Source: a bacterium
GTDB taxonomy: Bacteria; Patescibacteriota; Minisyncoccia; Phycocordibacterales; GWA1-40-21
DNA length: 49,736 nt
Assembly: GCA_037131755.1 (NCBI GenBank)
Contig: JBAXQJ010000005.1
Coordinates: forward strand, 1 to 49,736
Direction: 5' to 3'
Part shown: one piece after another, positions 1-49,736 of the stretch
Layout of the letters: every line of letters starts with the position of its first letter
How positions within the stretch are numbered: position 1 is the first letter of the stretch
The notes under the pieces: model-generated
The model's input: only the letters and a program-made list of their open reading frames with translations
What the model was told of the DNA's origin: nothing
The model's database searches: none
Translations under genes and position numbers: made by a program

Positions 1-50
1 CGACAAATAACAAAAAACAGCTAGTCTTAGCTGTTTTTTGTTATTTGTCG
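1..50. terminator. Bidirectional intrinsic terminator (perfect palindrome)
   Basis: The 21-nt arms cgacaaataacaaaaaacagc / gctgttttttgttatttgtcg are exact reverse complements around an 8-nt loop. An A-run precedes and a T-run follows on both strands. It lies 3-prime of the minus-strand tRNA-Pro / unknown-RNA unit. Confidence 0.6.
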
Positions 51-198
51 GGGCGAGAAAGCAATTTGAATTGCTTTCGACCGGGATTTGAACAGCGGAA
101 CGATGCCGAGCCAGCAGGCGAGGCCGTGAGCTGGTGCCCAGGCAAAGTTTTTTGACGAAAAAACTTTAGACGAGGGCAAAACTCCCGGCGCCTTTATC
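50..198. ncRNA. Unassigned structured RNA candidate (tmRNA-5-prime-like on plus, tRNA-like 3-prime flank on minus)
   Basis: No ORF. Nested helices are visible: 50-55/189-194 (GGGGCG/CGCCTT), hairpin 57-78, 81-86/183-188 (CCGGGA/TCCCGG), hairpin 111-134 and hairpin 144-167. The plus-strand reading GGGGCGA...TTTCGACCGGGATTTG...GATGCCGAG resembles a tmRNA 5-prime domain, but no T-arm or 3-prime acceptor strand follows. The minus-strand reading ends GTTCAAATCCCGG...CGCCCCGA-CAAAT, the same 3-prime flank as tRNA-Pro. Strand and family are unresolved. Confidence 0.3.
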
Positions 199-257
199 AT
201 AAAAAACGGGAAATCTGATTCTCAGTACTTCCTAATAATTTTAGAAACTTAAATTTG

Positions 258-329
258 TCGGGGCACCGGGATTCGAACCCGGAGTCTTACGAACCCGAAT
301 CGTAAATGTTACCGTTACACCATGTCCCG
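258..329 (-). tRNA. tRNA-Pro (anticodon CGG)
   Basis: The reverse complement folds as a cloverleaf. Acceptor is CGGGACA/TGCCCCG (one A:C mismatch), D arm GTGT-AACGGTA-ACAT, anticodon arm TACGA-TTCGGGT-TCGTA, T arm CCGGG-TTCGAAT-CCCGG, discriminator A. No encoded CCA. Confidence 0.9.
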
Positions 330-411
330 TCTCTGACTCAGATTAACATAATCTAAATATTTTACCAAACAATCCATATCGGACATTTCTAAAGGACAAC
401 TTTCTTTATTT

Positions 412-873
412 CTAGAGAATTATATTTTCCAAATATTTAACCTTCGCTTCCCTCTTTTCTTTATCCAAATATACACAAACCACATCAAACTGCCATCTTG
501 TTTCCCCACTTCGCTGAAGCTCCGCGGGGCAGGCACATGTATCTCTCTTATTGTCGTTATAATCAAGCAAATAGGTCTGTATTACCCTCTTTAGTCTATC
601 CAACTTCCAGGTATGAAGGTTATCCTCAGGCCTATAAACATCCGTTTCACGCGAAACAAACGGTTTAGAAACTGCCTTAACCTCTACAAAATGAAGCTTT
701 CCGGCCTTTTTACCAATAATATCGATTTCACCCCATTTCCTCAGATAATTTCTCTCAATTATTTCAAAACCCTGTTTCATAAGAAACCTACAAGCGATAT
801 CCTCGCCCAAATCACCAGTTTTTCTCTTTTCCGTTCTATTATCTTGTTTCATGTGCAACCTTTTTAAGTACAA
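412..873 (-). CDS. yraN: YraN/UPF0102 family endonuclease-like protein
   Basis: ORF translation carries GEDIACRFLMKQGFEIIERNY..WGEIDIIGKK...HFVEVK, typical of UPF0102. The start may be the internal Met at 852. It overlaps the end of the upstream methyltransferase gene, so the two are probably one operon. Confidence 0.8.
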   Translation of the reverse strand: MYLKRLHMKQDNRTEKRKTGDLGEDIACRFLMKQGFEIIERNYLRKWGEIDIIGKKAGKLHFVEVKAVSKPFVSRETDVYRPEDNLHTWKLDRLKRVIQTYLLDYNDNKRDTCACPAELQRSGETRWQFDVVCVYLDKEKREAKVKYLENIIL

Positions 874-1462
874 TGGTTAATGTTGGACCATAGTCACTAT
901 CACCGATTGCATTATAGACAGTAATAAAACCTGATCCGGCCATATCTTGAATATCTCGGTCTTTATAAGAATAGTAATATTTTTCGTCGCCCATATTATT
1001 AATCTTTATTTCCCTATATTCCCCAAATTTGGTTGTTATATACAAAACACCGCCATTTTTTAAACTTTTATGACATTTTTTGAGTATTTCAACTGTTTCT
1101 TCACGGTTCACGTGTAACAAACTAGCAAAAGCAAAGACAATGCCATATGTTTCGGGTGAAACATCCACCTCCCTCATATCCTGTAATCGAAAATCAACCT
1201 TTGGTAGACGGTCTTGGGCAATTTTAAGTAATTCTTTTGAAGCGTCTATACCGGTATAGTTAGTCTCCCCCACCTTTTTAACTATGTATTCAGCATCACG
1301 CCCATTGCCACAACCAAGCTCCAAGGCCCTGAGAGAACCACTTTCATTGAGTTTGATAGCGCGATCAATATCCTCTACTCTGACCCCGTAATCATCAAAC
1401 TTGTCAGAATAGTGTTGAAAATTATCATCATAAGCCTTAATTGTTAGTTGATTTTTATCCAT
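839..1462 (-). CDS. Class I SAM-dependent methyltransferase
   Basis: 207-aa ORF with the motif I LELGCGNGRD and downstream methyltransferase-fold motifs. Confidence 0.8.
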   Translation of the reverse strand: MDKNQLTIKAYDDNFQHYSDKFDDYGVRVEDIDRAIKLNESGSLRALELGCGNGRDAEYIVKKVGETNYTGIDASKELLKIAQDRLPKVDFRLQDMREVDVSPETYGIVFAFASLLHVNREETVEILKKCHKSLKNGGVLYITTKFGEYREIKINNMGDEKYYYSYKDRDIQDMAGSGFITVYNAIGDSDYGPTLTIVLKKVAHETR

Positions 1463-1702
1463 TTAAGGAAAGAATATCATATTTAGGTATTTTATGCACA
1501 AGTTATGAACAAAAAGTTTCGCGTGTAACCACTTTAGCTATCCAAAAAGGTTTCAATTGAAACCTTTTGCACATATAAGACTCATTAATAGGGTATTTAG
1601 GACTGTCCTACCACATTAGGCTTATAATATAAGGGTGTAATGGGAATGTCCGTCTGTTTTGAGACAAAATACCGATATAAATCGGTCATTTTTACCTGTC
1701 TT

Positions 1703-1731
1703 TTATACACATATACACAGAGTTATCCACA
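1703..1731 (+). promoter_or_regulatory. Tandem DnaA-box cluster (TTATACACA, ATATACACA, TTATCCACA)
   Basis: Three same-orientation 9-mers match the TTATCCACA consensus at 8/9 (1703-1711), 7/9 (1711-1719) and 9/9 (1723-1731). They sit inside a 428-bp ORF-free AT-rich spacer. Confidence 0.5.
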
Positions 1732-1860
1732 GTTTTGACCTTTTTATCTGTTGTTAGGCTTTACTAATTTTAGATCGACCCCTTGCGATTAGGTACAATT
1801 ATTCTCTAATTCTGTCCCAAAACACCTCATTTGTCTCTTAAACTCAAAAACGTGTACAAT

Positions 1861-1891
1861 AAAAAATACAAGCCAAGTGCTTGTATTTTTT
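1861..1891. terminator. Bidirectional intrinsic terminator
   Basis: aaaaaatacaagc-caagt-gcttgtatttttt. The stem is flanked by an A-run and a T-run, immediately 3-prime of the minus-strand tRNA-Arg/tRNA-Gly pair. Confidence 0.7.
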
Positions 1892-1893
1892 AT

Positions 1894-1967
1894 TGGTGCG
1901 GGCACCGGGAATCGAACCCGAATCTAATCCTTGGCAAGGACTTGTTCTACCATTAAACCATGCCCGC
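1894..1967 (-). tRNA. tRNA-Gly (anticodon GCC), CCA encoded
   Basis: Reverse complement is GCGGGCA-TG-GTTT-AATGGTA-GAAC-A-AGTCC-TTGCCAA-GGATT...TTCGATT...TGCCCGC-A-CCA. Full cloverleaf, 74 nt. Confidence 0.92.
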
Positions 1968-2048
1968 ATATTTAATATATAAAAATCTGACTCAAATATC
2001 CTATCATTATTCGAAAAAAAAATCTAGAGGATACTTCTTTATTCACTG

Positions 2049-2120
2049 TGCTCTCAGTAGGACTCGAACCTACAACGACGGTTCCGAAGACCGTTGTGAT
2101 ATCCATTTCACCATGAGAGC
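2049..2120 (-). tRNA. tRNA-Arg (anticodon UCG)
   Basis: Reverse complement is GCTCTCA-TG-GTGA-AATGGATA-TCAC-A-ACGGT-CTTCGGA-ACCGT-CGTT-GTAGG-TTCGAGT-CCTAC-TGAGAGC-A. 72 nt, no encoded CCA. Confidence 0.9.
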
Positions 2121-2182
2121 AGTGCCTATATCATACACGAAATTCGCCAAAACACAAAAAATATAATACAATTGCAGTACCC

Positions 2183-3694
2183 ATGTCTCCGGAAAAAATT
2201 GACGCAAAGAATATCATTATACCAGCCGAAGTCTGGTCTGTCGTAGAAACCTTGAAAAATAAGGGTTTTGAGGCGTACCTAATCGGCGGTTGCGTAAGAG
2301 ACCTACTTCTAAATCGCAAACCAAAAGACTGGGATCTGACCACCAATGCCAAGCCAGAGGAAATAATTTCTCTATTTACCGATACTTATTACGAAAATTC
2401 TTACGGCACCGTCGGCGTAGTCAATGAAATAGTTGAGGATCAGACCCTGAAAGTAATCGAGGTGACACCATATCGGCTAGAAGCAGAATATTCTGATAAT
2501 CGACGACCAGACAGTGTGACTTTCAGTGACAAACTGGAAGACGACTTGCAACGCCGAGATTTTACCATCAATGCCATCGCTTTGGATGTTAAAAAAGATG
2601 CCGAGGGTAATTTCAATGGTCATTATTTGGATCTATACCACGGGCACAAAGATATAAAAGAGAAAGTGATCAAAACAGTAGGGGATCCGCATGATCGATT
2701 TCAAGAAGATGGCCTTCGAATCCTCCGCGCGGTCCGGATTGCGACCGAAATTGGCTTTAATATCAACAAAAACACCGAACAAGCGATTATTGACCACGCT
2801 GATTTGTTAAAAAACATCGCCAAAGAGCGTATTCGGGATGAATTCACCAAAATACTCCTGTCCGACAATCCGTTTGAGGGTTTGATGCTTTGCCGCAAAC
2901 TAGGTCTTTTACCTTATATTATCCCAGAATTAGAGAAAACGATCAGTATTGAACAGAGGGGAGCCCATAAATACGATGTCTGGGAACACCTATTACGAAG
3001 CCTCCAGCATGCTGCCGATAGAAAATTTGGTCTGGAAATACGAATAGCCGCCTTGTTTCATGATATTTCCAAGCCTTTTACCCGCCGTTGGAATAATGAG
3101 CAAAATCTATTCACTTTCTACGGTCACGACGTGGTTGGTTCACGTGAAACAGCCAGAATACTGTCTGAATTACGTTTTTCCAAGAAAATTATCGACAAAG
3201 TCGCCAAATTAGTGAGATGGCATATGTTTTTCTCCGATACCGAACAAATCACCCTGTCTGCCGTGCGTAGAATAGTCGCCAGTGTCGGTAAAGATAATAT
3301 CTGGGATCTGATGAATCTGCGCGCCTGCGACCGTATTGGCATGGGACGACCCAAAGAAAGCCCTTATCGGCTTAGGAAATATCACGCGATGATCGAAGAG
3401 GCGATGCGTGATCCGATTTCGGTGGGAATGCTGAAGGTTGACGGTAAAGAACTGATGAATATCACGAATGAGAAGCCTGGTCCGAGAATTGGGAACATCC
3501 TGCATGCCTTATTTGAAGAAGTTTTGGACAATCCAATATTGAATACCTTAGAATATCTCAAAAAACGTGCTTTAGAGCTATCAAAACTAACCGATACCGA
3601 GCTAATGAAACTAGGGGAGTCGGGCAAACAAACCAAGGAGAAAGAAGAGGAAAAGGAGGTGGAACAAATAAGAAAGAAATTCGGAGTTAAATAA
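2183..3694 (+). CDS. cca: CCA-adding tRNA nucleotidyltransferase with HD domain
   Basis: 503-aa ORF with N-terminal GGCVRDLLL..DWDLTT, RRDFTINA and an HD-domain region (FHDISKP). Confidence 0.9.
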   Translation: MSPEKIDAKNIIIPAEVWSVVETLKNKGFEAYLIGGCVRDLLLNRKPKDWDLTTNAKPEEIISLFTDTYYENSYGTVGVVNEIVEDQTLKVIEVTPYRLEAEYSDNRRPDSVTFSDKLEDDLQRRDFTINAIALDVKKDAEGNFNGHYLDLYHGHKDIKEKVIKTVGDPHDRFQEDGLRILRAVRIATEIGFNINKNTEQAIIDHADLLKNIAKERIRDEFTKILLSDNPFEGLMLCRKLGLLPYIIPELEKTISIEQRGAHKYDVWEHLLRSLQHAADRKFGLEIRIAALFHDISKPFTRRWNNEQNLFTFYGHDVVGSRETARILSELRFSKKIIDKVAKLVRWHMFFSDTEQITLSAVRRIVASVGKDNIWDLMNLRACDRIGMGRPKESPYRLRKYHAMIEEAMRDPISVGMLKVDGKELMNITNEKPGPRIGNILHALFEEVLDNPILNTLEYLKKRALELSKLTDTELMKLGESGKQTKEKEEEKEVEQIRKKFGVK

Positions 3695-3721
3695 AAAGCA
3701 GCCAGAACTGGCTGCTTTTTA
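3693..3721 (+). terminator. Intrinsic terminator of cca
   Basis: aaaaagcagcc-agaact-ggctgcttttt starts at the cca stop codon. Confidence 0.75.
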
Positions 3722-3739
3722 TTTGACCTTTTCATTTTT

Positions 3740-3805
3740 GTCCTTTATAAAGGACAAAAGTAGCCCCTGTGGATAACTGTCCTTTACATGTCCTTTAGAC
3801 GGGAC
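3740..3805 (+). promoter_or_regulatory. GTCCTTTA repeat / GTCC-N8-GGAC operator-like sites
   Basis: Perfect 16-bp palindrome GTCCTTTATAAAGGAC (3740-3755), GTCCTTTAC at 3779 and GTCCTTTAGACGGGAC (3790-3805). The last fills the spacer of the promoter called below. Confidence 0.45.
3768..3776 (-). promoter_or_regulatory. Perfect DnaA box (TGTGGATAA)
   Basis: Exact reverse complement of TTATCCACA, ending 6 bp upstream of the -35 element of the 3783-3811 promoter. Confidence 0.4.
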
Positions 3806-3811
3806 TATAAT
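3783..3811 (+). promoter_or_regulatory. Sigma-70-type promoter (TTTACA-17-TATAAT)
   Basis: TTTACA at 3783-3788, an exact 17-nt spacer, TATAAT at 3806-3811. No ORF of 60 aa or more lies downstream before the terminator at 4068-4125. Confidence 0.55.
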
Positions 3812-4067
3812 AATGACAGACCACCAACAAAAATACACAAAAGTTCTCCTCGTGTAAAAGTTGAGTGAAGAAAAAAATCGCAAGATTTTCGTCGAAAGAC
3901 TTTTTGTTCATTATAAGTTGAATGTCAGTTGTTAGTGATGTTGGCCAAACATCCGAAGATTCTCTGGTTACTATGGTTGATGACTCTACACATATCTACA
4001 ATTTTTCAAATTCATTTTGCAAAGAGGTAGTGTGATTGTAATCAATTTAGCGAGAGAACTCTTCAAC

Positions 4068-4125
4068 ACCACCGTTGAATTTTTCTCGCATCCGACTGCG
4101 CAGGAAACTTCAAAGGTGGTTTTTT
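4068..4125 (+). terminator. Long-stem intrinsic terminator with competing upstream helix
   Basis: ACCACC-g-TTGAA (4068-4079) pairs with TTCAA-a-GGTGGT (4109-4120), followed by TTTTT. The alternative hairpin GCGAGA..TTCAAC-accacc-GTTGAA..TCTCGC (4050-4089) uses the same GTTGAA/ACCACC nucleotides, so the two folds are mutually exclusive. Confidence 0.5.
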
Positions 4126-4235
4126 GTTTCTAAAAAAGACTTTGCGCGATTGATTATTTTTTATAATTAACATCTCCCAAGTAAGCCATGGCGTACTTGG
4201 GGGATATCACATATTTTAATTATTTAGCCAAGATT

Positions 4236-5018
4236 CTAATCCTTCAACTCCAATAAAACTGGGCAATGGTCGCTTCCTAATATTGAATCGAGAATCTCCG
4301 CTTTTTTGATTTTATCTTTCAGGTCGGTGGAAACGAAGAAATAATCAATACGCCAGCCGATGTTGCGGTCGCGAGCATAGGTCTTCATGTCCCACCAGGA
4401 ATATTTCACTTCCGTAGGATGGAGAGCGCGGAAAGTATCAATCCAGCCTAAAGAAATTATTTTGTCTAACCAGTCGCGCTCGATCCGCAGAAAACCGGTA
4501 TTTTTTTCATTGTCTTTCGGCCGGGCTAGGTCAATTTCATTGTGCGCGGTATTTACATCACCGCAGAAAATTACTGAGTAGCCTTTTTCTTTTAAATTTT
4601 CAATATAATTCAAAAATTCTTTGTAAAATTCCAACTTGTAAGCCAGTCTCTCTGGACCACCGCCACCGTTCGGAAAGTAGCAAGTGATCACCACTGTTTT
4701 GTCACTTAAATATAAAGCTAAAAATCTGCCTTCTTGGTCTAATTCATGTTTACCCATCCCATCTTCAATTTTTACAATTTGATCTTTAAATTTTGATTTA
4801 ATGTAAATAGCAACGCCAGAATAACCTTTTCGTAATTTAGAGTGATCAAAATACGCGTGATAACCAGCGGGGTTACGCACTTCCTCTGGTAATTGGTCGG
4901 GATGAGATTTTGTTTCCTGCAAGCAAAAAATATCTGGGTCGACTTCAAAAATACTATTAAAAGCCCCTTTTTTAAAGGAAGCACGGAGACCATTCACATT
5001 CCAGGATAAAAGCTTCAT
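4236..5018 (-). CDS. xth: Exodeoxyribonuclease III
   Basis: 260-aa ORF: MKLLSWNVNGLRA..., CLQETK, the EEP-fold motifs and a C-terminal SDHCPV. Confidence 0.92.
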   Translation of the reverse strand: MKLLSWNVNGLRASFKKGAFNSIFEVDPDIFCLQETKSHPDQLPEEVRNPAGYHAYFDHSKLRKGYSGVAIYIKSKFKDQIVKIEDGMGKHELDQEGRFLALYLSDKTVVITCYFPNGGGGPERLAYKLEFYKEFLNYIENLKEKGYSVIFCGDVNTAHNEIDLARPKDNEKNTGFLRIERDWLDKIISLGWIDTFRALHPTEVKYSWWDMKTYARDRNIGWRIDYFFVSTDLKDKIKKAEILDSILGSDHCPVLLELKD

Positions 5019-5042
5019 ATAATTAGTATAGCAATTTTACAT

Positions 5043-5081
5043 AAAAAAATCCCCTCACCAGCCTAAACTGGAAAGGGGATT
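5043..5081 (-). terminator. Intrinsic terminator of the membrane-protein operon
   Basis: Read on the minus strand, aatcccctttccagtttaggctggtgagggga forms a hairpin followed by a T-run. It lies directly downstream of the 5097 stop. Confidence 0.65.
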
Positions 5082-5096
5082 GCGTGAGCAGGGAAC

Positions 5097-6059
5097 TCAG
5101 CCATGAACCGGAACAACTTTGAGCAAGCGCTTGGAAACCAATTCGTAGTTCAACACCCCGACAAACGCCCCGAGAATACCACCACAGACAACCGCGAACA
5201 ATTTCTCAGGACTTGACGAAGCGTGGACGGCAAAGGTAAACCAAGCCACCGACCCACCAATAACACTATCGATCGCACACAGGACTCGCTCCTTTTTGTG
5301 TATCAGAACGACAAGGTTCCAAAGACCACCACCGATACCTAAACACAACTCCAAGATGATTATCTTAAAAACGCATTCGCGCAATAAGATAACCGGCACC
5401 TTCCAAACAATTCCGTAGACTGCGAGCACCAGTCCTTTGAAAAACCAGCGACTGACATTTGAATACGTAAGTGGAGCCTCAGTATATCCTTTTTCAATCA
5501 AAGATTTAACTTCCTGATCAATCTCATCTATTTTATCCAGCGTAACAAACTGACGCCAAAACTTTTTCTCGCCATACCTAGCCCCAATAAATGAGAATAA
5601 TCGAGCAATGATGACAATCGGTATATAAACTACTATGCCAACTGCTATAACTGCTTCTGCGATTAACAGAACTCCTAGAATAAGCCAGTACCACCCAGGT
5701 GGCCGCTCATGTAGCCAAGCAAGGCATATACCAGTAGTTATCTCTAGTGGAACAATAGCGACAAGAAGGCCAAGCTGTTGAAATGGATGACACTCATGTA
5801 ACCATTCCCAACCACTCTTTAGTCCCCTTTTTGTCACTCTCACTAATGAGAGAAACACTTTGGTCACTATCGTAATCAGCGCATTGAAGGCGATTGGCAT
5901 ACACCGAAGAACTTCCCGAAACTCGTAGCCGAGGTATCCGGCACTAGCTCCGCTAAGAGCAGCGACCCATAAATACTTCGGATTAACGAGAAGGGCGACC
6001 CAAACAAAGATCGCTCCGCCCACAAAACACGCCGCACCAATCTTTCCAGTCTTATTCAT
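5097..6059 (-). CDS. Polytopic membrane protein, unknown family
   Basis: 320-aa ORF with about 7-8 hydrophobic segments and one charged loop (EKKFWRQFVTLDKIDEIDQEVK). Its start overlaps the upstream stop (ATGA), with a strong SD. Confidence 0.7.
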   Translation of the reverse strand: MNKTGKIGAACFVGGAIFVWVALLVNPKYLWVAALSGASAGYLGYEFREVLRCMPIAFNALITIVTKVFLSLVRVTKRGLKSGWEWLHECHPFQQLGLLVAIVPLEITTGICLAWLHERPPGWYWLILGVLLIAEAVIAVGIVVYIPIVIIARLFSFIGARYGEKKFWRQFVTLDKIDEIDQEVKSLIEKGYTEAPLTYSNVSRWFFKGLVLAVYGIVWKVPVILLRECVFKIIILELCLGIGGGLWNLVVLIHKKERVLCAIDSVIGGSVAWFTFAVHASSSPEKLFAVVCGGILGAFVGVLNYELVSKRLLKVVPVHG

Positions 6060-6328
6060 TTCTTTTCTCCTTTTATCTTACTTACCCTGTGCCATAACCA
6101 CTTTTTCCTTTTAAACCACTCATTAAAGGCTAGAGCTAAAGTAAACTCAGTTAAAACAAAAAGCAGAATGCACGATAAACCTACTGCCTGAATAGCTCTC
6201 CCATGAAGTACGCTGGCAAAAAAACCACTATCACTTTGCTCATTGTATATAATCAGAAAGAGATAAGTGGTGGCACACGTCAAGATATACGACATAAAGC
6301 TCATGAGAAATAATTGCCATATTTTCAT
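6056..6328 (-). CDS. Small membrane protein (2-3 TM), unknown family
   Basis: 90-aa ORF translationally coupled at both ends by ATGA overlaps. It ends in KGEKK, which is the in-frame reading of the SD module. Confidence 0.65.
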   Translation of the reverse strand: MKIWQLFLMSFMSYILTCATTYLFLIIYNEQSDSGFFASVLHGRAIQAVGLSCILLFVLTEFTLALAFNEWFKRKKWLWHRVSKIKGEKK

Positions 6329-6594
6329 TTCTTTTCTCCTTTACGTTGATCATCAATGATCCTTTGTATTACCAAACTCAAAATAAGGATAACTAGCGAT
6401 CCAAACATAATAACAAATGACATGTCCAATCCTAATTGACTGTAATCAGCACCAGACTTATCGGAGCACAAACTAAAGAATACAATTCCGCTACCGAAGA
6501 GCGAAAAAACGGATGATGCACCCAAAAAACCAGCCACGCTATCCCATTCCTTTGGTATCCTTATCTGGTAAACCTTTCTCCGTTTATTTTTCAT
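6325..6594 (-). CDS. Small membrane protein (2 TM), unknown family
   Basis: ORF 6325-6621 trimmed to the Met at 6594 (MKNKRRK...). That Met is preceded by AAAGGAGAAAAA at canonical SD spacing. The protein ends in KGEKK. Confidence 0.6.
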   Translation of the reverse strand: MKNKRRKVYQIRIPKEWDSVAGFLGASSVFSLFGSGIVFFSLCSDKSGADYSQLGLDMSFVIMFGSLVILILSLVIQRIIDDQRKGEKK

Positions 6595-6804
6595 TTTTTC
6601 TCCTTTTCCTACTGTTTTCAAACAACTCAGCCATCTGGAAATATTCTAAAACACTTATAGTAATTAGTCTATAATTTTGACAATGGATAGCAATGTGAAA
6701 AAAGGTGAATACTATAAAGCTAAAATATGCTTATAAATAAAGGTTAGTTGACAGCAACTTTTGGTAGGTATAAGATTATAGTGTTGTCAAAATTATCAAC
6801 AGCT

Positions 6805-7554
6805 ATGCAAAATAACCTAGAAAACATACTAAATAGGTACGGGTTGAATGACAAGGAAGCTAGAATCTATATGGCTTTATTAGCCCATAATGAACTTACT
6901 ATTCATAAATTAGCTGAAAAGACCGGTATAAACAGGACCACATTATACCCAATAACAGATGAATTAGTGAAGAAGGGCATAATTGGCGAATTTAAGGGAA
7001 AAACCGGGGCGCATTTTATTGCTTCTAACCCTGAATCTTTACTTAAAAGGCTGGACGCACTAAAAGAAGACTTTAAAACCGCTTTGCCAAAATTTCAAGA
7101 TATAGAAAAAAGATCAAAGTTTGCCCCGGATGTGTTTTATTATAAAGGCAAAGAAGGCTATCTCACAGTACTAGATGAAACCTTGGACAGTAAAGTGGGA
7201 GAGATACTTTATTTTGGTTCCGCCCAAGATTTAAATGACGTCATTACTCAAAAATACGCCGAGGAAGTTTATATACCAACTCGCATCAAGAAAAATATCT
7301 ATTTTCGACAAATAGTTATGCCAGATAATTTTTCCAAAAACTCATCGCTTTCCGATGCCAGAGAATTGCGAAAGACAAAATTTCTGCCGGCTGATTTCCA
7401 GTCAACAGCCAATATGGTTATCTACGGGAATAGGGTGGCCTACTTTTCGTCAATCAAGGAATTGATTTGCGTAGTGATTGAAAGCGAGGAAATTGCTGGA
7501 TTGGAAAAAGAAAAATTTGAAGTAATCTGGAAATCAATACAAGAAAATATTTGA
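6805..7554 (+). CDS. TrmB-family HTH transcriptional regulator
   Basis: The N-terminus has LNDKEARIYMALL..LTIHKLAEKTGINRTTLYPITDELVKKGII (TrmB-type wHTH). The track start at 6748 is a TTG lying within TTGACA, a likely -35 box, so the ATG at 6805 is preferred. Confidence 0.75.
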   Translation: MQNNLENILNRYGLNDKEARIYMALLAHNELTIHKLAEKTGINRTTLYPITDELVKKGIIGEFKGKTGAHFIASNPESLLKRLDALKEDFKTALPKFQDIEKRSKFAPDVFYYKGKEGYLTVLDETLDSKVGEILYFGSAQDLNDVITQKYAEEVYIPTRIKKNIYFRQIVMPDNFSKNSSLSDARELRKTKFLPADFQSTANMVIYGNRVAYFSSIKELICVVIESEEIAGLEKEKFEVIWKSIQENI

Positions 7555-7566
7555 ATGGATAAAACC

Positions 7567-7607
7567 CCAAGGCTAAACCTTTTTTGAGATTCAAGGTTTA
7601 GCCTTGG
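7567..7607. terminator. Bidirectional terminator between convergent genes
   Basis: 15-bp stem ccaaggctaaacctt-tttttgagattc-aaggtttagccttgg between the TrmB-like gene (+) and the DUF4870-like gene (-). Confidence 0.7.
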
Positions 7608-7618
7608 TAAATCTAACT

Positions 7619-7650
7619 GGATTGCCACGCTTCGCTCGCAATGACAAACA
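7619..7650 (+). repeat. REP-like element, family GGATTGC-N-GCAATGACAAA (partial copy)
   Basis: ggattgccacgcttcgctcgcaatgacaaac. It shares both ends with the copies at 30127-30183 and 37152-37228. Confidence 0.6.
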
Positions 7651-7655
7651 AGAGA

Positions 7656-7991
7656 TTATTTCAAAAAATTGAATAATTTACCGACAACCGGAAGTGGGAC
7701 AGTTTTTCGTTCCAAGACATTTTTAATGCCGATAACAAGCAGGGAAAGCATCGCAATATTCCACAAACCCTTAAACCAAGTAAGGATGGCGAGCCAAAAA
7801 GGCAGGAAACCGAGACCAAAATTTCCAACCACAGCCACAATAAACAAGATAATGCCTTGATTGATATGAAAATTCAGGAATGATGAGCGATTCTTGGTCG
7901 CCAAAAGAGGAATGAGGAATAAAATATAGGCAAGAATACCCCAAAGCTTGTCGTTGTCTATTTCGTGATTAATGTTTAGTTCGTTGTCCAT
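7656..7991 (-). CDS. Small membrane protein, DUF4870-like
   Basis: 111-aa ORF with the pattern LWGILAYILFLIPLL...HINQGIILFIV and 3 TM segments. Confidence 0.6.
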   Translation of the reverse strand: MDNELNINHEIDNDKLWGILAYILFLIPLLATKNRSSFLNFHINQGIILFIVAVVGNFGLGFLPFWLAILTWFKGLWNIAMLSLLVIGIKNVLERKTVPLPVVGKLFNFLK

Positions 7992-8012
7992 ATTTATTTT
8001 TTAATTACATTA

Positions 8013-9002
8013 TTAAGGTTTATTGTGGAATTTCTTATGAATATCCCGGAGATGTTTGTCGGTCACGTGGGTATAAATCTGGGTGGTTCCGATGTTGGCA
8101 TGACCAAGCATCGCCTGAACAGAACGGATATCGGCGCCGTTACTGAGTAAATCCGTAGCAAAACAGTGTCGCAGGGTGTGGGGCGTGACTTTATGGGTAA
8201 TGCCGGCAATGGTGGCATAGCGTTTTACAACCCTCGCTATCGTCCGCTTGTCCAGAAAGCCATGCGGATTGTCTTCCGTCTTTTTACTTTGAGAAGATTT
8301 TTGATCTGGATTTTTCGCTTTGAATGGATTGTCAAAAACTTGGGTAAAAAGGGCGTCAGACATATCTTTGCGCAGAGCCAGATATTCGCGGACTGCCGCT
8401 TTGGCTTCGTCGGAAAGAAAAACGACTCGTACTTTGCCACCTTTACCACGAATAGAAAACTCATCCATTTTCAAATCCAAATCATTAGTGAGGGAACAAA
8501 GTTCGGACACGCGCAGCCCGGTCGAAAACAATAATTCCAAAATCGACTTATCACGAGCGCGACGTTCTGGATTTTGCTCTTGGTTTGGCGCATTTAATAG
8601 TCTTTTTAATTCATCAGGAGAAATGACATCGATGGAGCGTTCGCCGACTTTGGCTAGCTCGATATTGTCGGCCGGCAGGGAAGTGATCCCGCGGCGAGTT
8701 AAAAATTTCAAGAATACCCGAAGGGCAATCAGATAAAAATTTTGGGTCTTTCGGCTCATCGTCCCGCCAATCGCTGACTTTTCGCCCATTAGATGATAGA
8801 CGCGGGCGCCCGGACGGCGATTCAGCCAGATGCGAAATTCGCGGACTTTTTCATTGGTGATATCCTTCGGGTCGGTGATTTTGGTCTGGCCAAGGAAAAT
8901 CGACAGGTAACGGTCATAATTTTCAATGGTTTTGAGGGACCGCCCTTTTTCAATTTCAATATATTCCAGAAATTGCTGTTTGAGTTCATGGAGAGTCATC
9001 AA
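8013..9002 (-). CDS. Tyrosine recombinase, XerC/XerD family
   Basis: 329-aa ORF with an N-terminal SAM-like domain and a C-terminal catalytic region HTLRHCFATDLL...GHANIGTTQIYTHV. A lysine/serine-rich insertion lies before the catalytic core. Confidence 0.85.
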   Translation of the reverse strand: MMTLHELKQQFLEYIEIEKGRSLKTIENYDRYLSIFLGQTKITDPKDITNEKVREFRIWLNRRPGARVYHLMGEKSAIGGTMSRKTQNFYLIALRVFLKFLTRRGITSLPADNIELAKVGERSIDVISPDELKRLLNAPNQEQNPERRARDKSILELLFSTGLRVSELCSLTNDLDLKMDEFSIRGKGGKVRVVFLSDEAKAAVREYLALRKDMSDALFTQVFDNPFKAKNPDQKSSQSKKTEDNPHGFLDKRTIARVVKRYATIAGITHKVTPHTLRHCFATDLLSNGADIRSVQAMLGHANIGTTQIYTHVTDKHLRDIHKKFHNKP

Positions 9003-9174
9003 GCAATTATAGCAAAATCAAAAATATTGTGCGACATGAGACATTGCCATAAAATACCTAAATAAGGTAAAAGGTTTCGTTGCGTGGGAATCGGCTTTGG
9101 AGTATTATTAGCCTATTATATATTAATATTAATCATATAAGTTACCGGTTTTTGATCTTGTAACTCATAAAAAT

Positions 9175-11211
9175 ATGAAAAACTTTGAAAATCCAGGTCT
9201 AGCTAGGGAGGAAGAGGGTTTGAGCGACGAAGCTCTGCTTGGCGTGAAAAACGGAGGCAAGAAAAATCGCCGGATTTTTTCTCGGGAAGACGGCTTTGAT
9301 CCGGACGAAGATCCGTCTCGTTTTACAAGCAATAGCCTGGCCGATGCGCTTAATAAACTAAACATCCCAACTGAACCAACCCCGGAACTAGCGCCAGAAA
9401 AACCAAAGACAGTGCCGGCACCAGAAAAACCCAAACCAGCACCAGCCAAAAGACAAGAAAAACCGGCTGTCGAGACAAGAGAAAATCCAATAAAAATATT
9501 GGAGGGTATTAAGGACGTCGACACTGTCGCTAAAATCCTCAACCTCGTCAGGAAGGCTTTTGTCAATGAGACCACTGATGATGCAAAAAGTCGCTATACT
9601 TTAGTGCTCGATACGCTGGAAAAAATAGATAAAAAAATCAATAACGGCCAAGGAGCGGAAATTGATATCAAACTCGTCGAGCGCTTGCCTGAGATATACG
9701 ATTTGAAAAATACGGTTAAAAAAATCCTGGGTCTTGATAAAGAACCGGTTCACAACCAGACAGAAAAAGGGGGAGAGGACATAGCCACAGAAGAAAGACC
9801 AGAACAAACTACTGGCAAAGCAGAGAAAGCCGAAGACCCCAAAGAATTAAAGCCGGAAGAGGCAGGATACGAAGTGGGGGTGGTCGAGGAAGAAGCTGAG
9901 GAAAGGAAAGTTTTGGATGAAGACAAAATCATTGCCCTAAAGACGGCGTTCGAGACGTCAGGATTTTTGGAATTCCTCGCTCAAAATCCAAACGAGGCGA
10001 TGGATATTGAAAACCCAAATAATGCCGAAACGGTTCTCAAGATCCACGATGCCTATGTGATAAAAGGGGAGGTTTCCGCTGGATTAAAGTCAGTTGCCAC
10101 CGAGGTGTTGAGCGGAATGATCGGGGTTGACGATCCTGAAATGGTAGCGAGCCTGGACGTGTATCTAAATTCTCAGGCTTATGAAAATCCGGAAAAACTG
10201 GCTGATTATAAGAGTAAGCTGGATACCGCAAACACCCAGCAGGCGGAAATTGCCAGCCTAGAAAAACAACTAGCAGAAAGAACCGCCGAATTACCGCTAG
10301 AAAAAATCACAACCGCTGAGGAGGCTGATTTGGCGATAATCAATACGCCAATTGATGCTGGCTTTTTTGGACCGGCCGGAAGAAAAATATTGCATCAATT
10401 CGCTGAAACTGGAAAAATGTTAGAAGTGACCGGACCGGATTCGCAACAGAATACCGGATGGCAAAACCTTTACCGCGGAGTGACCATTGGCACGAAATTG
10501 TTTTTCGTCGATCTGCCTTATAGTCTCTACCAGCTGACACGGATCAACTCGGATGAAAACAACCAGCTGAGGGAAGAAGCGCGCCTGAAGATTGAAAAGA
10601 TTACAAACGAACGTTACAGCCGTAAAAGCGTCGGCAAATTCCTCGAGAAAATGGCCGAACAAAAGGAGAAGTCGGCAGAAATCACCAGACTAAACAAAGA
10701 GATAAACGGATCGACAGCCGCCTACGGAGTGTACAAAAGGGTAATCGGTTCAGAGTTGATCAGACAAGGTGACATCGCAAAAGACGCCGGCAGAAGGATA
10801 AAGGGAACCATTGGAAAAATATTGACTGAAAAGAATTTCGACTTTAGCAAGACGGAAAAAGCCCAAGATCTTCTCATGAAAGTCCAGGACGCTATGGACA
10901 ACAACGAAGACTTGGCCTTCTTGAGTCCGGAGGAGATCACGGAATTGCAAGAGGTGATTGATAAAAAAGCACAAGAGATTGTCTTAAGCCAAATTAAGAA
11001 GATTTTTGATGCAAACAAGAAAGCCAACAGCCCATTTTCCAAAATCGAGACGTCGCTTAAAGGGATACTTGACCGAAACAAAATCGGCTCTCAGGAGGGG
11101 GACAATATCCGGAAGATAATGAAGGAATCTTTAGTCAAAGTAGCGGAAAGTTACAAGGATCCAGTCGTGACTACCAAGATAAAAGCTTTCATTTTAGTAA
11201 ATAAATTATAA
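9175..11211 (+). CDS. Large acidic, helix-rich hypothetical protein
   Basis: 678-aa uninterrupted ORF with a PEKPK-repeat N-terminal region and no hydrophobic segments. No family recognised. Confidence 0.6.
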   Translation: MKNFENPGLAREEEGLSDEALLGVKNGGKKNRRIFSREDGFDPDEDPSRFTSNSLADALNKLNIPTEPTPELAPEKPKTVPAPEKPKPAPAKRQEKPAVETRENPIKILEGIKDVDTVAKILNLVRKAFVNETTDDAKSRYTLVLDTLEKIDKKINNGQGAEIDIKLVERLPEIYDLKNTVKKILGLDKEPVHNQTEKGGEDIATEERPEQTTGKAEKAEDPKELKPEEAGYEVGVVEEEAEERKVLDEDKIIALKTAFETSGFLEFLAQNPNEAMDIENPNNAETVLKIHDAYVIKGEVSAGLKSVATEVLSGMIGVDDPEMVASLDVYLNSQAYENPEKLADYKSKLDTANTQQAEIASLEKQLAERTAELPLEKITTAEEADLAIINTPIDAGFFGPAGRKILHQFAETGKMLEVTGPDSQQNTGWQNLYRGVTIGTKLFFVDLPYSLYQLTRINSDENNQLREEARLKIEKITNERYSRKSVGKFLEKMAEQKEKSAEITRLNKEINGSTAAYGVYKRVIGSELIRQGDIAKDAGRRIKGTIGKILTEKNFDFSKTEKAQDLLMKVQDAMDNNEDLAFLSPEEITELQEVIDKKAQEIVLSQIKKIFDANKKANSPFSKIETSLKGILDRNKIGSQEGDNIRKIMKESLVKVAESYKDPVVTTKIKAFILVNKL

Positions 11212-11215
11212 AATT

Positions 11216-11488
11216 ATGCCGAATAAAGCTATCAAACTGAATACCGACGACTCGACCACACTAGCAGATGATATTATAAAAAATATCGGTTTTATCTCAC
11301 AAAAAGACAAAGGGGAGACAACAGCTAATCTAGCCATCGCCTACATAGAAATGATAAATGAACTGAATGCCGAACGGATCGTAGTGCTCAAAAAAGGACT
11401 GGCAACACTTGATGAGCTGAATGCCGAGGAAAAAGGCCTTATTGACCAGGGAAAAGTAGCAAAGATCCGTCAGGAACTAAATATATGA
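11216..11488 (+). CDS. Hypothetical protein (90 aa)
   Basis: The ORF starts 5 nt after the stop of the 678-aa ORF. No family recognised. Confidence 0.45.
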   Translation: MPNKAIKLNTDDSTTLADDIIKNIGFISQKDKGETTANLAIAYIEMINELNAERIVVLKKGLATLDELNAEEKGLIDQGKVAKIRQELNI

Positions 11489-11548
11489 GATGAATGCAAG
11501 GTTTTTGGAAAGCCTTGCATTTTTCAATATTTATGCTACACTCCAGAC

Positions 11549-11809
11549 ATGTTAACAAAAACCAAGAAAACCAAATTAATCAAGGAAGTGGCCGTCCATG
11601 ATACCGATACTGGTTCACCAGAGGTACAAGTAGCCATCTTGACCAAGAGAATCGATGAATTGGCAGCGCATCTCAAGAAGAATGCCAAGGACAACCACTC
11701 CCGACGAGGACTCCTCGGAATGGTAGCGGATCGAAGAACCCATCTCAAATACCTGGAGAAGAAAAATCCAAAGCGATACGCCACCTTGGTCAAGAAATTA
11801 GGATTGTAA
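11549..11809 (+). CDS. rpsO: 30S ribosomal protein S15
   Basis: 86 aa with [37 protein letters not shown]. Confidence 0.95.
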
Positions 11810-11815
11810 AATAAG

Positions 11816-11842
11816 AAATCAGTCCCTCTCGGACTGATTTTT
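11816..11842 (+). terminator. Intrinsic terminator of rpsO
   Basis: aaatcagtcc-ctctc-ggactgattt followed by tt. Confidence 0.75.
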
Positions 11843-12044
11843 GTTATACGAAGGGAAATAGAAGCAATAAGATAGTACTTATTCATGCCTTCAAAGAAAA
11901 AGGAATATCTTATTGCTTCTGTGTTACAATATACAGAAGGGTCGATCCGCCATTAAGAAATGGCGAGATAAAATTTTAATAAAAGTTAATTACCCTAGTA
12001 GTAAAGAAATATGAATTTCTTACTACGGGGCACGTATTTTTAAA

Positions 12045-12566
12045 ATGTTAATTAAACACAAAGATCAGCGCGTAGGAATTTTTATCGATACGCAAAATCT
12101 CTATCACTGCGCAAAAAATTTGTATAATGCCAAGGTCAATTTTGGTCAGGTAGTCAAAGACGCTTTGGCTGGACGTTCGCTCATCCGAGCGATTGCCTAT
12201 GTCATCACCACCGAAAGTGGCGATGAAAAGAGCTTTTTTGATGCCCTAACCAAGGCTGGGATAGAAACCAAAACCAAAGATTTGCAAATCTTTGCTGGCG
12301 GAGCCAAAAAAGCCGATTGGGATGTCGGCCTCGCCGTTGACGCCATCAAAATGGCGCCAAAACTTGATACCATTATTATTATCGCTGGTGACGGCGATTA
12401 CGTACCGCTTGTAGAGTACTTAAAGATGAACGAGGGGTGCCAGGTCGAAGCGATTTGCTTTGGCAAAAGTACCTCAGCCAAGTTGATTGCCTCGGTTGAC
12501 GGCTTCACAGACTTGGATGAAAATCCTCGCAAATACCTTCTCGGCCCGGTAGGAGGGAGGAGATAA
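12045..12566 (+). CDS. NYN-domain (LabA/DUF88-like) protein
   Basis: 173 aa with RVGIFIDTQNLYH... and IIIIAGDGDYVPLVEYLK, typical of NYN/LabA nuclease-like domains. Confidence 0.75.
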   Translation: MLIKHKDQRVGIFIDTQNLYHCAKNLYNAKVNFGQVVKDALAGRSLIRAIAYVITTESGDEKSFFDALTKAGIETKTKDLQIFAGGAKKADWDVGLAVDAIKMAPKLDTIIIIAGDGDYVPLVEYLKMNEGCQVEAICFGKSTSAKLIASVDGFTDLDENPRKYLLGPVGGRR

Positions 12567-12622
12567 AACTCAAGAAAAAAAACTTTCACCATAGTGAAAG
12601 TTTTTTCTTGCTTAATTATGTA

Positions 12623-12650
12623 TTGACAATGTAATTACATTGTATATACT
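12623..12650 (+). promoter_or_regulatory. Promoter with embedded 18-bp perfect palindrome (likely TA operator)
   Basis: TTGACA (12623-12628), 16-nt spacer, TATACT (12645-12650). The perfect palindrome ACAATGTAATTACATTGT (12626-12643) spans the -35 element and spacer. Confidence 0.55.
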
Positions 12651-12680
12651 AATTATATAAGAGCTTAATTAATAAATAAC

Positions 12681-12947
12681 ATGACCACACTTAGCATTAG
12701 AATAGACGATAAGATAAAAAGAGACGTTCAAAAGCTGTATAAAAGCCTCGGTTTAGATATGTCTTCTGCTACCAAAATGTTTTACAGTCAATCTTTAATT
12801 TGTAAAGGCATACCTTTTCAACCACTAACTTCAAACGGTTATACTGTAGAAGCCGAGAAAAGAATTCTTAAACAATCTATAGATATAAAGAAAAAAGGCA
12901 AGACTTTCAATAATGTTGAAGATCTTTTTAAGTATCTAAACAAATAA
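12681..12947 (+). CDS. dinJ: RelB/DinJ-family antitoxin
   Basis: 88 aa. The N-terminus LSIRIDDKIKRDVQKLYKSLGLDMSSATKMF fits the DinJ/RelB RHH pattern. A YafQ-like gene follows directly. Confidence 0.8.
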   Translation: MTTLSIRIDDKIKRDVQKLYKSLGLDMSSATKMFYSQSLICKGIPFQPLTSNGYTVEAEKRILKQSIDIKKKGKTFNNVEDLFKYLNK

Positions 12948-12951
12948 GGAC

Positions 12952-13230
12952 ATGCTTAAACCAAATATCCTCAAGTCTTACAAGAAGGATTTTAAGCGCT
13001 TAAAAAATTCAGGGAAATTCAAGGAGGAAAAACTGATAGGAGTCATCACCGTCCTCCTAAAACAAGAGAAATTAGCTGAAAAACACAAGGATCACCAATT
13101 AAATGGCGTGCTTTCACATTTACGTGAATGTCACATAGAAAGTGACTTGTTATTAATCTATCAAACAGATGAAGAGAACGGTAAATTACATCTAGTAAAT
13201 ATCGGTAGTCATTCTGATTTGTTTGAGTAA
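12952..13230 (+). CDS. yafQ: YafQ-family mRNA interferase toxin
   Basis: 92 aa with KDHQLNG....LRECHIESDLLLIY......L.LVNIGSHSDLF, which matches the YafQ signature. Confidence 0.8.
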   Translation: MLKPNILKSYKKDFKRLKNSGKFKEEKLIGVITVLLKQEKLAEKHKDHQLNGVLSHLRECHIESDLLLIYQTDEENGKLHLVNIGSHSDLFE

Positions 13231-13234
13231 AAGA

Positions 13235-13268
13235 AAAACCCTCGAACCAATTACAGTTCGAGGGTTTT
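13235..13268. terminator. Bidirectional terminator
   Basis: aaaaccctcgaac-caattaca-gttcgagggtttt between the convergent yafQ and RHH genes. Confidence 0.7.
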
Positions 13269-13282
13269 GAGGGTGTGAGTGA

Positions 13283-13492
13283 CTAAACCCATTTGATTTT
13301 TTTCAGGATTTTGTCATCAGCATCAACGATAGCAACAAACCTGCCGAATCGTCTTGTCTCAGTTTTCTCAAAATATGAGTAAAGTCCCAAAGCACGACGA
13401 AGAATCTCCGTCTTTGACTTACCCTCAGCTTGAGACAACTTTGTCAAAATTTTATCAACTTGCGGGCTAAAATCAACCGTCATACTAGGCAT
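13283..13492 (-). CDS. Ribbon-helix-helix (CopG-like) small protein
   Basis: 69 aa. SKTEILRRALGLY fits an RHH helix pattern. No cognate toxin ORF is adjacent. Confidence 0.5.
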   Translation of the reverse strand: MPSMTVDFSPQVDKILTKLSQAEGKSKTEILRRALGLYSYFEKTETRRFGRFVAIVDADDKILKKIKWV

Positions 13493-13606
13493 TTAAGCCT
13501 CCTTTCTTTTCCCTCCACTTTAAGAAAAAACCTATTTAAGATGTTAGCAAATTATTTTCATTTATGCTACCGTTAAACAGGAAAAGAACAAAAAAGGAGG
13601 TGGAAG

Positions 13607-13864
13607 GTGAGTTTCTTTGGCAGAGTAAAACTTTGTAAACATCGCAGTCCAATGCGAAATTGTATGTACTGTCGTGTCAAAACGAAGCCATTGAGTAAAG
13701 CGGTGATAGAGCAAGCACAGCAAATACTTACAGGCAGTCTTCAACCGATTGGTGGTGCAAGATGTTTGTGTCATCAAAAGGGACCGCCGATAACAAGAGA
13801 AATGGCGATGAAGAAACTCCGAAAGGATATAGCTAGGATGGGGAAAACAACAAAGACTGGGTAA
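13607..13864 (+). CDS. Small basic Cys/His-rich protein, unknown family
   Basis: 85-aa ORF with a GTG start, preceded by AAAGGAGGTGGAAG, the strongest SD in the window. Cysteines are arranged C-x-H, C-x2-C and C-x-C-H. Confidence 0.5.
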   Translation: MSFFGRVKLCKHRSPMRNCMYCRVKTKPLSKAVIEQAQQILTGSLQPIGGARCLCHQKGPPITREMAMKKLRKDIARMGKTTKTG

Positions 13865-14118
13865 AACCGAAAAAGTAAAAGCTGAACGTCAACAAACGCT
13901 CAGCCTATTTTTTTGATTATTAATATGATATTCTAAAGCCGTCCGAGGGTAGTCCCAAAGACGCCTTTAATAATAATGTTTGGTCTATGAATAAGCAGTT
14001 TAGAAAAGGCATTCGCCGTTTCTGACCTGAAATTCGTAGAGCAAACTTAATAGAATTTTTTGCCAAGGAACGACCTTTCTAAAGATTTAAGGTCGCACCT
14101 TTTCAAAAAACAAACAAT

Positions 14119-16254
14119 ATGAAAAAAAGAGAATTCTCTTTGGAAGTCGGTGGCAAGACAATGTCCGCTGAGTTCAACGATTTAGTCGAGAACGCGCACG
14201 GTTCCGTGATTTTGCGTTATGGCAATACGACCATCTTGGCTACGGCAGTCATCTCAAAAGAAGAAAAGGGTGCCGATTATCTACCTTTGACCGTTGATTA
14301 TGAGGAAAAGTTTTACGCTTCCGGCCAAATCCTCGGTAGCCGTTTCACAAGAAGGGAAGGCAAGCCATCTGACGAAGCTATTTTGTCTGGCCGCATCGCG
14401 GATCGAACCATTCGACCGCTCTTTGACCAGTGGATTCGCAATGATATTCAGGTCGTCATCACCGTTTTGTCGATCGACCAGGATGATCCGGACGTTTTGG
14501 GCGTCATCGCCTCTTCACTCGCCCTCGGGGTATCAAAAATTCCGTTTCATGGCCCAGTCTCGGCCGCCCGAGTTGGCAAACACAAAAATGATGGCTTTGA
14601 AATAAACCCTACCTATACCGAGAGAGAAAATGAGCAGTTTGAACTCGATCTCATTGCTTGCGGTAAGGATGGAAATATCAATATGATCGAGCTTGGCGGC
14701 GATGAAGCGCAAGAGAGCGTCATTATTGAAGCGATGAAAAAGGCGTCCGAGGAAATCGAGAAAATAAACGCTTGGCAGAAAAGAATTATCGAGGAAATCG
14801 GCGTACCAAAGATGTCCATTCCGGCTCCCGTGATGCCAGAATCGGTTGTGAAACTATTTGAAGAAAACATTTCACCGATTTTGGAAAGCTATGTGATGAG
14901 CGGCACTCCGGGCGGATCAAAAATCGGTGAAATTATGGATAAATGGATGAAATTGGCCAAAGAAAGCTTGTCCGAAGCGGAAGCTAAATTTGCCGAACAC
15001 CTGTTTGAAGAGAGAGTTGACACTTTGATCCACGAACAAGTCTTGAAAAACGACAAGCGAGCGGACGGTCGCGGGATTGACGAAATCCGACCGCTCTTTG
15101 CGCAGGCTGGCGGTATCTCACCAATCCTTCATGGCGTGGGAATATTCTATCGCGGAGGAACACATATCCTCACCGCGCTCACTTTGGGCGGACCAGGTGA
15201 TGCCCAAGTAATCGACGGCATGGAAGAATCATCGGAAGGAAAGAAATTTATGCACCATTACAACTTCCCGCCATTTTCAACCGGTGAAACTGGCCGAATG
15301 GGCGGCACCAATCGCCGAATGATCGGCCATGGCGCGTTAGCCGAAAAAGCTCTGCTCCCAATGATTCCTAAACAAGCTGATTTCCCTTATACAATCAGAC
15401 TGGTGTCGGAAGCTTTGGCTTCAAACGGTTCGACCTCGATGGGATCGGTCTGCGCTTCGACCATTGCCCTTATGGATGGTGGCGTACCGATGATCAAGCC
15501 GGTCGCGGGTATTGCATCCGGTCTTATGATGGATGACAAAGGTAATTTCAAAATCTTGACCGATATCCAGGGACCAGAAGACCATTATGGCGATATGGAT
15601 TTCAAAGTCGCCGGGACAAAAGACGGAGTCACCGCTATCCAAATGGATGTGAAAGTTTCTGGTGTGCCAATTCCAGCCCTCGCGGTCGCTTTTGATAAAG
15701 CCAAAATGGCTCGACTAAAAATATTGGACGTGATACTCGCGGCAATTCCAGGACCACGCAAAGAAATTTCGCCAAATGCGCCAAAGATTATGGTGCTCAA
15801 GATCAAGCAAGACCAGATTGGCGGGGTGATCGGTAGCGGCGGAAAGGTAATCAAGGAAATCAAAGAAAAGACAGGAGCAGAAATCGATATTGAGGATGAC
15901 GGAACGGTCTATTGTACCGGCAAGAACGGCTCGGCCGAGAAAGCTCGCGACATTATCGCTTCTATGACCCATGAATATAAAGCCGGGGAGAGATTTGTCG
16001 GTGAGGTGACCAAGATCACTGATTTCGGTGCCTTTGTAAAAATCGGTTACAATTCGGAAGGGTTGGTTCACGTTTCCGAGATTGCACCATTCCGCGTTGA
16101 CCAAGTCAGCGCCGTCCTGAAAGTTGGCGACAAAGTACCGGTCATTGTGAAAGGGATTGATGAGCGAGACCGAATCAGCCTGTCGATCAAAAGCGCTGAT
16201 CCCGCCTTCATCAAGAAACCGGAAGTGAAGACCGTCCCACCACCACAAGCTTAA
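14119..16254 (+). CDS. pnp: Polyribonucleotide nucleotidyltransferase (PNPase)
   Basis: 711 aa with two RNase PH domains followed by KH (GGVIGSGGKVIKEI) and S1 (GERFVGEVTKITDFGAFV) domains. Confidence 0.95.
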   Translation: MKKREFSLEVGGKTMSAEFNDLVENAHGSVILRYGNTTILATAVISKEEKGADYLPLTVDYEEKFYASGQILGSRFTRREGKPSDEAILSGRIADRTIRPLFDQWIRNDIQVVITVLSIDQDDPDVLGVIASSLALGVSKIPFHGPVSAARVGKHKNDGFEINPTYTERENEQFELDLIACGKDGNINMIELGGDEAQESVIIEAMKKASEEIEKINAWQKRIIEEIGVPKMSIPAPVMPESVVKLFEENISPILESYVMSGTPGGSKIGEIMDKWMKLAKESLSEAEAKFAEHLFEERVDTLIHEQVLKNDKRADGRGIDEIRPLFAQAGGISPILHGVGIFYRGGTHILTALTLGGPGDAQVIDGMEESSEGKKFMHHYNFPPFSTGETGRMGGTNRRMIGHGALAEKALLPMIPKQADFPYTIRLVSEALASNGSTSMGSVCASTIALMDGGVPMIKPVAGIASGLMMDDKGNFKILTDIQGPEDHYGDMDFKVAGTKDGVTAIQMDVKVSGVPIPALAVAFDKAKMARLKILDVILAAIPGPRKEISPNAPKIMVLKIKQDQIGGVIGSGGKVIKEIKEKTGAEIDIEDDGTVYCTGKNGSAEKARDIIASMTHEYKAGERFVGEVTKITDFGAFVKIGYNSEGLVHVSEIAPFRVDQVSAVLKVGDKVPVIVKGIDERDRISLSIKSADPAFIKKPEVKTVPPPQA

Positions 16255-16268
16255 AGATGAATAAAAAG

Positions 16269-16308
16269 AAACTGGCTGAAATTTGCTCCGCAAATTTCAG
16301 CCAGTTTT
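16269..16308 (+). terminator. Intrinsic terminator of pnp
   Basis: 18-bp perfect stem aaactggctgaaatttgc-tcc-gcaaatttcagccagttt plus a T. It lies inside the 5-prime end of track ORF 16257-17555. Confidence 0.75.
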
Positions 16309-16343
16309 CATCTAAACACCAACTATATGTTATAATAATGAAT

Positions 16344-17555
16344 ATGTTTCCCGATGATAATAAAAACAAGCTGACTTCTGATATTCCCGTTCATACTTAT
16401 AGGAATGACGACTCAAATCAGCCGACCGACAAAATCGCTCCAACTTTTGATGTTGACGACAAGATACCCAGAAAACCGCTCGCTTTGGACGACGATTTGT
16501 ACAAATCAGAAATTGATCCAATTTTCCAAAAACAGGCGGCAGATCAAAACAAACCAAAAGAAAATTTTACCCAAATAAAAACCGGCGTTTACAGCGTCCT
16601 TCAGAACCAGCAGTATGTGCCAGAGAAAAAAATCAATCCTCAGCCGGAACCGGCCGCCAACCCGTCACCAGCCAATGCGCCTAGCCAGTCCCGCCCAATC
16701 ATCAGGACCTACAAGAGCGACATCCAGGACATCATGAAGACTGACCATGTCTCATCCGTAAATATTGCCATCGCCGAAACCGAAAAAATGCGCTCAAAAA
16801 TCCAGAGCTCCGTTATCGAGGAAGCAAAAAAAGAATCAAATATCACAACCGTTATCCTGACGATCAGCTTGATCTTGGTGATTGTCGCGATCGGAATAAT
16901 CTTCTTGGTTTTTTCCGGCAACACCAACCCAGCAACGCAAAGCCAGACCGTAACGCCGATTTCCTTGTTTACTGCCGAACGCAACCAAGAGATAAATGTC
17001 GCTTCTTCGACCGCGATGATGCTCGGGACGACGATCAGAACTCAGATTAAAAATTCAACAATCAGCGTCAACAGCGTGGAAAATATCTTTCTGACCCAGA
17101 ACACAACCGCCGGCAAAACCCTTTTGAGCACCAGTGACCTTGTCTCTGTTTTAAACCTGACCTTGCCGGATATCCTAGAACGCTCTCTGACTTCAGACTA
17201 TATGATCGGTTTCTTCGCTTTCGGTCAAAACCTTCCTTTCTTGATTTTGAAGACTTCATCTTTTGAGAACGCCTATGCTGGAATGTTGCAATGGGAAAAA
17301 AACATCCGAAGCGACCTGGCGACCATATTTTCTCTACCGACAGAGACAGTCAGCCTGACTTCGCAAACCAATACCAAAGGTTTTGAGGATAAGGTCGTCG
17401 CCAACAACGACACCCGGATCCTGAAAGATAATTACGGGCAGACAATCCTACTCTATTCGATCATCGGCAAAGATACGATCATTATCAGTACCAGCGAGGT
17501 TTCTTTCAAAGAAGTGTTGGCAAGACTAAATCGGGAGAAAAGTCTCTCTCGTTGA
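16344..17555 (+). CDS. Membrane-anchored hypothetical protein
   Basis: Track ORF 16257-17555 trimmed. The pnp terminator occupies 16269-16308, and TGtTATAAT (16328-16336) lies 7 nt before the ATG at 16344. The protein has a disordered N-terminal part, one TM (ITTVILTISLILVIVAIGIIFLVF) and a C-terminal domain of unknown family. Confidence 0.6.
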   Translation: MFPDDNKNKLTSDIPVHTYRNDDSNQPTDKIAPTFDVDDKIPRKPLALDDDLYKSEIDPIFQKQAADQNKPKENFTQIKTGVYSVLQNQQYVPEKKINPQPEPAANPSPANAPSQSRPIIRTYKSDIQDIMKTDHVSSVNIAIAETEKMRSKIQSSVIEEAKKESNITTVILTISLILVIVAIGIIFLVFSGNTNPATQSQTVTPISLFTAERNQEINVASSTAMMLGTTIRTQIKNSTISVNSVENIFLTQNTTAGKTLLSTSDLVSVLNLTLPDILERSLTSDYMIGFFAFGQNLPFLILKTSSFENAYAGMLQWEKNIRSDLATIFSLPTETVSLTSQTNTKGFEDKVVANNDTRILKDNYGQTILLYSIIGKDTIIISTSEVSFKEVLARLNREKSLSR

Positions 17556-17561
17556 AAGTCA

Positions 17562-17660
17562 CTCGCCACCACCTTTTTAGAGCACGGATATTTTCTTGCT
17601 AGAAAATTCCTCGAGTTCGGCTCAGTCAGCCTCACTAGTCTCTAAAAAGGCGGTGGCTCG
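17562..17660 (+). repeat. Structured intergenic element, family TTTTTAGAGCACGGATATTTTCTTGCTAGAAAATTCCTCGAG (copy A)
   Basis: The core 17574-17648 is closed by TTTTTAGAG/CTCTAAAAA and extended by a locus-specific outer stem (ctcgccaccacc / ggcggtggctcg). It starts 7 nt after the upstream stop codon. Confidence 0.8.
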
Positions 17661-17718
17661 TTCCCACTACAATTCATCTGTTATTTTAATTTTTCATAGA
17701 TTGTGATATCCTTATATT

Positions 17719-18075
17719 ATGATCGATACAAACAAATACAAAACAATATTGGAAGCGGAAAAGGCCAGATTAACAGAAGAATTAGAGTCGATTGGCAAAA
17801 GAAACTCAGCGAGCCAGTTCGGTTGGGAAGCGGTAGAAACGGATTTGGATTCTGATTCTGCCGATGAAAACGAAGTGGCGGATGAGATTGAAGATTTCGG
17901 CGAAAACAAAGGAATCGTCGAAAAGCTTGCTCCGCAATTAGTTGACGTCGAAAAAGCCTTGGACAAGATCTCCGAAGGCACTTATGGCAAATGCGATGCC
18001 TGCGGCGAAGAAATTCCCGAAGCTCGCCTCGAAGCCAATCCAGCGGCAACGACCTGCATGGCACATACCAAATAA
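17719..18075 (+). CDS. DksA/TraR-family C4 zinc-finger protein
   Basis: 118 aa with an acidic coiled-coil N-terminus and CDACGEEIPEARLEANPAATTC. Confidence 0.8.
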   Translation: MIDTNKYKTILEAEKARLTEELESIGKRNSASQFGWEAVETDLDSDSADENEVADEIEDFGENKGIVEKLAPQLVDVEKALDKISEGTYGKCDACGEEIPEARLEANPAATTCMAHTK

Positions 18076-18106
18076 GTAGGTAGTATTCTGGATATAGTAG
18101 ATTGAG

Positions 18107-18131
18107 AAAAAAACGCCTGACGGCGTTTTTT
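18107..18131 (+). terminator. Intrinsic terminator
   Basis: aaaaaaacgcc-tga-c-ggcgtttttt. Confidence 0.7.
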
Positions 18132-18267
18132 ATCTTGGAATAAACTTATTTACTTTTTATTTTTTAATTAAACACATGTTATACTAATTGTAGTTAATTT
18201 TATAAATATGCAGATGACTAATTTTTTATTTTAGATTGTCATTTTGCACTTTGATTTTTTAATTTAT

Positions 18268-19887
18268 ATGTCTTTTGCCAAAACTTATAGTGCTCAACCC
18301 TCCGTTCTCGGGGCCAAGATCATCGACGTCGAGGTCGATATCTCGAACGGTTTAAACGCCTTTACCATTGTTGGCTTGCCAGACAAAGGAGTTGAGGAAG
18401 CAAAAGATCGCATGTCCGCCGCCGTCAAAAACTCCGGTTTCACATCGCCCAAACAATGCAATCAAAAGGTGGTTGTTTCACTCGCCCCAGCCGATATCAA
18501 GAAAGAAGGTCCCGTCTTTGATGTGGCGATGGCTTTGGCTTATCTCATAGCCAATGAAGACATCGACTTTGATCCCAAGAAAAAATTATTCCTTGGTGAA
18601 TTGTCTTTGGATGGCAAACTGCGCAAAATTTCCGGTGTCCTCCCGGCCGTAGCTGAGGCTAAAAGAAAAGGTTTCACCGAAGTCTATCTGCCAAAAGACA
18701 ATGCCAAGGAAGCGGCCCTGATCGACGGCATAAATATTTTCGGAGCGGAAAATTTAGCTGAGATTATCGACCATCTGACTTTTGTTGAGGAAAAAAGTAA
18801 CAAGAAAAATGACCTGGAATATTTTGAAGCATCAGAGACGAAAAATAAAAACCATTTCAAAAAAGATAAGGTAAAAATTGCCTGTCAGCCAAAAACAAAA
18901 ATAGAATATCCGGACGTTGAAAGTCTCATCGATTTTGCCGACGTCAAAGGGCAGGAGAGTGCCAAGCGCGGCCTGGAAATTGCTGCTGCCGGTGGCCACA
19001 ATCTGGTCATGTTTGGACCGCCAGGAACGGGGAAGACAATGCTCGCTAAAGCCTTTTCGGGAATTTTACCGCCCCTATCTTTCGATGAAATAATCGAGAT
19101 CACCGGAATACATTCCGTCGCCGGAACTTTGCGTGGTGATATTATTTCCACTCCGCCAGTTCGCGCACCACATCATACTGCCTCGTATGTTTCACTAGTG
19201 GGTGGCGGGAATATTCCCAAGCCGGGCGAAGTGACCTTGGCTCATCGCGGGGTTTTGTTTCTTGATGAATTTCCCGAGTTTGATAAAAAAGTTTTGGAGA
19301 CTTTGCGTCAACCGCTCGAAGACCGGGAGATCAGCATATCCCGCGCCCGTGGCACAATTCTTTTCCCAGCCCAATTCATTCTGATTGCCGCCATGAATCC
19401 TTGCCCATGCGGAAATTTCGGCTCCAAGCTGAAAGAATGCATCTGCCGTCCGACCGATTTGCTTAAATATCAGAGAAAAGTTTCCGGACCGATCATGGAC
19501 CGTATCGATATGTGGGTCGAGGTTTCGCAGATCAATCACTCCGATCTATCGGGAAAAACCAAGGTGACAGAAAAAATAAACGACGAAGTGAAAAGACGCG
19601 TCGCCAAGGCGAGAAAAATGCAGGAAGAAAGGTTTGCCAAAGCCGGTCGGAAAATAAAGACGAACAGCGAAATGTCTTCGCGGGACATAAGCAACATTAT
19701 AAATATTGATGGGGAAGTAAAAAATATCTTGGACAAGTCCGCCCAAAAATTAGGCCTGTCCGCTCGTGCCTATCATCGCCTGATCAAGCTCGCTCGGACG
19801 ATCGCCGACCTGGATAACAAAAAAGAAATTGAGACGACACATATTTTGGAGGCGTTGCAATATCGGCCAAAGTTAGCAAGTATATAG
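18268..19887 (+). CDS. comM: YifB/ComM family Mg-chelatase-like AAA+ protein
   Basis: Lon-protease-like N-domain, Walker A GPPGTGKT, GVLFLDEFPEF, and a C-terminal ChlI-type region. The ATG at 18268 is preferred over the TTG at 18244. Confidence 0.88.
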   Translation: MSFAKTYSAQPSVLGAKIIDVEVDISNGLNAFTIVGLPDKGVEEAKDRMSAAVKNSGFTSPKQCNQKVVVSLAPADIKKEGPVFDVAMALAYLIANEDIDFDPKKKLFLGELSLDGKLRKISGVLPAVAEAKRKGFTEVYLPKDNAKEAALIDGINIFGAENLAEIIDHLTFVEEKSNKKNDLEYFEASETKNKNHFKKDKVKIACQPKTKIEYPDVESLIDFADVKGQESAKRGLEIAAAGGHNLVMFGPPGTGKTMLAKAFSGILPPLSFDEIIEITGIHSVAGTLRGDIISTPPVRAPHHTASYVSLVGGGNIPKPGEVTLAHRGVLFLDEFPEFDKKVLETLRQPLEDREISISRARGTILFPAQFILIAAMNPCPCGNFGSKLKECICRPTDLLKYQRKVSGPIMDRIDMWVEVSQINHSDLSGKTKVTEKINDEVKRRVAKARKMQEERFAKAGRKIKTNSEMSSRDISNIINIDGEVKNILDKSAQKLGLSARAYHRLIKLARTIADLDNKKEIETTHILEALQYRPKLASI

Positions 19888-19930
19888 TAGATAGTAGTTT
19901 GTAGATCGTATATTGTAAGATTGTGGACAG

Positions 19931-19973
19931 AGATAAAAACGAATTCTTGCTTTGCAAGAATTCGTTTTTATCT
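19931..19973. terminator. 20-bp perfect hairpin
   Basis: agataaaaacgaattcttgc-ttt-gcaagaattcgtttttatct, between the convergent comM and M23 peptidase genes. Confidence 0.65.
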
Positions 19974-20010
19974 ATCCTATCTACTATCTACAAAATACTT
20001 ACCACAATAA

Positions 20011-20056
20011 AATCCCTTCTAAAAAAACGCCGGCCGGCGTTTTTTTAGAAGGGATT
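20011..20056. terminator. 46-nt perfect palindrome overlapping the M23 peptidase stop codon
   Basis: aatcccttctaaaaaaacgccgg / ccggcgtttttttagaagggatt. The right arm encodes the last codons (KNPF-stop) of the minus-strand gene. Confidence 0.6.
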
Positions 20057-21208
20057 TTTCGCACCGCGAATTTCGAAATGCAAATGCGGGCCAGTAGACT
20101 TGCCGGTATTTCCGGAATAGCCAATGAGCTGTCCTTGGACCACAACATCGCCGACAGAAACCACGACTTTGCTCATATGGCCATAAACCGTTTGCGTGCC
20201 GTTTGGATGCTGGATGGCAACATAGTTGCCGTAACCGCCGTTGTACTTGCCATTATTCTTGGCAATAATCACCTTACCGGAAGCGGCGGCCCAAAGAGGA
20301 GTGCCGATCGGCATACCATAATCCACGCCGTTATAGCCGTGCAAGCCCTGAGTCTTGTGTCCGCCCACAAATGGCTTCATATAATAACCGACATACTCCG
20401 GACCGCTGGCGCCAGCATAATAATGCGAAGCAGTCGATGGTTTTTTTGATGTGGCTGGCGCTGGACTAGAAATATCGCCATCGGGCACGATCACGGTATC
20501 ACCGATAGATAATTTATCGGTAACTTTCAAACCGTTATACTGAGCGATTTCGTCGACATCACCACCATATTTTTTGGCAATGGATTTCAAAGTATCACCC
20601 TTGGCCACGGTATGAATCACGCCAGTGATTGGCAAAATAACCAAAGTCTGACCTTCCTTGAGGGAAGAATTTTTTGTTAAATCATTCGCCCAGAGAACAG
20701 TGTTGGCAGACACATCAAACATCTTGGCAATTGCAGCGACGGTGTCACCCTTGTGGACGACATAGGTATTGATCTGGCCGTTATTGCTTTCCTCAATGAT
20801 ATCTGGAGCAGTATTTGATGGACCGGTTTCTGGCAACAGAGCTTCATTTCCGGTAATAGCCACATCGACAGGAGTCTTGGTACTGGTCAGATCCGGGGTA
20901 GCCGCCGATTCCAACAAGGACATTGTTTGGGAATTACCTTCAGAATCATTGGTTGTGGAGGCACTTTGCTCTGGGGTCTGGATATAAGTATCGGTTTGAG
21001 CTGAGGCATCATTTCCGGAGAAAAGATTAGACAAGAAAGACAAAATGCCGGCGTGGGTAACGTTCGGCATAGACATAATCATAATGATCGGCAACAAAAC
21101 GACAAGAGACTTCCCTGAGGAAAGTCCGATAAATCTAGCTATTTTGGCCAAACCTTCCTTTTTGGAGAGAACGGGAAGCTGGCTATTGTTGTTTCTTATG
21201 TTTGACAT
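20045..21208 (-). CDS. LysM-domain M23 family metallopeptidase
   Basis: 387 aa with an N-terminal TM/signal, two LysM repeats (YVVHKGDTVAAIAKMF..., HTVAKGDTLKSIAKKY...) and M23 motifs (HNGVDY, HLHFEIR). Confidence 0.9.
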   Translation of the reverse strand: MSNIRNNNSQLPVLSKKEGLAKIARFIGLSSGKSLVVLLPIIMIMSMPNVTHAGILSFLSNLFSGNDASAQTDTYIQTPEQSASTTNDSEGNSQTMSLLESAATPDLTSTKTPVDVAITGNEALLPETGPSNTAPDIIEESNNGQINTYVVHKGDTVAAIAKMFDVSANTVLWANDLTKNSSLKEGQTLVILPITGVIHTVAKGDTLKSIAKKYGGDVDEIAQYNGLKVTDKLSIGDTVIVPDGDISSPAPATSKKPSTASHYYAGASGPEYVGYYMKPFVGGHKTQGLHGYNGVDYGMPIGTPLWAAASGKVIIAKNNGKYNGGYGNYVAIQHPNGTQTVYGHMSKVVVSVGDVVVQGQLIGYSGNTGKSTGPHLHFEIRGAKNPF

Positions 21209-21447
21209 AATCGAGGCAGATCGGACAAACAGAAATTCAACCTTTTTGGTCGAGAATATGGGAAAACTATCATCCTGCCTACCAAACCATAATAGCAGAA
21301 AAACACCCCAAAATCAACGACTTGGGGGATTGCCTGTGGATATCTCCAAATACATATATGGCTAATTATAAGGACTTTTTGTCGTCTTAATCTTGACTGC
21401 ATAGATATTTTTATTGTAAGATGTTAAGAAAAGGAGATGTTTAGACA

Positions 21448-21470
21448 GGCCCGGCCGCGGCGGCCGGGCC
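21448..21470. repeat. GC-only 23-nt palindrome in a divergent promoter region
   Basis: ggcccggccgc-g-gcggccgggcc, 11-bp arms composed only of G and C, in an otherwise AT-rich spacer. Two ATCCACA words follow it. Confidence 0.7.
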
Positions 21471-21524
21471 GATCCACACTCAATCCACATAAGAACTTTG
21501 TATATTCCGTGCTATATTATGCGG

Positions 21525-23492
21525 ATGAATTCACTTTTCAATGAAAATAATTACTTATCAGGCTTAAATGAACGCCAAAAAGAGGCGGTTTTACATACCG
21601 AAGGTCCTTTACTCGTCTTTGCGGGGGCTGGAGCGGGTAAAACCAAGACCGTCACCCATCGGATTATGCATCTCATCAAGAATGGGGTGGAGCCAAAGAA
21701 TATCCTAGCTATCACTTTTACCAACAAAGCTGCCAAAGAAATGCGCGACCGGGTAATGACGGCAATTGAAAACGACCCAGGACTAAAAACCATCTCTCCG
21801 GCCGAAAAACCGTTCTTGAGCACTTTTCATTCCCTCGGCGTCCATATCATCAAGGAAAACGCCCGGATGATCGGCTTGACCCGTCATTTTTCAATATTCG
21901 ACAAAAGCGATTCACTGAAAACCGTTCGCGACATCATCAAAGATATGGGTTTGGATATCAAGCTGTATGAACCGGGAAAAATCTTGGGAATAATTTCTCG
22001 CGAGAAAAGCAACCTGCTCGAGGCGGAGGAGTATCGTGAGACGCTTCAGGGTGAAAATTTTACTGGCTGGCACGGACTGGTCGCGCAAGTCTGGCTGCAA
22101 TATGAAAAGAAATTGGCCGAAGAAAAAGCCTTGGACTTTGATGACCTGCTATTAAAAACCTACAAAATACTAAAAAACCACCCGGACATCTTGGAGAAAT
22201 ATCAAAACACTTGGAAATATATCCACGTCGACGAGTACCAGGACACGAACAAGGTGCAATATATGACCGTGAAATTGTTGGCGGAGAAAAACAAGAACCT
22301 CTGCGTCGTCGGAGATATCGATCAGAACATTTACAGCTGGCGCGGAGCCGACATCAAGAACATTATGAATTTTGAAAAAGATTATCCGCAAGCCAAGATC
22401 GTTCTCTTGGAACAGAACTATCGTTCCACACAGACGATCTTGTCAGTCGCCAATGAGATAATCAAAAAAAATACCGACCGGGTCGAAAAAAATCTTTTCA
22501 CCGAGAACGAAGAGGGAGAAAAAGTCTCAATTTTCTGCGCTCACAATGAAAACGAAGAGGCCCAGTACGTCGCCAACAAGGCCAAAGAATTGATCGGGCA
22601 GGGAGTTGCGCCTCGAGAAATAGCTATACTATACCGGGCTAATTTCCAATCACGGGCAATTGAAGAAGCTTTTCTGACCCACAGTCTTCCTTACCAGGTC
22701 TTGGGAACAAAATTCTTTGACCGAAAAGAAGTGAAGGATGTAATTTCTTTTCTACGGGCAGGATTGAATCAGGAAAGTTTGACGGATATCAAAAGGATAA
22801 TCAATGTTCCGGCCCGAGGCCTGGGCAAGGTGACAATATTAAAGGTCTTTGCCGGCGAAAAAGATACCTTACCGGCGGCAGCCAAAAAGAAAGTCGATGA
22901 TTTTTATGTATTGCTGCGACGGATCGAACAGGAAGCCCTAGAAAAAAAACCGTCCGAGGTAATCAGATTTATCATCAAAGAGTCCGGCCTGGAAGATGAA
23001 CTGAAAGCGGGAAATGCCGAGGACCGCGAGCGGTTGGAAAACATGCGCGAGTTGGCCACCTTGGCCATCAAATACGATTACTTGCCGCTCGGCGAGGGAA
23101 TAGAGAAACTGATCGAGGAAGCGGCGCTCGCAACCGACCAGGACTCGCTGGAAAAAAATGAAAATGCCGTAAAGTTGATGACCGTGCATGCCGCCAAGGG
23201 TTTGGAATTTGATTATGTTTTTATTACCGGCCTCGAGGAAGATCTTTTTCCGCATCAAAAAATCGGCACAATTAATAACAAGGAACACTCGGAAGAGGAG
23301 AGGCGGCTGTTTTATGTCGCGATCACTCGAGCCAGAAAAAAACTCTTTATGACTTTTACGGAAACACGAACGATTTTTGGTTCAACCCAAGTCAATTCGC
23401 CATCAACTTTCTTGTCGGACATCGACCCGCTCTTTACCGAAGAAGACCGGTCGTTTGAATATCGGGAAAAGATTATCTACTTGGAATTGTAG
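21525..23492 (+). CDS. pcrA: UvrD/PcrA-type ATP-dependent DNA helicase
   Basis: LNERQKEAV, AGAGAGKT, VDEYQDTN, QNYRST, and VHAAKGLEFD in the C-terminal region. The start at 21525 is placed 6 nt after TGcTATATT (21510-21518). Confidence 0.9.
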   Translation: MNSLFNENNYLSGLNERQKEAVLHTEGPLLVFAGAGAGKTKTVTHRIMHLIKNGVEPKNILAITFTNKAAKEMRDRVMTAIENDPGLKTISPAEKPFLSTFHSLGVHIIKENARMIGLTRHFSIFDKSDSLKTVRDIIKDMGLDIKLYEPGKILGIISREKSNLLEAEEYRETLQGENFTGWHGLVAQVWLQYEKKLAEEKALDFDDLLLKTYKILKNHPDILEKYQNTWKYIHVDEYQDTNKVQYMTVKLLAEKNKNLCVVGDIDQNIYSWRGADIKNIMNFEKDYPQAKIVLLEQNYRSTQTILSVANEIIKKNTDRVEKNLFTENEEGEKVSIFCAHNENEEAQYVANKAKELIGQGVAPREIAILYRANFQSRAIEEAFLTHSLPYQVLGTKFFDRKEVKDVISFLRAGLNQESLTDIKRIINVPARGLGKVTILKVFAGEKDTLPAAAKKKVDDFYVLLRRIEQEALEKKPSEVIRFIIKESGLEDELKAGNAEDRERLENMRELATLAIKYDYLPLGEGIEKLIEEAALATDQDSLEKNENAVKLMTVHAAKGLEFDYVFITGLEEDLFPHQKIGTINNKEHSEEERRLFYVAITRARKKLFMTFTETRTIFGSTQVNSPSTFLSDIDPLFTEEDRSFEYREKIIYLEL

Positions 23493-23517
23493 CTTGGTAA
23501 GTGCTAGTATATTAAAT

Positions 23518-24330
23518 ATGGAAATTGAAGCTAAAAAATCGCTGGGACAAAATTTTCTGAAGTCCGAAGGGGCACTCCGAAAAATAGTTGAGGCGGGGGA
23601 AATCAAGGATACTGATACCGTGCTCGAAATCGGGCCTGGCCTTGGCGCGCTCACCGAGAAAATCCTAGAAAAAGCTGGCCGAGTGGTGGTGGTTGAAAAA
23701 GATGACAGACTGATAAGTATTCTAAATGAAAAATTCAGCACCGATGTTACCGGCGGGAAACTTCAAATCATACATGCGGATATCTTGAATTTTGACCCCT
23801 CAATCTACAATATCCAATCTACTAACTACAAATTAATTGCCAACATTCCTTATTACATCACTGGCGAGATTTTCCGAAAATTTCTAGAAAGTGACAATCA
23901 GCCGAGCCAGATGGTCGTCTTAGTGCAAAAAGAGGTGGCCATCAGGGTGGTGGCGAGAGATGGCAAGGAAAGTCTGCTTTCCAATTCGATCAAATGTTTT
24001 GGTACACCCAGACTAGTAGATACCGTGCCAGCGGGAGCGTTTGTGCCGGCGCCAAAAGTGGATTCGGCCATCCTTGCCATAAATAATATCTCGAAGAAGT
24101 TTTTTGAAGAAAACAAGATATCACCGGAAAAGTTTTTCACAATCCTGCACTACGGCTTTGCCCATAAAAGGAAAATGCTCCTGGGAAATCTAAAAGAAGC
24201 CTTTTTGAAAGAGGGAAGGAGTGGTGTGGAAAATCTGCGGCAGATTTTCCACACCGCCGGCCTGTCAGAAAAAGTCCGAGCCGAGGATTTAACACTAAAA
24301 AACTGGGCTGAGCTCGTAAAACAATTTTAA
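23518..24330 (+). CDS. rsmA: 16S rRNA (adenine1518/1519-N6)-dimethyltransferase
   Basis: KSLGQNFL, LEIGPGLGALT, NIPYYIT. The ATG at 23518 lies 7 nt after TGcTAGTAT. The upstream part of the track ORF overlaps pcrA out of frame. Confidence 0.9.
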   Translation: MEIEAKKSLGQNFLKSEGALRKIVEAGEIKDTDTVLEIGPGLGALTEKILEKAGRVVVVEKDDRLISILNEKFSTDVTGGKLQIIHADILNFDPSIYNIQSTNYKLIANIPYYITGEIFRKFLESDNQPSQMVVLVQKEVAIRVVARDGKESLLSNSIKCFGTPRLVDTVPAGAFVPAPKVDSAILAINNISKKFFEENKISPEKFFTILHYGFAHKRKMLLGNLKEAFLKEGRSGVENLRQIFHTAGLSEKVRAEDLTLKNWAELVKQF

Positions 24331-24342
24331 CCAACTTTAGGA

Positions 24343-24377
24343 CAGTAAAAAACAGCCTTGTGGGCTGTTTTTTACTG
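24343..24377. terminator. Bidirectional terminator
   Basis: cagtaaaaaacagcc-ttgtg-ggctgttttttactg between the convergent rsmA and LamG-protein genes. Confidence 0.75.
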
Positions 24378-24382
24378 GAACA

Positions 24383-27061
24383 CTAGAACCAACTCTGCCA
24401 CATATTTCGATGTTTGGCAGTCGAAATACAGGTTCCGACTCCTCTTGTCCTCAAACTCCAACTTTCCACTCGACCAGCTGATTTGACTTCGGTGTTTCCG
24501 TAAGTAAACGAACTTAACTGTAATGCTCCAGGGGCAACCCTGATATCCTGGCTAGGTTTGCCGGCTTCTTGATCAGCTGTGGTGCACACTTCATCCCAAG
24601 CACCATTAGCAACACCAGCAAATACCATTGTTTTATCTTCAACTTTAGCCAAGGAAGTAACCATCAGGAAACCTTTATCAGTATTATAATAAGCAGCGTC
24701 TCTAGCTTCGATGGCTGTTGCCTCAGGATTTGGCTTCAACATTGAAACCGCTTTTTGTCCTGAACAAGCCTGGATCAAGACTTGGTAACGGCCATTGCTA
24801 CATTTGTTGACTTTCATAATCTGACCGGCAAACTGCACGCCGTAGTCTGGTTCATCTGGTTCTGGAGGAGGGACGGGGTACTCTTCACAAGGCTCGACCA
24901 CATCGTAGCCAGAGCTAGTATAATCGGCCGCGACGATAGTTGAGGTGGCGGTAGAATCATCGATCACTGAGAAACTTCCGCGCATCGTTCCATTATTGCT
25001 ATTGATTGAGATATCCGATACCGTACCATCGTCGAAAGTATAATACCCGATCAAGCCAGTCGCCCCTTTGGCCGAGCTCTTCATATCGGTTTTGATTTGG
25101 GCATCGGTGCGAGCCGTGTTCCACATCTTGATATCATCGAGCGAGCCGATAAAGCCGTTGCTATCCGCCGTGACCGATCCACAATATCGCGGATACATAT
25201 TCCCTAAATAGACATTGCTGGTTGGATTGGTCGAACCACTCGTGCCTGAACTGAGACCCAAAATCGAGTCGACAATGCTTTGGGCCGAACCGGAAGTCGA
25301 ACCGCCGAACAAGGAACTGCCGGAAGAGGTGGCTTGTGAGTAGAGTGTCCCGACTTCATTGGTGATTGATGACAACTTACTGATACTTGTCTTCTTATTG
25401 AATACCCCCCGTGGACCACTACACAAAGCAGTAGCATTAGTGGTCGAGGCTGTTGATGAACCAATAGTTGTATTGTAATCATACTTCACACCATTTACGT
25501 AAAGGCTCAATTTTTGTGCCAATTCATCAGCGACGACAGCGACATGAGTCCATTTATTTAATGGGACGGTCGAAGAACAAGTCCAAACCGAGGCATCATT
25601 GTTGCTGTAAACCAACTTACCATTATCAAGCGACAGGGCGTAATCAATATTCTTGCCGACATTTCCTTTGGAAATGATAACCGAGTCCTTGGTGCCGCTC
25701 ATACCGTTTGAAGTTCTCCAGGAAGTTGGTTTGACCCAAGCTTCCACGGTAATTTTGCTGTTAGTCTTTAGGCTATCAGTACCGGTAAGAGAAACAACGC
25801 CATTACCATCGGATGAGAAGAGGACTCGCTGTGCAATATCTGCTCCTGATTCGTTTGTGGATGAAGCGACATCGCTAAAGTCATCATAGGTTGGATCATT
25901 TGAGGTCTTGCCGGAAAAGATATTGGATAACGTACCATTACCATCAGCGTCAACCATATTTAGTTGAATATAATAAAGTGTATCTGGAGAAAGGTTAGGA
26001 ATAATCTGTTGGCGAACAACTTGCAAATCTTCGTAGGCCGCTCGATATGTCATGTCCATTGTTGTGCCATAACTAACAACGAGTTTCGCTAATTTATCAG
26101 TCGTGACTTTTATCATCAACTTGCTATAGCCGGGAATAAGCTGACTGTTCAAAATTTTTGGACCAAGATTATTCACGGCTGGGGCTGGGGTTGCACCGTC
26201 CACGTTGACAGTGACCGAATCGTTGACGGTTGTTCCATCTACTCCGCGACAGGTAATACTAAACACCCGACTTGCTGTCACTGGTGAAAAATTAACATTG
26301 CCGGCAATTTGTAGATTATTTGCCCCATCCGAACAAGCGCTTGTATTGATTGATGTCCAAGACAGAGAAACTGAAGAACCGGAATTCACAGAGACCGGAC
26401 CATCAGAACCATTAGCCTTGAGATCGACAGATGGTCGATTGGCAGAATTGGCGACGGCACCAGGACAATTCACTGCCGAAAGAGCCATGTTAGCTTTTTC
26501 CGGAGCAATGACACCGATATTCAAAAGTAGATTAACAAAAGAACAAATGGAAATACCATTGTCCGCTGGCTGAGCGACTGTTGTCGGCGCGACATAAGTC
26601 GTGACCGCGGCCCGGCTCTGAGGCAGACCGACTGAGTCGGAAGTGTTCATCACGCCAATCAATAGGTTCAATTTTGTTCTGGTGGCTTTGCCGACCGAAC
26701 CAGTACCTTTTGTGAGGCCGCTTGCCGTCAAAATCGCTTCGCGATATTTTTCTTGGAATTTGATGACAGCTGCTTTAGTGCCAGCGCCAAAATAGGTAGT
26801 TTCTTGGCCGCGCGAGCCGATACCGCTCAAGGAGATAGTAGTATCGACATCGGAATTCAAGACTTTTTGCAATTCTTTGACGTCCGGATCAGTATCGCCA
26901 AGCAGCAGATCTTTCTTAAAAGAAAAACCAGCCGTGACGACGCCCCGCAAGCTGCCAATGTTTTGCGCTTGGGAGACTTGGGGTAGGGCAAAGAAAAATG
27001 ATCCGATTCCCAAGAGCAAAGCGACCAATGAAACTGACGAAATTATTTTTTTAATAGACAT
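24383..27061 (-). CDS. Secreted PG-binding / Ig-like / LamG-domain giant surface protein (paralog 1)
   Basis: 892 aa. The order is signal peptide, PG_binding_1-like motif (DVKELQKVLN...YFGAGTKAAVIKFQEKY), Ig-like segment (VDLKANGSDGPVSV...LSWTS), LamG/ConA-like core (ITVEAWVKPTSWR...DYALSLDNGKLVYS...GSLDDIKMWNTART), S/T/G linker and a Cys-containing C-terminal domain. Confidence 0.85.
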   Translation of the reverse strand: MSIKKIISSVSLVALLLGIGSFFFALPQVSQAQNIGSLRGVVTAGFSFKKDLLLGDTDPDVKELQKVLNSDVDTTISLSGIGSRGQETTYFGAGTKAAVIKFQEKYREAILTASGLTKGTGSVGKATRTKLNLLIGVMNTSDSVGLPQSRAAVTTYVAPTTVAQPADNGISICSFVNLLLNIGVIAPEKANMALSAVNCPGAVANSANRPSVDLKANGSDGPVSVNSGSSVSLSWTSINTSACSDGANNLQIAGNVNFSPVTASRVFSITCRGVDGTTVNDSVTVNVDGATPAPAVNNLGPKILNSQLIPGYSKLMIKVTTDKLAKLVVSYGTTMDMTYRAAYEDLQVVRQQIIPNLSPDTLYYIQLNMVDADGNGTLSNIFSGKTSNDPTYDDFSDVASSTNESGADIAQRVLFSSDGNGVVSLTGTDSLKTNSKITVEAWVKPTSWRTSNGMSGTKDSVIISKGNVGKNIDYALSLDNGKLVYSNNDASVWTCSSTVPLNKWTHVAVVADELAQKLSLYVNGVKYDYNTTIGSSTASTTNATALCSGPRGVFNKKTSISKLSSITNEVGTLYSQATSSGSSLFGGSTSGSAQSIVDSILGLSSGTSGSTNPTSNVYLGNMYPRYCGSVTADSNGFIGSLDDIKMWNTARTDAQIKTDMKSSAKGATGLIGYYTFDDGTVSDISINSNNGTMRGSFSVIDDSTATSTIVAADYTSSGYDVVEPCEEYPVPPPEPDEPDYGVQFAGQIMKVNKCSNGRYQVLIQACSGQKAVSMLKPNPEATAIEARDAAYYNTDKGFLMVTSLAKVEDKTMVFAGVANGAWDEVCTTADQEAGKPSQDIRVAPGALQLSSFTYGNTEVKSAGRVESWSLRTRGVGTCISTAKHRNMWQSWF

Positions 27062-27062
27062 G

Positions 27063-27129
27063 ATTAATAATTATAGCGAGAACGAACCGGCGGTTTGAGC
27101 TCGCGGCTTTTAATGTGAATATTATATCA
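27063..27129 (-). promoter_or_regulatory. Conserved 52-nt leader plus extended -10 promoter (copy 1)
   Basis: 27063-27114 is identical to 29980-30031. On the minus strand TGATATAAT (27121-27129) lies 6 nt upstream of the conserved block. The block contains the hairpin GCGAG..AACCG-C-CGGTT..CTCGC and a second TATAAT 8 nt before the ATG. Confidence 0.55.
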
Positions 27130-27153
27130 TAGAACTTAGAACGTGGAACATAC

Positions 27154-27187
27154 AAAACCCCCGGTCGCTCACGCGACCGGGGGTTTT
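27154..27187 (-). terminator. Intrinsic terminator of LamG paralog 2
   Basis: aaaacccccggtcgc-tcac-gcgaccgggggtttt, a 15-bp perfect stem. Confidence 0.75.
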
Positions 27188-27218
27188 GTATGTTTGTTTT
27201 TTCTAAAATCTATTCCCG

Positions 27219-29978
27219 CTACCACCCAGCTTTTTCCATACCAGATCCAATAGCTGAACCAACACCGGCAACAGCAAGCCAAACAGCAGCAAGAGCTAAA
27301 CCACCACCGCCCAACGCTGCGACGGCAGCGGCACAAATAGGACAACCCACAACAAAGACTACCGCGACGACAACAACTACCGCAATCGTCTGCCATTGAT
27401 TTTTCTTCTTCGGCTTCATGCAGCTAATCGTCTCGATATTCCACTTTGTCGCCTTACCGGCAGCCGTCACTTGTTGACCGCCAGAGTTTGAGGAACAAGT
27501 ACTTTCACCACTAGCCGCCATAAGAGAAGTTCCCGAACCGGTATTGCCAACTACTGGTACTTTCATTCCTAAACCAGGCCAGAATTTCACCGCAATTGAA
27601 CCAGGGTTGAAATCGGCCGGAGTCTTGGAAGAAGAATTTGTCGAAGCGGTTGAAGTATACATATAAGAGGCTGGTCGATTCACCGCCGACACCACATCAG
27701 CTGGGGGATTGTCACAGGGCTGGATAATCGCTTCCTTGTATTGACCGCAAGACTGAACGCTTTTCACACTACCCTTGAAAGTAACTTCGTATTGATCAGT
27801 GGTACTGTCAGTTTCTTTTGGCATATAGCCGGCATCACAAGATTCTGGGAAATTCACATCACTACCCGCGACACCAGTGAGAGAGCCCTTGACCGCCGAT
27901 TTTGCGGTCGCATCTTCGATTATTTCTGACGTACCCTTGATCGCACCGTTGTTGCCATTACCCGTCATATCAGTCGCCAAACCATCATCAAAGGACCACT
28001 CGGCAACCAGGGCCGAAGCGCTTTGGCCAGCAACTGTGAAGGAAGCAGTGGTGGAAGTAGCCGTACTTGAAGACATATCGCTCACAATCTGGGTGGCCGT
28101 TCGAGCCGTATTCCAAATCTTCACATCATCGAGAGAACCAAGGAAACCATTGGTCTTGGTCGCATCCACATCACAAGCTTTGGGATAATAATTACCAATA
28201 TAGATATTGCTGGTATTAGAGACGGTACCACCTAGGCTGGTCCCAGTATTGGAACTAGTATTACCAGTGCTTGCGCTAGCGCCCCAACCACTGGAAGTAT
28301 TTGACGATGAACCCCAGCTACCGGTATTAGTATTGTTTGAACTAGTATTTCCAGACAACCAGCTATTTGAACCGCCGCTAGTACTGGTCGAAACGTATTC
28401 GGAGATCGAGTTAGACTTGTCGATTGAGGCTGCCTTGTTGAATACCCCACGGGTACCACCACAAAGGGTCGGGACGATCTTACCATCGACATACATATTC
28501 AAGATTCTGGTTGATTCATCGATCACGACCGCGACATTAGTCCATTTATTCAAGGATACGACCGGCGAACAAGACCAGGCCGCCGCATTATTGTTGCTAT
28601 AAACCAATTTTCCAGCATCCAAAGATAGGGCGTAATCCATATTTCCGCCAATATTGCCTTTAGAAATAATTACGGAATCATTGGTTCCAGCCAAGCCCGG
28701 AGTTGTGCGCCAAGCTGATGGCTTGACCCAAGCTTCAATAGTGACTTTGCTTTTGGTTTTCAAGCTATCTGACTCTTTAACTGAAACAATCCCCATACCA
28801 TCGGATGTATACAAGACTTTTTGGGTCAAACCGCCGTTTTCCGCCAGGGGAGTATCGGTTTGGAAGGTTTGTTCGTCAGTCAAGATACCCCGGCCGTTAG
28901 TATCAATGATAGCCAATTGAACATAATAGGTAGTATTTGGCTTCAAGTTCTTGATGGTAACTGAATGTGCGGTAGTTGTAGCTGTACCGGTGGCAACTTT
29001 GCTATCAGTAGCATTGGTTCGATATATCACTTGCATATTTGCCAAAACATCAGTTGTAGCAGTGATAGTTACATCTGTTCCACTGACCTGTGTATAAGAG
29101 TCTAAGATGTGAACGGTGGAGGAAGCTTGGATTTGCGCTGCACTCAACACAACATTCACTCCCACACTATCACTTACCGTACCACCAGAAGCTGTTTTAC
29201 AGTCTATACCATAATTTGCTGAGGTATTAACAACCACATCCTGGCTACCAGATAAAGATTTGGTGTTATTACCCGCTGAACACGAGGTCACATTGGCTGA
29301 TGTCCAAGAAAGAGTGATGGTGGCCCCAGGCGAGACAGAAACTGGACCATCTTGGCCATTCACCTTCAAATCAACCACCGAAGCTGAAGTCTGGGTCTGA
29401 GGTTGGGTCTGGTTATTTGGAATACAATTTACCGCCTGCAAGGCCAAAGTCGCCTTTTCCGGCGTAATCACATTGGAGACAATTAGGAGGTTCACAAACT
29501 GACAAATCTGCGAGCCGCTAGCTGTAGAACCCCCAGGAATAAGGCTATTTAGCTTAGTCCTAGTAGCTGGACCGACTTTACCGGTACCAGCCGAGAGGCT
29601 GTTTGGCGTCAAAATCTCGCTTCGATACTTTTCCTGGAATTTGATCACGGCTGCTTTGGTCGCCGGGCCAAAATAGTTAGATTCTTGGCCTTTTGAGCCA
29701 ATACCGGTAGGAGAAACGGCTGTATCAGTGCTGGCGTTTAGGAATTTTTGCAATTCCTTGACATCAGCATTGGTCTGACCAGACAGTAAATCATTTTGGA
29801 AGGTAAAACCGGTCGTGACTGAGCCTTGATAAGGATTGTTGGCCGGACTGGTTAAAGTCGTCGTCCCAACCGCTTGAGCGGAGGCTCGAGGAGTCAGAGC
29901 GGGATAGTAGGCAACAATCGAAACAAAAACAAAAATAAAGAGAATGGCCGAGCTAAAATATTTGTTATTAAATGACAT
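27219..29978 (-). CDS. PG-binding / Ig-like / LamG-domain giant surface protein with C-terminal membrane anchor (paralog 2)
   Basis: 919 aa with the same architecture as paralog 1 (DVKELQKFLN...YFGPATKAAVIKFQEKY; VTIEAWVKPSAWR...; GSLDDVKIWNTART). It adds a hydrophobic Gly/Ala/Val-rich C-terminus (TIAVVVVVAVVFVVGCPICAAAVAALGGGGLALAAVWLAVAGVG). Confidence 0.85.
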   Translation of the reverse strand: MSFNNKYFSSAILFIFVFVSIVAYYPALTPRASAQAVGTTTLTSPANNPYQGSVTTGFTFQNDLLSGQTNADVKELQKFLNASTDTAVSPTGIGSKGQESNYFGPATKAAVIKFQEKYRSEILTPNSLSAGTGKVGPATRTKLNSLIPGGSTASGSQICQFVNLLIVSNVITPEKATLALQAVNCIPNNQTQPQTQTSASVVDLKVNGQDGPVSVSPGATITLSWTSANVTSCSAGNNTKSLSGSQDVVVNTSANYGIDCKTASGGTVSDSVGVNVVLSAAQIQASSTVHILDSYTQVSGTDVTITATTDVLANMQVIYRTNATDSKVATGTATTTAHSVTIKNLKPNTTYYVQLAIIDTNGRGILTDEQTFQTDTPLAENGGLTQKVLYTSDGMGIVSVKESDSLKTKSKVTIEAWVKPSAWRTTPGLAGTNDSVIISKGNIGGNMDYALSLDAGKLVYSNNNAAAWSCSPVVSLNKWTNVAVVIDESTRILNMYVDGKIVPTLCGGTRGVFNKAASIDKSNSISEYVSTSTSGGSNSWLSGNTSSNNTNTGSWGSSSNTSSGWGASASTGNTSSNTGTSLGGTVSNTSNIYIGNYYPKACDVDATKTNGFLGSLDDVKIWNTARTATQIVSDMSSSTATSTTASFTVAGQSASALVAEWSFDDGLATDMTGNGNNGAIKGTSEIIEDATAKSAVKGSLTGVAGSDVNFPESCDAGYMPKETDSTTDQYEVTFKGSVKSVQSCGQYKEAIIQPCDNPPADVVSAVNRPASYMYTSTASTNSSSKTPADFNPGSIAVKFWPGLGMKVPVVGNTGSGTSLMAASGESTCSSNSGGQQVTAAGKATKWNIETISCMKPKKKNQWQTIAVVVVVAVVFVVGCPICAAAVAALGGGGLALAAVWLAVAGVGSAIGSGMEKAGW

Positions 29979-29979
29979 A

Positions 29980-30047
29980 ATTAATAATTATAGCGAGAAC
30001 GAACCGGCGGTTTGAGCTCGCGGCTTTTAATACTGATTATTGTATCA
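29980..30047 (-). promoter_or_regulatory. Conserved 52-nt leader plus extended -10 promoter (copy 2)
   Basis: 29980-30031 is identical to 27063-27114. On the minus strand TGATACAAT (30039-30047) lies 7 nt upstream of the block. Confidence 0.55.
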
Positions 30048-30126
30048 CATACAAATAGAACGTGAAGCTTCTTATTTCTGTCATCTTTACCTATTTCGCT
30101 CCGTCTTCACGAGAAGGCCTGGCGAC

Positions 30127-30183
30127 GAAGTGATCCAGGAATTAGAGTTCCTGGATTGCTTCACTTTGTTCGCAATGACAAAC
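30127..30183 (+). repeat. REP-like element, family GGATTGC-N-GCAATGACAAA
   Basis: 15-bp stem GAAGTGATCCAGGAA-ttagag-TTCCTGGATTGCTTC with two G:T pairs on the plus strand, followed by actttgttCGCAATGACAAAC. Confidence 0.65.
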
Positions 30184-30247
30184 GAAGACGATAATCAATT
30201 ATCAGGTTATTTTTCCCTAACACCTGATCCATGCTATAATTTCTACC

Positions 30248-31291
30248 ATGTTTAAAAAATATCTCCCTTCAAAAAAATTTATTATTGTCTTATCGTCCTT
30301 GGTTGTTGCTTTGATACTTATTTTTAGTTTCCAAGCAGCCACCGACTATCTTAAAAACAAGTCGGCTGTTCCAAATAATAAAAACCTCGCGCTCCAGACT
30401 TCTTTTAAAGAATTTATGGCCATCGACACCGATAAGGACGGCCTGCCAGACTGGGAAGAAGCCCTTTGGAAAACCGATCCGAAAAATCCGGACACCGATG
30501 GCGATGGAACATCAGATGGGGAAGAGGTAAAAGCCGGCCGGGATCCATTAAAAGCCAATACCGCCAAGGCCGGGCAGGAACCGAATGATAAAATCGATCC
30601 GCAAAAAATCGCCGCGGAAAAGAAAACCGTCCAAGAATATATTGATTTGTCAGCGACCGATAAACTGGCAAGAAGTTTGTTTTCTCAATACATCGCCACC
30701 AAAAAAGTCGGTCAAACAATGACCGAGAGCGACAAACAATATATCGTTCAGAATTTTATCGACAACCTGCCAAATCTGACTTACAAGGAATACACCCTCG
30801 GTGACCTTACGGTTCTTGGTACAAACACCACGGCGGAAGTCAAAAATTACGCCAACCAGGTCGCAGAAATACTATACAATAACTATCAAACAAAAACCGA
30901 TGACGTCTACACCATCATGTCGACTTATTTCAGCTCCGAAGATGCCGCCGCTCCAACTGCGCCCTTGCAAAAAATCCAGCCCATTATCGATAAAAATCTT
31001 AAAACAATCGCCAGCTTACTGAAAGTATCCGTACCAAACGAGGCAAAAAACGGCCACCTCTTGCTTGTAAACAGTTTCTATAAAATCACCCAGAATTTGC
31101 TGATATTGAGAGACGCCTCAAAAGACATTATGCTAACCCTATCTTCTTTGGAAAATTATGATGCCAATGTCACCAATCTTTCTTCGATATTGGATAATCT
31201 GGCCAACTACATCCAATCAAAGAAAATAAGTTTCGCTGCCACCGATTTTGGTTACAAATTATTTTATGATATAATTAATGGCAACAATTAA
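30248..31291 (+). CDS. Membrane-anchored protein with thrombospondin-type-3-like Ca-binding repeats
   Basis: 347 aa with an N-terminal TM and DTDKDGLPDWEE...DPKNPDTDGDGTSDGEE, followed by a helical domain of unknown family. TGcTATAAT ends 7 nt before the ATG. Confidence 0.7.
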   Translation: MFKKYLPSKKFIIVLSSLVVALILIFSFQAATDYLKNKSAVPNNKNLALQTSFKEFMAIDTDKDGLPDWEEALWKTDPKNPDTDGDGTSDGEEVKAGRDPLKANTAKAGQEPNDKIDPQKIAAEKKTVQEYIDLSATDKLARSLFSQYIATKKVGQTMTESDKQYIVQNFIDNLPNLTYKEYTLGDLTVLGTNTTAEVKNYANQVAEILYNNYQTKTDDVYTIMSTYFSSEDAAAPTAPLQKIQPIIDKNLKTIASLLKVSVPNEAKNGHLLLVNSFYKITQNLLILRDASKDIMLTLSSLENYDANVTNLSSILDNLANYIQSKKISFAATDFGYKLFYDIINGNN

Positions 31292-32996
31292 AATGTTTTC
31301 TAAAAGAAAAATTCTTCAAAAAACCCTTGGCTGTCTCCTGATCATCGGCCTTCTGCCGACCACTTTTGCTTTTGGCCAAACAGCCTCTGCTCCAGTCAAC
31401 ACCGCTCTTCCAACCGGTGTTGGTTATCCGACTTACGATTTTGGAACTGTCCACAACACCTGGGTTCTCGCGGGAATTCTTTCTGGCCAGCAGCCGGGTC
31501 AGCAGCAGGACAAAATCAGAATGACTGTCCCAAAACTGATCTTAAAAAGAATCTTGCGCGAACTAACAAAATCAATCACCACTTGGATTGACAACGGCTT
31601 TGAGGGTAATCCATCATTCGTAACAGATCCAAAAAAGTGGATAACGAATACAGCCGATATCACCGTCGGTGACTTTTTGTTGAATGACCCATCCCTAAGT
31701 TTCCTTTGTGATCCTTTTAAAATCCAAGTTAAATTGGCCCTTGGTCTTCAATACCAACCATTCAAAGAACAGATCAAATGTAGTTTTTCTGGTGCCTTGA
31801 ATAACACCAATCAAGCCTATAATAATTTCGTCAACGGCGATTTTATCAACGGGGGAGGCTGGGACTCTTGGTTAAAACTAACCACCGTACCACAGAACAA
31901 TCAGATGGGAGCCTCGATATTAGCTCAAGGAGAATTGGATGCGAGAATTGCCAATAACCAAGCCGCCGCTCAGACAGAATCGAGCTGGGGTAATGGTTTT
32001 ATGTCCTACAAGGAATGCACCAGGAAAACGACCGATGCTAGCGGAAAGGTCATCAGTACCGACACTTACCACGGTGATCCCACCACTCATCCGGCCAACG
32101 TTCCGCCCACGACGTCTATTACTAGGAATTTTGACCAATCAAACAGCACTTACACCGGCGTGACGACCGAAACCTGCGAAATCGTAACTCCGGGCTTGCA
32201 GATATTCCAAAAGCTTGGTTGGGCTGATAGCAGCACGATCAGAGAATTGGAATTGGCTGATGACATCAATGCCATCTTCACCGCCCTGGGAAACCAGCTC
32301 TTGACTTTGGGCATGGAGTCGCTCACCGGTGCCAAGAAAACCAAGACCAATGACAATTCGTACAACCAGTACATGGATTATCTGACCCAACAACAAGCCC
32401 AGCTGTCCTCACAAGGTATGTCTTACGACCCGTCAAATTATGGCAGTAATTTTTACTCCAGTAGCAACTCCGGTTCGTCATATCTAAATTCCAACAATGG
32501 AAAGAGTCAGGCTTTGGCCGCGGTAGAACAACAGAGAAATATCGAGATTGCTTATCAACAGAAAGTAAACGACGTTTTGAATTTACTCAACCAAGCCCGA
32601 GCCTCTTTTGCCGCCAAAACCGGCTGTAACAGCCTGATCCAAGACGCCGTGATCAATCGAATCGATGGGGTAGCCAGCAATTCCGGCAATCAGCTGTCTT
32701 TAAACAAGGTTACTCTGACCCAAGTCCTGACGACAACCGCCGGTAATATCTCCAAACTTGATGATTTGAAGAGCAATATTACTTCCGCTTCGAGCGACAC
32801 GGATTTTTCTCAAGTGGCTTCCGGTATCAGTGATGATGCTTCCTATCACAGCTCGACGGACAAATCCTACGAAACCACCGGTTCAAATTATCTTTTGATA
32901 AAAAACTGGCTGTCAGTGGCAAAAGACAGTTACAATAAGGACAACACCGGCCGACCAAATATGTGTACCGCCGATCTCAGTATGTGGGGAATATAG
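31278..32996 (+). CDS. Secreted hypothetical protein (S/N/Q-rich)
   Basis: 572-aa ORF with a signal-like N-terminus (LGCLLIIGLLPTTFAFGQTASA). The ATG at 31293, just after the upstream stop, is an equally plausible start. No family recognised. Confidence 0.65.
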   Translation: MATIKMFSKRKILQKTLGCLLIIGLLPTTFAFGQTASAPVNTALPTGVGYPTYDFGTVHNTWVLAGILSGQQPGQQQDKIRMTVPKLILKRILRELTKSITTWIDNGFEGNPSFVTDPKKWITNTADITVGDFLLNDPSLSFLCDPFKIQVKLALGLQYQPFKEQIKCSFSGALNNTNQAYNNFVNGDFINGGGWDSWLKLTTVPQNNQMGASILAQGELDARIANNQAAAQTESSWGNGFMSYKECTRKTTDASGKVISTDTYHGDPTTHPANVPPTTSITRNFDQSNSTYTGVTTETCEIVTPGLQIFQKLGWADSSTIRELELADDINAIFTALGNQLLTLGMESLTGAKKTKTNDNSYNQYMDYLTQQQAQLSSQGMSYDPSNYGSNFYSSSNSGSSYLNSNNGKSQALAAVEQQRNIEIAYQQKVNDVLNLLNQARASFAAKTGCNSLIQDAVINRIDGVASNSGNQLSLNKVTLTQVLTTTAGNISKLDDLKSNITSASSDTDFSQVASGISDDASYHSSTDKSYETTGSNYLLIKNWLSVAKDSYNKDNTGRPNMCTADLSMWGI

Positions 32997-33069
32997 CAGG
33001 TGACGGAAAAGAAAAAAGTGGACAAAAAATTAGCACTTGAATCGTTTTTGCGGTAGAATATAAGTTGAA

Positions 33070-35268
33070 ATGAAAATTAAATTTTCAAAATTTTTCACCC
33101 TGCTGACTATTTCAATAGTAGTCTTTTTGGGGTTATCTTTCTCCCCATACAATAGTACCAGAGCGATAGCTGGATCTATTTCAGATTGTTCATCTTTGGG
33201 TGGTGACAAAATATACACTTGCCAAGCTTATTACAGAGAAGTTCAAGGTGGTGCAAACTACGCGACGATTAATTTTAACGACGGAACAAAAATTAATGTA
33301 TTTCCTGATGGCAGTTCCATAAAATTCGATAAAAACGGCAATACAATTTCAAACACCGCTGATGGTTCAACAATGATATACAACCCCAATACAGGGAAGA
33401 CAGTAATAAAAGATTCCACTGGTAACATAAGAACCGAACAACTCACTGCCTCCGCGCCGGTTGAAGATCCATTCTTTTCAAATTGGCTGAAAGAAGCTGG
33501 TAAAATGGGTGGTTTAATCACTGGTGCTGTGGCAAAAACAGTTGCCATGGTTGTGGGAGGATTCCTCCAATTGATTTGGATTCCAACACTTTCAGCTTTA
33601 ATATATGTTGCTAGTTTTCTTGTTGATAAATCAGTCGAGTTCACTCTTTCTATTGGTTCCTTGGCGGGTATTGATTCTTCTGTAAATATTGCCTGGGTAA
33701 CGATCAGGAACGTTTTCAACATTTTCTTTATTTTTGCACTTTTGTACGCAGCTATTAAGATTATAATCGGGCAGACAGACAACAATTCAAAGAATATGCT
33801 TAAGAATGTCATCGTGGCTGCTCTCCTTATAAATTTCAGCCTATTTTTCACAAAGATTATTATTGATGCTGGAAACATTGTTGCGGCGGCCCTATATAAT
33901 TCACTAACCAACCAAGGAACTGTTGGTTTAGGATCATTATTAATGAAGGGTATGGGTATATCAGGACTATGGGGAGCAAGTGAAGCAAGTGTTGGCGGTG
34001 TTTTTAGCACATCATTCTTTATTATTTCCGCCGTACAAGCGACCACCCTACTTATAACTCTCGCCACCTTCATTTATATCGCTATATTATTTATTGTACG
34101 AACGGTTGGCCTAATATTTTTAATGGCCTTTTCACCAGTAGGTTTTATGGGTGATGTCTTGCCATTTATGGCTCCATATCAAAAAATGTGGCGCGACAAT
34201 TTATTTGGCCTAGTAGCAACTGCTCCAATCTTTTTACTTTTTACACAAATAATCGTGACGGTCTCTTCGCAAATGAAAGCGGCGATGGAAACTATGTCTA
34301 AAGAATCTGATGTGGCATACATTGCCTATTTTAAATATGCGATGGTAATAATATTACTAATTACCGCAGTTAAAGTCACCAAAAAATTCTCTGGCGCTGT
34401 TGGTTCATTTGTAGATGGCATAACCAAACTCGCCGTAGGCACAGCCGCTGGTGTTGCGACCGGGGGAGCGGCTTTGGCAATGAGAAAAGTAGTTGGTGGC
34501 AGTGCAGCAAAAATGGCCTCAAATGAAGATCTCAAAGCTCGAGCGGCAGCTGGTAGTATATCAGCCAGAATGCAGTTGGCAGCAGCAACTAAAGTATCAA
34601 AATCAAGCTTTGATGTTCGAAATGCCAATATTGCTGGCTTCAAACCAGGAGAGATGATCAGTAAACAAACCGGCTTTGATCTGAATGGTGGTCCGAAATT
34701 CACCCAGGTCGCCGACGGCGGTTATGCTGGGGCCCAAGATCGAGCCAAGAAAGCTCAGGCGGCAAGGATCAAAACTACCACAAACACCGATAGTGCAAAA
34801 GTTGATCCTTGGTCAGTAGATCAGAACCGTGTTGATAGTCATATAGCACAATTGAGACAAGATGCTCAAAATGACTTGGTAAATCATCAAACCGACAGAT
34901 CTCACAAGGAACAAGAATTTAATGACCCAAGAAAAACCAAAGACGAGAAAGACAAGATTGCCCAGGAAATTGCCGAATTAGACAAGAAGATTGCCAAAGC
35001 TCAACGCACAGCAAACTCAGCCAATGATCCGATTGCAACAGCCGAGCTCGAAGAACAGGCAAGAAAAAGTATTTCCAAGCAGGACTCAATAGACAAGGCA
35101 AAACAAAAAGAAAGAGAATTACTTAGTGGTGCACCATCCGAAGCCCACAAACAAGCAGCTGCGGCTTATAGGGCCTATGCAGCAGAACAGGAGAAGACAA
35201 AAACCACTGCGGATAAGACAAATGATCTTCTCCAACAACTTATTCAACAGAACCAACCTAAGCCATAA
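33070..35268 (+). CDS. TrbL/VirB6-like polytopic membrane protein with long charged C-terminal tail
   Basis: 732 aa with a signal/TM, a soluble domain of about 130 aa, at least 6 hydrophobic helices and a K/E/Q/A-rich tail of about 250 aa. The assignment rests on topology and on T4SS gene context. Confidence 0.6.
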   Translation: MKIKFSKFFTLLTISIVVFLGLSFSPYNSTRAIAGSISDCSSLGGDKIYTCQAYYREVQGGANYATINFNDGTKINVFPDGSSIKFDKNGNTISNTADGSTMIYNPNTGKTVIKDSTGNIRTEQLTASAPVEDPFFSNWLKEAGKMGGLITGAVAKTVAMVVGGFLQLIWIPTLSALIYVASFLVDKSVEFTLSIGSLAGIDSSVNIAWVTIRNVFNIFFIFALLYAAIKIIIGQTDNNSKNMLKNVIVAALLINFSLFFTKIIIDAGNIVAAALYNSLTNQGTVGLGSLLMKGMGISGLWGASEASVGGVFSTSFFIISAVQATTLLITLATFIYIAILFIVRTVGLIFLMAFSPVGFMGDVLPFMAPYQKMWRDNLFGLVATAPIFLLFTQIIVTVSSQMKAAMETMSKESDVAYIAYFKYAMVIILLITAVKVTKKFSGAVGSFVDGITKLAVGTAAGVATGGAALAMRKVVGGSAAKMASNEDLKARAAAGSISARMQLAAATKVSKSSFDVRNANIAGFKPGEMISKQTGFDLNGGPKFTQVADGGYAGAQDRAKKAQAARIKTTTNTDSAKVDPWSVDQNRVDSHIAQLRQDAQNDLVNHQTDRSHKEQEFNDPRKTKDEKDKIAQEIAELDKKIAKAQRTANSANDPIATAELEEQARKSISKQDSIDKAKQKERELLSGAPSEAHKQAAAAYRAYAAEQEKTKTTADKTNDLLQQLIQQNQPKP

Positions 35269-35276
35269 TTAAGTAA

Positions 35277-35978
35277 ATGGATGACCAATTTAAAAAAATA
35301 ATAGGGGAACAACTGATAAAAATTCCAGCTGACATAAAAGCGGCTATTGTTTCCATTGATTACAAAACAAAACTTCAGGAAATCACCAGACGACAGAAAC
35401 TTCTGATTGATCAAGCTGGCAGGCTGGAGACCGAGACAACTTTGGTGCTGCTTGGTCTAGAAAAACTTGGTGATTATGTCTCAAACCTTCAAAACGAACT
35501 CGGACTACCGATAATGCGGGCCAAAGAAGTATCTTTGGATGTCAGTGAAAACATCTTCAAACCGATTCGAGAATCATTGAGGCAGATGAATGAAGGTCTT
35601 AATGAAGAGGGTGGGGCACCAGCGACTGGCGTACCGGAAGAAGTTGCCTCCAGCCCGGAACGTAATAAAATTCTTAGCGAGATAGAAAATCCAAACACAA
35701 TTGGCCAAAACGGTTCGATGATGTTTACAAAAAATCCGACTCCAGCAACAGTAAACCCTGTACTAGTGGAAAAAAGTTCACCAATCATTCCAACGACTCC
35801 AAAAGAAAGCCTCTCAACTACAACAACAAAATCAGCCGGTGATTTGCTAGACGCCAAACTCAAAGATACCTTAATGATACCGAGAAACATTGTTGAGAAA
35901 AACGAAATCAGCAAGCTGCCGCCAGTCAACCGACCGCCATACAAAGGTTCGGATCCATACAAGGAACCAACGATCTAG
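35277..35978 (+). CDS. Hypothetical protein (no TM), T4SS-cluster associated
   Basis: 233-aa ORF in the same operon-like array. No family recognised. Confidence 0.55.
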   Translation: MDDQFKKIIGEQLIKIPADIKAAIVSIDYKTKLQEITRRQKLLIDQAGRLETETTLVLLGLEKLGDYVSNLQNELGLPIMRAKEVSLDVSENIFKPIRESLRQMNEGLNEEGGAPATGVPEEVASSPERNKILSEIENPNTIGQNGSMMFTKNPTPATVNPVLVEKSSPIIPTTPKESLSTTTTKSAGDLLDAKLKDTLMIPRNIVEKNEISKLPPVNRPPYKGSDPYKEPTI

Positions 35979-35999
35979 CCAGATTACTGAAAACAAAAC

Positions 36000-36419
36000 A
36001 TGAGATTTCAAGTCCCACAATTCATCGAAATAGAAGATAAGATTTTCGGACCACTGACAATCAAGCAGTTCATCTACTTGGCTGGTGGCGGCGGTTTGGC
36101 GTTCATCATCTTCCGCTTTTTGCCGCTAATGATAGCTATCCCTTTGATTATTGTCGCTATCGGCTTTTCCTTGCTCATGGCCTTCTATACCGTCAACAAC
36201 AAGCCTTTTATCGGTGTTGTTCAATCGGCAGTCACATATTTTTTCTCCAACAAGCTTTATCTTTGGAAAAAACAAGACCGAAAACCGATTTCCAAAACAG
36301 AACCAACCAACACAGAAAAAGCGGGCGGTCAGCTTTTCATTCCGAAATTATCCGATAGTAAGCTAAAGGACATCACCTGGAGCCTCGATATCAACGAAAC
36401 AGTGGGAGGGAAAGAGTAG
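36000..36419 (+). CDS. PrgI-family (VirB3-like) small membrane protein
   Basis: 139 aa. MRFQVPQFIEIEDKIFGPLTIKQFIYLAGGG is followed by two TM helices, which is the PrgI-family pattern. It sits upstream of VirB4, as in Gram-positive T4SS loci. Confidence 0.65.
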   Translation: MRFQVPQFIEIEDKIFGPLTIKQFIYLAGGGGLAFIIFRFLPLMIAIPLIIVAIGFSLLMAFYTVNNKPFIGVVQSAVTYFFSNKLYLWKKQDRKPISKTEPTNTEKAGGQLFIPKLSDSKLKDITWSLDINETVGGKE

Positions 36420-36493
36420 GGAGAAGTAGCTTCTTATGTTCATATAAAGTATAATAATAAGGAAACGAGAAGGAATTTTAATTTTTAATCTAC

Positions 36494-37132
36494 ATGGTAG
36501 TTGCCAAAGCCACCCAAGAATTTGTCCCGATCAAAGAAGTCCGGGATGGAATAGTCATCATGAAAGACGGCTCCATGCGAGCGGTAATCGCCGTATCGTC
36601 TTTAAACTTTGCCTTGAAATCAAACGATGAGAGGGAAGCCCTGATTTACCAATTCCAAAATTTCCTAAACTCCCTGGATTTTTCGGTTCAAATTTCCATC
36701 CAATCGCGTGCCTTGGATATCCGCCCTTATCTGGCCACTTTGGAAAAGCAATACAACGCCCAAATCAATGACTTGCTGAAAATACAGATCCGCGAGTATA
36801 TTTCTTTCGTCCGCAGCTTCACTGAGGAGGTGAATATCATGAGAAAAAGTTTCTATGTCGTCATTCCCTTTACCCCAACACTCCTAAATACCAAAAAGGA
36901 AGGGGGCTTGCTGTCATCGCTCGGTTTTGGGGCAAAAAACAAAACTAAAACGTCTGAAACAGACAGTTTCAATGAAAGCCGAACCCAGCTCGAACAGCGT
37001 CTAGGTGTTGTCCAGCAAGGTCTGCTCAGTTGTGGTCTCCGAAGCGCCCAATTAGGCACCGAAGAAATCGTCGAAGTCTTTTATAAGTTATTCAATCCGG
37101 GCAGCACGGAAAAGCCGATGCAGTTTCAATAA
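36494..37132 (+). CDS. Possible detached N-terminal module of VirB4-type ATPase
   Basis: 212 aa with EFVPIKEVRDGIVIMKDGSMRAVIAVSSLNFALKS.DERE. From memory, this pattern occurs at the N termini of long Gram-positive VirB4/PrgJ-type proteins. The ORF is separated from the ATPase ORF by 130 nt and a frame change. Confidence 0.45.
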   Translation: MVVAKATQEFVPIKEVRDGIVIMKDGSMRAVIAVSSLNFALKSNDEREALIYQFQNFLNSLDFSVQISIQSRALDIRPYLATLEKQYNAQINDLLKIQIREYISFVRSFTEEVNIMRKSFYVVIPFTPTLLNTKKEGGLLSSLGFGAKNKTKTSETDSFNESRTQLEQRLGVVQQGLLSCGLRSAQLGTEEIVEVFYKLFNPGSTEKPMQFQ

Positions 37133-37151
37133 AAACTCCGGTTGGCCGTCT

Positions 37152-37228
37152 TTGCGAGGAAGTGGCTGACGAAGCAAACCAGTAATTATAAAGATGGATT
37201 GCTTCGGGATTACCCTCGCAATGACAAA
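37152..37228 (+). repeat. REP-like nested hairpin, family GGATTGC-N-GCAATGACAAA
   Basis: TTGCGAGG...GAAGCAAACC-loop-GGATTGCTTC...CCTCGCAA-TGACAAAAC forms two nested inverted repeats. It lies between the 212-aa ORF and the VirB4 ATPase ORF. Confidence 0.65.
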
Positions 37229-37262
37229 ACAAAAGAACTGAAAGACTAAATATAAAAATACC

Positions 37263-39080
37263 ATGGGAATATTTGATTTTTTAAACAAAAAAAGCTCGAA
37301 AAAGGATGAACTAACCTCATTCTTGCCTCAAGAAATCTACGAGGCTGGCGTTTTGGAGTTGCAGGATGTGATCGCACCTTCAGCGCTCAAGATCAGCCCC
37401 AACCAAATCAATCTTGGCGAAAAGATCGCCCGAACTTTCTTTATCATTTCCTATCCGCGCTTTTTGACCGAAAGCTGGTTTGCACCAATCATCAACTTGG
37501 ACAAAGTTTTCAACGTCTCAATCTTCATTCACCCGATCGAAACGTCAAAGATCCTGCGCCAATTCCAAAAGAAAGTGGCCGAGGTGCAAAGCCAGATCAA
37601 CCAGCGGGAAAATAGGGGATTGGTGCGTGATCCGGTCTTGGATACCGCCTATCAAGACCTTGAGAGTTTGCGTGATAGTCTTCAGCAGGCGCAGGAGAAA
37701 CTTTTTGACGCTGGAATTTATCTAACCATTTATGGCGACAATGAAGACGATTTGAACAAGGTAGAGACGGAGATGAAAACCATTTTGGAATCCAAACTCG
37801 TCTATATCAAACCGGCTCTTTTCCAACAAGAACAAGGCTATAAGAGCATCCTGCCGACCTGCGATGACCAGCTTTTGGTTCACTCAAAATTAAATTCTTC
37901 GCCGCTTTCCAGCATTTTCCCATTTATTTCTTTCGACCTCACCCAAGAAAAAGGTATTCTCTATGGTATCAACCGACACAACAACAGCTTGGTTTTGTTT
38001 GATCGTTTTTCCCAAGATAACTACAATTCCGTCACCTTTGCCAAGGCTGGTTCCGGTAAATCCTACGCGGCCAAGCTGGAAATATTGAGAACCTTGATGT
38101 TTGATGTCGATGTGATCGTGATCGACCCGGAAAATGAATTCCACTATCTCGCCGAGGCTGTTGGTGGAAAAGTATTTAACATTTCCTTGAACTCGGAGAG
38201 TCATATCAATCCATTTGAACTGCCGCACCCACGCGAAGACGAGGCACCATCAGATGTTTTGCGTTCCAACATCATCAACTTGGTGGGAATGTTCCGAATC
38301 ATGTTTGGTGGTCTCACTCCAGAGGAGGATGCGATCATCGATCGAGCGATCACCGAGACTTATGCTTTGAAAGATATTACCCCAGAATCTGATTTTGTGA
38401 ATTTGGAGCCACCGCTTTTGTCGGACTTTGAATTGGTCTTATCTGGAATGGAAGGGGCGGAGAGTCTGGCGCAAAAACTGTCAAAATTCACCCGCGGTTC
38501 CTGGTCTGGCTTTATCAATCGTCCATCAACCGTCGACATCGACGCCAAGTTCGTCGTGTTCTCGATCCGTGATATGGAAGATGAACTTCGTGCTGTCGCG
38601 ATGTATATCATCACGCACTTCATCTGGACAGCGATCAGAAAAGTAAAGAAGAAGCGATTATTGGTGGTGGATGAAGCGTGGGTGATGATGCGTTCTGACG
38701 ATGCCGCTTCTTTCCTTTTTGGTATTGCTAAACGCTGTCGTAAATACTGGCTGGGTCTCGCGACTATTACCCAAGACGTCGACGACTTTTTGAATTCACC
38801 TTATGGTATGCCGATTGTGACCAACTCATCGATCCAAATCCTGCTCAAACAATCGCCATCAACAGTGGAACACCTGAAAGAAGTTTTCAACCTGACCGAG
38901 GACGAGAAATTCCTGTTATTGGAGTCAGATGTGGGTGAGGGACTATTCTTTGTCGGCCAGAAACATGTGGCAATCAAGATCAAAGCTTCATATACTGAGG
39001 ATCAAATCATCACTTCCGACCCATCACAGCTCTTGGCAATTCAGCGCTCAAGAGAAGAACTACAGGCAAGTCAGAACTAG
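37263..39080 (+). CDS. VirB4/TraE-type T4SS ATPase
   Basis: 605 aa with Walker A AKAGSGKSYAAK, Walker B RLLVVDEAW, and the N-terminal pattern IAPSALKISPNQINLGEKIARTFFIISYPRFL, typical of the family. Confidence 0.85.
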   Translation: MGIFDFLNKKSSKKDELTSFLPQEIYEAGVLELQDVIAPSALKISPNQINLGEKIARTFFIISYPRFLTESWFAPIINLDKVFNVSIFIHPIETSKILRQFQKKVAEVQSQINQRENRGLVRDPVLDTAYQDLESLRDSLQQAQEKLFDAGIYLTIYGDNEDDLNKVETEMKTILESKLVYIKPALFQQEQGYKSILPTCDDQLLVHSKLNSSPLSSIFPFISFDLTQEKGILYGINRHNNSLVLFDRFSQDNYNSVTFAKAGSGKSYAAKLEILRTLMFDVDVIVIDPENEFHYLAEAVGGKVFNISLNSESHINPFELPHPREDEAPSDVLRSNIINLVGMFRIMFGGLTPEEDAIIDRAITETYALKDITPESDFVNLEPPLLSDFELVLSGMEGAESLAQKLSKFTRGSWSGFINRPSTVDIDAKFVVFSIRDMEDELRAVAMYIITHFIWTAIRKVKKKRLLVVDEAWVMMRSDDAASFLFGIAKRCRKYWLGLATITQDVDDFLNSPYGMPIVTNSSIQILLKQSPSTVEHLKEVFNLTEDEKFLLLESDVGEGLFFVGQKHVAIKIKASYTEDQIITSDPSQLLAIQRSREELQASQN

Positions 39081-39092
39081 CTTTTTTGTCAT

Positions 39093-39201
39093 ACCTACCC
39101 CCAATTACCTTTTTAGAGCACGGATATTTTCTTACTAGAAAATTCCTCGAGTTCGGCTCAGTCAGCCTCACTAGTCTCTAAAAAGGCAATTAGGGGTAGG
39201 T
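39093..39201 (+). repeat. Structured intergenic element (copy B)
   Basis: The core 39110-39184 is nearly identical to copy A. The outer stem acctacccccaattacc / ggcaattaggggtaggt is locus-specific and is followed by TTTTT. It starts 13 nt after the VirB4 stop. Confidence 0.8.
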
Positions 39202-39253
39202 TTTTGAGTTCTATGTTTAACGTTTTATTTCTATATGCTATAATATTTGCAGT

Positions 39254-40270
39254 ATGAAAAAAACATTTTTCTTCTCATTTTTATTTACCCTACTGATCAT
39301 TGGGGTGTTACCGGCCCTTTCTTCGGCTCAAACGACAAACACTGCCACGCCAAACTTAAACGACCAATTTTTACAAATTTCCCTCTCGCCAGACAATCCG
39401 GAACCGGGTCAAAATTATTCGGCCACAATTTCCAGTTATGTTTTTGACCTAGACCGCTCTACCATCAGGTGGTATGTGAACGGCCAACTTAAAAAAGAGG
39501 GTAGCGGCTTGAAGGTTTTTTATGATCAGGCGGGCAAGAGCGGGGTGGCAACCGTCATTAGGGCAGTGGCAACAACCCAAGACAACCAGACATCGGAGAT
39601 AAGCGCGACGATTGTTCCAGCTAGCGTTGATTTGATTTACGAGGCCTACTCATACGTCCCACCCTTTTATAAAGGCAAAGCCTTGAATGTAAACCAAGGT
39701 TCGGTCATTTTAGCTGCCATTCCGAATATTATGCAAAACGGAACGAAAATTGCCGCTCAAAAACTGGTTTATACCTGGAAAAAAGACGGCACTGTCCAAG
39801 GGTCTTTTTCCGGGGTCGGGAAGAACACCTTCAGCTTCAACGGTTCCGTTCCGATTCGTGATGTGGAAATAGAAGTGTCTGTTTCCTCGCCGGACAATTC
39901 CGTGACCGCCAGCAAATCCCTGACCGTGCCTTTTGTCTCGCCTAAAATACTTTTCTATGAAGATAGCCCCGTCTATGGGACAATGTTCAACCGTGCCATC
40001 ACCCAGACCGTCGGCCTATTGACTGATGAATTTTCCGTCAAGGCTTTTCCATATTTTTTCAGCGCCGGTTTTCCTCAAAGCTCAAATTTGATTTACAATT
40101 GGACGATGAATGGGCAGGGGATTGAGACCCCCGCTGTACCAAACCTCGTCACCTTCCGCCAAGATACGCCCGGTGCCGGCAATGCGAATGTAGGCCTAAA
40201 AATCAGCAACACTGCCAGAATTTTCCAATTTGTTGAAAATAACTTTAGTATCCTATTCCAAAAACAATAA
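39254..40270 (+). CDS. Secreted beta-rich hypothetical protein
   Basis: 338 aa with signal peptide MKKTFFFSFLFTLLIIGVLPALSSA. TGcTATAAT ends 9 nt before the ATG. No family recognised. Confidence 0.65.
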   Translation: MKKTFFFSFLFTLLIIGVLPALSSAQTTNTATPNLNDQFLQISLSPDNPEPGQNYSATISSYVFDLDRSTIRWYVNGQLKKEGSGLKVFYDQAGKSGVATVIRAVATTQDNQTSEISATIVPASVDLIYEAYSYVPPFYKGKALNVNQGSVILAAIPNIMQNGTKIAAQKLVYTWKKDGTVQGSFSGVGKNTFSFNGSVPIRDVEIEVSVSSPDNSVTASKSLTVPFVSPKILFYEDSPVYGTMFNRAITQTVGLLTDEFSVKAFPYFFSAGFPQSSNLIYNWTMNGQGIETPAVPNLVTFRQDTPGAGNANVGLKISNTARIFQFVENNFSILFQKQ

Positions 40271-40271
40271 T

Positions 40272-40655
40272 ATGAAAAAATTACTAACCGTCAAAATCTT
40301 ATCCTTAATAATACTCAGTGTTGTCTTTATTCTGCCTCAATTCACCGTCTTGGCTTTGAATTATGTTCCTCTCGAAAAAAACGCCTTCCCGGGAGTTACC
40401 TTCAATGAAGGAACCAAACTAAACACCTTTCTCTCCCAATCTTTCCAGTTTGGCCTGGCTTTGGCCGCTATTTTGGCTGTGGTGATGATCATTTGGGGTG
40501 GGGTGGAGACAATGCTGTCTGAATCGGTCTTTTCCAAAGACTCCGGCAAGACAAAAATTAAAGATGCTTTGTATGGCTTAGGTCTGGCCTTGGTTTCTTG
40601 GCTTATTCTTTACACCATCAATCCGGAAATACTTAATTTTAAGCTTACCCAATAA
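40272..40655 (+). CDS. TrbC/VirB2-like T4SS pilin candidate
   Basis: Trimmed to the Met at 40272 (MKKLLTVKILSLIILS...). It has a signal peptide plus two hydrophobic helices separated by a short polar loop, and is 127 aa. Confidence 0.6.
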   Translation: MKKLLTVKILSLIILSVVFILPQFTVLALNYVPLEKNAFPGVTFNEGTKLNTFLSQSFQFGLALAAILAVVMIIWGGVETMLSESVFSKDSGKTKIKDALYGLGLALVSWLILYTINPEILNFKLTQ

Positions 40656-40656
40656 T

Positions 40657-41895
40657 ATGAGCAAAAAAAACGCCATTCTTTTGATCCTTACCGTCTTCAT
40701 TGGTTTTTTGGCCGCTCTGATTTGGTTTTATTTTAATGCCAATACCCCCTCGGCCAACACAAATACGATTGTCACGACCGGTGACGTCTACGACCCGTTT
40801 GGACTAGGGAACAGAGGTGGGAGCACCAGCCCAGCCACCACTACTTCCGAACAGCCGGTAGTCAATACTCCCGTCACCCAACCTCTTCTCCGAAAAATAT
40901 CCAGCGATCCGGTCTCTGGTTCCATTATTTTTAACAGCAACGCTCGAACCGACATCCGTTATATCCTGCGAGCCAATGGCAACATCTATGAAACCTATAC
41001 CGACTCAACCGAATCAAAAAGAATTTCCAACACCACCATTCCCAAAGTCTATGAGAGCAACTGGCTGCCAAATGGCCAGAATTTGATCATCCGCTATCTC
41101 AAAGATGTCGCCGATGTTATTCAGAGTTTTTCAGTGGAAATAAAAATCGCCACTACTACCGGTAATGAATTTGAGGGGGGGGTCGATGGCATGTTCCTGC
41201 CAGAAAATATTTCACAACTGGCCATCAACCCGCTTGGTGACAAAGTTTTCTATCTGATTTCTGATTTGAACGGCTCTTCCGGCTACATTACCAAAACCAA
41301 TGGTTCCAACAAAAAACTGCTGTTCCAATCGCCGCTTATCGAATGGCAGGTCAGCTGGCCGAAAGAAGACTACATCACTTTCACCACCAAGCCTTCGGCC
41401 AAGACAATCGGTTATATGTACTTCTTAAATACCAAAACTGGCAGTTTTGACCGGGTTATCGGTGACATCGCCGGTCTCACCACCAACACCAATCCAACCG
41501 CCACCAAAATACTTTACTCGGACAGTTCGGCTGGTCTGCCAAAAATTTATCTTTACGATGTGAAGAAAGCTGAAAGCAAGATGCTGCCATGGAATACCTT
41601 GCCAGAGAAATGCGCCTGGGACAAAAACGACGACAAAAATATTTACTGTGCCGTACCAAACCAATTTGGAGAAGGGGACTATCCTGACGCCTGGTATCAA
41701 GGTTTGGTCAGTTTCACTGATTCGATTTGGAAATATGATCAGACGACCGGCGCAACAACTCAGGTTGCCAACCTTAAAAATCTAGCTAACTTGAACATCG
41801 ACGCAACTGACCTTAAAATATCCGGCGCCGGAGACTATATGACCTTTGTCAATAAAACCGATTTGAGTTTTTGGGGACTGAAAATCACACCTTAG
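40657..41895 (+). CDS. N-terminally anchored protein with beta-propeller-like C-terminal region
   Basis: 412 aa with one N-terminal TM, a T/P-rich linker and repeated beta-strand-rich segments. The family is not recognised, and the TolB-like fold is only a guess. Confidence 0.55.
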   Translation: MSKKNAILLILTVFIGFLAALIWFYFNANTPSANTNTIVTTGDVYDPFGLGNRGGSTSPATTTSEQPVVNTPVTQPLLRKISSDPVSGSIIFNSNARTDIRYILRANGNIYETYTDSTESKRISNTTIPKVYESNWLPNGQNLIIRYLKDVADVIQSFSVEIKIATTTGNEFEGGVDGMFLPENISQLAINPLGDKVFYLISDLNGSSGYITKTNGSNKKLLFQSPLIEWQVSWPKEDYITFTTKPSAKTIGYMYFLNTKTGSFDRVIGDIAGLTTNTNPTATKILYSDSSAGLPKIYLYDVKKAESKMLPWNTLPEKCAWDKNDDKNIYCAVPNQFGEGDYPDAWYQGLVSFTDSIWKYDQTTGATTQVANLKNLANLNIDATDLKISGAGDYMTFVNKTDLSFWGLKITP

Positions 41896-41915
41896 AACAT
41901 AGAGTTTAAAATACT

Positions 41916-41950
41916 AAAGACAGGTTTCGGTTTGGCCGAAACCTGTCTTT
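41916..41950 (+). terminator. Intrinsic terminator ending the T4SS-like cluster
   Basis: aaagacaggtttcgg-tttgg-ccgaaacctgtcttt followed by attt. Confidence 0.7.
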
Positions 41951-41961
41951 ATTTTAATCTA

Positions 41962-42069
41962 CTGCCCCCTCAATTACTTTTTTAGAGACTAGCGAGCGCG
42001 ACGGCGCGAGCTCGAGGAATTTTCTAGCAAGAAAATATCCGTGCTCTAAAAAGGTAATTGAGGGGGCAG
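41962..42069 (-). repeat. Structured intergenic element (copy C, inverted orientation)
   Basis: The same core in reverse orientation. The outer stem ctgccccctcaattac / gtaattgagggggcag is perfect. The internal second hairpin is replaced by a different GC hairpin (GCGC-N4-GCGC instead of GGCT-N5-AGCC). It lies 25 nt downstream of the jag stop, in the sense orientation. Confidence 0.8.
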
Positions 42070-42093
42070 GTATCCAAATACTACCCCTTAAGT

Positions 42094-42558
42094 TTAAATC
42101 GCCAAATATTTCACCACTACCCGTCTCGTTTTACCCTCGCCGATCGATTCGGTACTGATGTCCGGCTTTCCAGCAAGAACGCTGTGAACCACCATCCTTT
42201 CATAAGAGGACATCGGGTCCATTTCCACGTCCGTCTTGAGGCTTGTGGCCTGCTCTGCGGCATTCAAAGCCTTCATCTTGATCCGATTATCAGCCTCTGA
42301 TTGCTGATTATTTATATCAATCGTGCATTTAAACAAATCATCGCCCGGCTTGGCATCCTTATTGAAGATTCTTTTCATTACAAAAACGAAATCTTTGTAA
42401 TAATCATCCCTTCCACGGGCTAAATTTTCAAAATCAGCGCTTAAAATAGAAAAAGTATGTCCTCTTTTTTCATCATGAGCATATTGCACGCTTTCCACCA
42501 CCACCCCCATCAGAGCTAGCGTATCCTCGATAATTTTTTTGGCTTTTTCTGCATCCAT
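42094..42558 (-). CDS. jag: Jag/KhpB-like RNA-binding protein (KH + R3H)
   Basis: 154 aa with the C-terminal R3H pattern MDPMSSYERMVVHSVL...GEGKTRRVVVK. It sits downstream of yidC, as in the canonical operon. Confidence 0.8.
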   Translation of the reverse strand: MDAEKAKKIIEDTLALMGVVVESVQYAHDEKRGHTFSILSADFENLARGRDDYYKDFVFVMKRIFNKDAKPGDDLFKCTIDINNQQSEADNRIKMKALNAAEQATSLKTDVEMDPMSSYERMVVHSVLAGKPDISTESIGEGKTRRVVVKYLAI

Positions 42559-42605
42559 AGTGTTTATAAATTATTATTCGGTCACCAAACCGCTTAGTAA
42601 ACAAA

Positions 42606-43328
42606 TTATTTAAGGCGCTTTCTGACATACAATTCCTGTCCGATCGCAAAGACACTCGAGGTAATCAGATATAGCGCAACCACCGCCTGGAAACTCATCG
42701 CAATGAAAAACATCATGATCGGCATCACGTACTGCATTTGCGTACTCATGCTTTTGGCCAATTCTTCTTTAAAACCGCCCTCCTTTGAACCATCTGGGGT
42801 TTTATTGGCCGGCATAGTAAACCTGATCTGCAAGTACTGGCCGATTCCTACTAACACAGCCAGTATAGTGTTTTTGTGAGTAATGTCAAAAAGTCCCAAG
42901 AACATAGTGTTGATATGCTGGGGAACATGCACAAATGAATAGAGAATATCGGTATTGATGTTGGTAATGCCAGTTTTGCTATAAAATACCCAATAGAGGG
43001 CAATCAGTATTGGAATTTGGATTAAGGTTAGGAATATTCCGGCAAAAGGATTAACGCCCTTCTCTTTATACAGAGCCATTATTTTAATCGTCTGCTCTTG
43101 TTTGTTGTTCTTGTATTTGATCTTGATTGCATCAATGTCTGGCTGGATCATCTTCAGCTCGATCTGGCTGATGACCGACCGTCGGGAAAGGGGGAAGAGG
43201 ATGAGTTTGACCAAAATAGTCAACAAAATAACCACAATACCAGCATCAATCCAAGGGAAAAGTCCGATGGTACCAATAAAAACATTGTAAAGAGGGTTAT
43301 AGAGAAAAGTATGAAATAAATATGACAT
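42606..43328 (-). CDS. yidC: YidC/Oxa1-family membrane protein insertase (short form)
   Basis: 240 aa with multiple TM segments and motifs LSRRSVISQIELKMIQPDIDAIKIKYKNN and KEKGVNPFAG. It lies in the rnpA-yidC-jag context. Confidence 0.9.
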   Translation of the reverse strand: MSYLFHTFLYNPLYNVFIGTIGLFPWIDAGIVVILLTILVKLILFPLSRRSVISQIELKMIQPDIDAIKIKYKNNKQEQTIKIMALYKEKGVNPFAGIFLTLIQIPILIALYWVFYSKTGITNINTDILYSFVHVPQHINTMFLGLFDITHKNTILAVLVGIGQYLQIRFTMPANKTPDGSKEGGFKEELAKSMSTQMQYVMPIMMFFIAMSFQAVVALYLITSSVFAIGQELYVRKRLK

Positions 43329-43394
43329 TCCGACATTCTACCCCAGATATCATATTTTTTCCAGCTGGTTTTGGTGTTAGTTATAAATCTTACA

Positions 43395-43494
43395 TTTTAA
43401 GAGCACGGATATTTTCTTGCCTGCCTCACCGACTCATCAAGGCGGGCTAGAAAATTCCTCTATCATTCCCGCGCAGGCGGGAATGACGGCTAGT
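43395..43494 (+). repeat. Structured intergenic element (copy D, divergent; antisense to the rnpA-yidC operon)
   Basis: TTTTAAGAGCACGGATATTTTCTTGC...CTAGAAAATTCCTC is retained. Hairpin 1 is extended by GCCTGCC/GGCGGGC, and hairpin 2 is replaced by CATTCCCGC-GCAG-GCGGGAATG. The 3-prime CTAG overlaps the rnpA stop codon. Confidence 0.7.
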
Positions 43495-43828
43495 TTAATA
43501 TCCCGGCTTTTTTAAGCAATTCCTCTGTTTCTTGACCTAAAATTTTACCGTTTTCCTCCTTGGTTTTTACAAAAAAAGCGCATAAATACTGGGGTTTTGA
43601 GGATTTTAACAGTTTTTCCACAGTCGCCGAGACCCGTCTTTTCACTAAATGACGTCCGACTGAGGTTTTTTGTACTTTTGCTGGCACAACAATCGAAAAA
43701 CGGCTTATATCATCAATATTTTCTGATTTTAAGTACTTGATATATAGGTTTTGACCATGCAAAAATCGCCCTTTTTTCAAAATAGTGGAGAAATCTTCTT
43801 TTTTTAAGCGGTTTTTTGTAGGCAACAT
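43490..43828 (-). CDS. rnpA: Ribonuclease P protein component
   Basis: 112 aa: MLPTKNRLKK.DF..ILKKG.....N..IKY...., basic, directly downstream of rpmH. Confidence 0.9.
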   Translation of the reverse strand: MLPTKNRLKKEDFSTILKKGRFLHGQNLYIKYLKSENIDDISRFSIVVPAKVQKTSVGRHLVKRRVSATVEKLLKSSKPQYLCAFFVKTKEENGKILGQETEELLKKAGILN

Positions 43829-43908
43829 CTTTTTTTTAACTTAATTTAACCTAATTATACAACAAAACGGACTTTCGTCCGTTTAATTATACACTTTTTA
43901 GTTTAAAA

Positions 43909-44046
43909 CTAGATAGTGACGAGCTTCTTGCGTCCTTTGCGCATTCTTTTCTTCAAGACTCTTTTACCATAAGCGGTTTTGCTTCGGGAAAGAAAGCCGT
44001 GGGTCTTTGCTCGCTTTTTCTTTTTAGGATTGTATGTAAATGACAT
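43909..44046 (-). CDS. rpmH: 50S ribosomal protein L34
   Basis: Not in the ORF track because it is under 60 aa. Translation by hand of the minus strand gives MSFTYNPKKKKRAKTHGFLSRSKTAYGKRVLKKRMRKGRKKLVTI-stop (45 aa). Confidence 0.9.
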   Translation of the reverse strand: MSFTYNPKKKKRAKTHGFLSRSKTAYGKRVLKKRMRKGRKKLVTI

Positions 44047-44211
44047 AATGAGGGAGTGTAACTGATTTTTAGATGAAAGTCAAATTAAAGAAACTGGTTT
44101 GAGTTGTTTTTAAAAACAAAACGAGTCCACAAGTTATCCCCAAGTTTTAAACATAATTTTGTTTTGTTAACAAGTATCACATACTATAATTCGGTATATA
44201 ATATTAAAATT

Positions 44212-45552
44212 ATGTTTGATACAAAAACTCTTTGGAATAATGTCCTGGCGGAAATGGAACTATCGATGTCCAAGGCTAATTTTAGCATGTGGTTTAAAGA
44301 CACCCTCATCACCAAAATAGACACCGATGGAACGGTTTATGTTGGGGTGCCAAATGTCTTTGTTAAGGATTGGCTTATAAATAAATTCCACAAAAACATC
44401 CTTAAGAGCCTTCGTAATTTCGGCGAGAACATCCGTTCCGTGGAATATGTGGTCGTGAAAAACGAAACCATAAAGGAGGCGCAGAAGAATACCAACATCC
44501 ATCACAACGAGCTCCCGCTTCATGATTTTTATATCAACAAAGACGACAACTTGAATCCAAAATATGTTTTTGAAACTTTTGTGGTCGGTCCCTTCAACGA
44601 GCTAGCGCATGCCGCTTCACAGGCGATTATCAAGCGTACGGCGGTTTACAATCCTTTCTTTGTTTACGGCAATACCGGTCACGGCAAGACCCACCTGATC
44701 CAGGCGATAGGGAACCACACCAAAACGGCCGATCCGAGCAAGAAAATATTTTATCTGACTTCCGAAAGGTTTGCGGTGGATCTTTTGAATTCCATTCAAA
44801 ATGGAACGATGAATAATTTCAAGGATAAATACCGCAAGTACGACCTCTTGATCATTGACGACATACAGTTTCTGGCAGGCAAACAAAAAATGATGGAGGA
44901 ATTTTTCCATCTTTTCAATAATTTTTACGACAACAACAAGCAGATTATCTTCTCTTCCGATAAACACCCGAATTTTATTCCCGGTCTGGAAGATCGTTTG
45001 AAATCAAGGCTTAATTCAGGCATGATCGTCGAAATTCCTTGCCCCGACCTCGAATCACGCATGCAGATTTTCAAGATCAAGTCTTCAATGATGAATTTTT
45101 CCTTGTCACCGGAAACAATCGAATATCTAGCCTCGTCAGTCGAGGGCAACATCAGGGAAATTGAAGGTATCTTAAACGCGATCATCTGCCAGTCCCAGCT
45201 TAGAAACAGGGACTTAACGATCAATGAAATAAAGGATTTGATTAAGAACAACATCAAACCCAAGAAAAATGCCTCGATCAAGGAAGTAATCAAAACCATT
45301 GCTGAATTTTACGGCGTCTCCGAGCAAGAAGTTTATGAGAAGAACCGCAAAAAAGAGGTGGTCAAGCCAAGACAAATCATTATGTATGTTCTCCGTGAAG
45401 ATTTTGACGTGTCCTATCCGACGATCGGCGAGAAACTTGGAGGAAAAGACCACACCACCGTCATGCACTCTTACGAAAAGATAAAAGAGGATATCAAAAA
45501 AGACCCGTCGCTAGCCCGAGAAGTAAACCAGATCCGTTCAATGTTCACCTAA
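44212..45552 (+). CDS. dnaA: Chromosomal replication initiator protein DnaA
   Basis: Trimmed to MFDTKTLWNNV... It has Walker A GNTGHGKTHL, LLIIDDIQFL, and the C-terminal DNA-binding motif YPTIGEKLGGKDHTTVMHSYEKI. Confidence 0.95.
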   Translation: MFDTKTLWNNVLAEMELSMSKANFSMWFKDTLITKIDTDGTVYVGVPNVFVKDWLINKFHKNILKSLRNFGENIRSVEYVVVKNETIKEAQKNTNIHHNELPLHDFYINKDDNLNPKYVFETFVVGPFNELAHAASQAIIKRTAVYNPFFVYGNTGHGKTHLIQAIGNHTKTADPSKKIFYLTSERFAVDLLNSIQNGTMNNFKDKYRKYDLLIIDDIQFLAGKQKMMEEFFHLFNNFYDNNKQIIFSSDKHPNFIPGLEDRLKSRLNSGMIVEIPCPDLESRMQIFKIKSSMMNFSLSPETIEYLASSVEGNIREIEGILNAIICQSQLRNRDLTINEIKDLIKNNIKPKKNASIKEVIKTIAEFYGVSEQEVYEKNRKKEVVKPRQIIMYVLREDFDVSYPTIGEKLGGKDHTTVMHSYEKIKEDIKKDPSLAREVNQIRSMFT

Positions 45553-45803
45553 ACTGGATAACTTGTGGATAAGGTTGGGAATAAATGTTCATTAAGTACT
45601 AAAAAAGAGAATAATTATCCACATTTAAAATTCGATTAGAAAAAATAAAAATAAATATCAGAAAGATATTCACAGACTATACTTCCTTAATCATAAAAAA
45701 TCCTTACAAACCAACACTTAAAAGACTTATCAACTTATCAACATACATAATAGTAATAATCTTATATTTATTTATAAAAAAAGAGAAAAACTATTAAACA
45801 CCT
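45553..45803. other. oriC candidate (DnaA boxes plus AT-rich unwinding region)
   Basis: Perfect boxes TGTGGATAA (45564-45572) and TTATCCACA (45615-45623). Imperfect boxes lie at 45553-45561, 45666-45674, 45727-45735 and 45735-45743. A nearly pure A/T tract lies at 45745-45800. TTATCCCCA (44134-44142) lies upstream of dnaA. Confidence 0.75.
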
Positions 45804-46904
45804 ATGAAAGTAGAATGCATCAAAGAAAAATTATACAGCGCGGTTTCCAAAGCCGATAAGGTGACTGGAAAGAACCTGACTTTGCCAGTATTATCCTGTG
45901 TGTTGTTGGAAGCCAAAGGAAATTTTTTGACCGTAAAAGCCACCAATTTGGACTTAGGTTTGGAAATCAAGGTACCGGCAAAAATAGAGTCAGAAGGTGT
46001 TGTGGCCGTTCCAGGATCGGTGTTGAATAGTTTCTTGTCCAACCTTCAAGATGATAAGAGTATTAATTTGGAGCTGGTTGAGGGTAATTTGGTTGTTTTC
46101 TCTTCCAATAACAAGGCGGTAATAAAAACTTTTACCGTGGATGATTTTCCAACTATTCCTAGCGTGGAAAATGAGAAAGTGTTTATTTTGGCTGCTGCTG
46201 ATTTTGTTAAGGGTTTGAAAGCTGTCTGGTATAGTGCTTCCACTTCAAATATCAAGCCGGAATTATCCAGTGTCTATATTCATTCAAATGACGACGGTTT
46301 GGTTTTTGTGGCAACCGATTCTTTTCGTTTGGCCGAAAAGACAGTTAAGGCTAAAAAGGTTGAAGAATTCGGTTCGGTTTTGATTCCATTTAAAAATGTT
46401 GCCGATATTCTAAAGATAATAAACGATGAAAAGGAGGAAATGGAGGTAAATATCACCAAAAATCAGATTTCTTTGAAATTTAGCAATACTTACGTTGTAT
46501 CTAGAGTGATTGATGGTGTTTTCCCTGATTATAAACAGATTATTCCTAAGGAGTTTAAGACGGAAGTTGTTGTTTTAAAGCAGGATTTGGTAAACACCTT
46601 GAAAATATCGAATATTTTTTCTGACACTTTCAATCAAATCAATATCAAGGCGCTGGCCTCAGAAAAGAAGTTTGAGTTCAGGACTAAAAATTCCAATGTT
46701 GGAGAAAACGTTAATAATATCCAGGCGGCGATTACCGGTGAAGATGTGGAAATAAATTTCAATTTCAAATACATCATCGATTGTTTCCAATCGATTGATT
46801 CTGATAGCGTATCTATGTCTTTTAATGGCCTGGCCAAGCCGATGGTGATCAAAGGGGTGAGTGATAAGAGTTTTACTTATCTGGTAATGCCTATGAATAG
46901 GTAA
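45804..46904 (+). CDS. dnaN: DNA polymerase III beta sliding clamp
   Basis: 366 aa, three-domain beta-clamp pattern (ATDSFRLA, VMPM near the C-terminus), immediately after dnaA. Confidence 0.93.
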   Translation: MKVECIKEKLYSAVSKADKVTGKNLTLPVLSCVLLEAKGNFLTVKATNLDLGLEIKVPAKIESEGVVAVPGSVLNSFLSNLQDDKSINLELVEGNLVVFSSNNKAVIKTFTVDDFPTIPSVENEKVFILAAADFVKGLKAVWYSASTSNIKPELSSVYIHSNDDGLVFVATDSFRLAEKTVKAKKVEEFGSVLIPFKNVADILKIINDEKEEMEVNITKNQISLKFSNTYVVSRVIDGVFPDYKQIIPKEFKTEVVVLKQDLVNTLKISNIFSDTFNQINIKALASEKKFEFRTKNSNVGENVNNIQAAITGEDVEINFNFKYIIDCFQSIDSDSVSMSFNGLAKPMVIKGVSDKSFTYLVMPMNR

Positions 46905-46942
46905 AATATGAAAATTATTCGAATAATTTTCATATATTATTT

Positions 46943-47197
46943 ATGTTCAACATATCCCTATATTTAAATAAGTTTAAGAATATCGGCCAGGACGAGCGCC
47001 GGTTGAAGGAGGTGATTGTGGCAACCATCAAAGAGCTGGTTGGAGTGGATATTGGTTATGAAAATGTGACGGTAAAAAAGGGTGAGGCGGTCATTGCTGT
47101 TTCACCGGCTTATAAAAACGCCATTTATATCAAAAAAGAAAAAATTCTAAAAAGCGTTTCCGACCAGTTGGGAAGAGGAGTGGGGAATATTAGGTAG
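46943..47197 (+). CDS. Small DUF721/DciA-like protein
   Basis: 84 aa. The call rests on position after dnaN and the pattern V.V..G.AVIAVS.A....I...K..IL. The assignment is tentative. Confidence 0.4.
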   Translation: MFNISLYLNKFKNIGQDERRLKEVIVATIKELVGVDIGYENVTVKKGEAVIAVSPAYKNAIYIKKEKILKSVSDQLGRGVGNIR

Positions 47198-47200
47198 GGC

Positions 47201-49720
47201 CTACTCGCTGACTTTGAATGTCATCTCGGCTTCTCCTTTGTTGAAGACCGAATCAACCCCAACAACTTTCAAGGTGTTGGTGGTGGAAATAGCCTTGATT
47301 GAGGCTGGATTTAGGATGAAATAAAATGGCGCAGTTTTACCGGTGCCGGCATATTCATTATTGATATAGAAATCGACTTTGGATAGGGGATAAATGGAAC
47401 TATTGGTCACATAAATCGCGGTTTTACTTGTCTTACTGTAAATTTGGTTCGAGTCGAGATTTATTATTTTAAGTTTAGGACTATTTTGCAGTGTGTGAAC
47501 ATTGTCGTAAGTTGTCGGTTTCACTGGTTGCGCTATATATTGCGTTTTCAACCAATCCTGAACTGAAGTTTCCCAACGATCATATTGAGGATCATCGCTT
47601 GGGTTGGTTGGAACCGGACCGGTCGGGTTGTTCTTGTCTACCCAATGCAATATTTCATGGACATTAGGCACAAAAACTTCTTGTTTGGTTTCTGTTGGTG
47701 TCAAATCAGTGGCTAGTCTTTGGGAGATCTTGTCAATTGTGTAGGATTCATTACCCAGCCAGATGCCTCGGAGAACGGGCTTGAGGTTTTGGTCAACGGG
47801 TTGCGGGTCGTTGAAATATTCCACCGGCAAAGTCTTGAGGATCTCATCCATTACCGCTCGCCACATTGGAGAAACAATAAGTCCGGCCGTTTTCTTTACC
47901 ATCGGTGAATTATCATTGTTTCCGGCCCAAGCTCCAAGGACGATGTTTGGCGCATAACCGATAATCCAAGCATCGCGAGAGTCGTTGGTGGTACCGGTTT
48001 TTACAGCGACTTGGCGATCAGCCACATAGAGCGGGGAATTCAAACCATAGGCAGGAGCACGAGCGACATTATCAGAGAGAATGTCGGAAATTTGATCGGT
48101 GGTGTTGGTTGGCAAAACGGTCTGCGGTGCCGGAGTAAACTGCTCCAGGATTTTTCCATCAGCATCTTCGATTTTCAGGATACCAACTGTTGGATTGCGT
48201 ACTCCTTCATTTGCAAATACGCCATAAGCGCCGGTCATTTCAAGTGGAGACACTTCGCCACCTCCAAGAACGAGAGTTAAGCCGTACTGATTTACATTGG
48301 TGAGGCTGGTGACGCCCATATTTTGAGCGGTATCTAGAGAGTCCTGGATTCCGGCCAGATAAAGCATCTTGACCGCCGGGATGTTCCTGGATTGAGCCAA
48401 AGCATCTCGTAATTTCATCGGCCCTTCGAATTTATTATCATAATCATCCGGCATATAGCAGTCTGAGGTTGAAGCCGTCGGCGACAATGGCTTGCTGTAA
48501 GCATCACAAGCGCTCGAGAACTGGGTGGGTAGGTCAAAGACGACCGTGTCGGGCGTATAGCCTTTATTGAAGGCGGTAGCGTAGACGATCGGTTTGAAAG
48601 TCGAACCTGGCTGGCGATGAGCGATGGCGACATTAAAAGCACCATTGATTTCTTTGTCAAAATAATCGCGCGAACCGACCATGATTAGTATTTGGCCGGT
48701 CTTGGGATCGATCGCGACGACCGAAGCGTTTTCTGCCCCAAAGTTTATTTTATTTTGAAGAGCGTATTGCTTGACCAAAGCCTCTGCTTTTTCCTGGAGG
48801 GAATAATCAAGGGTGGTTGTCACTTTTAGTCCGCCTTCATTGACCATTTTTTCACCATACTTGTCTTCGAGGTATTGGCGGATATAAGTGACAAAATGCG
48901 GAGCGCGGATGTTTATTTTTTGCTGCGGGGTGAAAGTGACGACTTCTTTTTTCGCATTATCATATTCAGCCTGGGTAATTAATTTGTTTACCAACATTCG
49001 AGACAAAACCAAATTTTTTCGGTTGTCCAATTTGTCCTTATTATTGCCATAAGGTGAATAGTAGGTGGGAGCGTTGGGTATGGCTGCGAGATAGGCCGCT
49101 TCCGCAAGGGTGACATCAGACGCCTTTTTGCCAAAGAAGGTTCGGCTGGCTTCTTCCACCCCATAAATACTGCCACCATAAGGAATTTCATTTAGATAAA
49201 TAGAGAGGATTTGATCCTTCGGCATCGAAGCATCAAGCTTGATAGCCAAAAACCACTCCTTGAGCTTGCGGGAGATTGTGACCTCGGAGGTAAGTAGGGA
49301 ATTTTTTATCACCTGCTGGGTAATGGTCGATCCGCTGCCGCCCGTGCCGCCCACCAAATGGGAAAGGAAGGCCCGAATGATCGAGGTGATGCGAATACCG
49401 TGATGCTGATAAAATTCAGCGTCTTCAATGGCAATCGCGGCATTCTTGATGTTCTGGGAAATGTTTTCAAAAGGGATGACCTGTCTTTTTATATCTTGGT
49501 TGATGTCAAATAGGATGATTTGGCCGGTTCGGTCGTAAATCTTGGTGCTTTGGGCGACAGTTCTGGTTTCAAACGAGCTTAAGTCAGGTATTTCAAAGGT
49601 TGAAATCCATAAAGCCAAGGCACCAACTCCGACAAATCCGGCAGCCAAACAAGAAATAATAATGATTTTAAGGTGTTTTTTAAGAAATTTCAAAAAACCC
49701 CTGGTTTTGTGTTTTATCAT
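47201..49720 (-). CDS. Class A penicillin-binding protein (transglycosylase/transpeptidase)
   Basis: 839 aa with an N-terminal TM, GT51 motifs (IEDAEFYQHHGI, GGSTITQQ), transpeptidase STFKP, and a C-terminal extension of about 150 aa. Confidence 0.92.
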   Translation of the reverse strand: MIKHKTRGFLKFLKKHLKIIIISCLAAGFVGVGALALWISTFEIPDLSSFETRTVAQSTKIYDRTGQIILFDINQDIKRQVIPFENISQNIKNAAIAIEDAEFYQHHGIRITSIIRAFLSHLVGGTGGSGSTITQQVIKNSLLTSEVTISRKLKEWFLAIKLDASMPKDQILSIYLNEIPYGGSIYGVEEASRTFFGKKASDVTLAEAAYLAAIPNAPTYYSPYGNNKDKLDNRKNLVLSRMLVNKLITQAEYDNAKKEVVTFTPQQKINIRAPHFVTYIRQYLEDKYGEKMVNEGGLKVTTTLDYSLQEKAEALVKQYALQNKINFGAENASVVAIDPKTGQILIMVGSRDYFDKEINGAFNVAIAHRQPGSTFKPIVYATAFNKGYTPDTVVFDLPTQFSSACDAYSKPLSPTASTSDCYMPDDYDNKFEGPMKLRDALAQSRNIPAVKMLYLAGIQDSLDTAQNMGVTSLTNVNQYGLTLVLGGGEVSPLEMTGAYGVFANEGVRNPTVGILKIEDADGKILEQFTPAPQTVLPTNTTDQISDILSDNVARAPAYGLNSPLYVADRQVAVKTGTTNDSRDAWIIGYAPNIVLGAWAGNNDNSPMVKKTAGLIVSPMWRAVMDEILKTLPVEYFNDPQPVDQNLKPVLRGIWLGNESYTIDKISQRLATDLTPTETKQEVFVPNVHEILHWVDKNNPTGPVPTNPSDDPQYDRWETSVQDWLKTQYIAQPVKPTTYDNVHTLQNSPKLKIINLDSNQIYSKTSKTAIYVTNSSIYPLSKVDFYINNEYAGTGKTAPFYFILNPASIKAISTTNTLKVVGVDSVFNKGEAEMTFKVSE

Positions 49721-49736
49721 GGTTTGGGTTATTATA

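Follow-up and report, generated by a model that had tools for sequence, protein, structure and literature searches.

Are the two related genes that lie beside a T4SS in a lake Saccharibacteria genome part of the secretion machine, proteins that touch the host, or surface proteins that happen to be encoded there? Little is known of how ultra-small epibionts recognise and hold a host; two oral strains have yielded type IV pili and a handful of adhesin-like proteins that are essential. The window we analysed is a stretch of 49,736 nucleotides from a 727-kb MAG. In it, gene A (P0002, 919 aa, 27219-29978) and gene B (P0001, 892 aa, 24383-27061) are adjacent on the minus strand, exactly where a sequence-only reading of this DNA had placed them. 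Over their full length the two proteins are 37% identical (BLASTP, E 7e-167), so the claim that they are paralogs holds; they are large proteins, not the "giant" ones of that reading. We read A and B as polymorphic lectin-like surface adhesins that are accessory to the T4SS, with a probability of about 0.55, and they are probably host-contact proteins. The locus is a candidate for a polymorphic, predicted wall-binding, lectin-like family at the T4SS junction of environmental Saccharibacteria, and if the type of cargo follows the identity of the host, the locus would be a marker of host range in uncultivated lineages.

A and B are old, diverged copies of one lectin-like surface protein, predicted to be exported and to bind the wall. 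They share one architecture (all coordinates given for parts of A and B are on the minus strand): a signal peptide, a PG_binding_1 module, a Cys-bracketed helical hairpin, an Ig-like domain, an Fn3-like domain, a Laminin_G_3 domain and a Cys-containing C-terminal beta-domain. The modules named in the sequence-only reading are all present; it missed the Fn3-like domain, and the S/T/G/N-rich stretch that it took for a linker after the LamG core interrupts that core. The predicted signal peptide of A (residues 1-35, 29874-29978), a heuristic call on the N-terminal hydrophobic stretch, would be cut between ...RASA and QA, with an Ala at -1 that all of 13 aligned homologues share. The PG_binding_1 (PF01471) head covers residues about 55-147 of A (29538-29816, Pfam residues 70-142) and about 45-135 of B (26657-26929, Pfam residues 58-107), at 28.0 bits for A and a marginal 23.2 bits for B with a Pfam gathering cut-off of 23. 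A six-frame scan of the genome with the same profile gives 28.4 bits at 29622-29771 (A) and 25.7 bits at 26741-26890 (B). The full-length AF2 model has low overall confidence (pLDDT 52), and in the head of A it places helices at 71-82, 105-122 and 137-145, with pLDDT <50 over most of the head. The hairpin that follows in A (C159 to C185, 29418-29510) has helices modelled at 156-167 and 173-182; both Cys are invariant in the homologue alignment, and P0004, P0008, P0010 and P0011 have two copies of the hairpin. The Ig-like domain of A (residues 198-278, with C233 and C260, 29145-29387) matches no Pfam family, and its strands are modelled over 201-276 at pLDDT about 75-87. The Fn3-like domain (residues 288-375, 28854-29117) takes its fold from AF2 and Foldseek, its profile matches being below the Pfam cut-offs (fn3 19.6 vs 25 bits, Pur_ac_phosph_N 22.7 vs 30). 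In the AF2 model of residues 200-375 these two form consecutive beta-sandwich folds (pLDDT about 65-87), for which the top 50 Foldseek matches are Ig-Fn3 and Fn3 tandems at probability 0.9-1.0, the best of them Ig-Fn3 tandems at 1.0; the Ig-like segment first proposed is borne out. The conserved head comprises the PG_binding_1 module, predicted to be a three-helix bundle, together with the hairpin bracketed by a disulfide and the Ig-like domain.

Laminin_G_3 (PF13385) matches two stretches in each protein, for 43.5 bits in A and 68.6 bits in B (Pfam gathering cut-off 27.6), and both the PG-binding and the LamG calls therefore have HMM support. In A, the N-terminal two thirds of the LamG domain occupy residues 385-505 (28464-28826), of which 402-504 match profile positions 11-104 of 151. 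The C-terminal third (residues 591-640, 28059-28208) holds the second Laminin_G_3 stretch and the residues N610, G611, F612, G614 and D617, which are invariant among the homologues, and residues 579-621 match Laminin_G_2 profile positions 83-123. Between the two parts lies the S/T/G/N-rich insert (residues 506-590, 28209-28463), disordered in the model (pLDDT <30) and different in sequence and length from homologue to homologue. The LamG domain of B (residues 408-662, 25076-25840) has its own low-complexity insert at about 531-612, and its residues 588-662 match Pentaxin profile positions 94-169. We place the S/T/G/N-rich stretch inside the LamG domain because Laminin_G_3 matches on both sides of it, and the segment behind it corresponds to the C-terminal parts of Laminin_G_2 and Pentaxin. 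The AF2 pLDDT for LamG is about 70. C-terminal to the domain, A has a LamG N-strand-like motif (residues 655-690, AEWSFDDGLATDMTGNGNNGAIKG, 27909-28016); positions 3-33 of profile A5, which hold this motif, match hundreds of LamG-repeat proteins, and the model has pLDDT <50 there.

The C-terminal domain covers residues 729-857 of A (27408-27794, from alignments; genome scan match 27411-27794) and 738-892 of B (24386-24850; genome scan match 24470-24850, E 3e-28). Alignments of the homologues show that the Cys-containing domain first noticed here is real and conserved, a previously undescribed, lineage-specific beta-domain with four Cys. It has no Pfam match, and a PDB profile search matched nothing except the LamG strand motif. 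We assign no fold to it, as the model has pLDDT 58 and Foldseek gives weak, OB-fold-like matches only (best E 0.027). Word-based searches with the C-terminal regions return only 3 proteins each, and an exhaustive HMM search is required; among 1.84 billion representative proteins, it finds no more than some 20 with the full domain. In a comparison set of 61 relatives, the domain has 13 matches in 11 genomes, and all 13 are in the slot between rsmA and the T4SS, with none elsewhere, so the domain is restricted to this locus.

The two copies end differently. B stops at ...KHRNMWQSWF, an end without a tail that it has in common with P0009 and P0012, and A continues into a hydrophobic, putative membrane tail (residues 858-919, 27222-27407), called from hydropathy and from helices modelled over 861-916. 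In A only, the Kyte-Doolittle value is >1.6 from residue 859 to the C-terminus, and orthologues retain the difference between tailed and tail-less copies, which upholds the proposal of an anchor in the 919-aa copy only. The tail consists of a Lys-rich stretch, a TM helix ending in CPIC, GGGG, a second Gly/Ala-rich hydrophobic segment and a final ...EKAGW; one helix in it, of 20 residues, is strongly hydrophobic, as is typical of stop-transfer anchors. The Lys-rich stretch precedes the TM helix instead of following it, an uncommon order for a type I anchor. The high GC content described for 27219-27400 is real (0.533 vs 0.467 in the remainder of gene A) and is merely due to Gly/Ala/Val codons. 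The tail of A matches no Pfam family, including pilin and the glycine-zipper families (PF13488 and relatives), and a glycine-zipper module is unsupported as its identity. A pilin-like identity is unsupported too: compared by BLASTP with the locus's own pilin (40230-40655), the tail reaches only E 0.18, along 7 residues, and there is no T4SS_pilin (PF18895) match. Homologue tails vary in length, and in several they are Gly-rich and not classical TM helices; the tail of the G001 homologue is the sole one that reaches Gly-zipper_Omp (28.5 bits, cut-off 25).

The divergence between A and B is concentrated in the C-terminal domain. The head is the best-conserved part (67% identity between A and B, 62-85% between orthologues), the LamG domains of A and B are 56-63% identical, and the C-terminal domains are 23% identical between A and B and 49-63% between orthologues. 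In the tree, the B clade has support 100/99 and P0002 groups with P0003 at 100/100; therefore each paralog is nearer to its orthologue elsewhere than to its own neighbour. Alignment and tree show an ancient duplication that predates speciation and of which both types have been kept, the tail-less and the tailed type forming separate, well-supported clades. Per-domain dN/dS between A and B is unusable: within identical codons, identity at the third position ranges over 0.13-0.68 (for the most part about 0.3-0.5), which puts synonymous sites close to saturation, and we give amino acid identities per domain instead. The head appears to be under purifying selection; 20 of the 26 differences in a strain variant of the B head are synonymous, and gene conversion is rejected as their source, since the variant has the paralog's base in only 10 of the 26. 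An identical 52-nt leader lies immediately 5' of B (27063-27114, minus strand) and of A (29980-30031, minus strand), with zero matches expected by chance, and a related element precedes both genes of a metagenomic locus (L004). Gene conversion does not account for the leader either, because the adjoining signal-peptide coding regions have only 44% nucleotide identity. A GC-rich hairpin with a 20-bp stem between the genes (27147-27194), a putative terminator of A, makes them two separate transcription units. Three metatranscriptome runs of a sample containing the organism have no reads or contigs on the region.

Gene A is divergent from the start of the T4SS-like operon (30248-41895, plus strand), the two sharing a 269-bp region. 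The operon encodes a TSP3_bac protein, a PrgI/VirB3-like protein, VirB4 (359.8 bits to NF045971) and a T4SS_pilin protein, among others, and the proposed divergence from a T4SS-like operon is confirmed by the PrgI, VirB4 and T4SS_pilin identifications. This T4SS is of the known origin-proximal Patescibacteria type. In cultivated Saccharibacteria, the T4SS and several adhesin-like surface proteins are essential to epibiotic growth (PMC10633639). A counterpart of the pair in S. epibionticum was looked for and rejected, the T4SS flank there having lysozyme/CHAP and M15/M23-like proteins instead.

Nearly all of the 61 relatives have rsmA as a neighbour of the first T4SS gene, and the gap between the two is a variable gene slot. 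We could assess it in 52 of the 61, tallying occupancy by hand: 28 genomes have a PG_binding-headed protein in it and 7 some other gene, and in the remaining 17 it is empty, with rsmA directly adjacent to the first T4SS gene. The headed proteins are 255-1171 aa long, with LamG, PKD/DUF5018, TIG or an unknown 250-aa domain as cargo, and the full LamG architecture is found in only 4 of the 61 genomes. In every one of 20 relatives examined, the protein from the slot starts with a signal peptide, and in most of them it also has a PG_binding_1 match at E <= 0.001. All three metagenomic loci (L004-L006) have the pair between rsmA and the T4SS operon, divergent as here. A core component would be present wherever the T4SS is; the empty slots, two of them in the same genus (G007 and G009), all lie beside a first T4SS gene that is retained, which disposes of a constant T4SS companion. 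The pair is accessory to the T4SS, an optional extra and not part of the machine, and therefore does not account for the essential role of the T4SS itself. The expectation of co-occurrence with the T4SS was partly right: PG_binding-headed genes are at the junction far above chance frequency and the C-terminal domain is found only there, whereas the slot is often empty and the LamG form rare.

It is from their domain content that we infer an adhesin function for A and B. Both would be Sec-exported, modular envelope proteins built as head, cargo and tail. Their cargo consists of the Fn3-like domain and the LamG/concanavalin-like lectin domain with its long S/T/G/N-rich loop; relatives carry the other cargo types on an equivalent head and tail, or have an empty slot. 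The C-terminus of A probably holds the protein in the epibiont membrane, and B is probably secreted and then bound to the wall or to A. Through their PG-binding and LamG modules, the proteins would contact glycans in the wall of the host cell, or in the epibiont's own. Lectin/concanavalin proteins of CPR are usually taken to be attachment proteins (PMC12911398). With the C-terminus as anchor, the PG-binding head is the distal end, and a Gram-positive host wall could equally be its target; the earlier idea of a tether at both ends is weakened, as it presumes that the head binds the organism's own wall. Counterpoints to this reading are the marginal PG_binding_1 score of B, the low confidence of the models, above all in the head, the unusual place of the Lys-rich stretch and the order-wide synteny of rsmA and the T4SS. 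In addition, a wall-binding N-terminus together with a membrane C-terminus could keep the protein wholly inside its own envelope, and A and B are without LPxTG although the genome encodes two sortases.

A somewhat doubtful alternative, and the one that survives best, is that A and B are wall-associated proteins with a general surface or glycan-binding role, for instance in envelope structure or in the capture of polysaccharide nutrients, without a functional tie to the T4SS, and that the junction is a tolerated insertion site near the origin. In each of the 52 assessable genomes, the first T4SS gene lies within 6 kb of rsmA, and since rsmA, slot and T4SS are syntenic across the order, adjacency by itself does not tell a functional link from an inherited gene order and may be historical only. 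The empty-slot congeners agree with this alternative, G009 having the C-terminal domain nowhere in its genome, and so do the PG_binding-headed proteins that relatives have at other loci (up to 8 matches per genome), the cargo that is enzyme-like or unknown and not lectin-like in some of them, and the unrelated AAA_14/DUF4143 and AbiEii genes inserted in the slot region of L005. Against it are the restriction of the C-terminal domain to the slot, the headed proteins that fill the slot in four further families within the order as well, and the divergent arrangement over the shared 269 bp. The evidence for coupling of the pair to the T4SS is suggestive.

An extension of the adhesin reading, which we think unlikely, makes the slot a host-range cassette with a fixed chassis and swapped recognition modules. 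The chassis would be the PG-binding head plus the Cys beta-domain that is specific to this locus, along with the membrane tail of that domain, and LamG, PKD, TIG and the unknown domain would be the modules exchanged between species. Anchored A and free B would form a docking complex that holds the essential T4SS against a Gram-positive host, the distal head gripping host peptidoglycan. Quite improbable is a structural T4SS accessory, anchored at one end and with its head in the wall, that ties the machine to the cell wall or guides it through. The membrane segment and PG-binding head at opposite ends of A, the conservation of the head and the position directly beside the operon would fit such a part. 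Against it, 17 of 52 relatives have the T4SS and no slot genes, species freely swap the central region, with protein lengths that differ widely, which is unexpected of a fitted structural part, and B has no anchor. That the pair is membrane-active on contact, a Gly/Ala-rich tail entering the host membrane and the lectin and PG-binding modules aiming it, is very improbable: the zipper match in G001 and the variable, Gly-rich tails of several homologues speak for it, and the stop-transfer-like helix of A without a zipper match, the tail-less B and the absence of toxin-like domains and immunity-like small genes near the pair speak against it.

Secretion machines with a wall-binding partner are known, and a structural T4SS accessory would be comparable to these. 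ExeA/GspA of the T2SS is a membrane-anchored protein with a PF01471 module, genetically linked to the machine; it is linked to an AAA+ at the cytoplasmic membrane and has a constant architecture. Unlike it, A and B carry variable lectin cargo, and the machine occurs without them. A and B also resemble the PrgB/aggregation substance class (PMC12857230), in which a large exported surface protein is encoded beside a monoderm-type T4SS and, accessory to the channel, combines a wall-attachment device, an Ig-like stalk and a glycan- or polymer-binding domain, all three of which have predicted counterparts here. A and B differ from this class in having no LPxTG motif, no polymer-adhesin (GbpC/AgI/II) domain in Pfam searches at E <= 1, and a C-terminal membrane tail on one copy. 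Their attachment to the wall would be non-covalent, via the N-terminal PG_binding_1 module, and their T4SS, unlike those associated with PrgB, is chromosomal, has no relaxase and encodes pilins. The one survey of Patescibacteria T4SS loci across the lineage came up with no adhesin, and none of PrgB type is reported from T4SS loci of CPR (10.1101/2025.01.22.634366). In the account of PMC11067333 that PMC12857230 cites, catalytically inactive VirB1-type peptidoglycan binders of lactococcal plasmids are proposed as conjugation adhesins that grip the partner wall without cutting it; they too are encoded with a monoderm T4SS, and as described there they derive from hydrolase folds, whereas the binder of A and B is PG_binding_1, with no hydrolase-like domain. 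Finally, A and B resemble the lectin-like proteins (concanavalin/LamG, VCBS, Fn3) of Patescibacteria (PMC10633639, for example SEML1_0890/0891; PMC12911398), which are multi-domain, exported proteins of epibiotic CPR with a beta-sandwich stalk and carbohydrate-binding modules, and for which host attachment is presumed or shown. The likeness to the S. epibionticum proteins is one of domain kind. What sets the A/B family apart from these is its own head and its undescribed C-terminal domain, and its confinement to a single slot on the chromosome, within one lineage of family rank among environmental Saccharibacteria.

The two minus-strand open reading frames returned by ORF calling and translation, P0001 (24383-27061, 892 aa) and P0002 (27219-29978, 919 aa), match exactly the coordinates and lengths of the sequence-only reading, and they are the paralogs it took them for, with 37% identity (E 7e-167) in an alignment spanning the full length of both. 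Peptidoglycan-binding and LamG modules had been proposed for both proteins, and both reach the Pfam cut-offs: PG_binding_1 (cut-off 23 bits) scores 28.0 bits in P0002 and 23.2 bits in P0001, and Laminin_G_3 (cut-off 27.6 bits) scores 43.5 and 68.6 bits, respectively. A search of NCBIfam gave no match for either protein. In the AlphaFold2 model of P0002, which took 13 homologues as input and is poor overall (pLDDT 52), residues 200-375 form two consecutive beta-sandwiches with pLDDT of about 65-87, and the LamG sandwich and a C-terminal beta-domain are also resolved. The best Foldseek matches of the model in the PDB are Ig-Fn3 tandems; the proposed Ig-like domain is thus present, and after it comes an Fn3-like domain that had not been listed. 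The S/T/G/N-rich stretch, previously described as a linker after LamG, lies inside the LamG domain. Pfam splits Laminin_G_3 into two matching stretches on either side of it. The segment C-terminal to it aligns with C-terminal portions of the profiles Laminin_G_2 and Pentaxin and holds the LamG residues N610, G611, F612, G614 and D617, invariant in the homologue alignment; the lectin domain is thus interrupted by a disordered loop of 80 residues. C-terminal to LamG stands the motif AEWSFDDG...NGNNGAIKG, which an exhaustive search identifies as the first strand of hundreds of LamG-repeat proteins. The GC-rich stretch at 27219-27400 is real (GC 0.533 vs 0.467) but amounts to nothing beyond what Gly/Ala/Val codons give, and proteins of about 900 aa are large, not giant. 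With the loop position, the GC reading and the size corrected and the Fn3-like domain added, the observation as a whole is confirmed. Neither protein has an LPxTG motif; the genome encodes two sortases.

An alignment of 13 full-length homologues separates two types. Type A has a hydrophobic tail in which a TM helix with CxxC at its end is followed by a Gly/Ala-rich segment, and type B ends in ...KHRxxxxxW-F and has insertions of its own. P0002 is a tailed A type and P0001 a B type without the tail, so the hydrophobic C-terminal anchor is restricted to one paralog, as first proposed. In the maximum-likelihood tree, P0001 forms a clade with the B-type homologues P0009 and P0012 (support 100/99), P0002 groups with the A-type P0003 (100/100), and P0003 and P0009 adjoin on a single contig; the duplication therefore predates the species, with both copies retained since. 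Identity between the paralogs is 67% in the head (62-85% between orthologues), 56-63% in LamG, 31% in Fn3 and 23% in the C-domain (49-63% between orthologues), and thus the types differ chiefly at the C-terminal end. The dN/dS between paralogs is uninformative because synonymous sites are near saturation. In a strain variant of the P0001 head from one metagenome, 20 of 26 differences are synonymous, which indicates purifying selection. The C-terminal residue is aromatic, mostly Trp, in nearly all family members, tailed or tail-less (...AGW, ...SWF, ...FNW, ...FGW, ...NPW, ...FDW), with a basic stretch ahead of it in some homologues, such as P0047 and the protein of genome G011; it could be a conserved sorting or docking motif. 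The deposited gene call of P0003 (6596 in the metagenomic locus L004) probably starts too late, as an in-frame ATG 48 nt upstream, directly after the conserved leader, would give a P0002-like N-terminus. Elsewhere in the genome PG_binding_1 matches only once (contig C8:3358-3531, 35.5 bits), in a 1038-aa frame with no similarity to P0002 detectable beyond that module.

The 52 nt directly ahead of each start codon are identical in the two genes (27063-27114 and 29980-30031, minus strand; 0 chance matches expected). Within this block lie the palindrome AACCGCCGGTT and, 8 nt from the ATG, a second TATAAT; TGATATAAT and TGATACAAT stand ahead of the two copies, and a diverged version, AAACCGTCGGTTT, is found ahead of both L004 paralogs (upstream of 6596 and 9717). 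P0001 and P0002 form separate transcription units, with a 20-bp-stem hairpin downstream of P0002, and the shared block suggests that they are probably co-regulated. As RNA the block folds weakly (-11.2 kcal/mol, z -1.7), and it seems no less likely to be an operator for a dimeric regulator than an RNA element. Recent gene conversion as the source of the identical blocks is ruled out by the adjoining signal-peptide coding sequence, only 44% identical between the paralogs; selection therefore acts on the block itself.

The assembly (727 kb, 98.5% complete) has Candidatus Saccharibacteria MAGs as closest named relatives, and the window sequence occurs in lake and freshwater metagenomes. Other genes in the window are dnaA, dnaN, yidC, a class A PBP, PNPase, pcrA/uvrD, rsmA and a plus-strand T4SS-like operon (30248-41895) encoding a TSP3_bac protein, a PrgI/VirB3-like protein, VirB4 (359.8 bits to NF045971), a T4SS pilin and several unassigned proteins. 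Since dnaA and dnaN (44104-46904) are 2-5 kb past this operon, the whole region is origin-proximal. The operon is a T4SS of the chromosomal, origin-proximal, relaxase-less type described for Patescibacteria (10.1101/2025.01.22.634366), which is essential for epibiotic growth of S. epibionticum (PMC10633639). In one lake metagenome, summed contig depth is 103x at 30141-30407 vs 3-5x on both flanks, evidently an element that numerous organisms or loci of the sample have in common.

We located P0002-like sequence, the first T4SS gene and rsmA in 61 genomes of the same order and compared coordinates by hand; 52 have rsmA and the first T4SS gene on one contig, within 6 kb of each other in every case. 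The slot between them holds a PG_binding-headed gene in 28 of the 52 (10 in the genus, 14 in other genera of the family, 4 in other families), another gene without match to P0002 in 7, and is empty in 17 (gap at most 0.55 kb, 44-530 bp), congeners G007 and G009 among them. Most non-empty slots have a single gene; two are present here and in G010, G023, G026 and the metagenomic loci L004-L006. PG_binding-headed genes are found at the T4SS junction much too often for chance, as the sequence-only reading expected. Its interpretation is supported in part. Because pcrA, rsmA, slot and T4SS are syntenic order-wide, the adjacency may be inherited, not functional, and because a third of the relatives keep the T4SS without any slot gene, the slot proteins are accessory and not machine parts. 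The junction (24331-30247) appears to be a hotspot at which surface-protein genes are gained, are lost and exchange domains. In one relative (L005), AbiEii and two AAA_14/DUF4143 ATPase genes (1763-3117, 5771-7042, 12964-14175) are inserted within the T4SS operon and between both slot genes, and the T4SS genes left on the contig are still called complete.

The proteins of 20 slots fetched from relatives are 255-1171 aa long, all with a signal peptide and most with a PG_binding_1 match at E <= 0.001. LamG cargo occurs only in this genome and in G001, G008 and G010; other slots carry DUF5018/PKD, SprB/PKD-like repeats, TIG or an unassigned domain of ~250 aa. This last (L103 of G011, 849-3380; L104 of G013, 2182-4974; L110 of G026, 425-2884; L006, 12783-15095), with motifs including IVGYG..N.WM, ..TT.IN.V.W, KAQRW and WF.EYHPCS, has no Pfam match and no PDB sequence match and could be an unrecognised glycan-active domain. 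Within the family, most slot proteins have in common the C-terminal Cys domain (F-G-G-x-V-x-x-V-x-x-C ... V-x-I-x-P-C ... GYIVIR ... VGD ... C ... IGTVTG). Its profile gave 13 matches in 11 of the 61 genomes, all 13 inside the slot, and the full domain is found in only about 20 of 1.84 billion representative proteins; the tail domain is specific to the T4SS-junction slot. It matches no Pfam family and no PDB sequence, and a structure search with its pLDDT-58 model gave no confident match, only weak OB-fold-like ones (E at least 0.027). The middle is exchanged freely between conserved head and tail, a pattern expected for a recognition protein that docks at both ends to constant structures, and one that argues against a fitted structural role.

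Both proteins would be exported via Sec, to judge from their hydrophobic N-terminus and the Ala that is invariant at -1. Hydropathy suggests that P0002 is retained through its C-terminal hydrophobic segment, in a membrane topology that is uncertain because a Lys-rich stretch precedes the helix instead of following it. The tail-less P0001 would be released and then held by its own PG-binding head or by P0002, and surface glycans are the putative ligands of the LamG domain together with its flexible loop. Should the C-terminus be the anchor, the PG-binding head would be distal, a candidate binder of the exposed wall of a Gram-positive host as against the cell's own wall, and such a head would remove the paradox of a protein tethered at both ends. 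Judged by domain content and position, the pair is a concrete candidate for the recognition of hosts by uncultivated Saccharibacteria.

A T4SS survey detected no PrgB-like adhesins in CPR (10.1101/2025.01.22.634366). The distal head would have a parallel in lactococcal conjugation, where inactive PG binders have been proposed as adhesins (PMC11067333, as reported in PMC12857230). Among the lectin-like surface proteins that have long been presumed to mediate CPR attachment, the gene pair is a lineage-specific variant, distinguished by its undescribed C-terminal domain and by the head-cargo-tail polymorphism of a fixed slot next to the T4SS.

Follow-up and report, generated by a model that had tools for sequence, protein, structure and literature searches.

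A chromosomal, origin-proximal type IV secretion/pilus gene cluster of Patescibacteria

Within the 49,736-nucleotide stretch of DNA that was analysed (the 50-kb window), positions 30248-41895 hold a Patescibacteria type IV secretion system (T4SS)/pilus cluster of ten tightly packed genes (o1 to o10, in order), all on the + strand. The original prediction had recognized this compact, co-oriented cluster, as borne out by the layout of the open reading frames, but had counted eleven of them with gaps of 1 to 130 nt, whereas the intergenic distances from o1 to o10 are -14, 73, 8, 21, 74, 130, 173, 1, and 1 nt, a range of -14 to 173 nt. It had also placed dnaA approximately 4 kb away; the closeness stands, but the distance from the cluster end is approximately 2.3 kb. 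Base composition is unremarkable, with no compositional anomaly.

The four T4SS parts that had been proposed from the sequence (VirB6/TrbL-like protein, PrgI, VirB4, and pilin) are all backed by profile matches, in the case of the VirB6/TrbL-like protein through its orthologues. This protein (o3, 33070-35268, +) is an extended polytopic membrane protein with a signal/anchor segment, an outside domain of approximately 115 aa, several predicted transmembrane (TM) helices, and a cytoplasmic tail of 292 aa that is rich in Ala, Lys, and Gln. The o3 sequence itself had no Pfam match; its assignment comes from hydropathy and from the TrbL/VirB6 family (PF04610), which was matched by 9 of 40 orthologues (best E-value, 1.9e-7), and in an hhalign comparison with VirB6 of pTi the conserved SP..F.G...W segment aligned locally (pairwise E-value, 0.0044). 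The PrgI/VirB3-like protein (o5, 36000-36419, +) is a two-helix membrane hairpin with TM segments at 24-67, which matched PF12666 (5.4e-9; 36.9 bits against a cutoff of 27) and is present in all 41 relatives described below with 56% identity. The VirB4 ATPase of the MPF_FATA/CD1110 type (o7, 37263-39080, +) represents the C-terminal two thirds of VirB4, scored 359.8 bits against a cutoff of 325 with the CD1110 family model NF045971, and has intact Walker A (AKAGSGKS at 260) and Walker B (LLVVDE at 466) motifs. The N-terminal domain of VirB4 has a separately encoded homologue, TrsD, in o6 (36494-37132, +), a gene whose product had been regarded as unassignable. It matched NF041427 (TrsD; 2.8e-6), NF045975 (5.3e-12), and NF045971 (1.2e-6), the last at N-terminal positions of the full-length VirB4 model, and on NF045975 it aligned with 103-233 of full-length VirB4, while o7 aligned with 274-893. 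TrsD is also found in 41 of 41 relatives (59% identity). The VirB2-like pilin (o9, 40272-40655, +) has a signal peptide and two hydrophobic helices, and matched PF18895 (T4SS_pilin; 3.7e-8, 33.7 bits against a cutoff of 26.6) and NF045849 (2.7e-4).

The description of many of the partner proteins as unassignable was overstated, since in addition to TrsD three others received assignments at the level of fold. They had also been described as secreted or membrane-anchored, which holds for o1, o2, o8, and o10, but not for o4 and TrsD, both of which lack a hydrophobic segment and are therefore cytoplasmic. The o1 product (30248-31291, +) has an N-terminal membrane anchor (TM segment at 5-33), bacterial TSP3 Ca-binding repeats (PF18884, 1.2e-10), and a C-terminal domain of approximately 220 aa without family assignment. 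TSP3 was found in 24 of 40 orthologues, which matched no other domain, and a PDB sequence search with o1 yielded no match. The o4 product (35277-35978, +), which had no match in Pfam and PDB searches, has a conserved N-terminal domain (approximately 110 aa), which a variable, Pro-rich linker joins to a C-terminus with the invariant motif DPY[RK]E. In 59 related loci this motif occurs in the ORF immediately preceding prgI and in no other ORF. The o8 product (39254-40270, +) carries a signal peptide and is secreted. It is built of three Ig-like/PKD-like beta-sandwich repeats in tandem, each of approximately 105 aa and marked by the motif W-x-x-[ND]-G (at 73, 175, and 283); it is present in 41/41 relatives, and its orthologues (n = 40) matched BiPBP_C (7; 1.2e-6), PKD_3 (3), and Ig_3 (3). 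Structure prediction and fold searches, which had been suggested for the unassigned products, were informative for o10 but not for o2. The o10 product (40657-41895, +), likewise present in all 41 relatives, is a membrane-anchored beta-propeller as modeled by AF2 (pLDDT 85.9, pTM 0.77), with an N-terminal TM helix, a disordered linker, and the propeller on the extracytoplasmic side; its top Foldseek matches were TolB, WD40 propellers, and oligogalacturonate lyase (E-value of approximately 1e-10). No T4SS component was among its 50 best Foldseek matches, and o10 is not a VirB8, VirB9, or VirB10 protein.

The o2 product (31278-32996, +) is a secreted protein of 572 aa with conserved cysteines and belongs to a huge, unnamed family (5,671 representative clusters). 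In all 41 relatives its gene immediately precedes that of the VirB6-like protein. Its AF2 model was poor (pLDDT 64.8) and had no Foldseek match, and hhalign comparisons with VirB5 and TrbJ were negative. Among 42 distant members of the family, six matched DUF4141 (the TraI family of Bacteroides, which has been reported to be VirB5-like) across the end of the signal peptide and the mature N-terminus, one member reaching 38.6 bits against a cutoff of 30, and one matched TrbJ (2e-4). As a lead only, o2 may be a pilus-associated protein of the VirB5/TraI type to which a large novel body is fused. It is this short N-terminal match, overlapping the signal peptide, on which the VirB5-like lead depends; VirB5 and TrbJ are less than half as large as o2 and have at most a short N-terminal motif in common with it.

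The starts of o1 and o8 were predicted to have the same extended -10 box, and TGCTATAAT was indeed found at 30232-30240 (+), 7 nt before the ATG of o1, and at 39236-39244; three matches occur in the window, against 0.35 expected. The first box, a putative promoter element, probably gives a leaderless or near-leaderless o1 transcript, and 13 of 44 relatives have a TGnTAnwAT-like box no more than 40 nt from the orthologous start. The second belongs to a predicted internal promoter (39217-39244, +; TTAACG, 16 nt, TG-n-TATAAT) that ends 9 nt before the ATG of o8. Of 68 relatives, 43 have an extended -10 box no more than 40 nt from the o8 start, in most of those 4-10 nt upstream, and Shine-Dalgarno-like motifs are nearly absent there; this conserved internal promoter probably directs a leaderless o8-pilin-o10 mRNA. 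A strong bidirectional terminator with a perfect 16-bp stem (41915-41951) closes the operon. Inverted repeats of the nic-site type had been said to be absent. The cluster does contain inverted repeats; these are members of dispersed repeat families and do not resemble an oriT. A palindromic repeat of family A (39093-39201), whose 26-nt arms enclose a 57-nt centre, lies between virB4 and the pilus module, with other copies at 41962-42069 and 17571-17651 and a partial copy at 43390-43460. A family B repeat (37140-37235) fills the unusual 130-nt trsD-virB4 gap, where the two genes nearly abut in relatives (median gap, 5 nt); a second copy, 77% identical and with a hairpin, lies upstream of o1 (30100-30195).

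A comparison of synteny across related small genomes, also suggested originally, showed that the cassette as a whole keeps its gene order and its position on the chromosome in 41 loci with full flanks, which come from different species of Paceibacteria/"Taylorbacteria"-like Patescibacteria. The order is uvrD-ksgA-[cluster]-yidC-rnpA-rpmH-dnaA-dnaN, with the cluster always between ksgA and yidC; an o1 orthologue was detected in 32 of the 41. Such collinearity indicates that the cassette has been inherited vertically and is not a mobile element. VirB4 is 76% identical across these loci, compared with 28-34% for the partner proteins, which together with the synteny suggests an operon that has long resided in the chromosome and is under constraint. 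In all, 564 relatives of the o7 VirB4 were found; its identity to 79 other loci from Patescibacteria MAGs is 74-85%, in addition to one identical fragment.

The locus is a real and well conserved system, but not a new one, as such Patescibacteria systems were described in papers from 2023 to 2025. In their survey (PMC12102498), Quinonero-Coronel et al. (2025) report relaxase-less T4SSs with TrsD, PrgI, VirB6, and VirB2-like pilins near dnaA, dnaN, rnpA, ksgA, and rpmH. These systems, including that of S. epibionticum (SEML1_0006-0019; PMC10633639), share with the present cluster the MPF_FATA-type VirB4, separate TrsD, PrgI/VirB3, VirB6, and VirB2-like pilin, as well as the lack of a nearby relaxase or T4CP, the same chromosomal neighbours, and monoderm ultrasmall hosts. 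Arrays of 2-11 pilin genes are common in Saccharimonadia/Microgenomatia whereas one is present here, no peptidase or lysozyme gene follows virB4 here, and the conserved partners o1, o2, o4, o8, and o10 are absent from the components named in the parts of the survey that were read. Conjugative MPF_FATA systems (pCF10 Prg/Pcf, CTn2, pGO1 Trs, ICEBs1) resemble the cluster in a VirB4 at the CD1110-family cutoff, PrgI, TrsD (as in pGO1), a VirB6-like polytopic protein, and the lack of an outer-membrane core (VirB7/9/10). Unlike them, the cluster yielded no T4CP, relaxase, VirB8-like (PrgL/TcpC) protein, or VirB1-like hydrolase. It is a fixed part of the chromosome and not of a mobile element, and it has a VirB2-like pilin, generally said to be absent from those systems. 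The pilin recalls proteobacterial VirB/Trb (MPF_T) and Bacteroides CTnDOT (MPF_B) systems, as do the TrbL matches of o3 orthologues and the succession of the candidate minor-pilin-like o2 and VirB6, which mirrors virB5-virB6, trbJ-(trbK)-trbL, and traI-traJ; an outer-membrane complex and VirB11 are lacking here. H. pylori ComB, archaeal Ced, Bordetella Ptl, and Brucella VirB, which function in DNA import or protein export and not in conjugation, likewise have no coupling protein or relaxase, but their components and types of envelope are different, and nothing beyond generic VirB4 P-loop similarity links them to the cluster in sequence.

It is very probable that the cluster derives from monoderm (MPF_FATA) conjugation machinery and has been repurposed for an epibiotic lifestyle rather than conjugative DNA export. 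The non-conjugative role predicted originally is supported by the gene content of the window, the base composition, and the collinearity in 41 genomes, and matches the published interpretation (PMC10633639, PMC12857230, and PMC12102498). As had been claimed, no VirD4-type coupling ATPase or relaxase was seen among the other large ORFs scanned or read in the window. This span is too small for a conclusion on the genome, and a distal VirD4-like T4CP is possible: PMC12102498 counts 5,713 VirD4-like proteins in 2,918 Patescibacteria genomes, common in the phylum, and only 148 near virB4. The platform consists of the VirB3-like PrgI, VirB4 with its separate N-domain homologue TrsD, and the extended VirB6/TrbL; the separately promoted pilus module consists of the pilin flanked by the triple Ig-like and beta-propeller proteins; and three further conserved lineage-specific partners are o1 (Ca-binding, anchored), o2 (secreted), and o4 (cytoplasmic). 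VirB4/TrsD would supply the energy for extracting and polymerising the pilin by way of the VirB6/VirB3 platform, o2 may serve as a VirB5-like nucleator or tip on VirB6, and the extracytoplasmic partners would lead the filament across the wall and touch the host cell. The envelope-spanning part of this model is incomplete because no VirB8-like or VirB1-like component was identified in the cluster. The machine would serve host attachment or penetration and macromolecule transfer, as protein export or as import of host nucleic acid. Experimental data on such systems come from Saccharimonadia and one other cultivated strain. Saccharibacteria cannot grow epibiotically without the T4SS (Wang et al., 2023; PMC10633639), and Tn-seq showed this for T4SS and pilins, but not for comEC (PMC10633639, PMC12857230). 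In a cultivated member of the phylum, which takes up host RNA, cryo-EM revealed tubular structures, possibly T4SS pili, that extend to the host envelope.

A decayed or cryptic ICE from which relaxase, coupling protein, and integrase have disappeared would also explain a VirB4 above the cutoff of the CD1110 ICE/CTn2 model and a PrgI, TrsD, and VirB6 set typical of monoderm conjugative elements. A boundary integrase had been said to be absent; a XerC/D-type tyrosine recombinase gene is present in the window (8013-9002, -), but it is 21 kb from the cluster with the housekeeping genes for PNPase, uvrD, and ksgA between, and nothing suggests that it marks an element boundary. A remnant is highly improbable in view of the identical position and gene order in 41 species, the intact ORFs, the strong conservation of VirB4, TrsD, and PrgI, the absence of a compositional anomaly, and the VirB4 phylogeny, which in PMC12102498 places most Patescibacteria VirB4 in one distinct monophyletic clade.

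Within the repurposed machinery that we favour, several roles may be considered. A dedicated importer like ComB/Ced, supplying the epibiont with nucleotides from host DNA or RNA, is possible, if doubtful: import systems need neither T4CP nor relaxase, nucleotide synthesis is missing from the phylum, the window includes a PNPase gene (14119-16254), and import is proposed in the 2025 survey (PMC12102498). Furthermore, the uptake of host RNA by the cultivated member may involve the T4SS-like tubes. However, the weak similarity of VirB4 to CedB and CedD (5.8e-7 and 1e-4) spans only the generic P-loop region, and the cluster has no evident component that would bind nucleic acid or act as a nuclease. 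That the cluster only builds an adhesive or structural filament, without substrate translocation, is quite unlikely. The pilin module has its own conserved promoter, VirB4 alone is established to energise pilus biogenesis (cited in PMC4027160), and the Ig-like, beta-propeller, and Ca-binding partners fit adhesion; against this, Patescibacteria already adhere by type IV pili, and T4SS and type IV pili are both essential in Saccharibacteria, which suggests that their roles are not redundant. Export of effector proteins, or contact-dependent injection into the host cell, was considered possible by Wang et al. (PMC10633639) given the lack of coupling protein and relaxase, and effector systems without T4CP are known, such as Ptl and Brucella VirB, but this role is unlikely here, as no candidate effector or chaperone genes occur in or beside the conserved cassette. 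The giant LamG/PG-binding proteins directly upstream, whose adjacency had been pointed out correctly for this genome, are not conserved neighbours: a match was found in only 10 of 41 relatives and was only approximately 91 aa long, and they are a lineage-specific insertion.

The T4SS-like cluster at 30248-41895 comprises ten ORFs on the plus strand in our ORF survey of the window, rather than the eleven of the original prediction, and the spacings between consecutive ORFs from o1 to o10 are -14, 73, 8, 21, 74, 130, 173, 1, and 1 nt. The four T4SS parts that had been recognized from the sequence, a VirB6/TrbL-like protein (o3, 33070), a PrgI/VirB3-like protein (o5, 36000), a VirB4 ATPase (o7, 37263), and a pilin (o9, 40272), were all supported by profile matches, in the case of o3 through its orthologs. 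The o7 product, in which the Walker A and Walker B motifs are intact, matched NF045971 (CD1110 family; CTn2, monoderm MPF_FATA) at 359.8 bits against a cutoff of 325. The o5 product, a two-helix hairpin, matched PF12666 above the Pfam cutoff, and o9, which has two hydrophobic helices besides its signal peptide, matched T4SS_pilin (PF18895) above the cutoff. The o3 product, in which a signal or anchor segment and an outside domain accompany several predicted TM helices and a hydrophilic tail of 292 aa, had no family match of its own in our scans; since 9 of 40 orthologs matched TrbL/VirB6 (PF04610; best 1.9e-7), o3 is identified as an extended VirB6. The o6 product (36494-37132), which had been described as unassignable, is TrsD, as it matched NF041427 TrsD (2.8e-6) and positions 103-233 of NF045975 (5.3e-12), while o7 aligned to positions 274-893 of the latter model. 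Therefore, a homolog of the VirB4 N-terminal domain and the ATPase body are encoded as two polypeptides. The pilin in the window is short (127 aa), and in many relatives the pilin is extended at its C-terminus by 200-350 aa that look rich in coiled coils (for instance, in the related loci L043:13748-15199, L029:8175-9275, and L046:13466-14713).

When one genome per species was scanned, 564 relatives of the VirB4 were found, the best 80 of which consist of one identical fragment and 79 proteins with 74-85% identity. The named records are Patescibacteria MAGs (Paceibacterota, Parcubacteria, Taylorbacteria, and Minisyncoccia, with some loosely labeled Saccharibacteria). The fragment that is 100% identical to the VirB4 of the window (L001; CAZSZH010000134.1, 1762 nt) bears the bin label 'uncultured Flavobacterium sp.' and is probably a mis-binned Patescibacteria contig. 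In the 41 loci having full 10-kb flanks, which were used for the synteny comparison, the arrangement uvrD-ksgA-[o1...o10]-yidC-rnpA-dnaA-dnaN was found in the same order and on the same strands. Seven of the cluster genes were detected in all 41 loci, the pilin gene in 33, o1 in 32, and o4 in 29 by tblastn; judged by its invariant C-terminal DPY[RK]E motif, o4 occurs in 59 of the 80 related loci, in each case as the ORF just before prgI, and the TrsD gene adjoins virB4 in 41 of 41. Median identity was 76% for VirB4, 59% for TrsD, and 56% for PrgI, and 28-34% for the envelope-exposed partners. In a more distant subclade (VirB4 identity of 77% or less; for instance, L022, L023, and L033), an extra gene lies between virB4 and the o8 ortholog, in a gap of approximately 440-560 nt in these three loci. 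Its product is a polytopic membrane protein (about 135-160 aa) that carries the motif ADLLSLIPFVG...IAExIP..Q.LP and has a tail rich in Pro and Arg. This gene is present neither in the window, where tblastn gave no match anywhere, nor in its 17 closest relatives.

The surroundings of the cluster are those of a typical replication-origin region. A perfect 16-bp bidirectional terminator (41915-41951) closes the cluster and is followed by jag, yidC, rnpA, and rpmH on the minus strand (42094-44046) and by dnaA and dnaN on the plus strand from about 44209; the minimum of the cumulative GC skew in the window lies at about 44-46 kb. Because transcription of the cluster runs in the direction of the presumed origin, its genes would be on the lagging strand, head-on to replication; the GC skew of the plus strand is negative across the cluster, and the orientation of the cluster relative to dnaA is kept in all 41 relatives. 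Upstream are uvrD, ksgA, and, between ksgA and the cluster, two large, paralogous, divergently oriented surface proteins of 892 and 919 aa with PG_binding_1 and Laminin_G_3 domains, encoded on the minus strand (24383-29978). The adjacency of these LamG giants to the cluster had been pointed out before, and it holds for the window but is not conserved: at their site a match of only about 91 aa was found in just 10 of 41 relatives, and ksgA is much nearer to o1 in most relatives by median offsets. In view of this, the giants look like an insertion specific to this lineage, and they were rejected as conserved partners of the T4SS. Elsewhere in the window, ORFs of 678 aa (9175-11211, plus strand), 432 aa (16257-17555, plus strand), and 320 aa (5097-6059, minus strand) have no Pfam match; the 432-aa product has a central TM segment and the 320-aa product is polytopic.

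The VirB4 affinity raises the possibility of a conjugative element of the MPF_FATA type, whose characteristic parts were searched for. The original statement that the window contains no VirD4-type coupling protein or relaxase was borne out, as neither a VirD4- or TcpA-type coupling protein nor a relaxase domain was found among the window ORFs that were scanned or read. Pfam and NCBIfam scans of the ten cluster ORFs gave no match to VirB1, VirB8, VirB9, VirB10, VirB11, T4CP, or relaxase families, and no hydrolase domain of a VirB1-like cell-wall hydrolase was present in them. A LysM-M23 peptidase (20045-21208) is encoded 9 kb from the cluster, and only 7 of 41 relatives have it close by. Profile searches against Pfam and PDB sequences gave no match of o1, o2, o4, or o8 to VirB8-like proteins (PrgL/TcpC/TraM, NTF2-like). 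The inverted repeats in the cluster were rejected as oriT or nic sites, as each belongs to one of two intergenic repeat families with dispersed copies. An element-boundary integrase had also been reported missing; a XerC/D-type recombinase does exist at 8013-9002, but 21 kb from the cluster and behind housekeeping genes, and the cassette occupies one site, between ksgA and yidC, in 41 species. The GC content of the cluster (42-46%) is like that of its neighbors, with no shift in base composition. Thus, in contrast to conjugative MPF_FATA systems and ICEs, a coupling protein, relaxase, oriT, VirB8-like and VirB1-like proteins, and element boundaries were not found in the window or cluster, and the fixed position, conserved order, and intact genes in many species argue against an ICE or an ICE remnant. 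The non-conjugative chromosomal machine that had been proposed instead agrees with the fixed site and with the lack of a T4CP or relaxase in the window, and is also the published reading.

A survey of T4SSs across Patescibacteria (Quinonero-Coronel et al. 2025, PMC12102498) describes a distinct VirB4 clade related to MPF_FATA, with TrsD as the commonest associated component and PrgI/VirB3, VirB6, and VirB2-like pilins near virB4. As reported there, VirB8 and VirB1 homologs are scarce, relaxases occur in only 103 genomes, T4CP homologs are mostly far from virB4, and in Paceibacteria and Microgenomatia the neighborhood is rich in dnaA, dnaN, rnpA, ksgA, and rpmH; the system was concluded to have been co-opted for non-conjugative functions, possibly import. 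The cluster studied here has the same MPF_FATA affinity, and by sequence identity (74-85%) its VirB4 is close to 79 Patescibacteria VirB4 proteins. TrsD next to virB4, PrgI/VirB3, VirB6, and the VirB2-like pilin are all present, a relaxase is not found nearby, the dnaA/dnaN/rnpA/rpmH/ksgA context is the same, and the conserved synteny matches that described in the survey. Furthermore, the T4SS of Saccharibacteria (SEML1_0006-0019) and its pilins were essential for epibiotic growth by Tn-seq, and the absence of a coupling protein and relaxase was noted for it (Wang et al. 2023, PMC10633639). The Patescibacteria systems have been recognized as a new branch of the T4SS superfamily (2025 review, PMC12857230), and tubular structures that may be T4SS pili were seen where a cultivated member, which feeds on the RNA of its host, contacts the host cell (2026 preprint). 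Because the gene set, context, and reading are the same, the original prediction coincides with published work in both its observation and its interpretation; the cluster is real, was correctly read, and is already known, and the locus represents no new kind of system. What is new here is limited to an incremental annotation of conserved partner genes and promoter architecture in a Paceibacteria-like lineage, whose genomes have a fixed ten-gene cassette with five conserved, unnamed partners and a pilus module that is probably separately promoted. The Patescibacteria T4SS, essential in the one genetically tractable member, is the best current candidate machine for a very large radiation living off other microbes.

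The partner ORFs were analyzed further with ortholog alignments from 40 related loci, each member being compared with Pfam and the profiles with PDB sequences. Direct scans, member-by-member scans of the 40 orthologs, and the profile comparison with PDB sequences found no VirB1, VirB8, VirB9, VirB10, or VirB11 among them. The ortholog scans gave VirB6 for o3, Ig-like families for o8, and a weak TolB match for o10, and nothing informative for o1 and o4; no profile had a significant PDB match. The o1 product (30248) is anchored and has bacterial TSP3 calcium-binding repeats and a C-terminal domain without a family. The o4 product (35277), which had been counted among the secreted or membrane-anchored proteins, is instead cytoplasmic, with a conserved N-terminal domain, a variable Pro-rich linker, and the terminal DPY[RK]E peptide, which might be a docking motif. 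The o8 product (39254) is secreted and made up of three ~105-aa repeats that each carry W-x-x-[ND]-G, and its orthologs match BiPBP_C, PKD, and Ig families. The high-confidence AF2 model of o10 (40657; pLDDT 85.9, pTM 0.77) shows a beta-propeller that a disordered linker connects to an N-terminal TM helix; the Foldseek matches included the propellers of TolB and WD40 proteins, among others, and none of the best 50 was a T4SS component. By topology and size, o10 was the best candidate for a TcpC/VirB8-like bitopic protein, and this assignment was rejected on the basis of the propeller fold.

The o2 product (31278) belongs to a very large, unnamed family, as its profile retrieved 5,671 representative clusters at 50% identity, 3,244 of them at E <= 1e-30. 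Among 42 distant members, six matched Pfam DUF4141 (best 8.4e-10), with P0282 scoring above the Pfam cutoff, and one matched two TrbJ models (2e-4). The DUF4141 match covers residues ~19-60, which comprise the last part of the signal peptide and a mature N-terminus of the form AQW-V-x-D-x-x-N-x-x-Q; o2 itself, whose N-terminus has diverged, matched neither DUF4141 nor TrbJ. In all 41 relatives the o2 gene directly precedes the VirB6-family gene, which mirrors the gene order of virB5-virB6 of pTi and of trbJ-trbK-trbL. In conjugative transposons of B. thetaiotaomicron, a DUF4141 gene lies between traG (VirB4) and the VirB6-like traJ, which by gene order would be the position of traI, and TraI of CTnDOT was reported to be homologous to VirB5 (Guglielmini et al. 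2014, PMC4027160). Comparison of the o2 family by hhalign with pTi VirB5 and with a TrbJ alignment gave nothing, but the latter was too shallow (85-94% identity) to test the relationship fairly, and a positive control in which o3 was compared with a single pTi VirB6 sequence gave only a marginal match. The AF2 model of o2 consists largely of helices and includes a C-terminal helical bundle of good confidence (405-552), but its overall confidence is low (pLDDT 64.8, pTM 0.37), and with this model Foldseek gave no match at E < 0.6. With these results, the lack of a match for o2 itself, and the overlap of the DUF4141 match with a signal peptide counting against it, a VirB5-like role of o2 is a tentative lead that falls somewhat short of an even chance. 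If it were true, the family would provide a tip or nucleator for the proposed monoderm T4SS pilus and a testable determinant of host recognition. Seven of the 42 distant members (for instance, among P0202-P0300) have additional F5/8 type C (lectin, galactose-binding-like) domains and two have bacterial Ig-like surface domains, which fits a variable, possibly host-binding, distal part.

Beyond the observed component inventory, topologies, two-unit organization, and conservation, established T4SS biology suggests that VirB4 with TrsD would be tethered by VirB3 to the VirB6 platform and would extract and polymerize the VirB2-like pilin. More speculatively, o2 could nucleate or cap the filament on VirB6, and o1, o8, and o10 could organize how the filament crosses the wall or contacts a host. 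Import of host nucleic acid, export of protein, and a purely adhesive filament are alternatives within this same machine. In a joint reading, which we consider unlikely as a whole, o1, o2, o4, o8, and o10 would be the specific parts that have been missing from the Patescibacteria T4SS: the o2 family (>5,000 clusters at 50% identity) would be a VirB5-like nucleator or tip with host-binding extensions, o8 and o10 a wall-spanning or host-contact module, and the DPY[RK]E peptide of o4 would dock on TrsD/VirB4, the whole being a conduit for host macromolecules such as RNA.

As originally noted, the starts of o1 and o8 share the same extended -10 box. The window contains three copies of TGCTATAAT, where 0.35 would be expected, and all of them lie 3-9 nt ahead of an ORF start: at 30232-30240, 7 nt before o1; at 39236-39244, 9 nt before o8; and at 9006-9014 on the minus strand, 3 nt before the TTG listed as the start of the recombinase gene. 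Among 68 relatives, 43 have an extended -10 box no more than 40 nt from the start of o8, for the most part 4-10 nt ahead of it; no such box precedes the pilin gene or o10, and before most of the other genes it is rare. In the relatives, Shine-Dalgarno-like motifs hardly occur ahead of the cluster genes, and, because of this and the box at o8, the o8-pilin-o10 module probably has its own conserved promoter and a leaderless or near-leaderless mRNA. These signals also suggest that leaderless translation is common in this lineage.

The two dispersed repeat families differ in structure. Family A is a palindromic intergenic repeat of about 109 nt, found at 39093-39201, 41962-42069, 17571-17651, and 43390-43460, with 26-nt arms (CCCCC..AATTACCTTTTTAGAG) and a conserved 57-nt center. 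Loci of other species (L072, L008, L046, L075, L020, and L067), in which the proteins are far more diverged, contain its core at 81-93% identity. Rfam searches gave no real match and no family for it; possible identities are a MITE-like element and a conserved structured RNA. Family B, of about 95 nt with the hairpin GAAG..CCAG / TGGATTGCTTC, is present at 30100-30195 and 37140-37235 in copies that are 77% identical, and has one weak match in the related locus L006. The copy at 37140-37235 accounts for the unusual 130-nt spacer between trsD and virB4, for which the median in relatives is 5 nt.

Follow-up and report, generated by a model that had tools for sequence, protein, structure and literature searches.

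The dispersed hairpin described here is probably a small, non-autonomous mobile DNA element, a member of a family that is specific to the CPR/Patescibacteria and moves via a folded single strand. These bacteria have tiny genomes that are thought to contain little mobile DNA, and to our knowledge no repeat family of this kind has been described for them. The family is not previously described; in a 2024 review of prokaryotic MITEs, the CPR/Patescibacteria phylum goes unmentioned.

The stretch of DNA that was analysed as a whole (49,736 nt; referred to as the window) contains three full copies, A, B, and C, as well as a truncated copy, D. The initial annotation had listed four copies, and all of them were located where it had placed them: a 33-mer core has three matches with at most one mismatch (0 expected), and the 19-mer AGAGCACGGATATTTTCTT has four exact matches (0.01 expected), both far above chance. 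In the following, F denotes the strand used in that annotation (GCACGG...) and R its complement. Copy A (17565-17657, minus strand; 99.5 bits with our covariance model) consists of a 17-bp stem, P1, with the arms 17565-17581 and 17641-17657, enclosing the head at 17582-17640 and flanked by CACTC (17560-17564) and TCGTT (17658-17662). The whole hairpin of copy B spans positions 39093-39201 on the minus strand (97.9 bits on that strand). Its 25-bp arms (39093-39117 and 39177-39201) contain two A.C mismatches on the plus strand, which are G.U pairs on the minus strand, and its head (39118-39176, minus strand) is a 59-nt three-way junction with hairpin H1 at 39122-39146 and hairpin H2 at 39150-39172. 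It lies 13 nt past the stop codon of a virB4-like gene and is directly followed by TTTTT; as already noted from the sequence, B alone among the window copies is followed by a T-run. Copy C (41962-42069, plus strand; arms 41962-41986 and 42045-42069, head 41987-42044; 104.4 bits) has its structural R strand on the plus strand of the window. In copies A, B, and D it is the minus strand of the window that constitutes R, and it runs antisense to the flanking genes. Copy D (43395-43458, minus strand) is located between the rnpA stop and the yidC start and had rightly been recognized as incomplete with a variant left arm: it scores 21.6 bits, matches model positions 42-70 only, and retains the left arm variant TTTTAAGA and an H1 with a 26-nt GC-rich loop insert, lacking H2 and the right arm. 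The same H1-loop insert is present in an intact element of a related contig (L116). Folding of copies A, B, and C gave z-scores between -6.8 and -10.3 and, in each case, a stem leading into a three-way junction that carries two hairpins; the outer helices described for them initially were seen in this folding.

Alignment of 78 copies revealed a sharply bounded head of 58-59 nt, the F-strand consensus of which is GCACGGAU-AUUUUCU-UGCU-AGAAAAU-UCC-UCG-WGC-UC-NNNN-loop-NNNN-UC-GCW-AGKC. The head is a three-way junction of H1 and H2, seated directly on a locus-specific stem that begins at the base adjoining it (95% Watson-Crick pairing at distance 1). The stem of H1 is rich in A/U, contains a bulged A, and carries the loop AGCA; in H2, 3 bp are followed by a tandem G.A loop, another 4 bp, and finally the loop GAC(U)G. 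The 9-bp closing stem TTTTTAGAG/CTCTAAAAA, which had been regarded as part of the shared structure, is present in this genome, but the family alignment limits its sequence (TTTTTAGAG) to the genome of the window, and the family-wide unit is the head, GCACGG...AGKC. Likewise, the proposed exchange of the second hairpin holds for GGCT/AGCC in A and B and GCGC/GCGC in C, but the 9-bp hairpin of D (43464-43485) is not homologous to H2.

The initial annotation had claimed covariation and suggested that it be examined statistically. In an alignment of 58 sequences that was fitted to the covariance model, 93% of the cells were paired, compared to 66% in shuffles, and the covariation score was 0.627, compared to 0.176 in shuffles (none of 500 reached 0.627) and 0.07-0.12 with slid partners; double changes occurred in all five helices and in H1 at 10 of 10 pairs. 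In the H1 stem, UUUUCU/AGAAAA is replaced by UUUCCU/AGGAAA, UUUUUU/AAAAAA, or AAAUCC/GGAUUU, while the loop AGCA and the bulged A remain constant. The search that gathered the 90 loci required an exact match in H1, which makes H1 look more conserved than it is. The covariance model, which was built from the copy alignment, picked up ~28 additional copies of diverged sequence among the fetched loci; these lay outside the exact H1 selection and therefore reveal the real variation of H1. Thus, H1 and H2 display genuine evolutionary covariation, whereas the outer stem, for which covariation had also been claimed, is not a single homologous helix that evolved by compensatory changes. A second head subtype, ...GGAG-N4-GACGG-N4-GAG-GUGGGGUCG-H1-GUGACC, carries the extra segment GUGGGGUCG between H2 and H1 (L081 7723-7806, L040 6532-6617, L080 6199-6280, L020 4103-4160, L062 5643-5722, L027 4551-4634, and L007 1392-1464), which shows that the exact-core search understates the breadth of the family. 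We also observed a GC-rich mini-hairpin (CCTGCCTCRCCG...GGCGGG / ...GGCAGG) inside H1 or H2 loops in different genomes, namely in the H1 loop of copy D (43421-43446), in L116 (~10100-10125), and in H2 of L032 and L077. It may be a second, smaller nested repeat.

A genome-wide collection of copies had been suggested as well, and pattern and covariance-model searches uncovered a CPR-wide family. A 25-base core pattern, run against a single genome of each species, returned the exact core in 90 genome stretches, all but one of them from MAGs labelled CPR/Patescibacteria or just "bacterium". The labelled CPR hosts were Saccharibacteria, Paceibacterota, Zambryskibacteria, Wildermuthbacteria, and Taylorbacteria. 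The lone exception, a 1.76-kb contig labelled Flavobacterium sp. (L025; CAZSZH010000134.1), is identical to the virB4 end plus copy B of the window and stops inside the head; given this identity, it is probably a mis-binned CPR contig. Six more contigs (L026, L031, L050, L086, L089, and L091) have an end within the element, indicating that the repeat breaks metagenome assemblies, and it can cause mis-binning as in L025. The core had no match in viral contigs or in phage or plasmid collections, and a carrier phage or plasmid was therefore rejected. The initial statement that the family was not recognizable agrees with our searches: Rfam 15 returned only three tRNAs for the whole window at the gathering threshold and only microRNA noise far below threshold for copy B ±150 nt at E≤10, so that a known RNA or ribozyme (hammerhead, twister, pistol, hatchet, HDV-like, 6S, Y RNA) found no match, and no literature match of the core sequence was found. 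By eye, the conserved bases of the junction do not fit the hammerhead core (CUGANGA/GAAA) or group II domain V. An integron attC site, a retron, or a DGR were likewise rejected, as there were no R-box motifs and no integrase or reverse transcriptase among the neighbours.

We then considered the genomic placement of the copies. Placement in sense orientation just after a stop codon, as claimed for copies A-C, applies to these three, but is only a weak tendency across 95 copies. Many copies start ~10-40 nt past a stop codon, and the upstream gene is co-oriented with the F strand in 63 of 91 cases; by context, 27 copies are sense and 13 antisense in unidirectional spacers, 22 lie between convergent and 10 between divergent genes, and ~20 are found inside ORFs. 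The neighbours are unrelated housekeeping genes, and no protein family was enriched in the 8-kb neighbourhoods of the copies. Five tightly flanked intergenic copies separate complete, unrelated genes. The ~20 of 95 intragenic copies are in frame within long ORFs such as UvrB, Fmt, and Dus, and are read in one of two frames, ...CTDIFLLENSSCSAQSASQG... on F or ...RARRRSYEEFSSKKISV... on R. Delimited against uninterrupted orthologues, the inserts comprise about 38-52 residues: UvrB carries inserts of 52 and 42 aa at two different sites, and Dus an insert of ~38-40 aa at a single site that is filled in one orientation in L004, in the other in L080, and empty in a third genome. An intron splitting genes was rejected, since the flanking ORFs are whole and the intragenic copies are all in frame and stop-free. 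We additionally noticed adjacent element pairs of opposite orientation within one spacer, usually one canonical head and one of a diverged subtype, which recalls BIME-like clustering (L038 4873-5088, L011 6324-6587, L015 5127-5369, L023 2579-2783, and L040 6532-6867).

The two strands of the element are not equivalent. Among stem mismatches, 65 A.C and 18 G.U were counted on the F strand, corresponding to 65 G.U and 18 A.C on the R strand. When stems alone were folded, with the head replaced by a tetraloop, the R strand was better for 64 of 79 copies, with a mean difference of 4.3 kcal/mol (p=4.5e-9). This advantage is independent of the direction of neighbouring genes. The head itself possesses a near-invariant G.U pair and tandem G.A loops on the R strand only. 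The structured strand is thus the opposite of the sense orientation assumed initially. A replication or transcription mutation bias of the GC-skew type was rejected as the cause: the asymmetry does not flip with gene direction, and F is the G-rich strand of its locus in 51 cases versus 32, so that such a bias would predict the opposite pattern. We take the asymmetry as selection for R-strand folding, most simply as single-stranded DNA. No R-sense sigma-70-like promoter was found at copies A and B, which favours DNA over RNA as the folded form.

These data also bear on the structured 3'-UTR module that had been offered as one reading of the element. In this reading, the copies would be host-beneficial structured RNAs, serving as protein-binding or processing signals at mRNA 3' ends and maintained in many copies by selection on each of them. 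Strong conservation of the head across CPR classes, its true covariation, and the frequent start shortly after a stop codon are as expected for such an RNA. In addition, the orthologous copies in Fmt (L034, L070) have identical H1 and junction, while the flanking gene has diverged by ~25% at the protein level. Such identical heads in diverging orthologues are the main weakness of a purely selfish reading: they call for repeated head replacement or gene conversion, as between L014 and L021, or for a constraint at the host level, and selection by the host on each copy could account for them. Nevertheless, we regard a host RNA as improbable: the copies occur in both orientations, in spacers of divergent genes, and in two frames inside ORFs, and in unidirectional contexts the strand that folds better mostly runs antisense to the upstream gene. 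Moreover, copies A and B showed no R-sense promoter, a near-identical strain does without copy C, and a sister species lacks B, C, and D (see below).

The stem below the head is locus-specific in sequence and ranges from ~17 to >40 bp, and the length distribution of P1 has a sharp peak at 16-17 bp (22 of 81 copies). The F-strand sequence at the foot of the stem is YTC on the left side and YY on the right. The R-strand flanks are purine-rich (e.g., AGCGA...GAGCGA) and can pair through tandem G.A in a GCGA...GAGC motif as in H2. Within one genome, heads identical at 58 of 58 positions share only 0-11 nt of stem. In the organism of the window, the identical block comprises 79 nt, i.e. the head plus the inner 10 bp, beyond which each locus has a 7-bp box of its own; in another genome, all copies sit on unrelated stems of 27-47 bp. 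L014 and L021 have the same flanks and a different H2. Identical heads on unrelated stems, together with this pair, indicate that head and stem have separate histories. Conversely, one genome has a unit of ~122 nt, stems included, that is identical in three different genes. A flanking 5-mer repeat was present in 19 of 84 copies compared to 8.4 ± 2.5 in controls, mostly as one motif, TCGCT/CGCTC. On the R strand this is the same GCGA...GAGC motif as in H2, and the repeats more likely represent a structural tandem-G.A helix on that strand than target-site duplications.

Copy C is polymorphic. A strain (L097/L106) that is 99.95% identical to the window over 11.4 kb lacks 118 nt at this position (41971-42088, plus strand), bounded by CCCCT at 41966-41970 and 42084-42088; this 5-nt direct repeat is duplicated at the indel. 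On the plus strand, the filled allele reads native ...AATCTACTGCCCCCT / CAATTAC-head-GTAATTG AGGGGGCAG GTATCCAAATACTA CCCCT / TAAGT..., with the slashes marking the borders of the segment. The native flank CTGCCCCCT (41962-41970, plus strand), which is present in the empty allele, provides the outermost 9 bp of the 5' arm of copy C, and AGGGGGCAG (42061-42069, plus strand), located inside the insert, is its exact reverse complement and forms the outer 3' arm. Since one outer arm of C is native flank, the "covariation" of the outer stems arises locally. The complementary arm could result from snap-back synthesis, from selection of a target site able to pair with it, or from later palindrome correction. 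It is followed by 14 extra inserted bases, GTATCCAAATACTA (42070-42083, plus strand), containing a small cap hairpin, GTAT-CCAA-ATAC. Taken as a circle, the 118-nt insert forms a fully paired rod of -50.6 kcal/mol on R and -43.2 kcal/mol on F (shuffles, -20.5 ± 3.8). The empty allele has no hairpin, and copy C therefore did not land in the loop of an existing terminator, an idea that was drawn from the many headless 15-23 bp hairpins of the window and a plain terminator at the B site of a sister species. For C such an insertion is ruled out; for copy B it is possible.

This sister species, in which the neighbouring protein is 66% identical, shares the order T4SS-jag-yidC-rnpA-dnaA. Its B, C, and D sites are all empty of the element, with a plain 16-bp terminator occupying the B site. 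We conclude that B, C, and D were gained in the lineage of the window and that the empty C allele is most simply ancestral, although the difference at copy C could also be due to a slipped deletion between the CCCCT repeats in L106. It is the one presence/absence polymorphism found in total: the A, D, L115, and L116 loci were invariant among the available strains. The polymorphism, the copy-free sister species, and the in-frame genic copies bear out the second reading offered initially, a hairpin-forming mobile element. Target-site duplications and an associated transposase had been named as features to look for. As to the former, the CCCCT repeat at C may be such a duplication, and the 5-mers flanking other copies, mostly TCGCT/CGCTC, are more likely structural. 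With respect to the latter, no transposase, reverse transcriptase, or HUH genes were seen in the 8-kb neighbourhoods of copies or in the window. The window does encode a RelB/YafQ toxin-antitoxin (12681-13230), a XerC/D-type tyrosine recombinase (8013-9002), and a UPF0102 protein (YraN-type nuclease; 412-873); none of them is linked to an element copy.

In the mobile element that we favour, the 58-59-nt head would be the signal required in cis, defined by its structure and presumably recognized by a trans-acting enzyme through its shape and conserved unpaired bases. The stem below it (P1, mostly 17 bp) would need only to pair, and each insertion would rebuild its outer part from the local flank or match it to that flank. 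The active form would be the R strand, most likely single-stranded DNA folded as a hairpin or closed dumbbell. Copies would survive where little harm is done, that is, in short spacers past stop codons and at in-frame ORF sites, with ~38-52 residues added. A more specific version of this scheme is conceivable, albeit unlikely: a covalently closed single-stranded rod or dumbbell of ~118 nt, consisting of DNA or possibly RNA and recognized by its head, might integrate where an arm pairs with the target, so that the native flank would become part of the new stem. The junction expected for such a circle or dumbbell of copy C is ...GTATCCAAATACTACCCCT joined to CAATTAC.... If this target-templated mechanism is true, it would be a new kind of transposition, undescribed for bacterial repeats, and the head a portable, structure-defined transposition signal shared by the superphylum.

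The second arm could also be explained by a SINE-like retroelement, in which an F-sense read-through RNA would be reverse transcribed at a nicked target and snap-back of the R-sense cDNA would make the arm from the flank. The co-orientation of F with the upstream gene in 63 of 91 copies together with selection for folding on R, the exact complementarity of the inserted AGGGGGCAG to the native CTGCCCCCT at copy C, and the long perfect stems that are mutually unrelated within one genome agree with this scheme. Still, we think it doubtful, because no reverse transcriptase is encoded near the copies or in the window and snap-back alone leaves the 14 extra bases at C unexplained. In addition, a UvrB copy (L053) has both outer arms within the insert, and a whole hairpin with its stems moved unchanged into three genes of one genome.

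Considerably less credible is a chromosomal DNA-structure site, in which a cruciform or hairpin would serve as the binding site of a protein of replication, segregation, repair, or DNA uptake. CPR bacteria rely on DNA uptake, and T4SS and competence genes are close by; H1 is a perfect 7-4-7 palindrome in duplex DNA, and the folding asymmetry tracks the element rather than the direction of transcription. But the covariation of H1 and H2 keeps pairing and not sequence, which argues for a folded single strand instead of a duplex operator, and copies lie within coding regions and are gained or lost between near-identical strains. Finally, ordinary long-stem intrinsic terminators sharing a loop sequence by chance, an idea encouraged by the T-run after copy B and the abundance of headless perfect 15-23 bp intergenic hairpins in the window, are refuted for all practical purposes by the rarity of T-runs of at least four after the stem (4 of 81 copies on F, 7 of 81 on R), the conservation of the 58-nt head across CPR classes, the copies inside ORFs, and the hairpin-free empty allele of C; as the initial annotation had it, this is not a plain terminator.

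The element resembles several known systems without matching any of them. It behaves like Rickettsia palindromic elements (RPEs), whose behaviour is summarized in PMC10969869, in its in-frame insertion in genes. Both are palindromic repeats of ~100-150 bp in reduced-genome, host-dependent bacteria, both are dispersed between genes and are often found in frame in unrelated housekeeping genes without destroying them, and neither has a linked transposase. UvrB, Fmt, Dus, and other genes are correspondingly read through in two fixed frames. The comparison is one of behaviour: RPE families are conserved in sequence along the element and occur in Rickettsia only, whereas in the CPR-wide element the apical 58-nt head alone is conserved and covaries, on a stem that differs at each locus. 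Like MITEs and REP/BIME sequences (Correia, ERIC, REP with RAYT), the element is small, non-coding, hairpin-forming, multi-copy, mostly extragenic, and assembly-breaking, and the CCCCT direct repeat at copy C resembles a target-site duplication. However, MITEs keep their terminal inverted repeats and vary inside, and the CPR element is the inverse, with a conserved centre and free ends: identical heads within one genome share only 0-11 nt of flanking stem. A related autonomous IS, a parent IS, or a RAYT-like gene was not seen in the 8-kb neighbourhoods, nor was an autonomous IS present in the window, and no GTAG/CGTC REP tag was visible in the aligned flanks. REP/BIME units are extragenic palindromes of 20-40 nt with a tag, spread by RAYT, compared to a unit of 90-120 nt here, with ~20 of 95 copies intragenic.

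IS200/IS605-type elements, which transpose as single strands and have miniature derivatives, carry two separate subterminal hairpins and are mobilized by the Y1 HUH transposase TnpA. They share with the CPR element strand-specific folding, seen here as the preference for R in 64 of 79 copies, and hairpins instead of terminal inverted repeats as the recognition feature. Further likenesses are a short motif at the left flank and right end (AGCGA...GAGCGA on R in one subfamily, CCCCT...CCCCT at copy C) and the folding of the copy C insert as a closed single-stranded circle. They differ in that the CPR element is one long stem topped by a three-way junction, that the junction at copy C lies inside an arm and not at a fixed end, and that no Y1 (TnpA) gene was found in the 8-kb neighbourhoods or the 50-kb window. 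The ITR of parvoviruses (AAV) is a T-shaped DNA hairpin recognized by the HUH Rep protein. As a structural analogy only, it likewise has a long stem capped by two small hairpins, forming a three-way junction, GAGC-type repeats beside the stem, and both orientations of the cap relative to the flanks (flip/flop; compare Dus in L004 and L080). The CPR element, in contrast, is chromosomal and bacterial, lacks a Rep gene as well as a linear genome end, and shows no similarity in sequence.

The conservation of a structure-defined head from Saccharibacteria to Paceibacterota points to a shared nucleic-acid-handling enzyme, and the head provides a handle to search for it by phylogenetic profiling as well as an easy marker for CPR DNA. 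Essential proteins gain 40-50 residues through the element, inserts that annotation pipelines will misread.

Some features of the window deserve mention in their own right. Its spacers contain long perfect headless hairpins with stems of 15-23 bp and loops of 3-5 nt, often flanked by A-runs and T-runs (20015-20052, 27153-27188, 1858-1894, 41916-41950, 16271-16305, 24223-24255, 19935-19969, 3691-3722, and 24343-24377), which appear to be the normal, often bidirectional, terminators of this organism. Headless hairpins of similar style occur in the sister species (L111 8462-8506 and 11251-11286). A type IV secretion-like cluster at 30248-41895 (PrgI-like, TraC-like, VirB4/TraG P-loop ATPase, T4SS pilin, and several proteins without a Pfam family) adjoins jag-yidC-rnpA-dnaA and is syntenic in a species that is only 66% identical. 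Judging from the GC-skew minimum, the replication origin lies at ~44-46 kb of the window. Compared to window positions 44104-45552, dnaA in L096/L101 (ERZ4223250) is called as two pieces of 136 and 247 aa instead of 446-482 aa, which is likely due to a frameshift or an assembly error.
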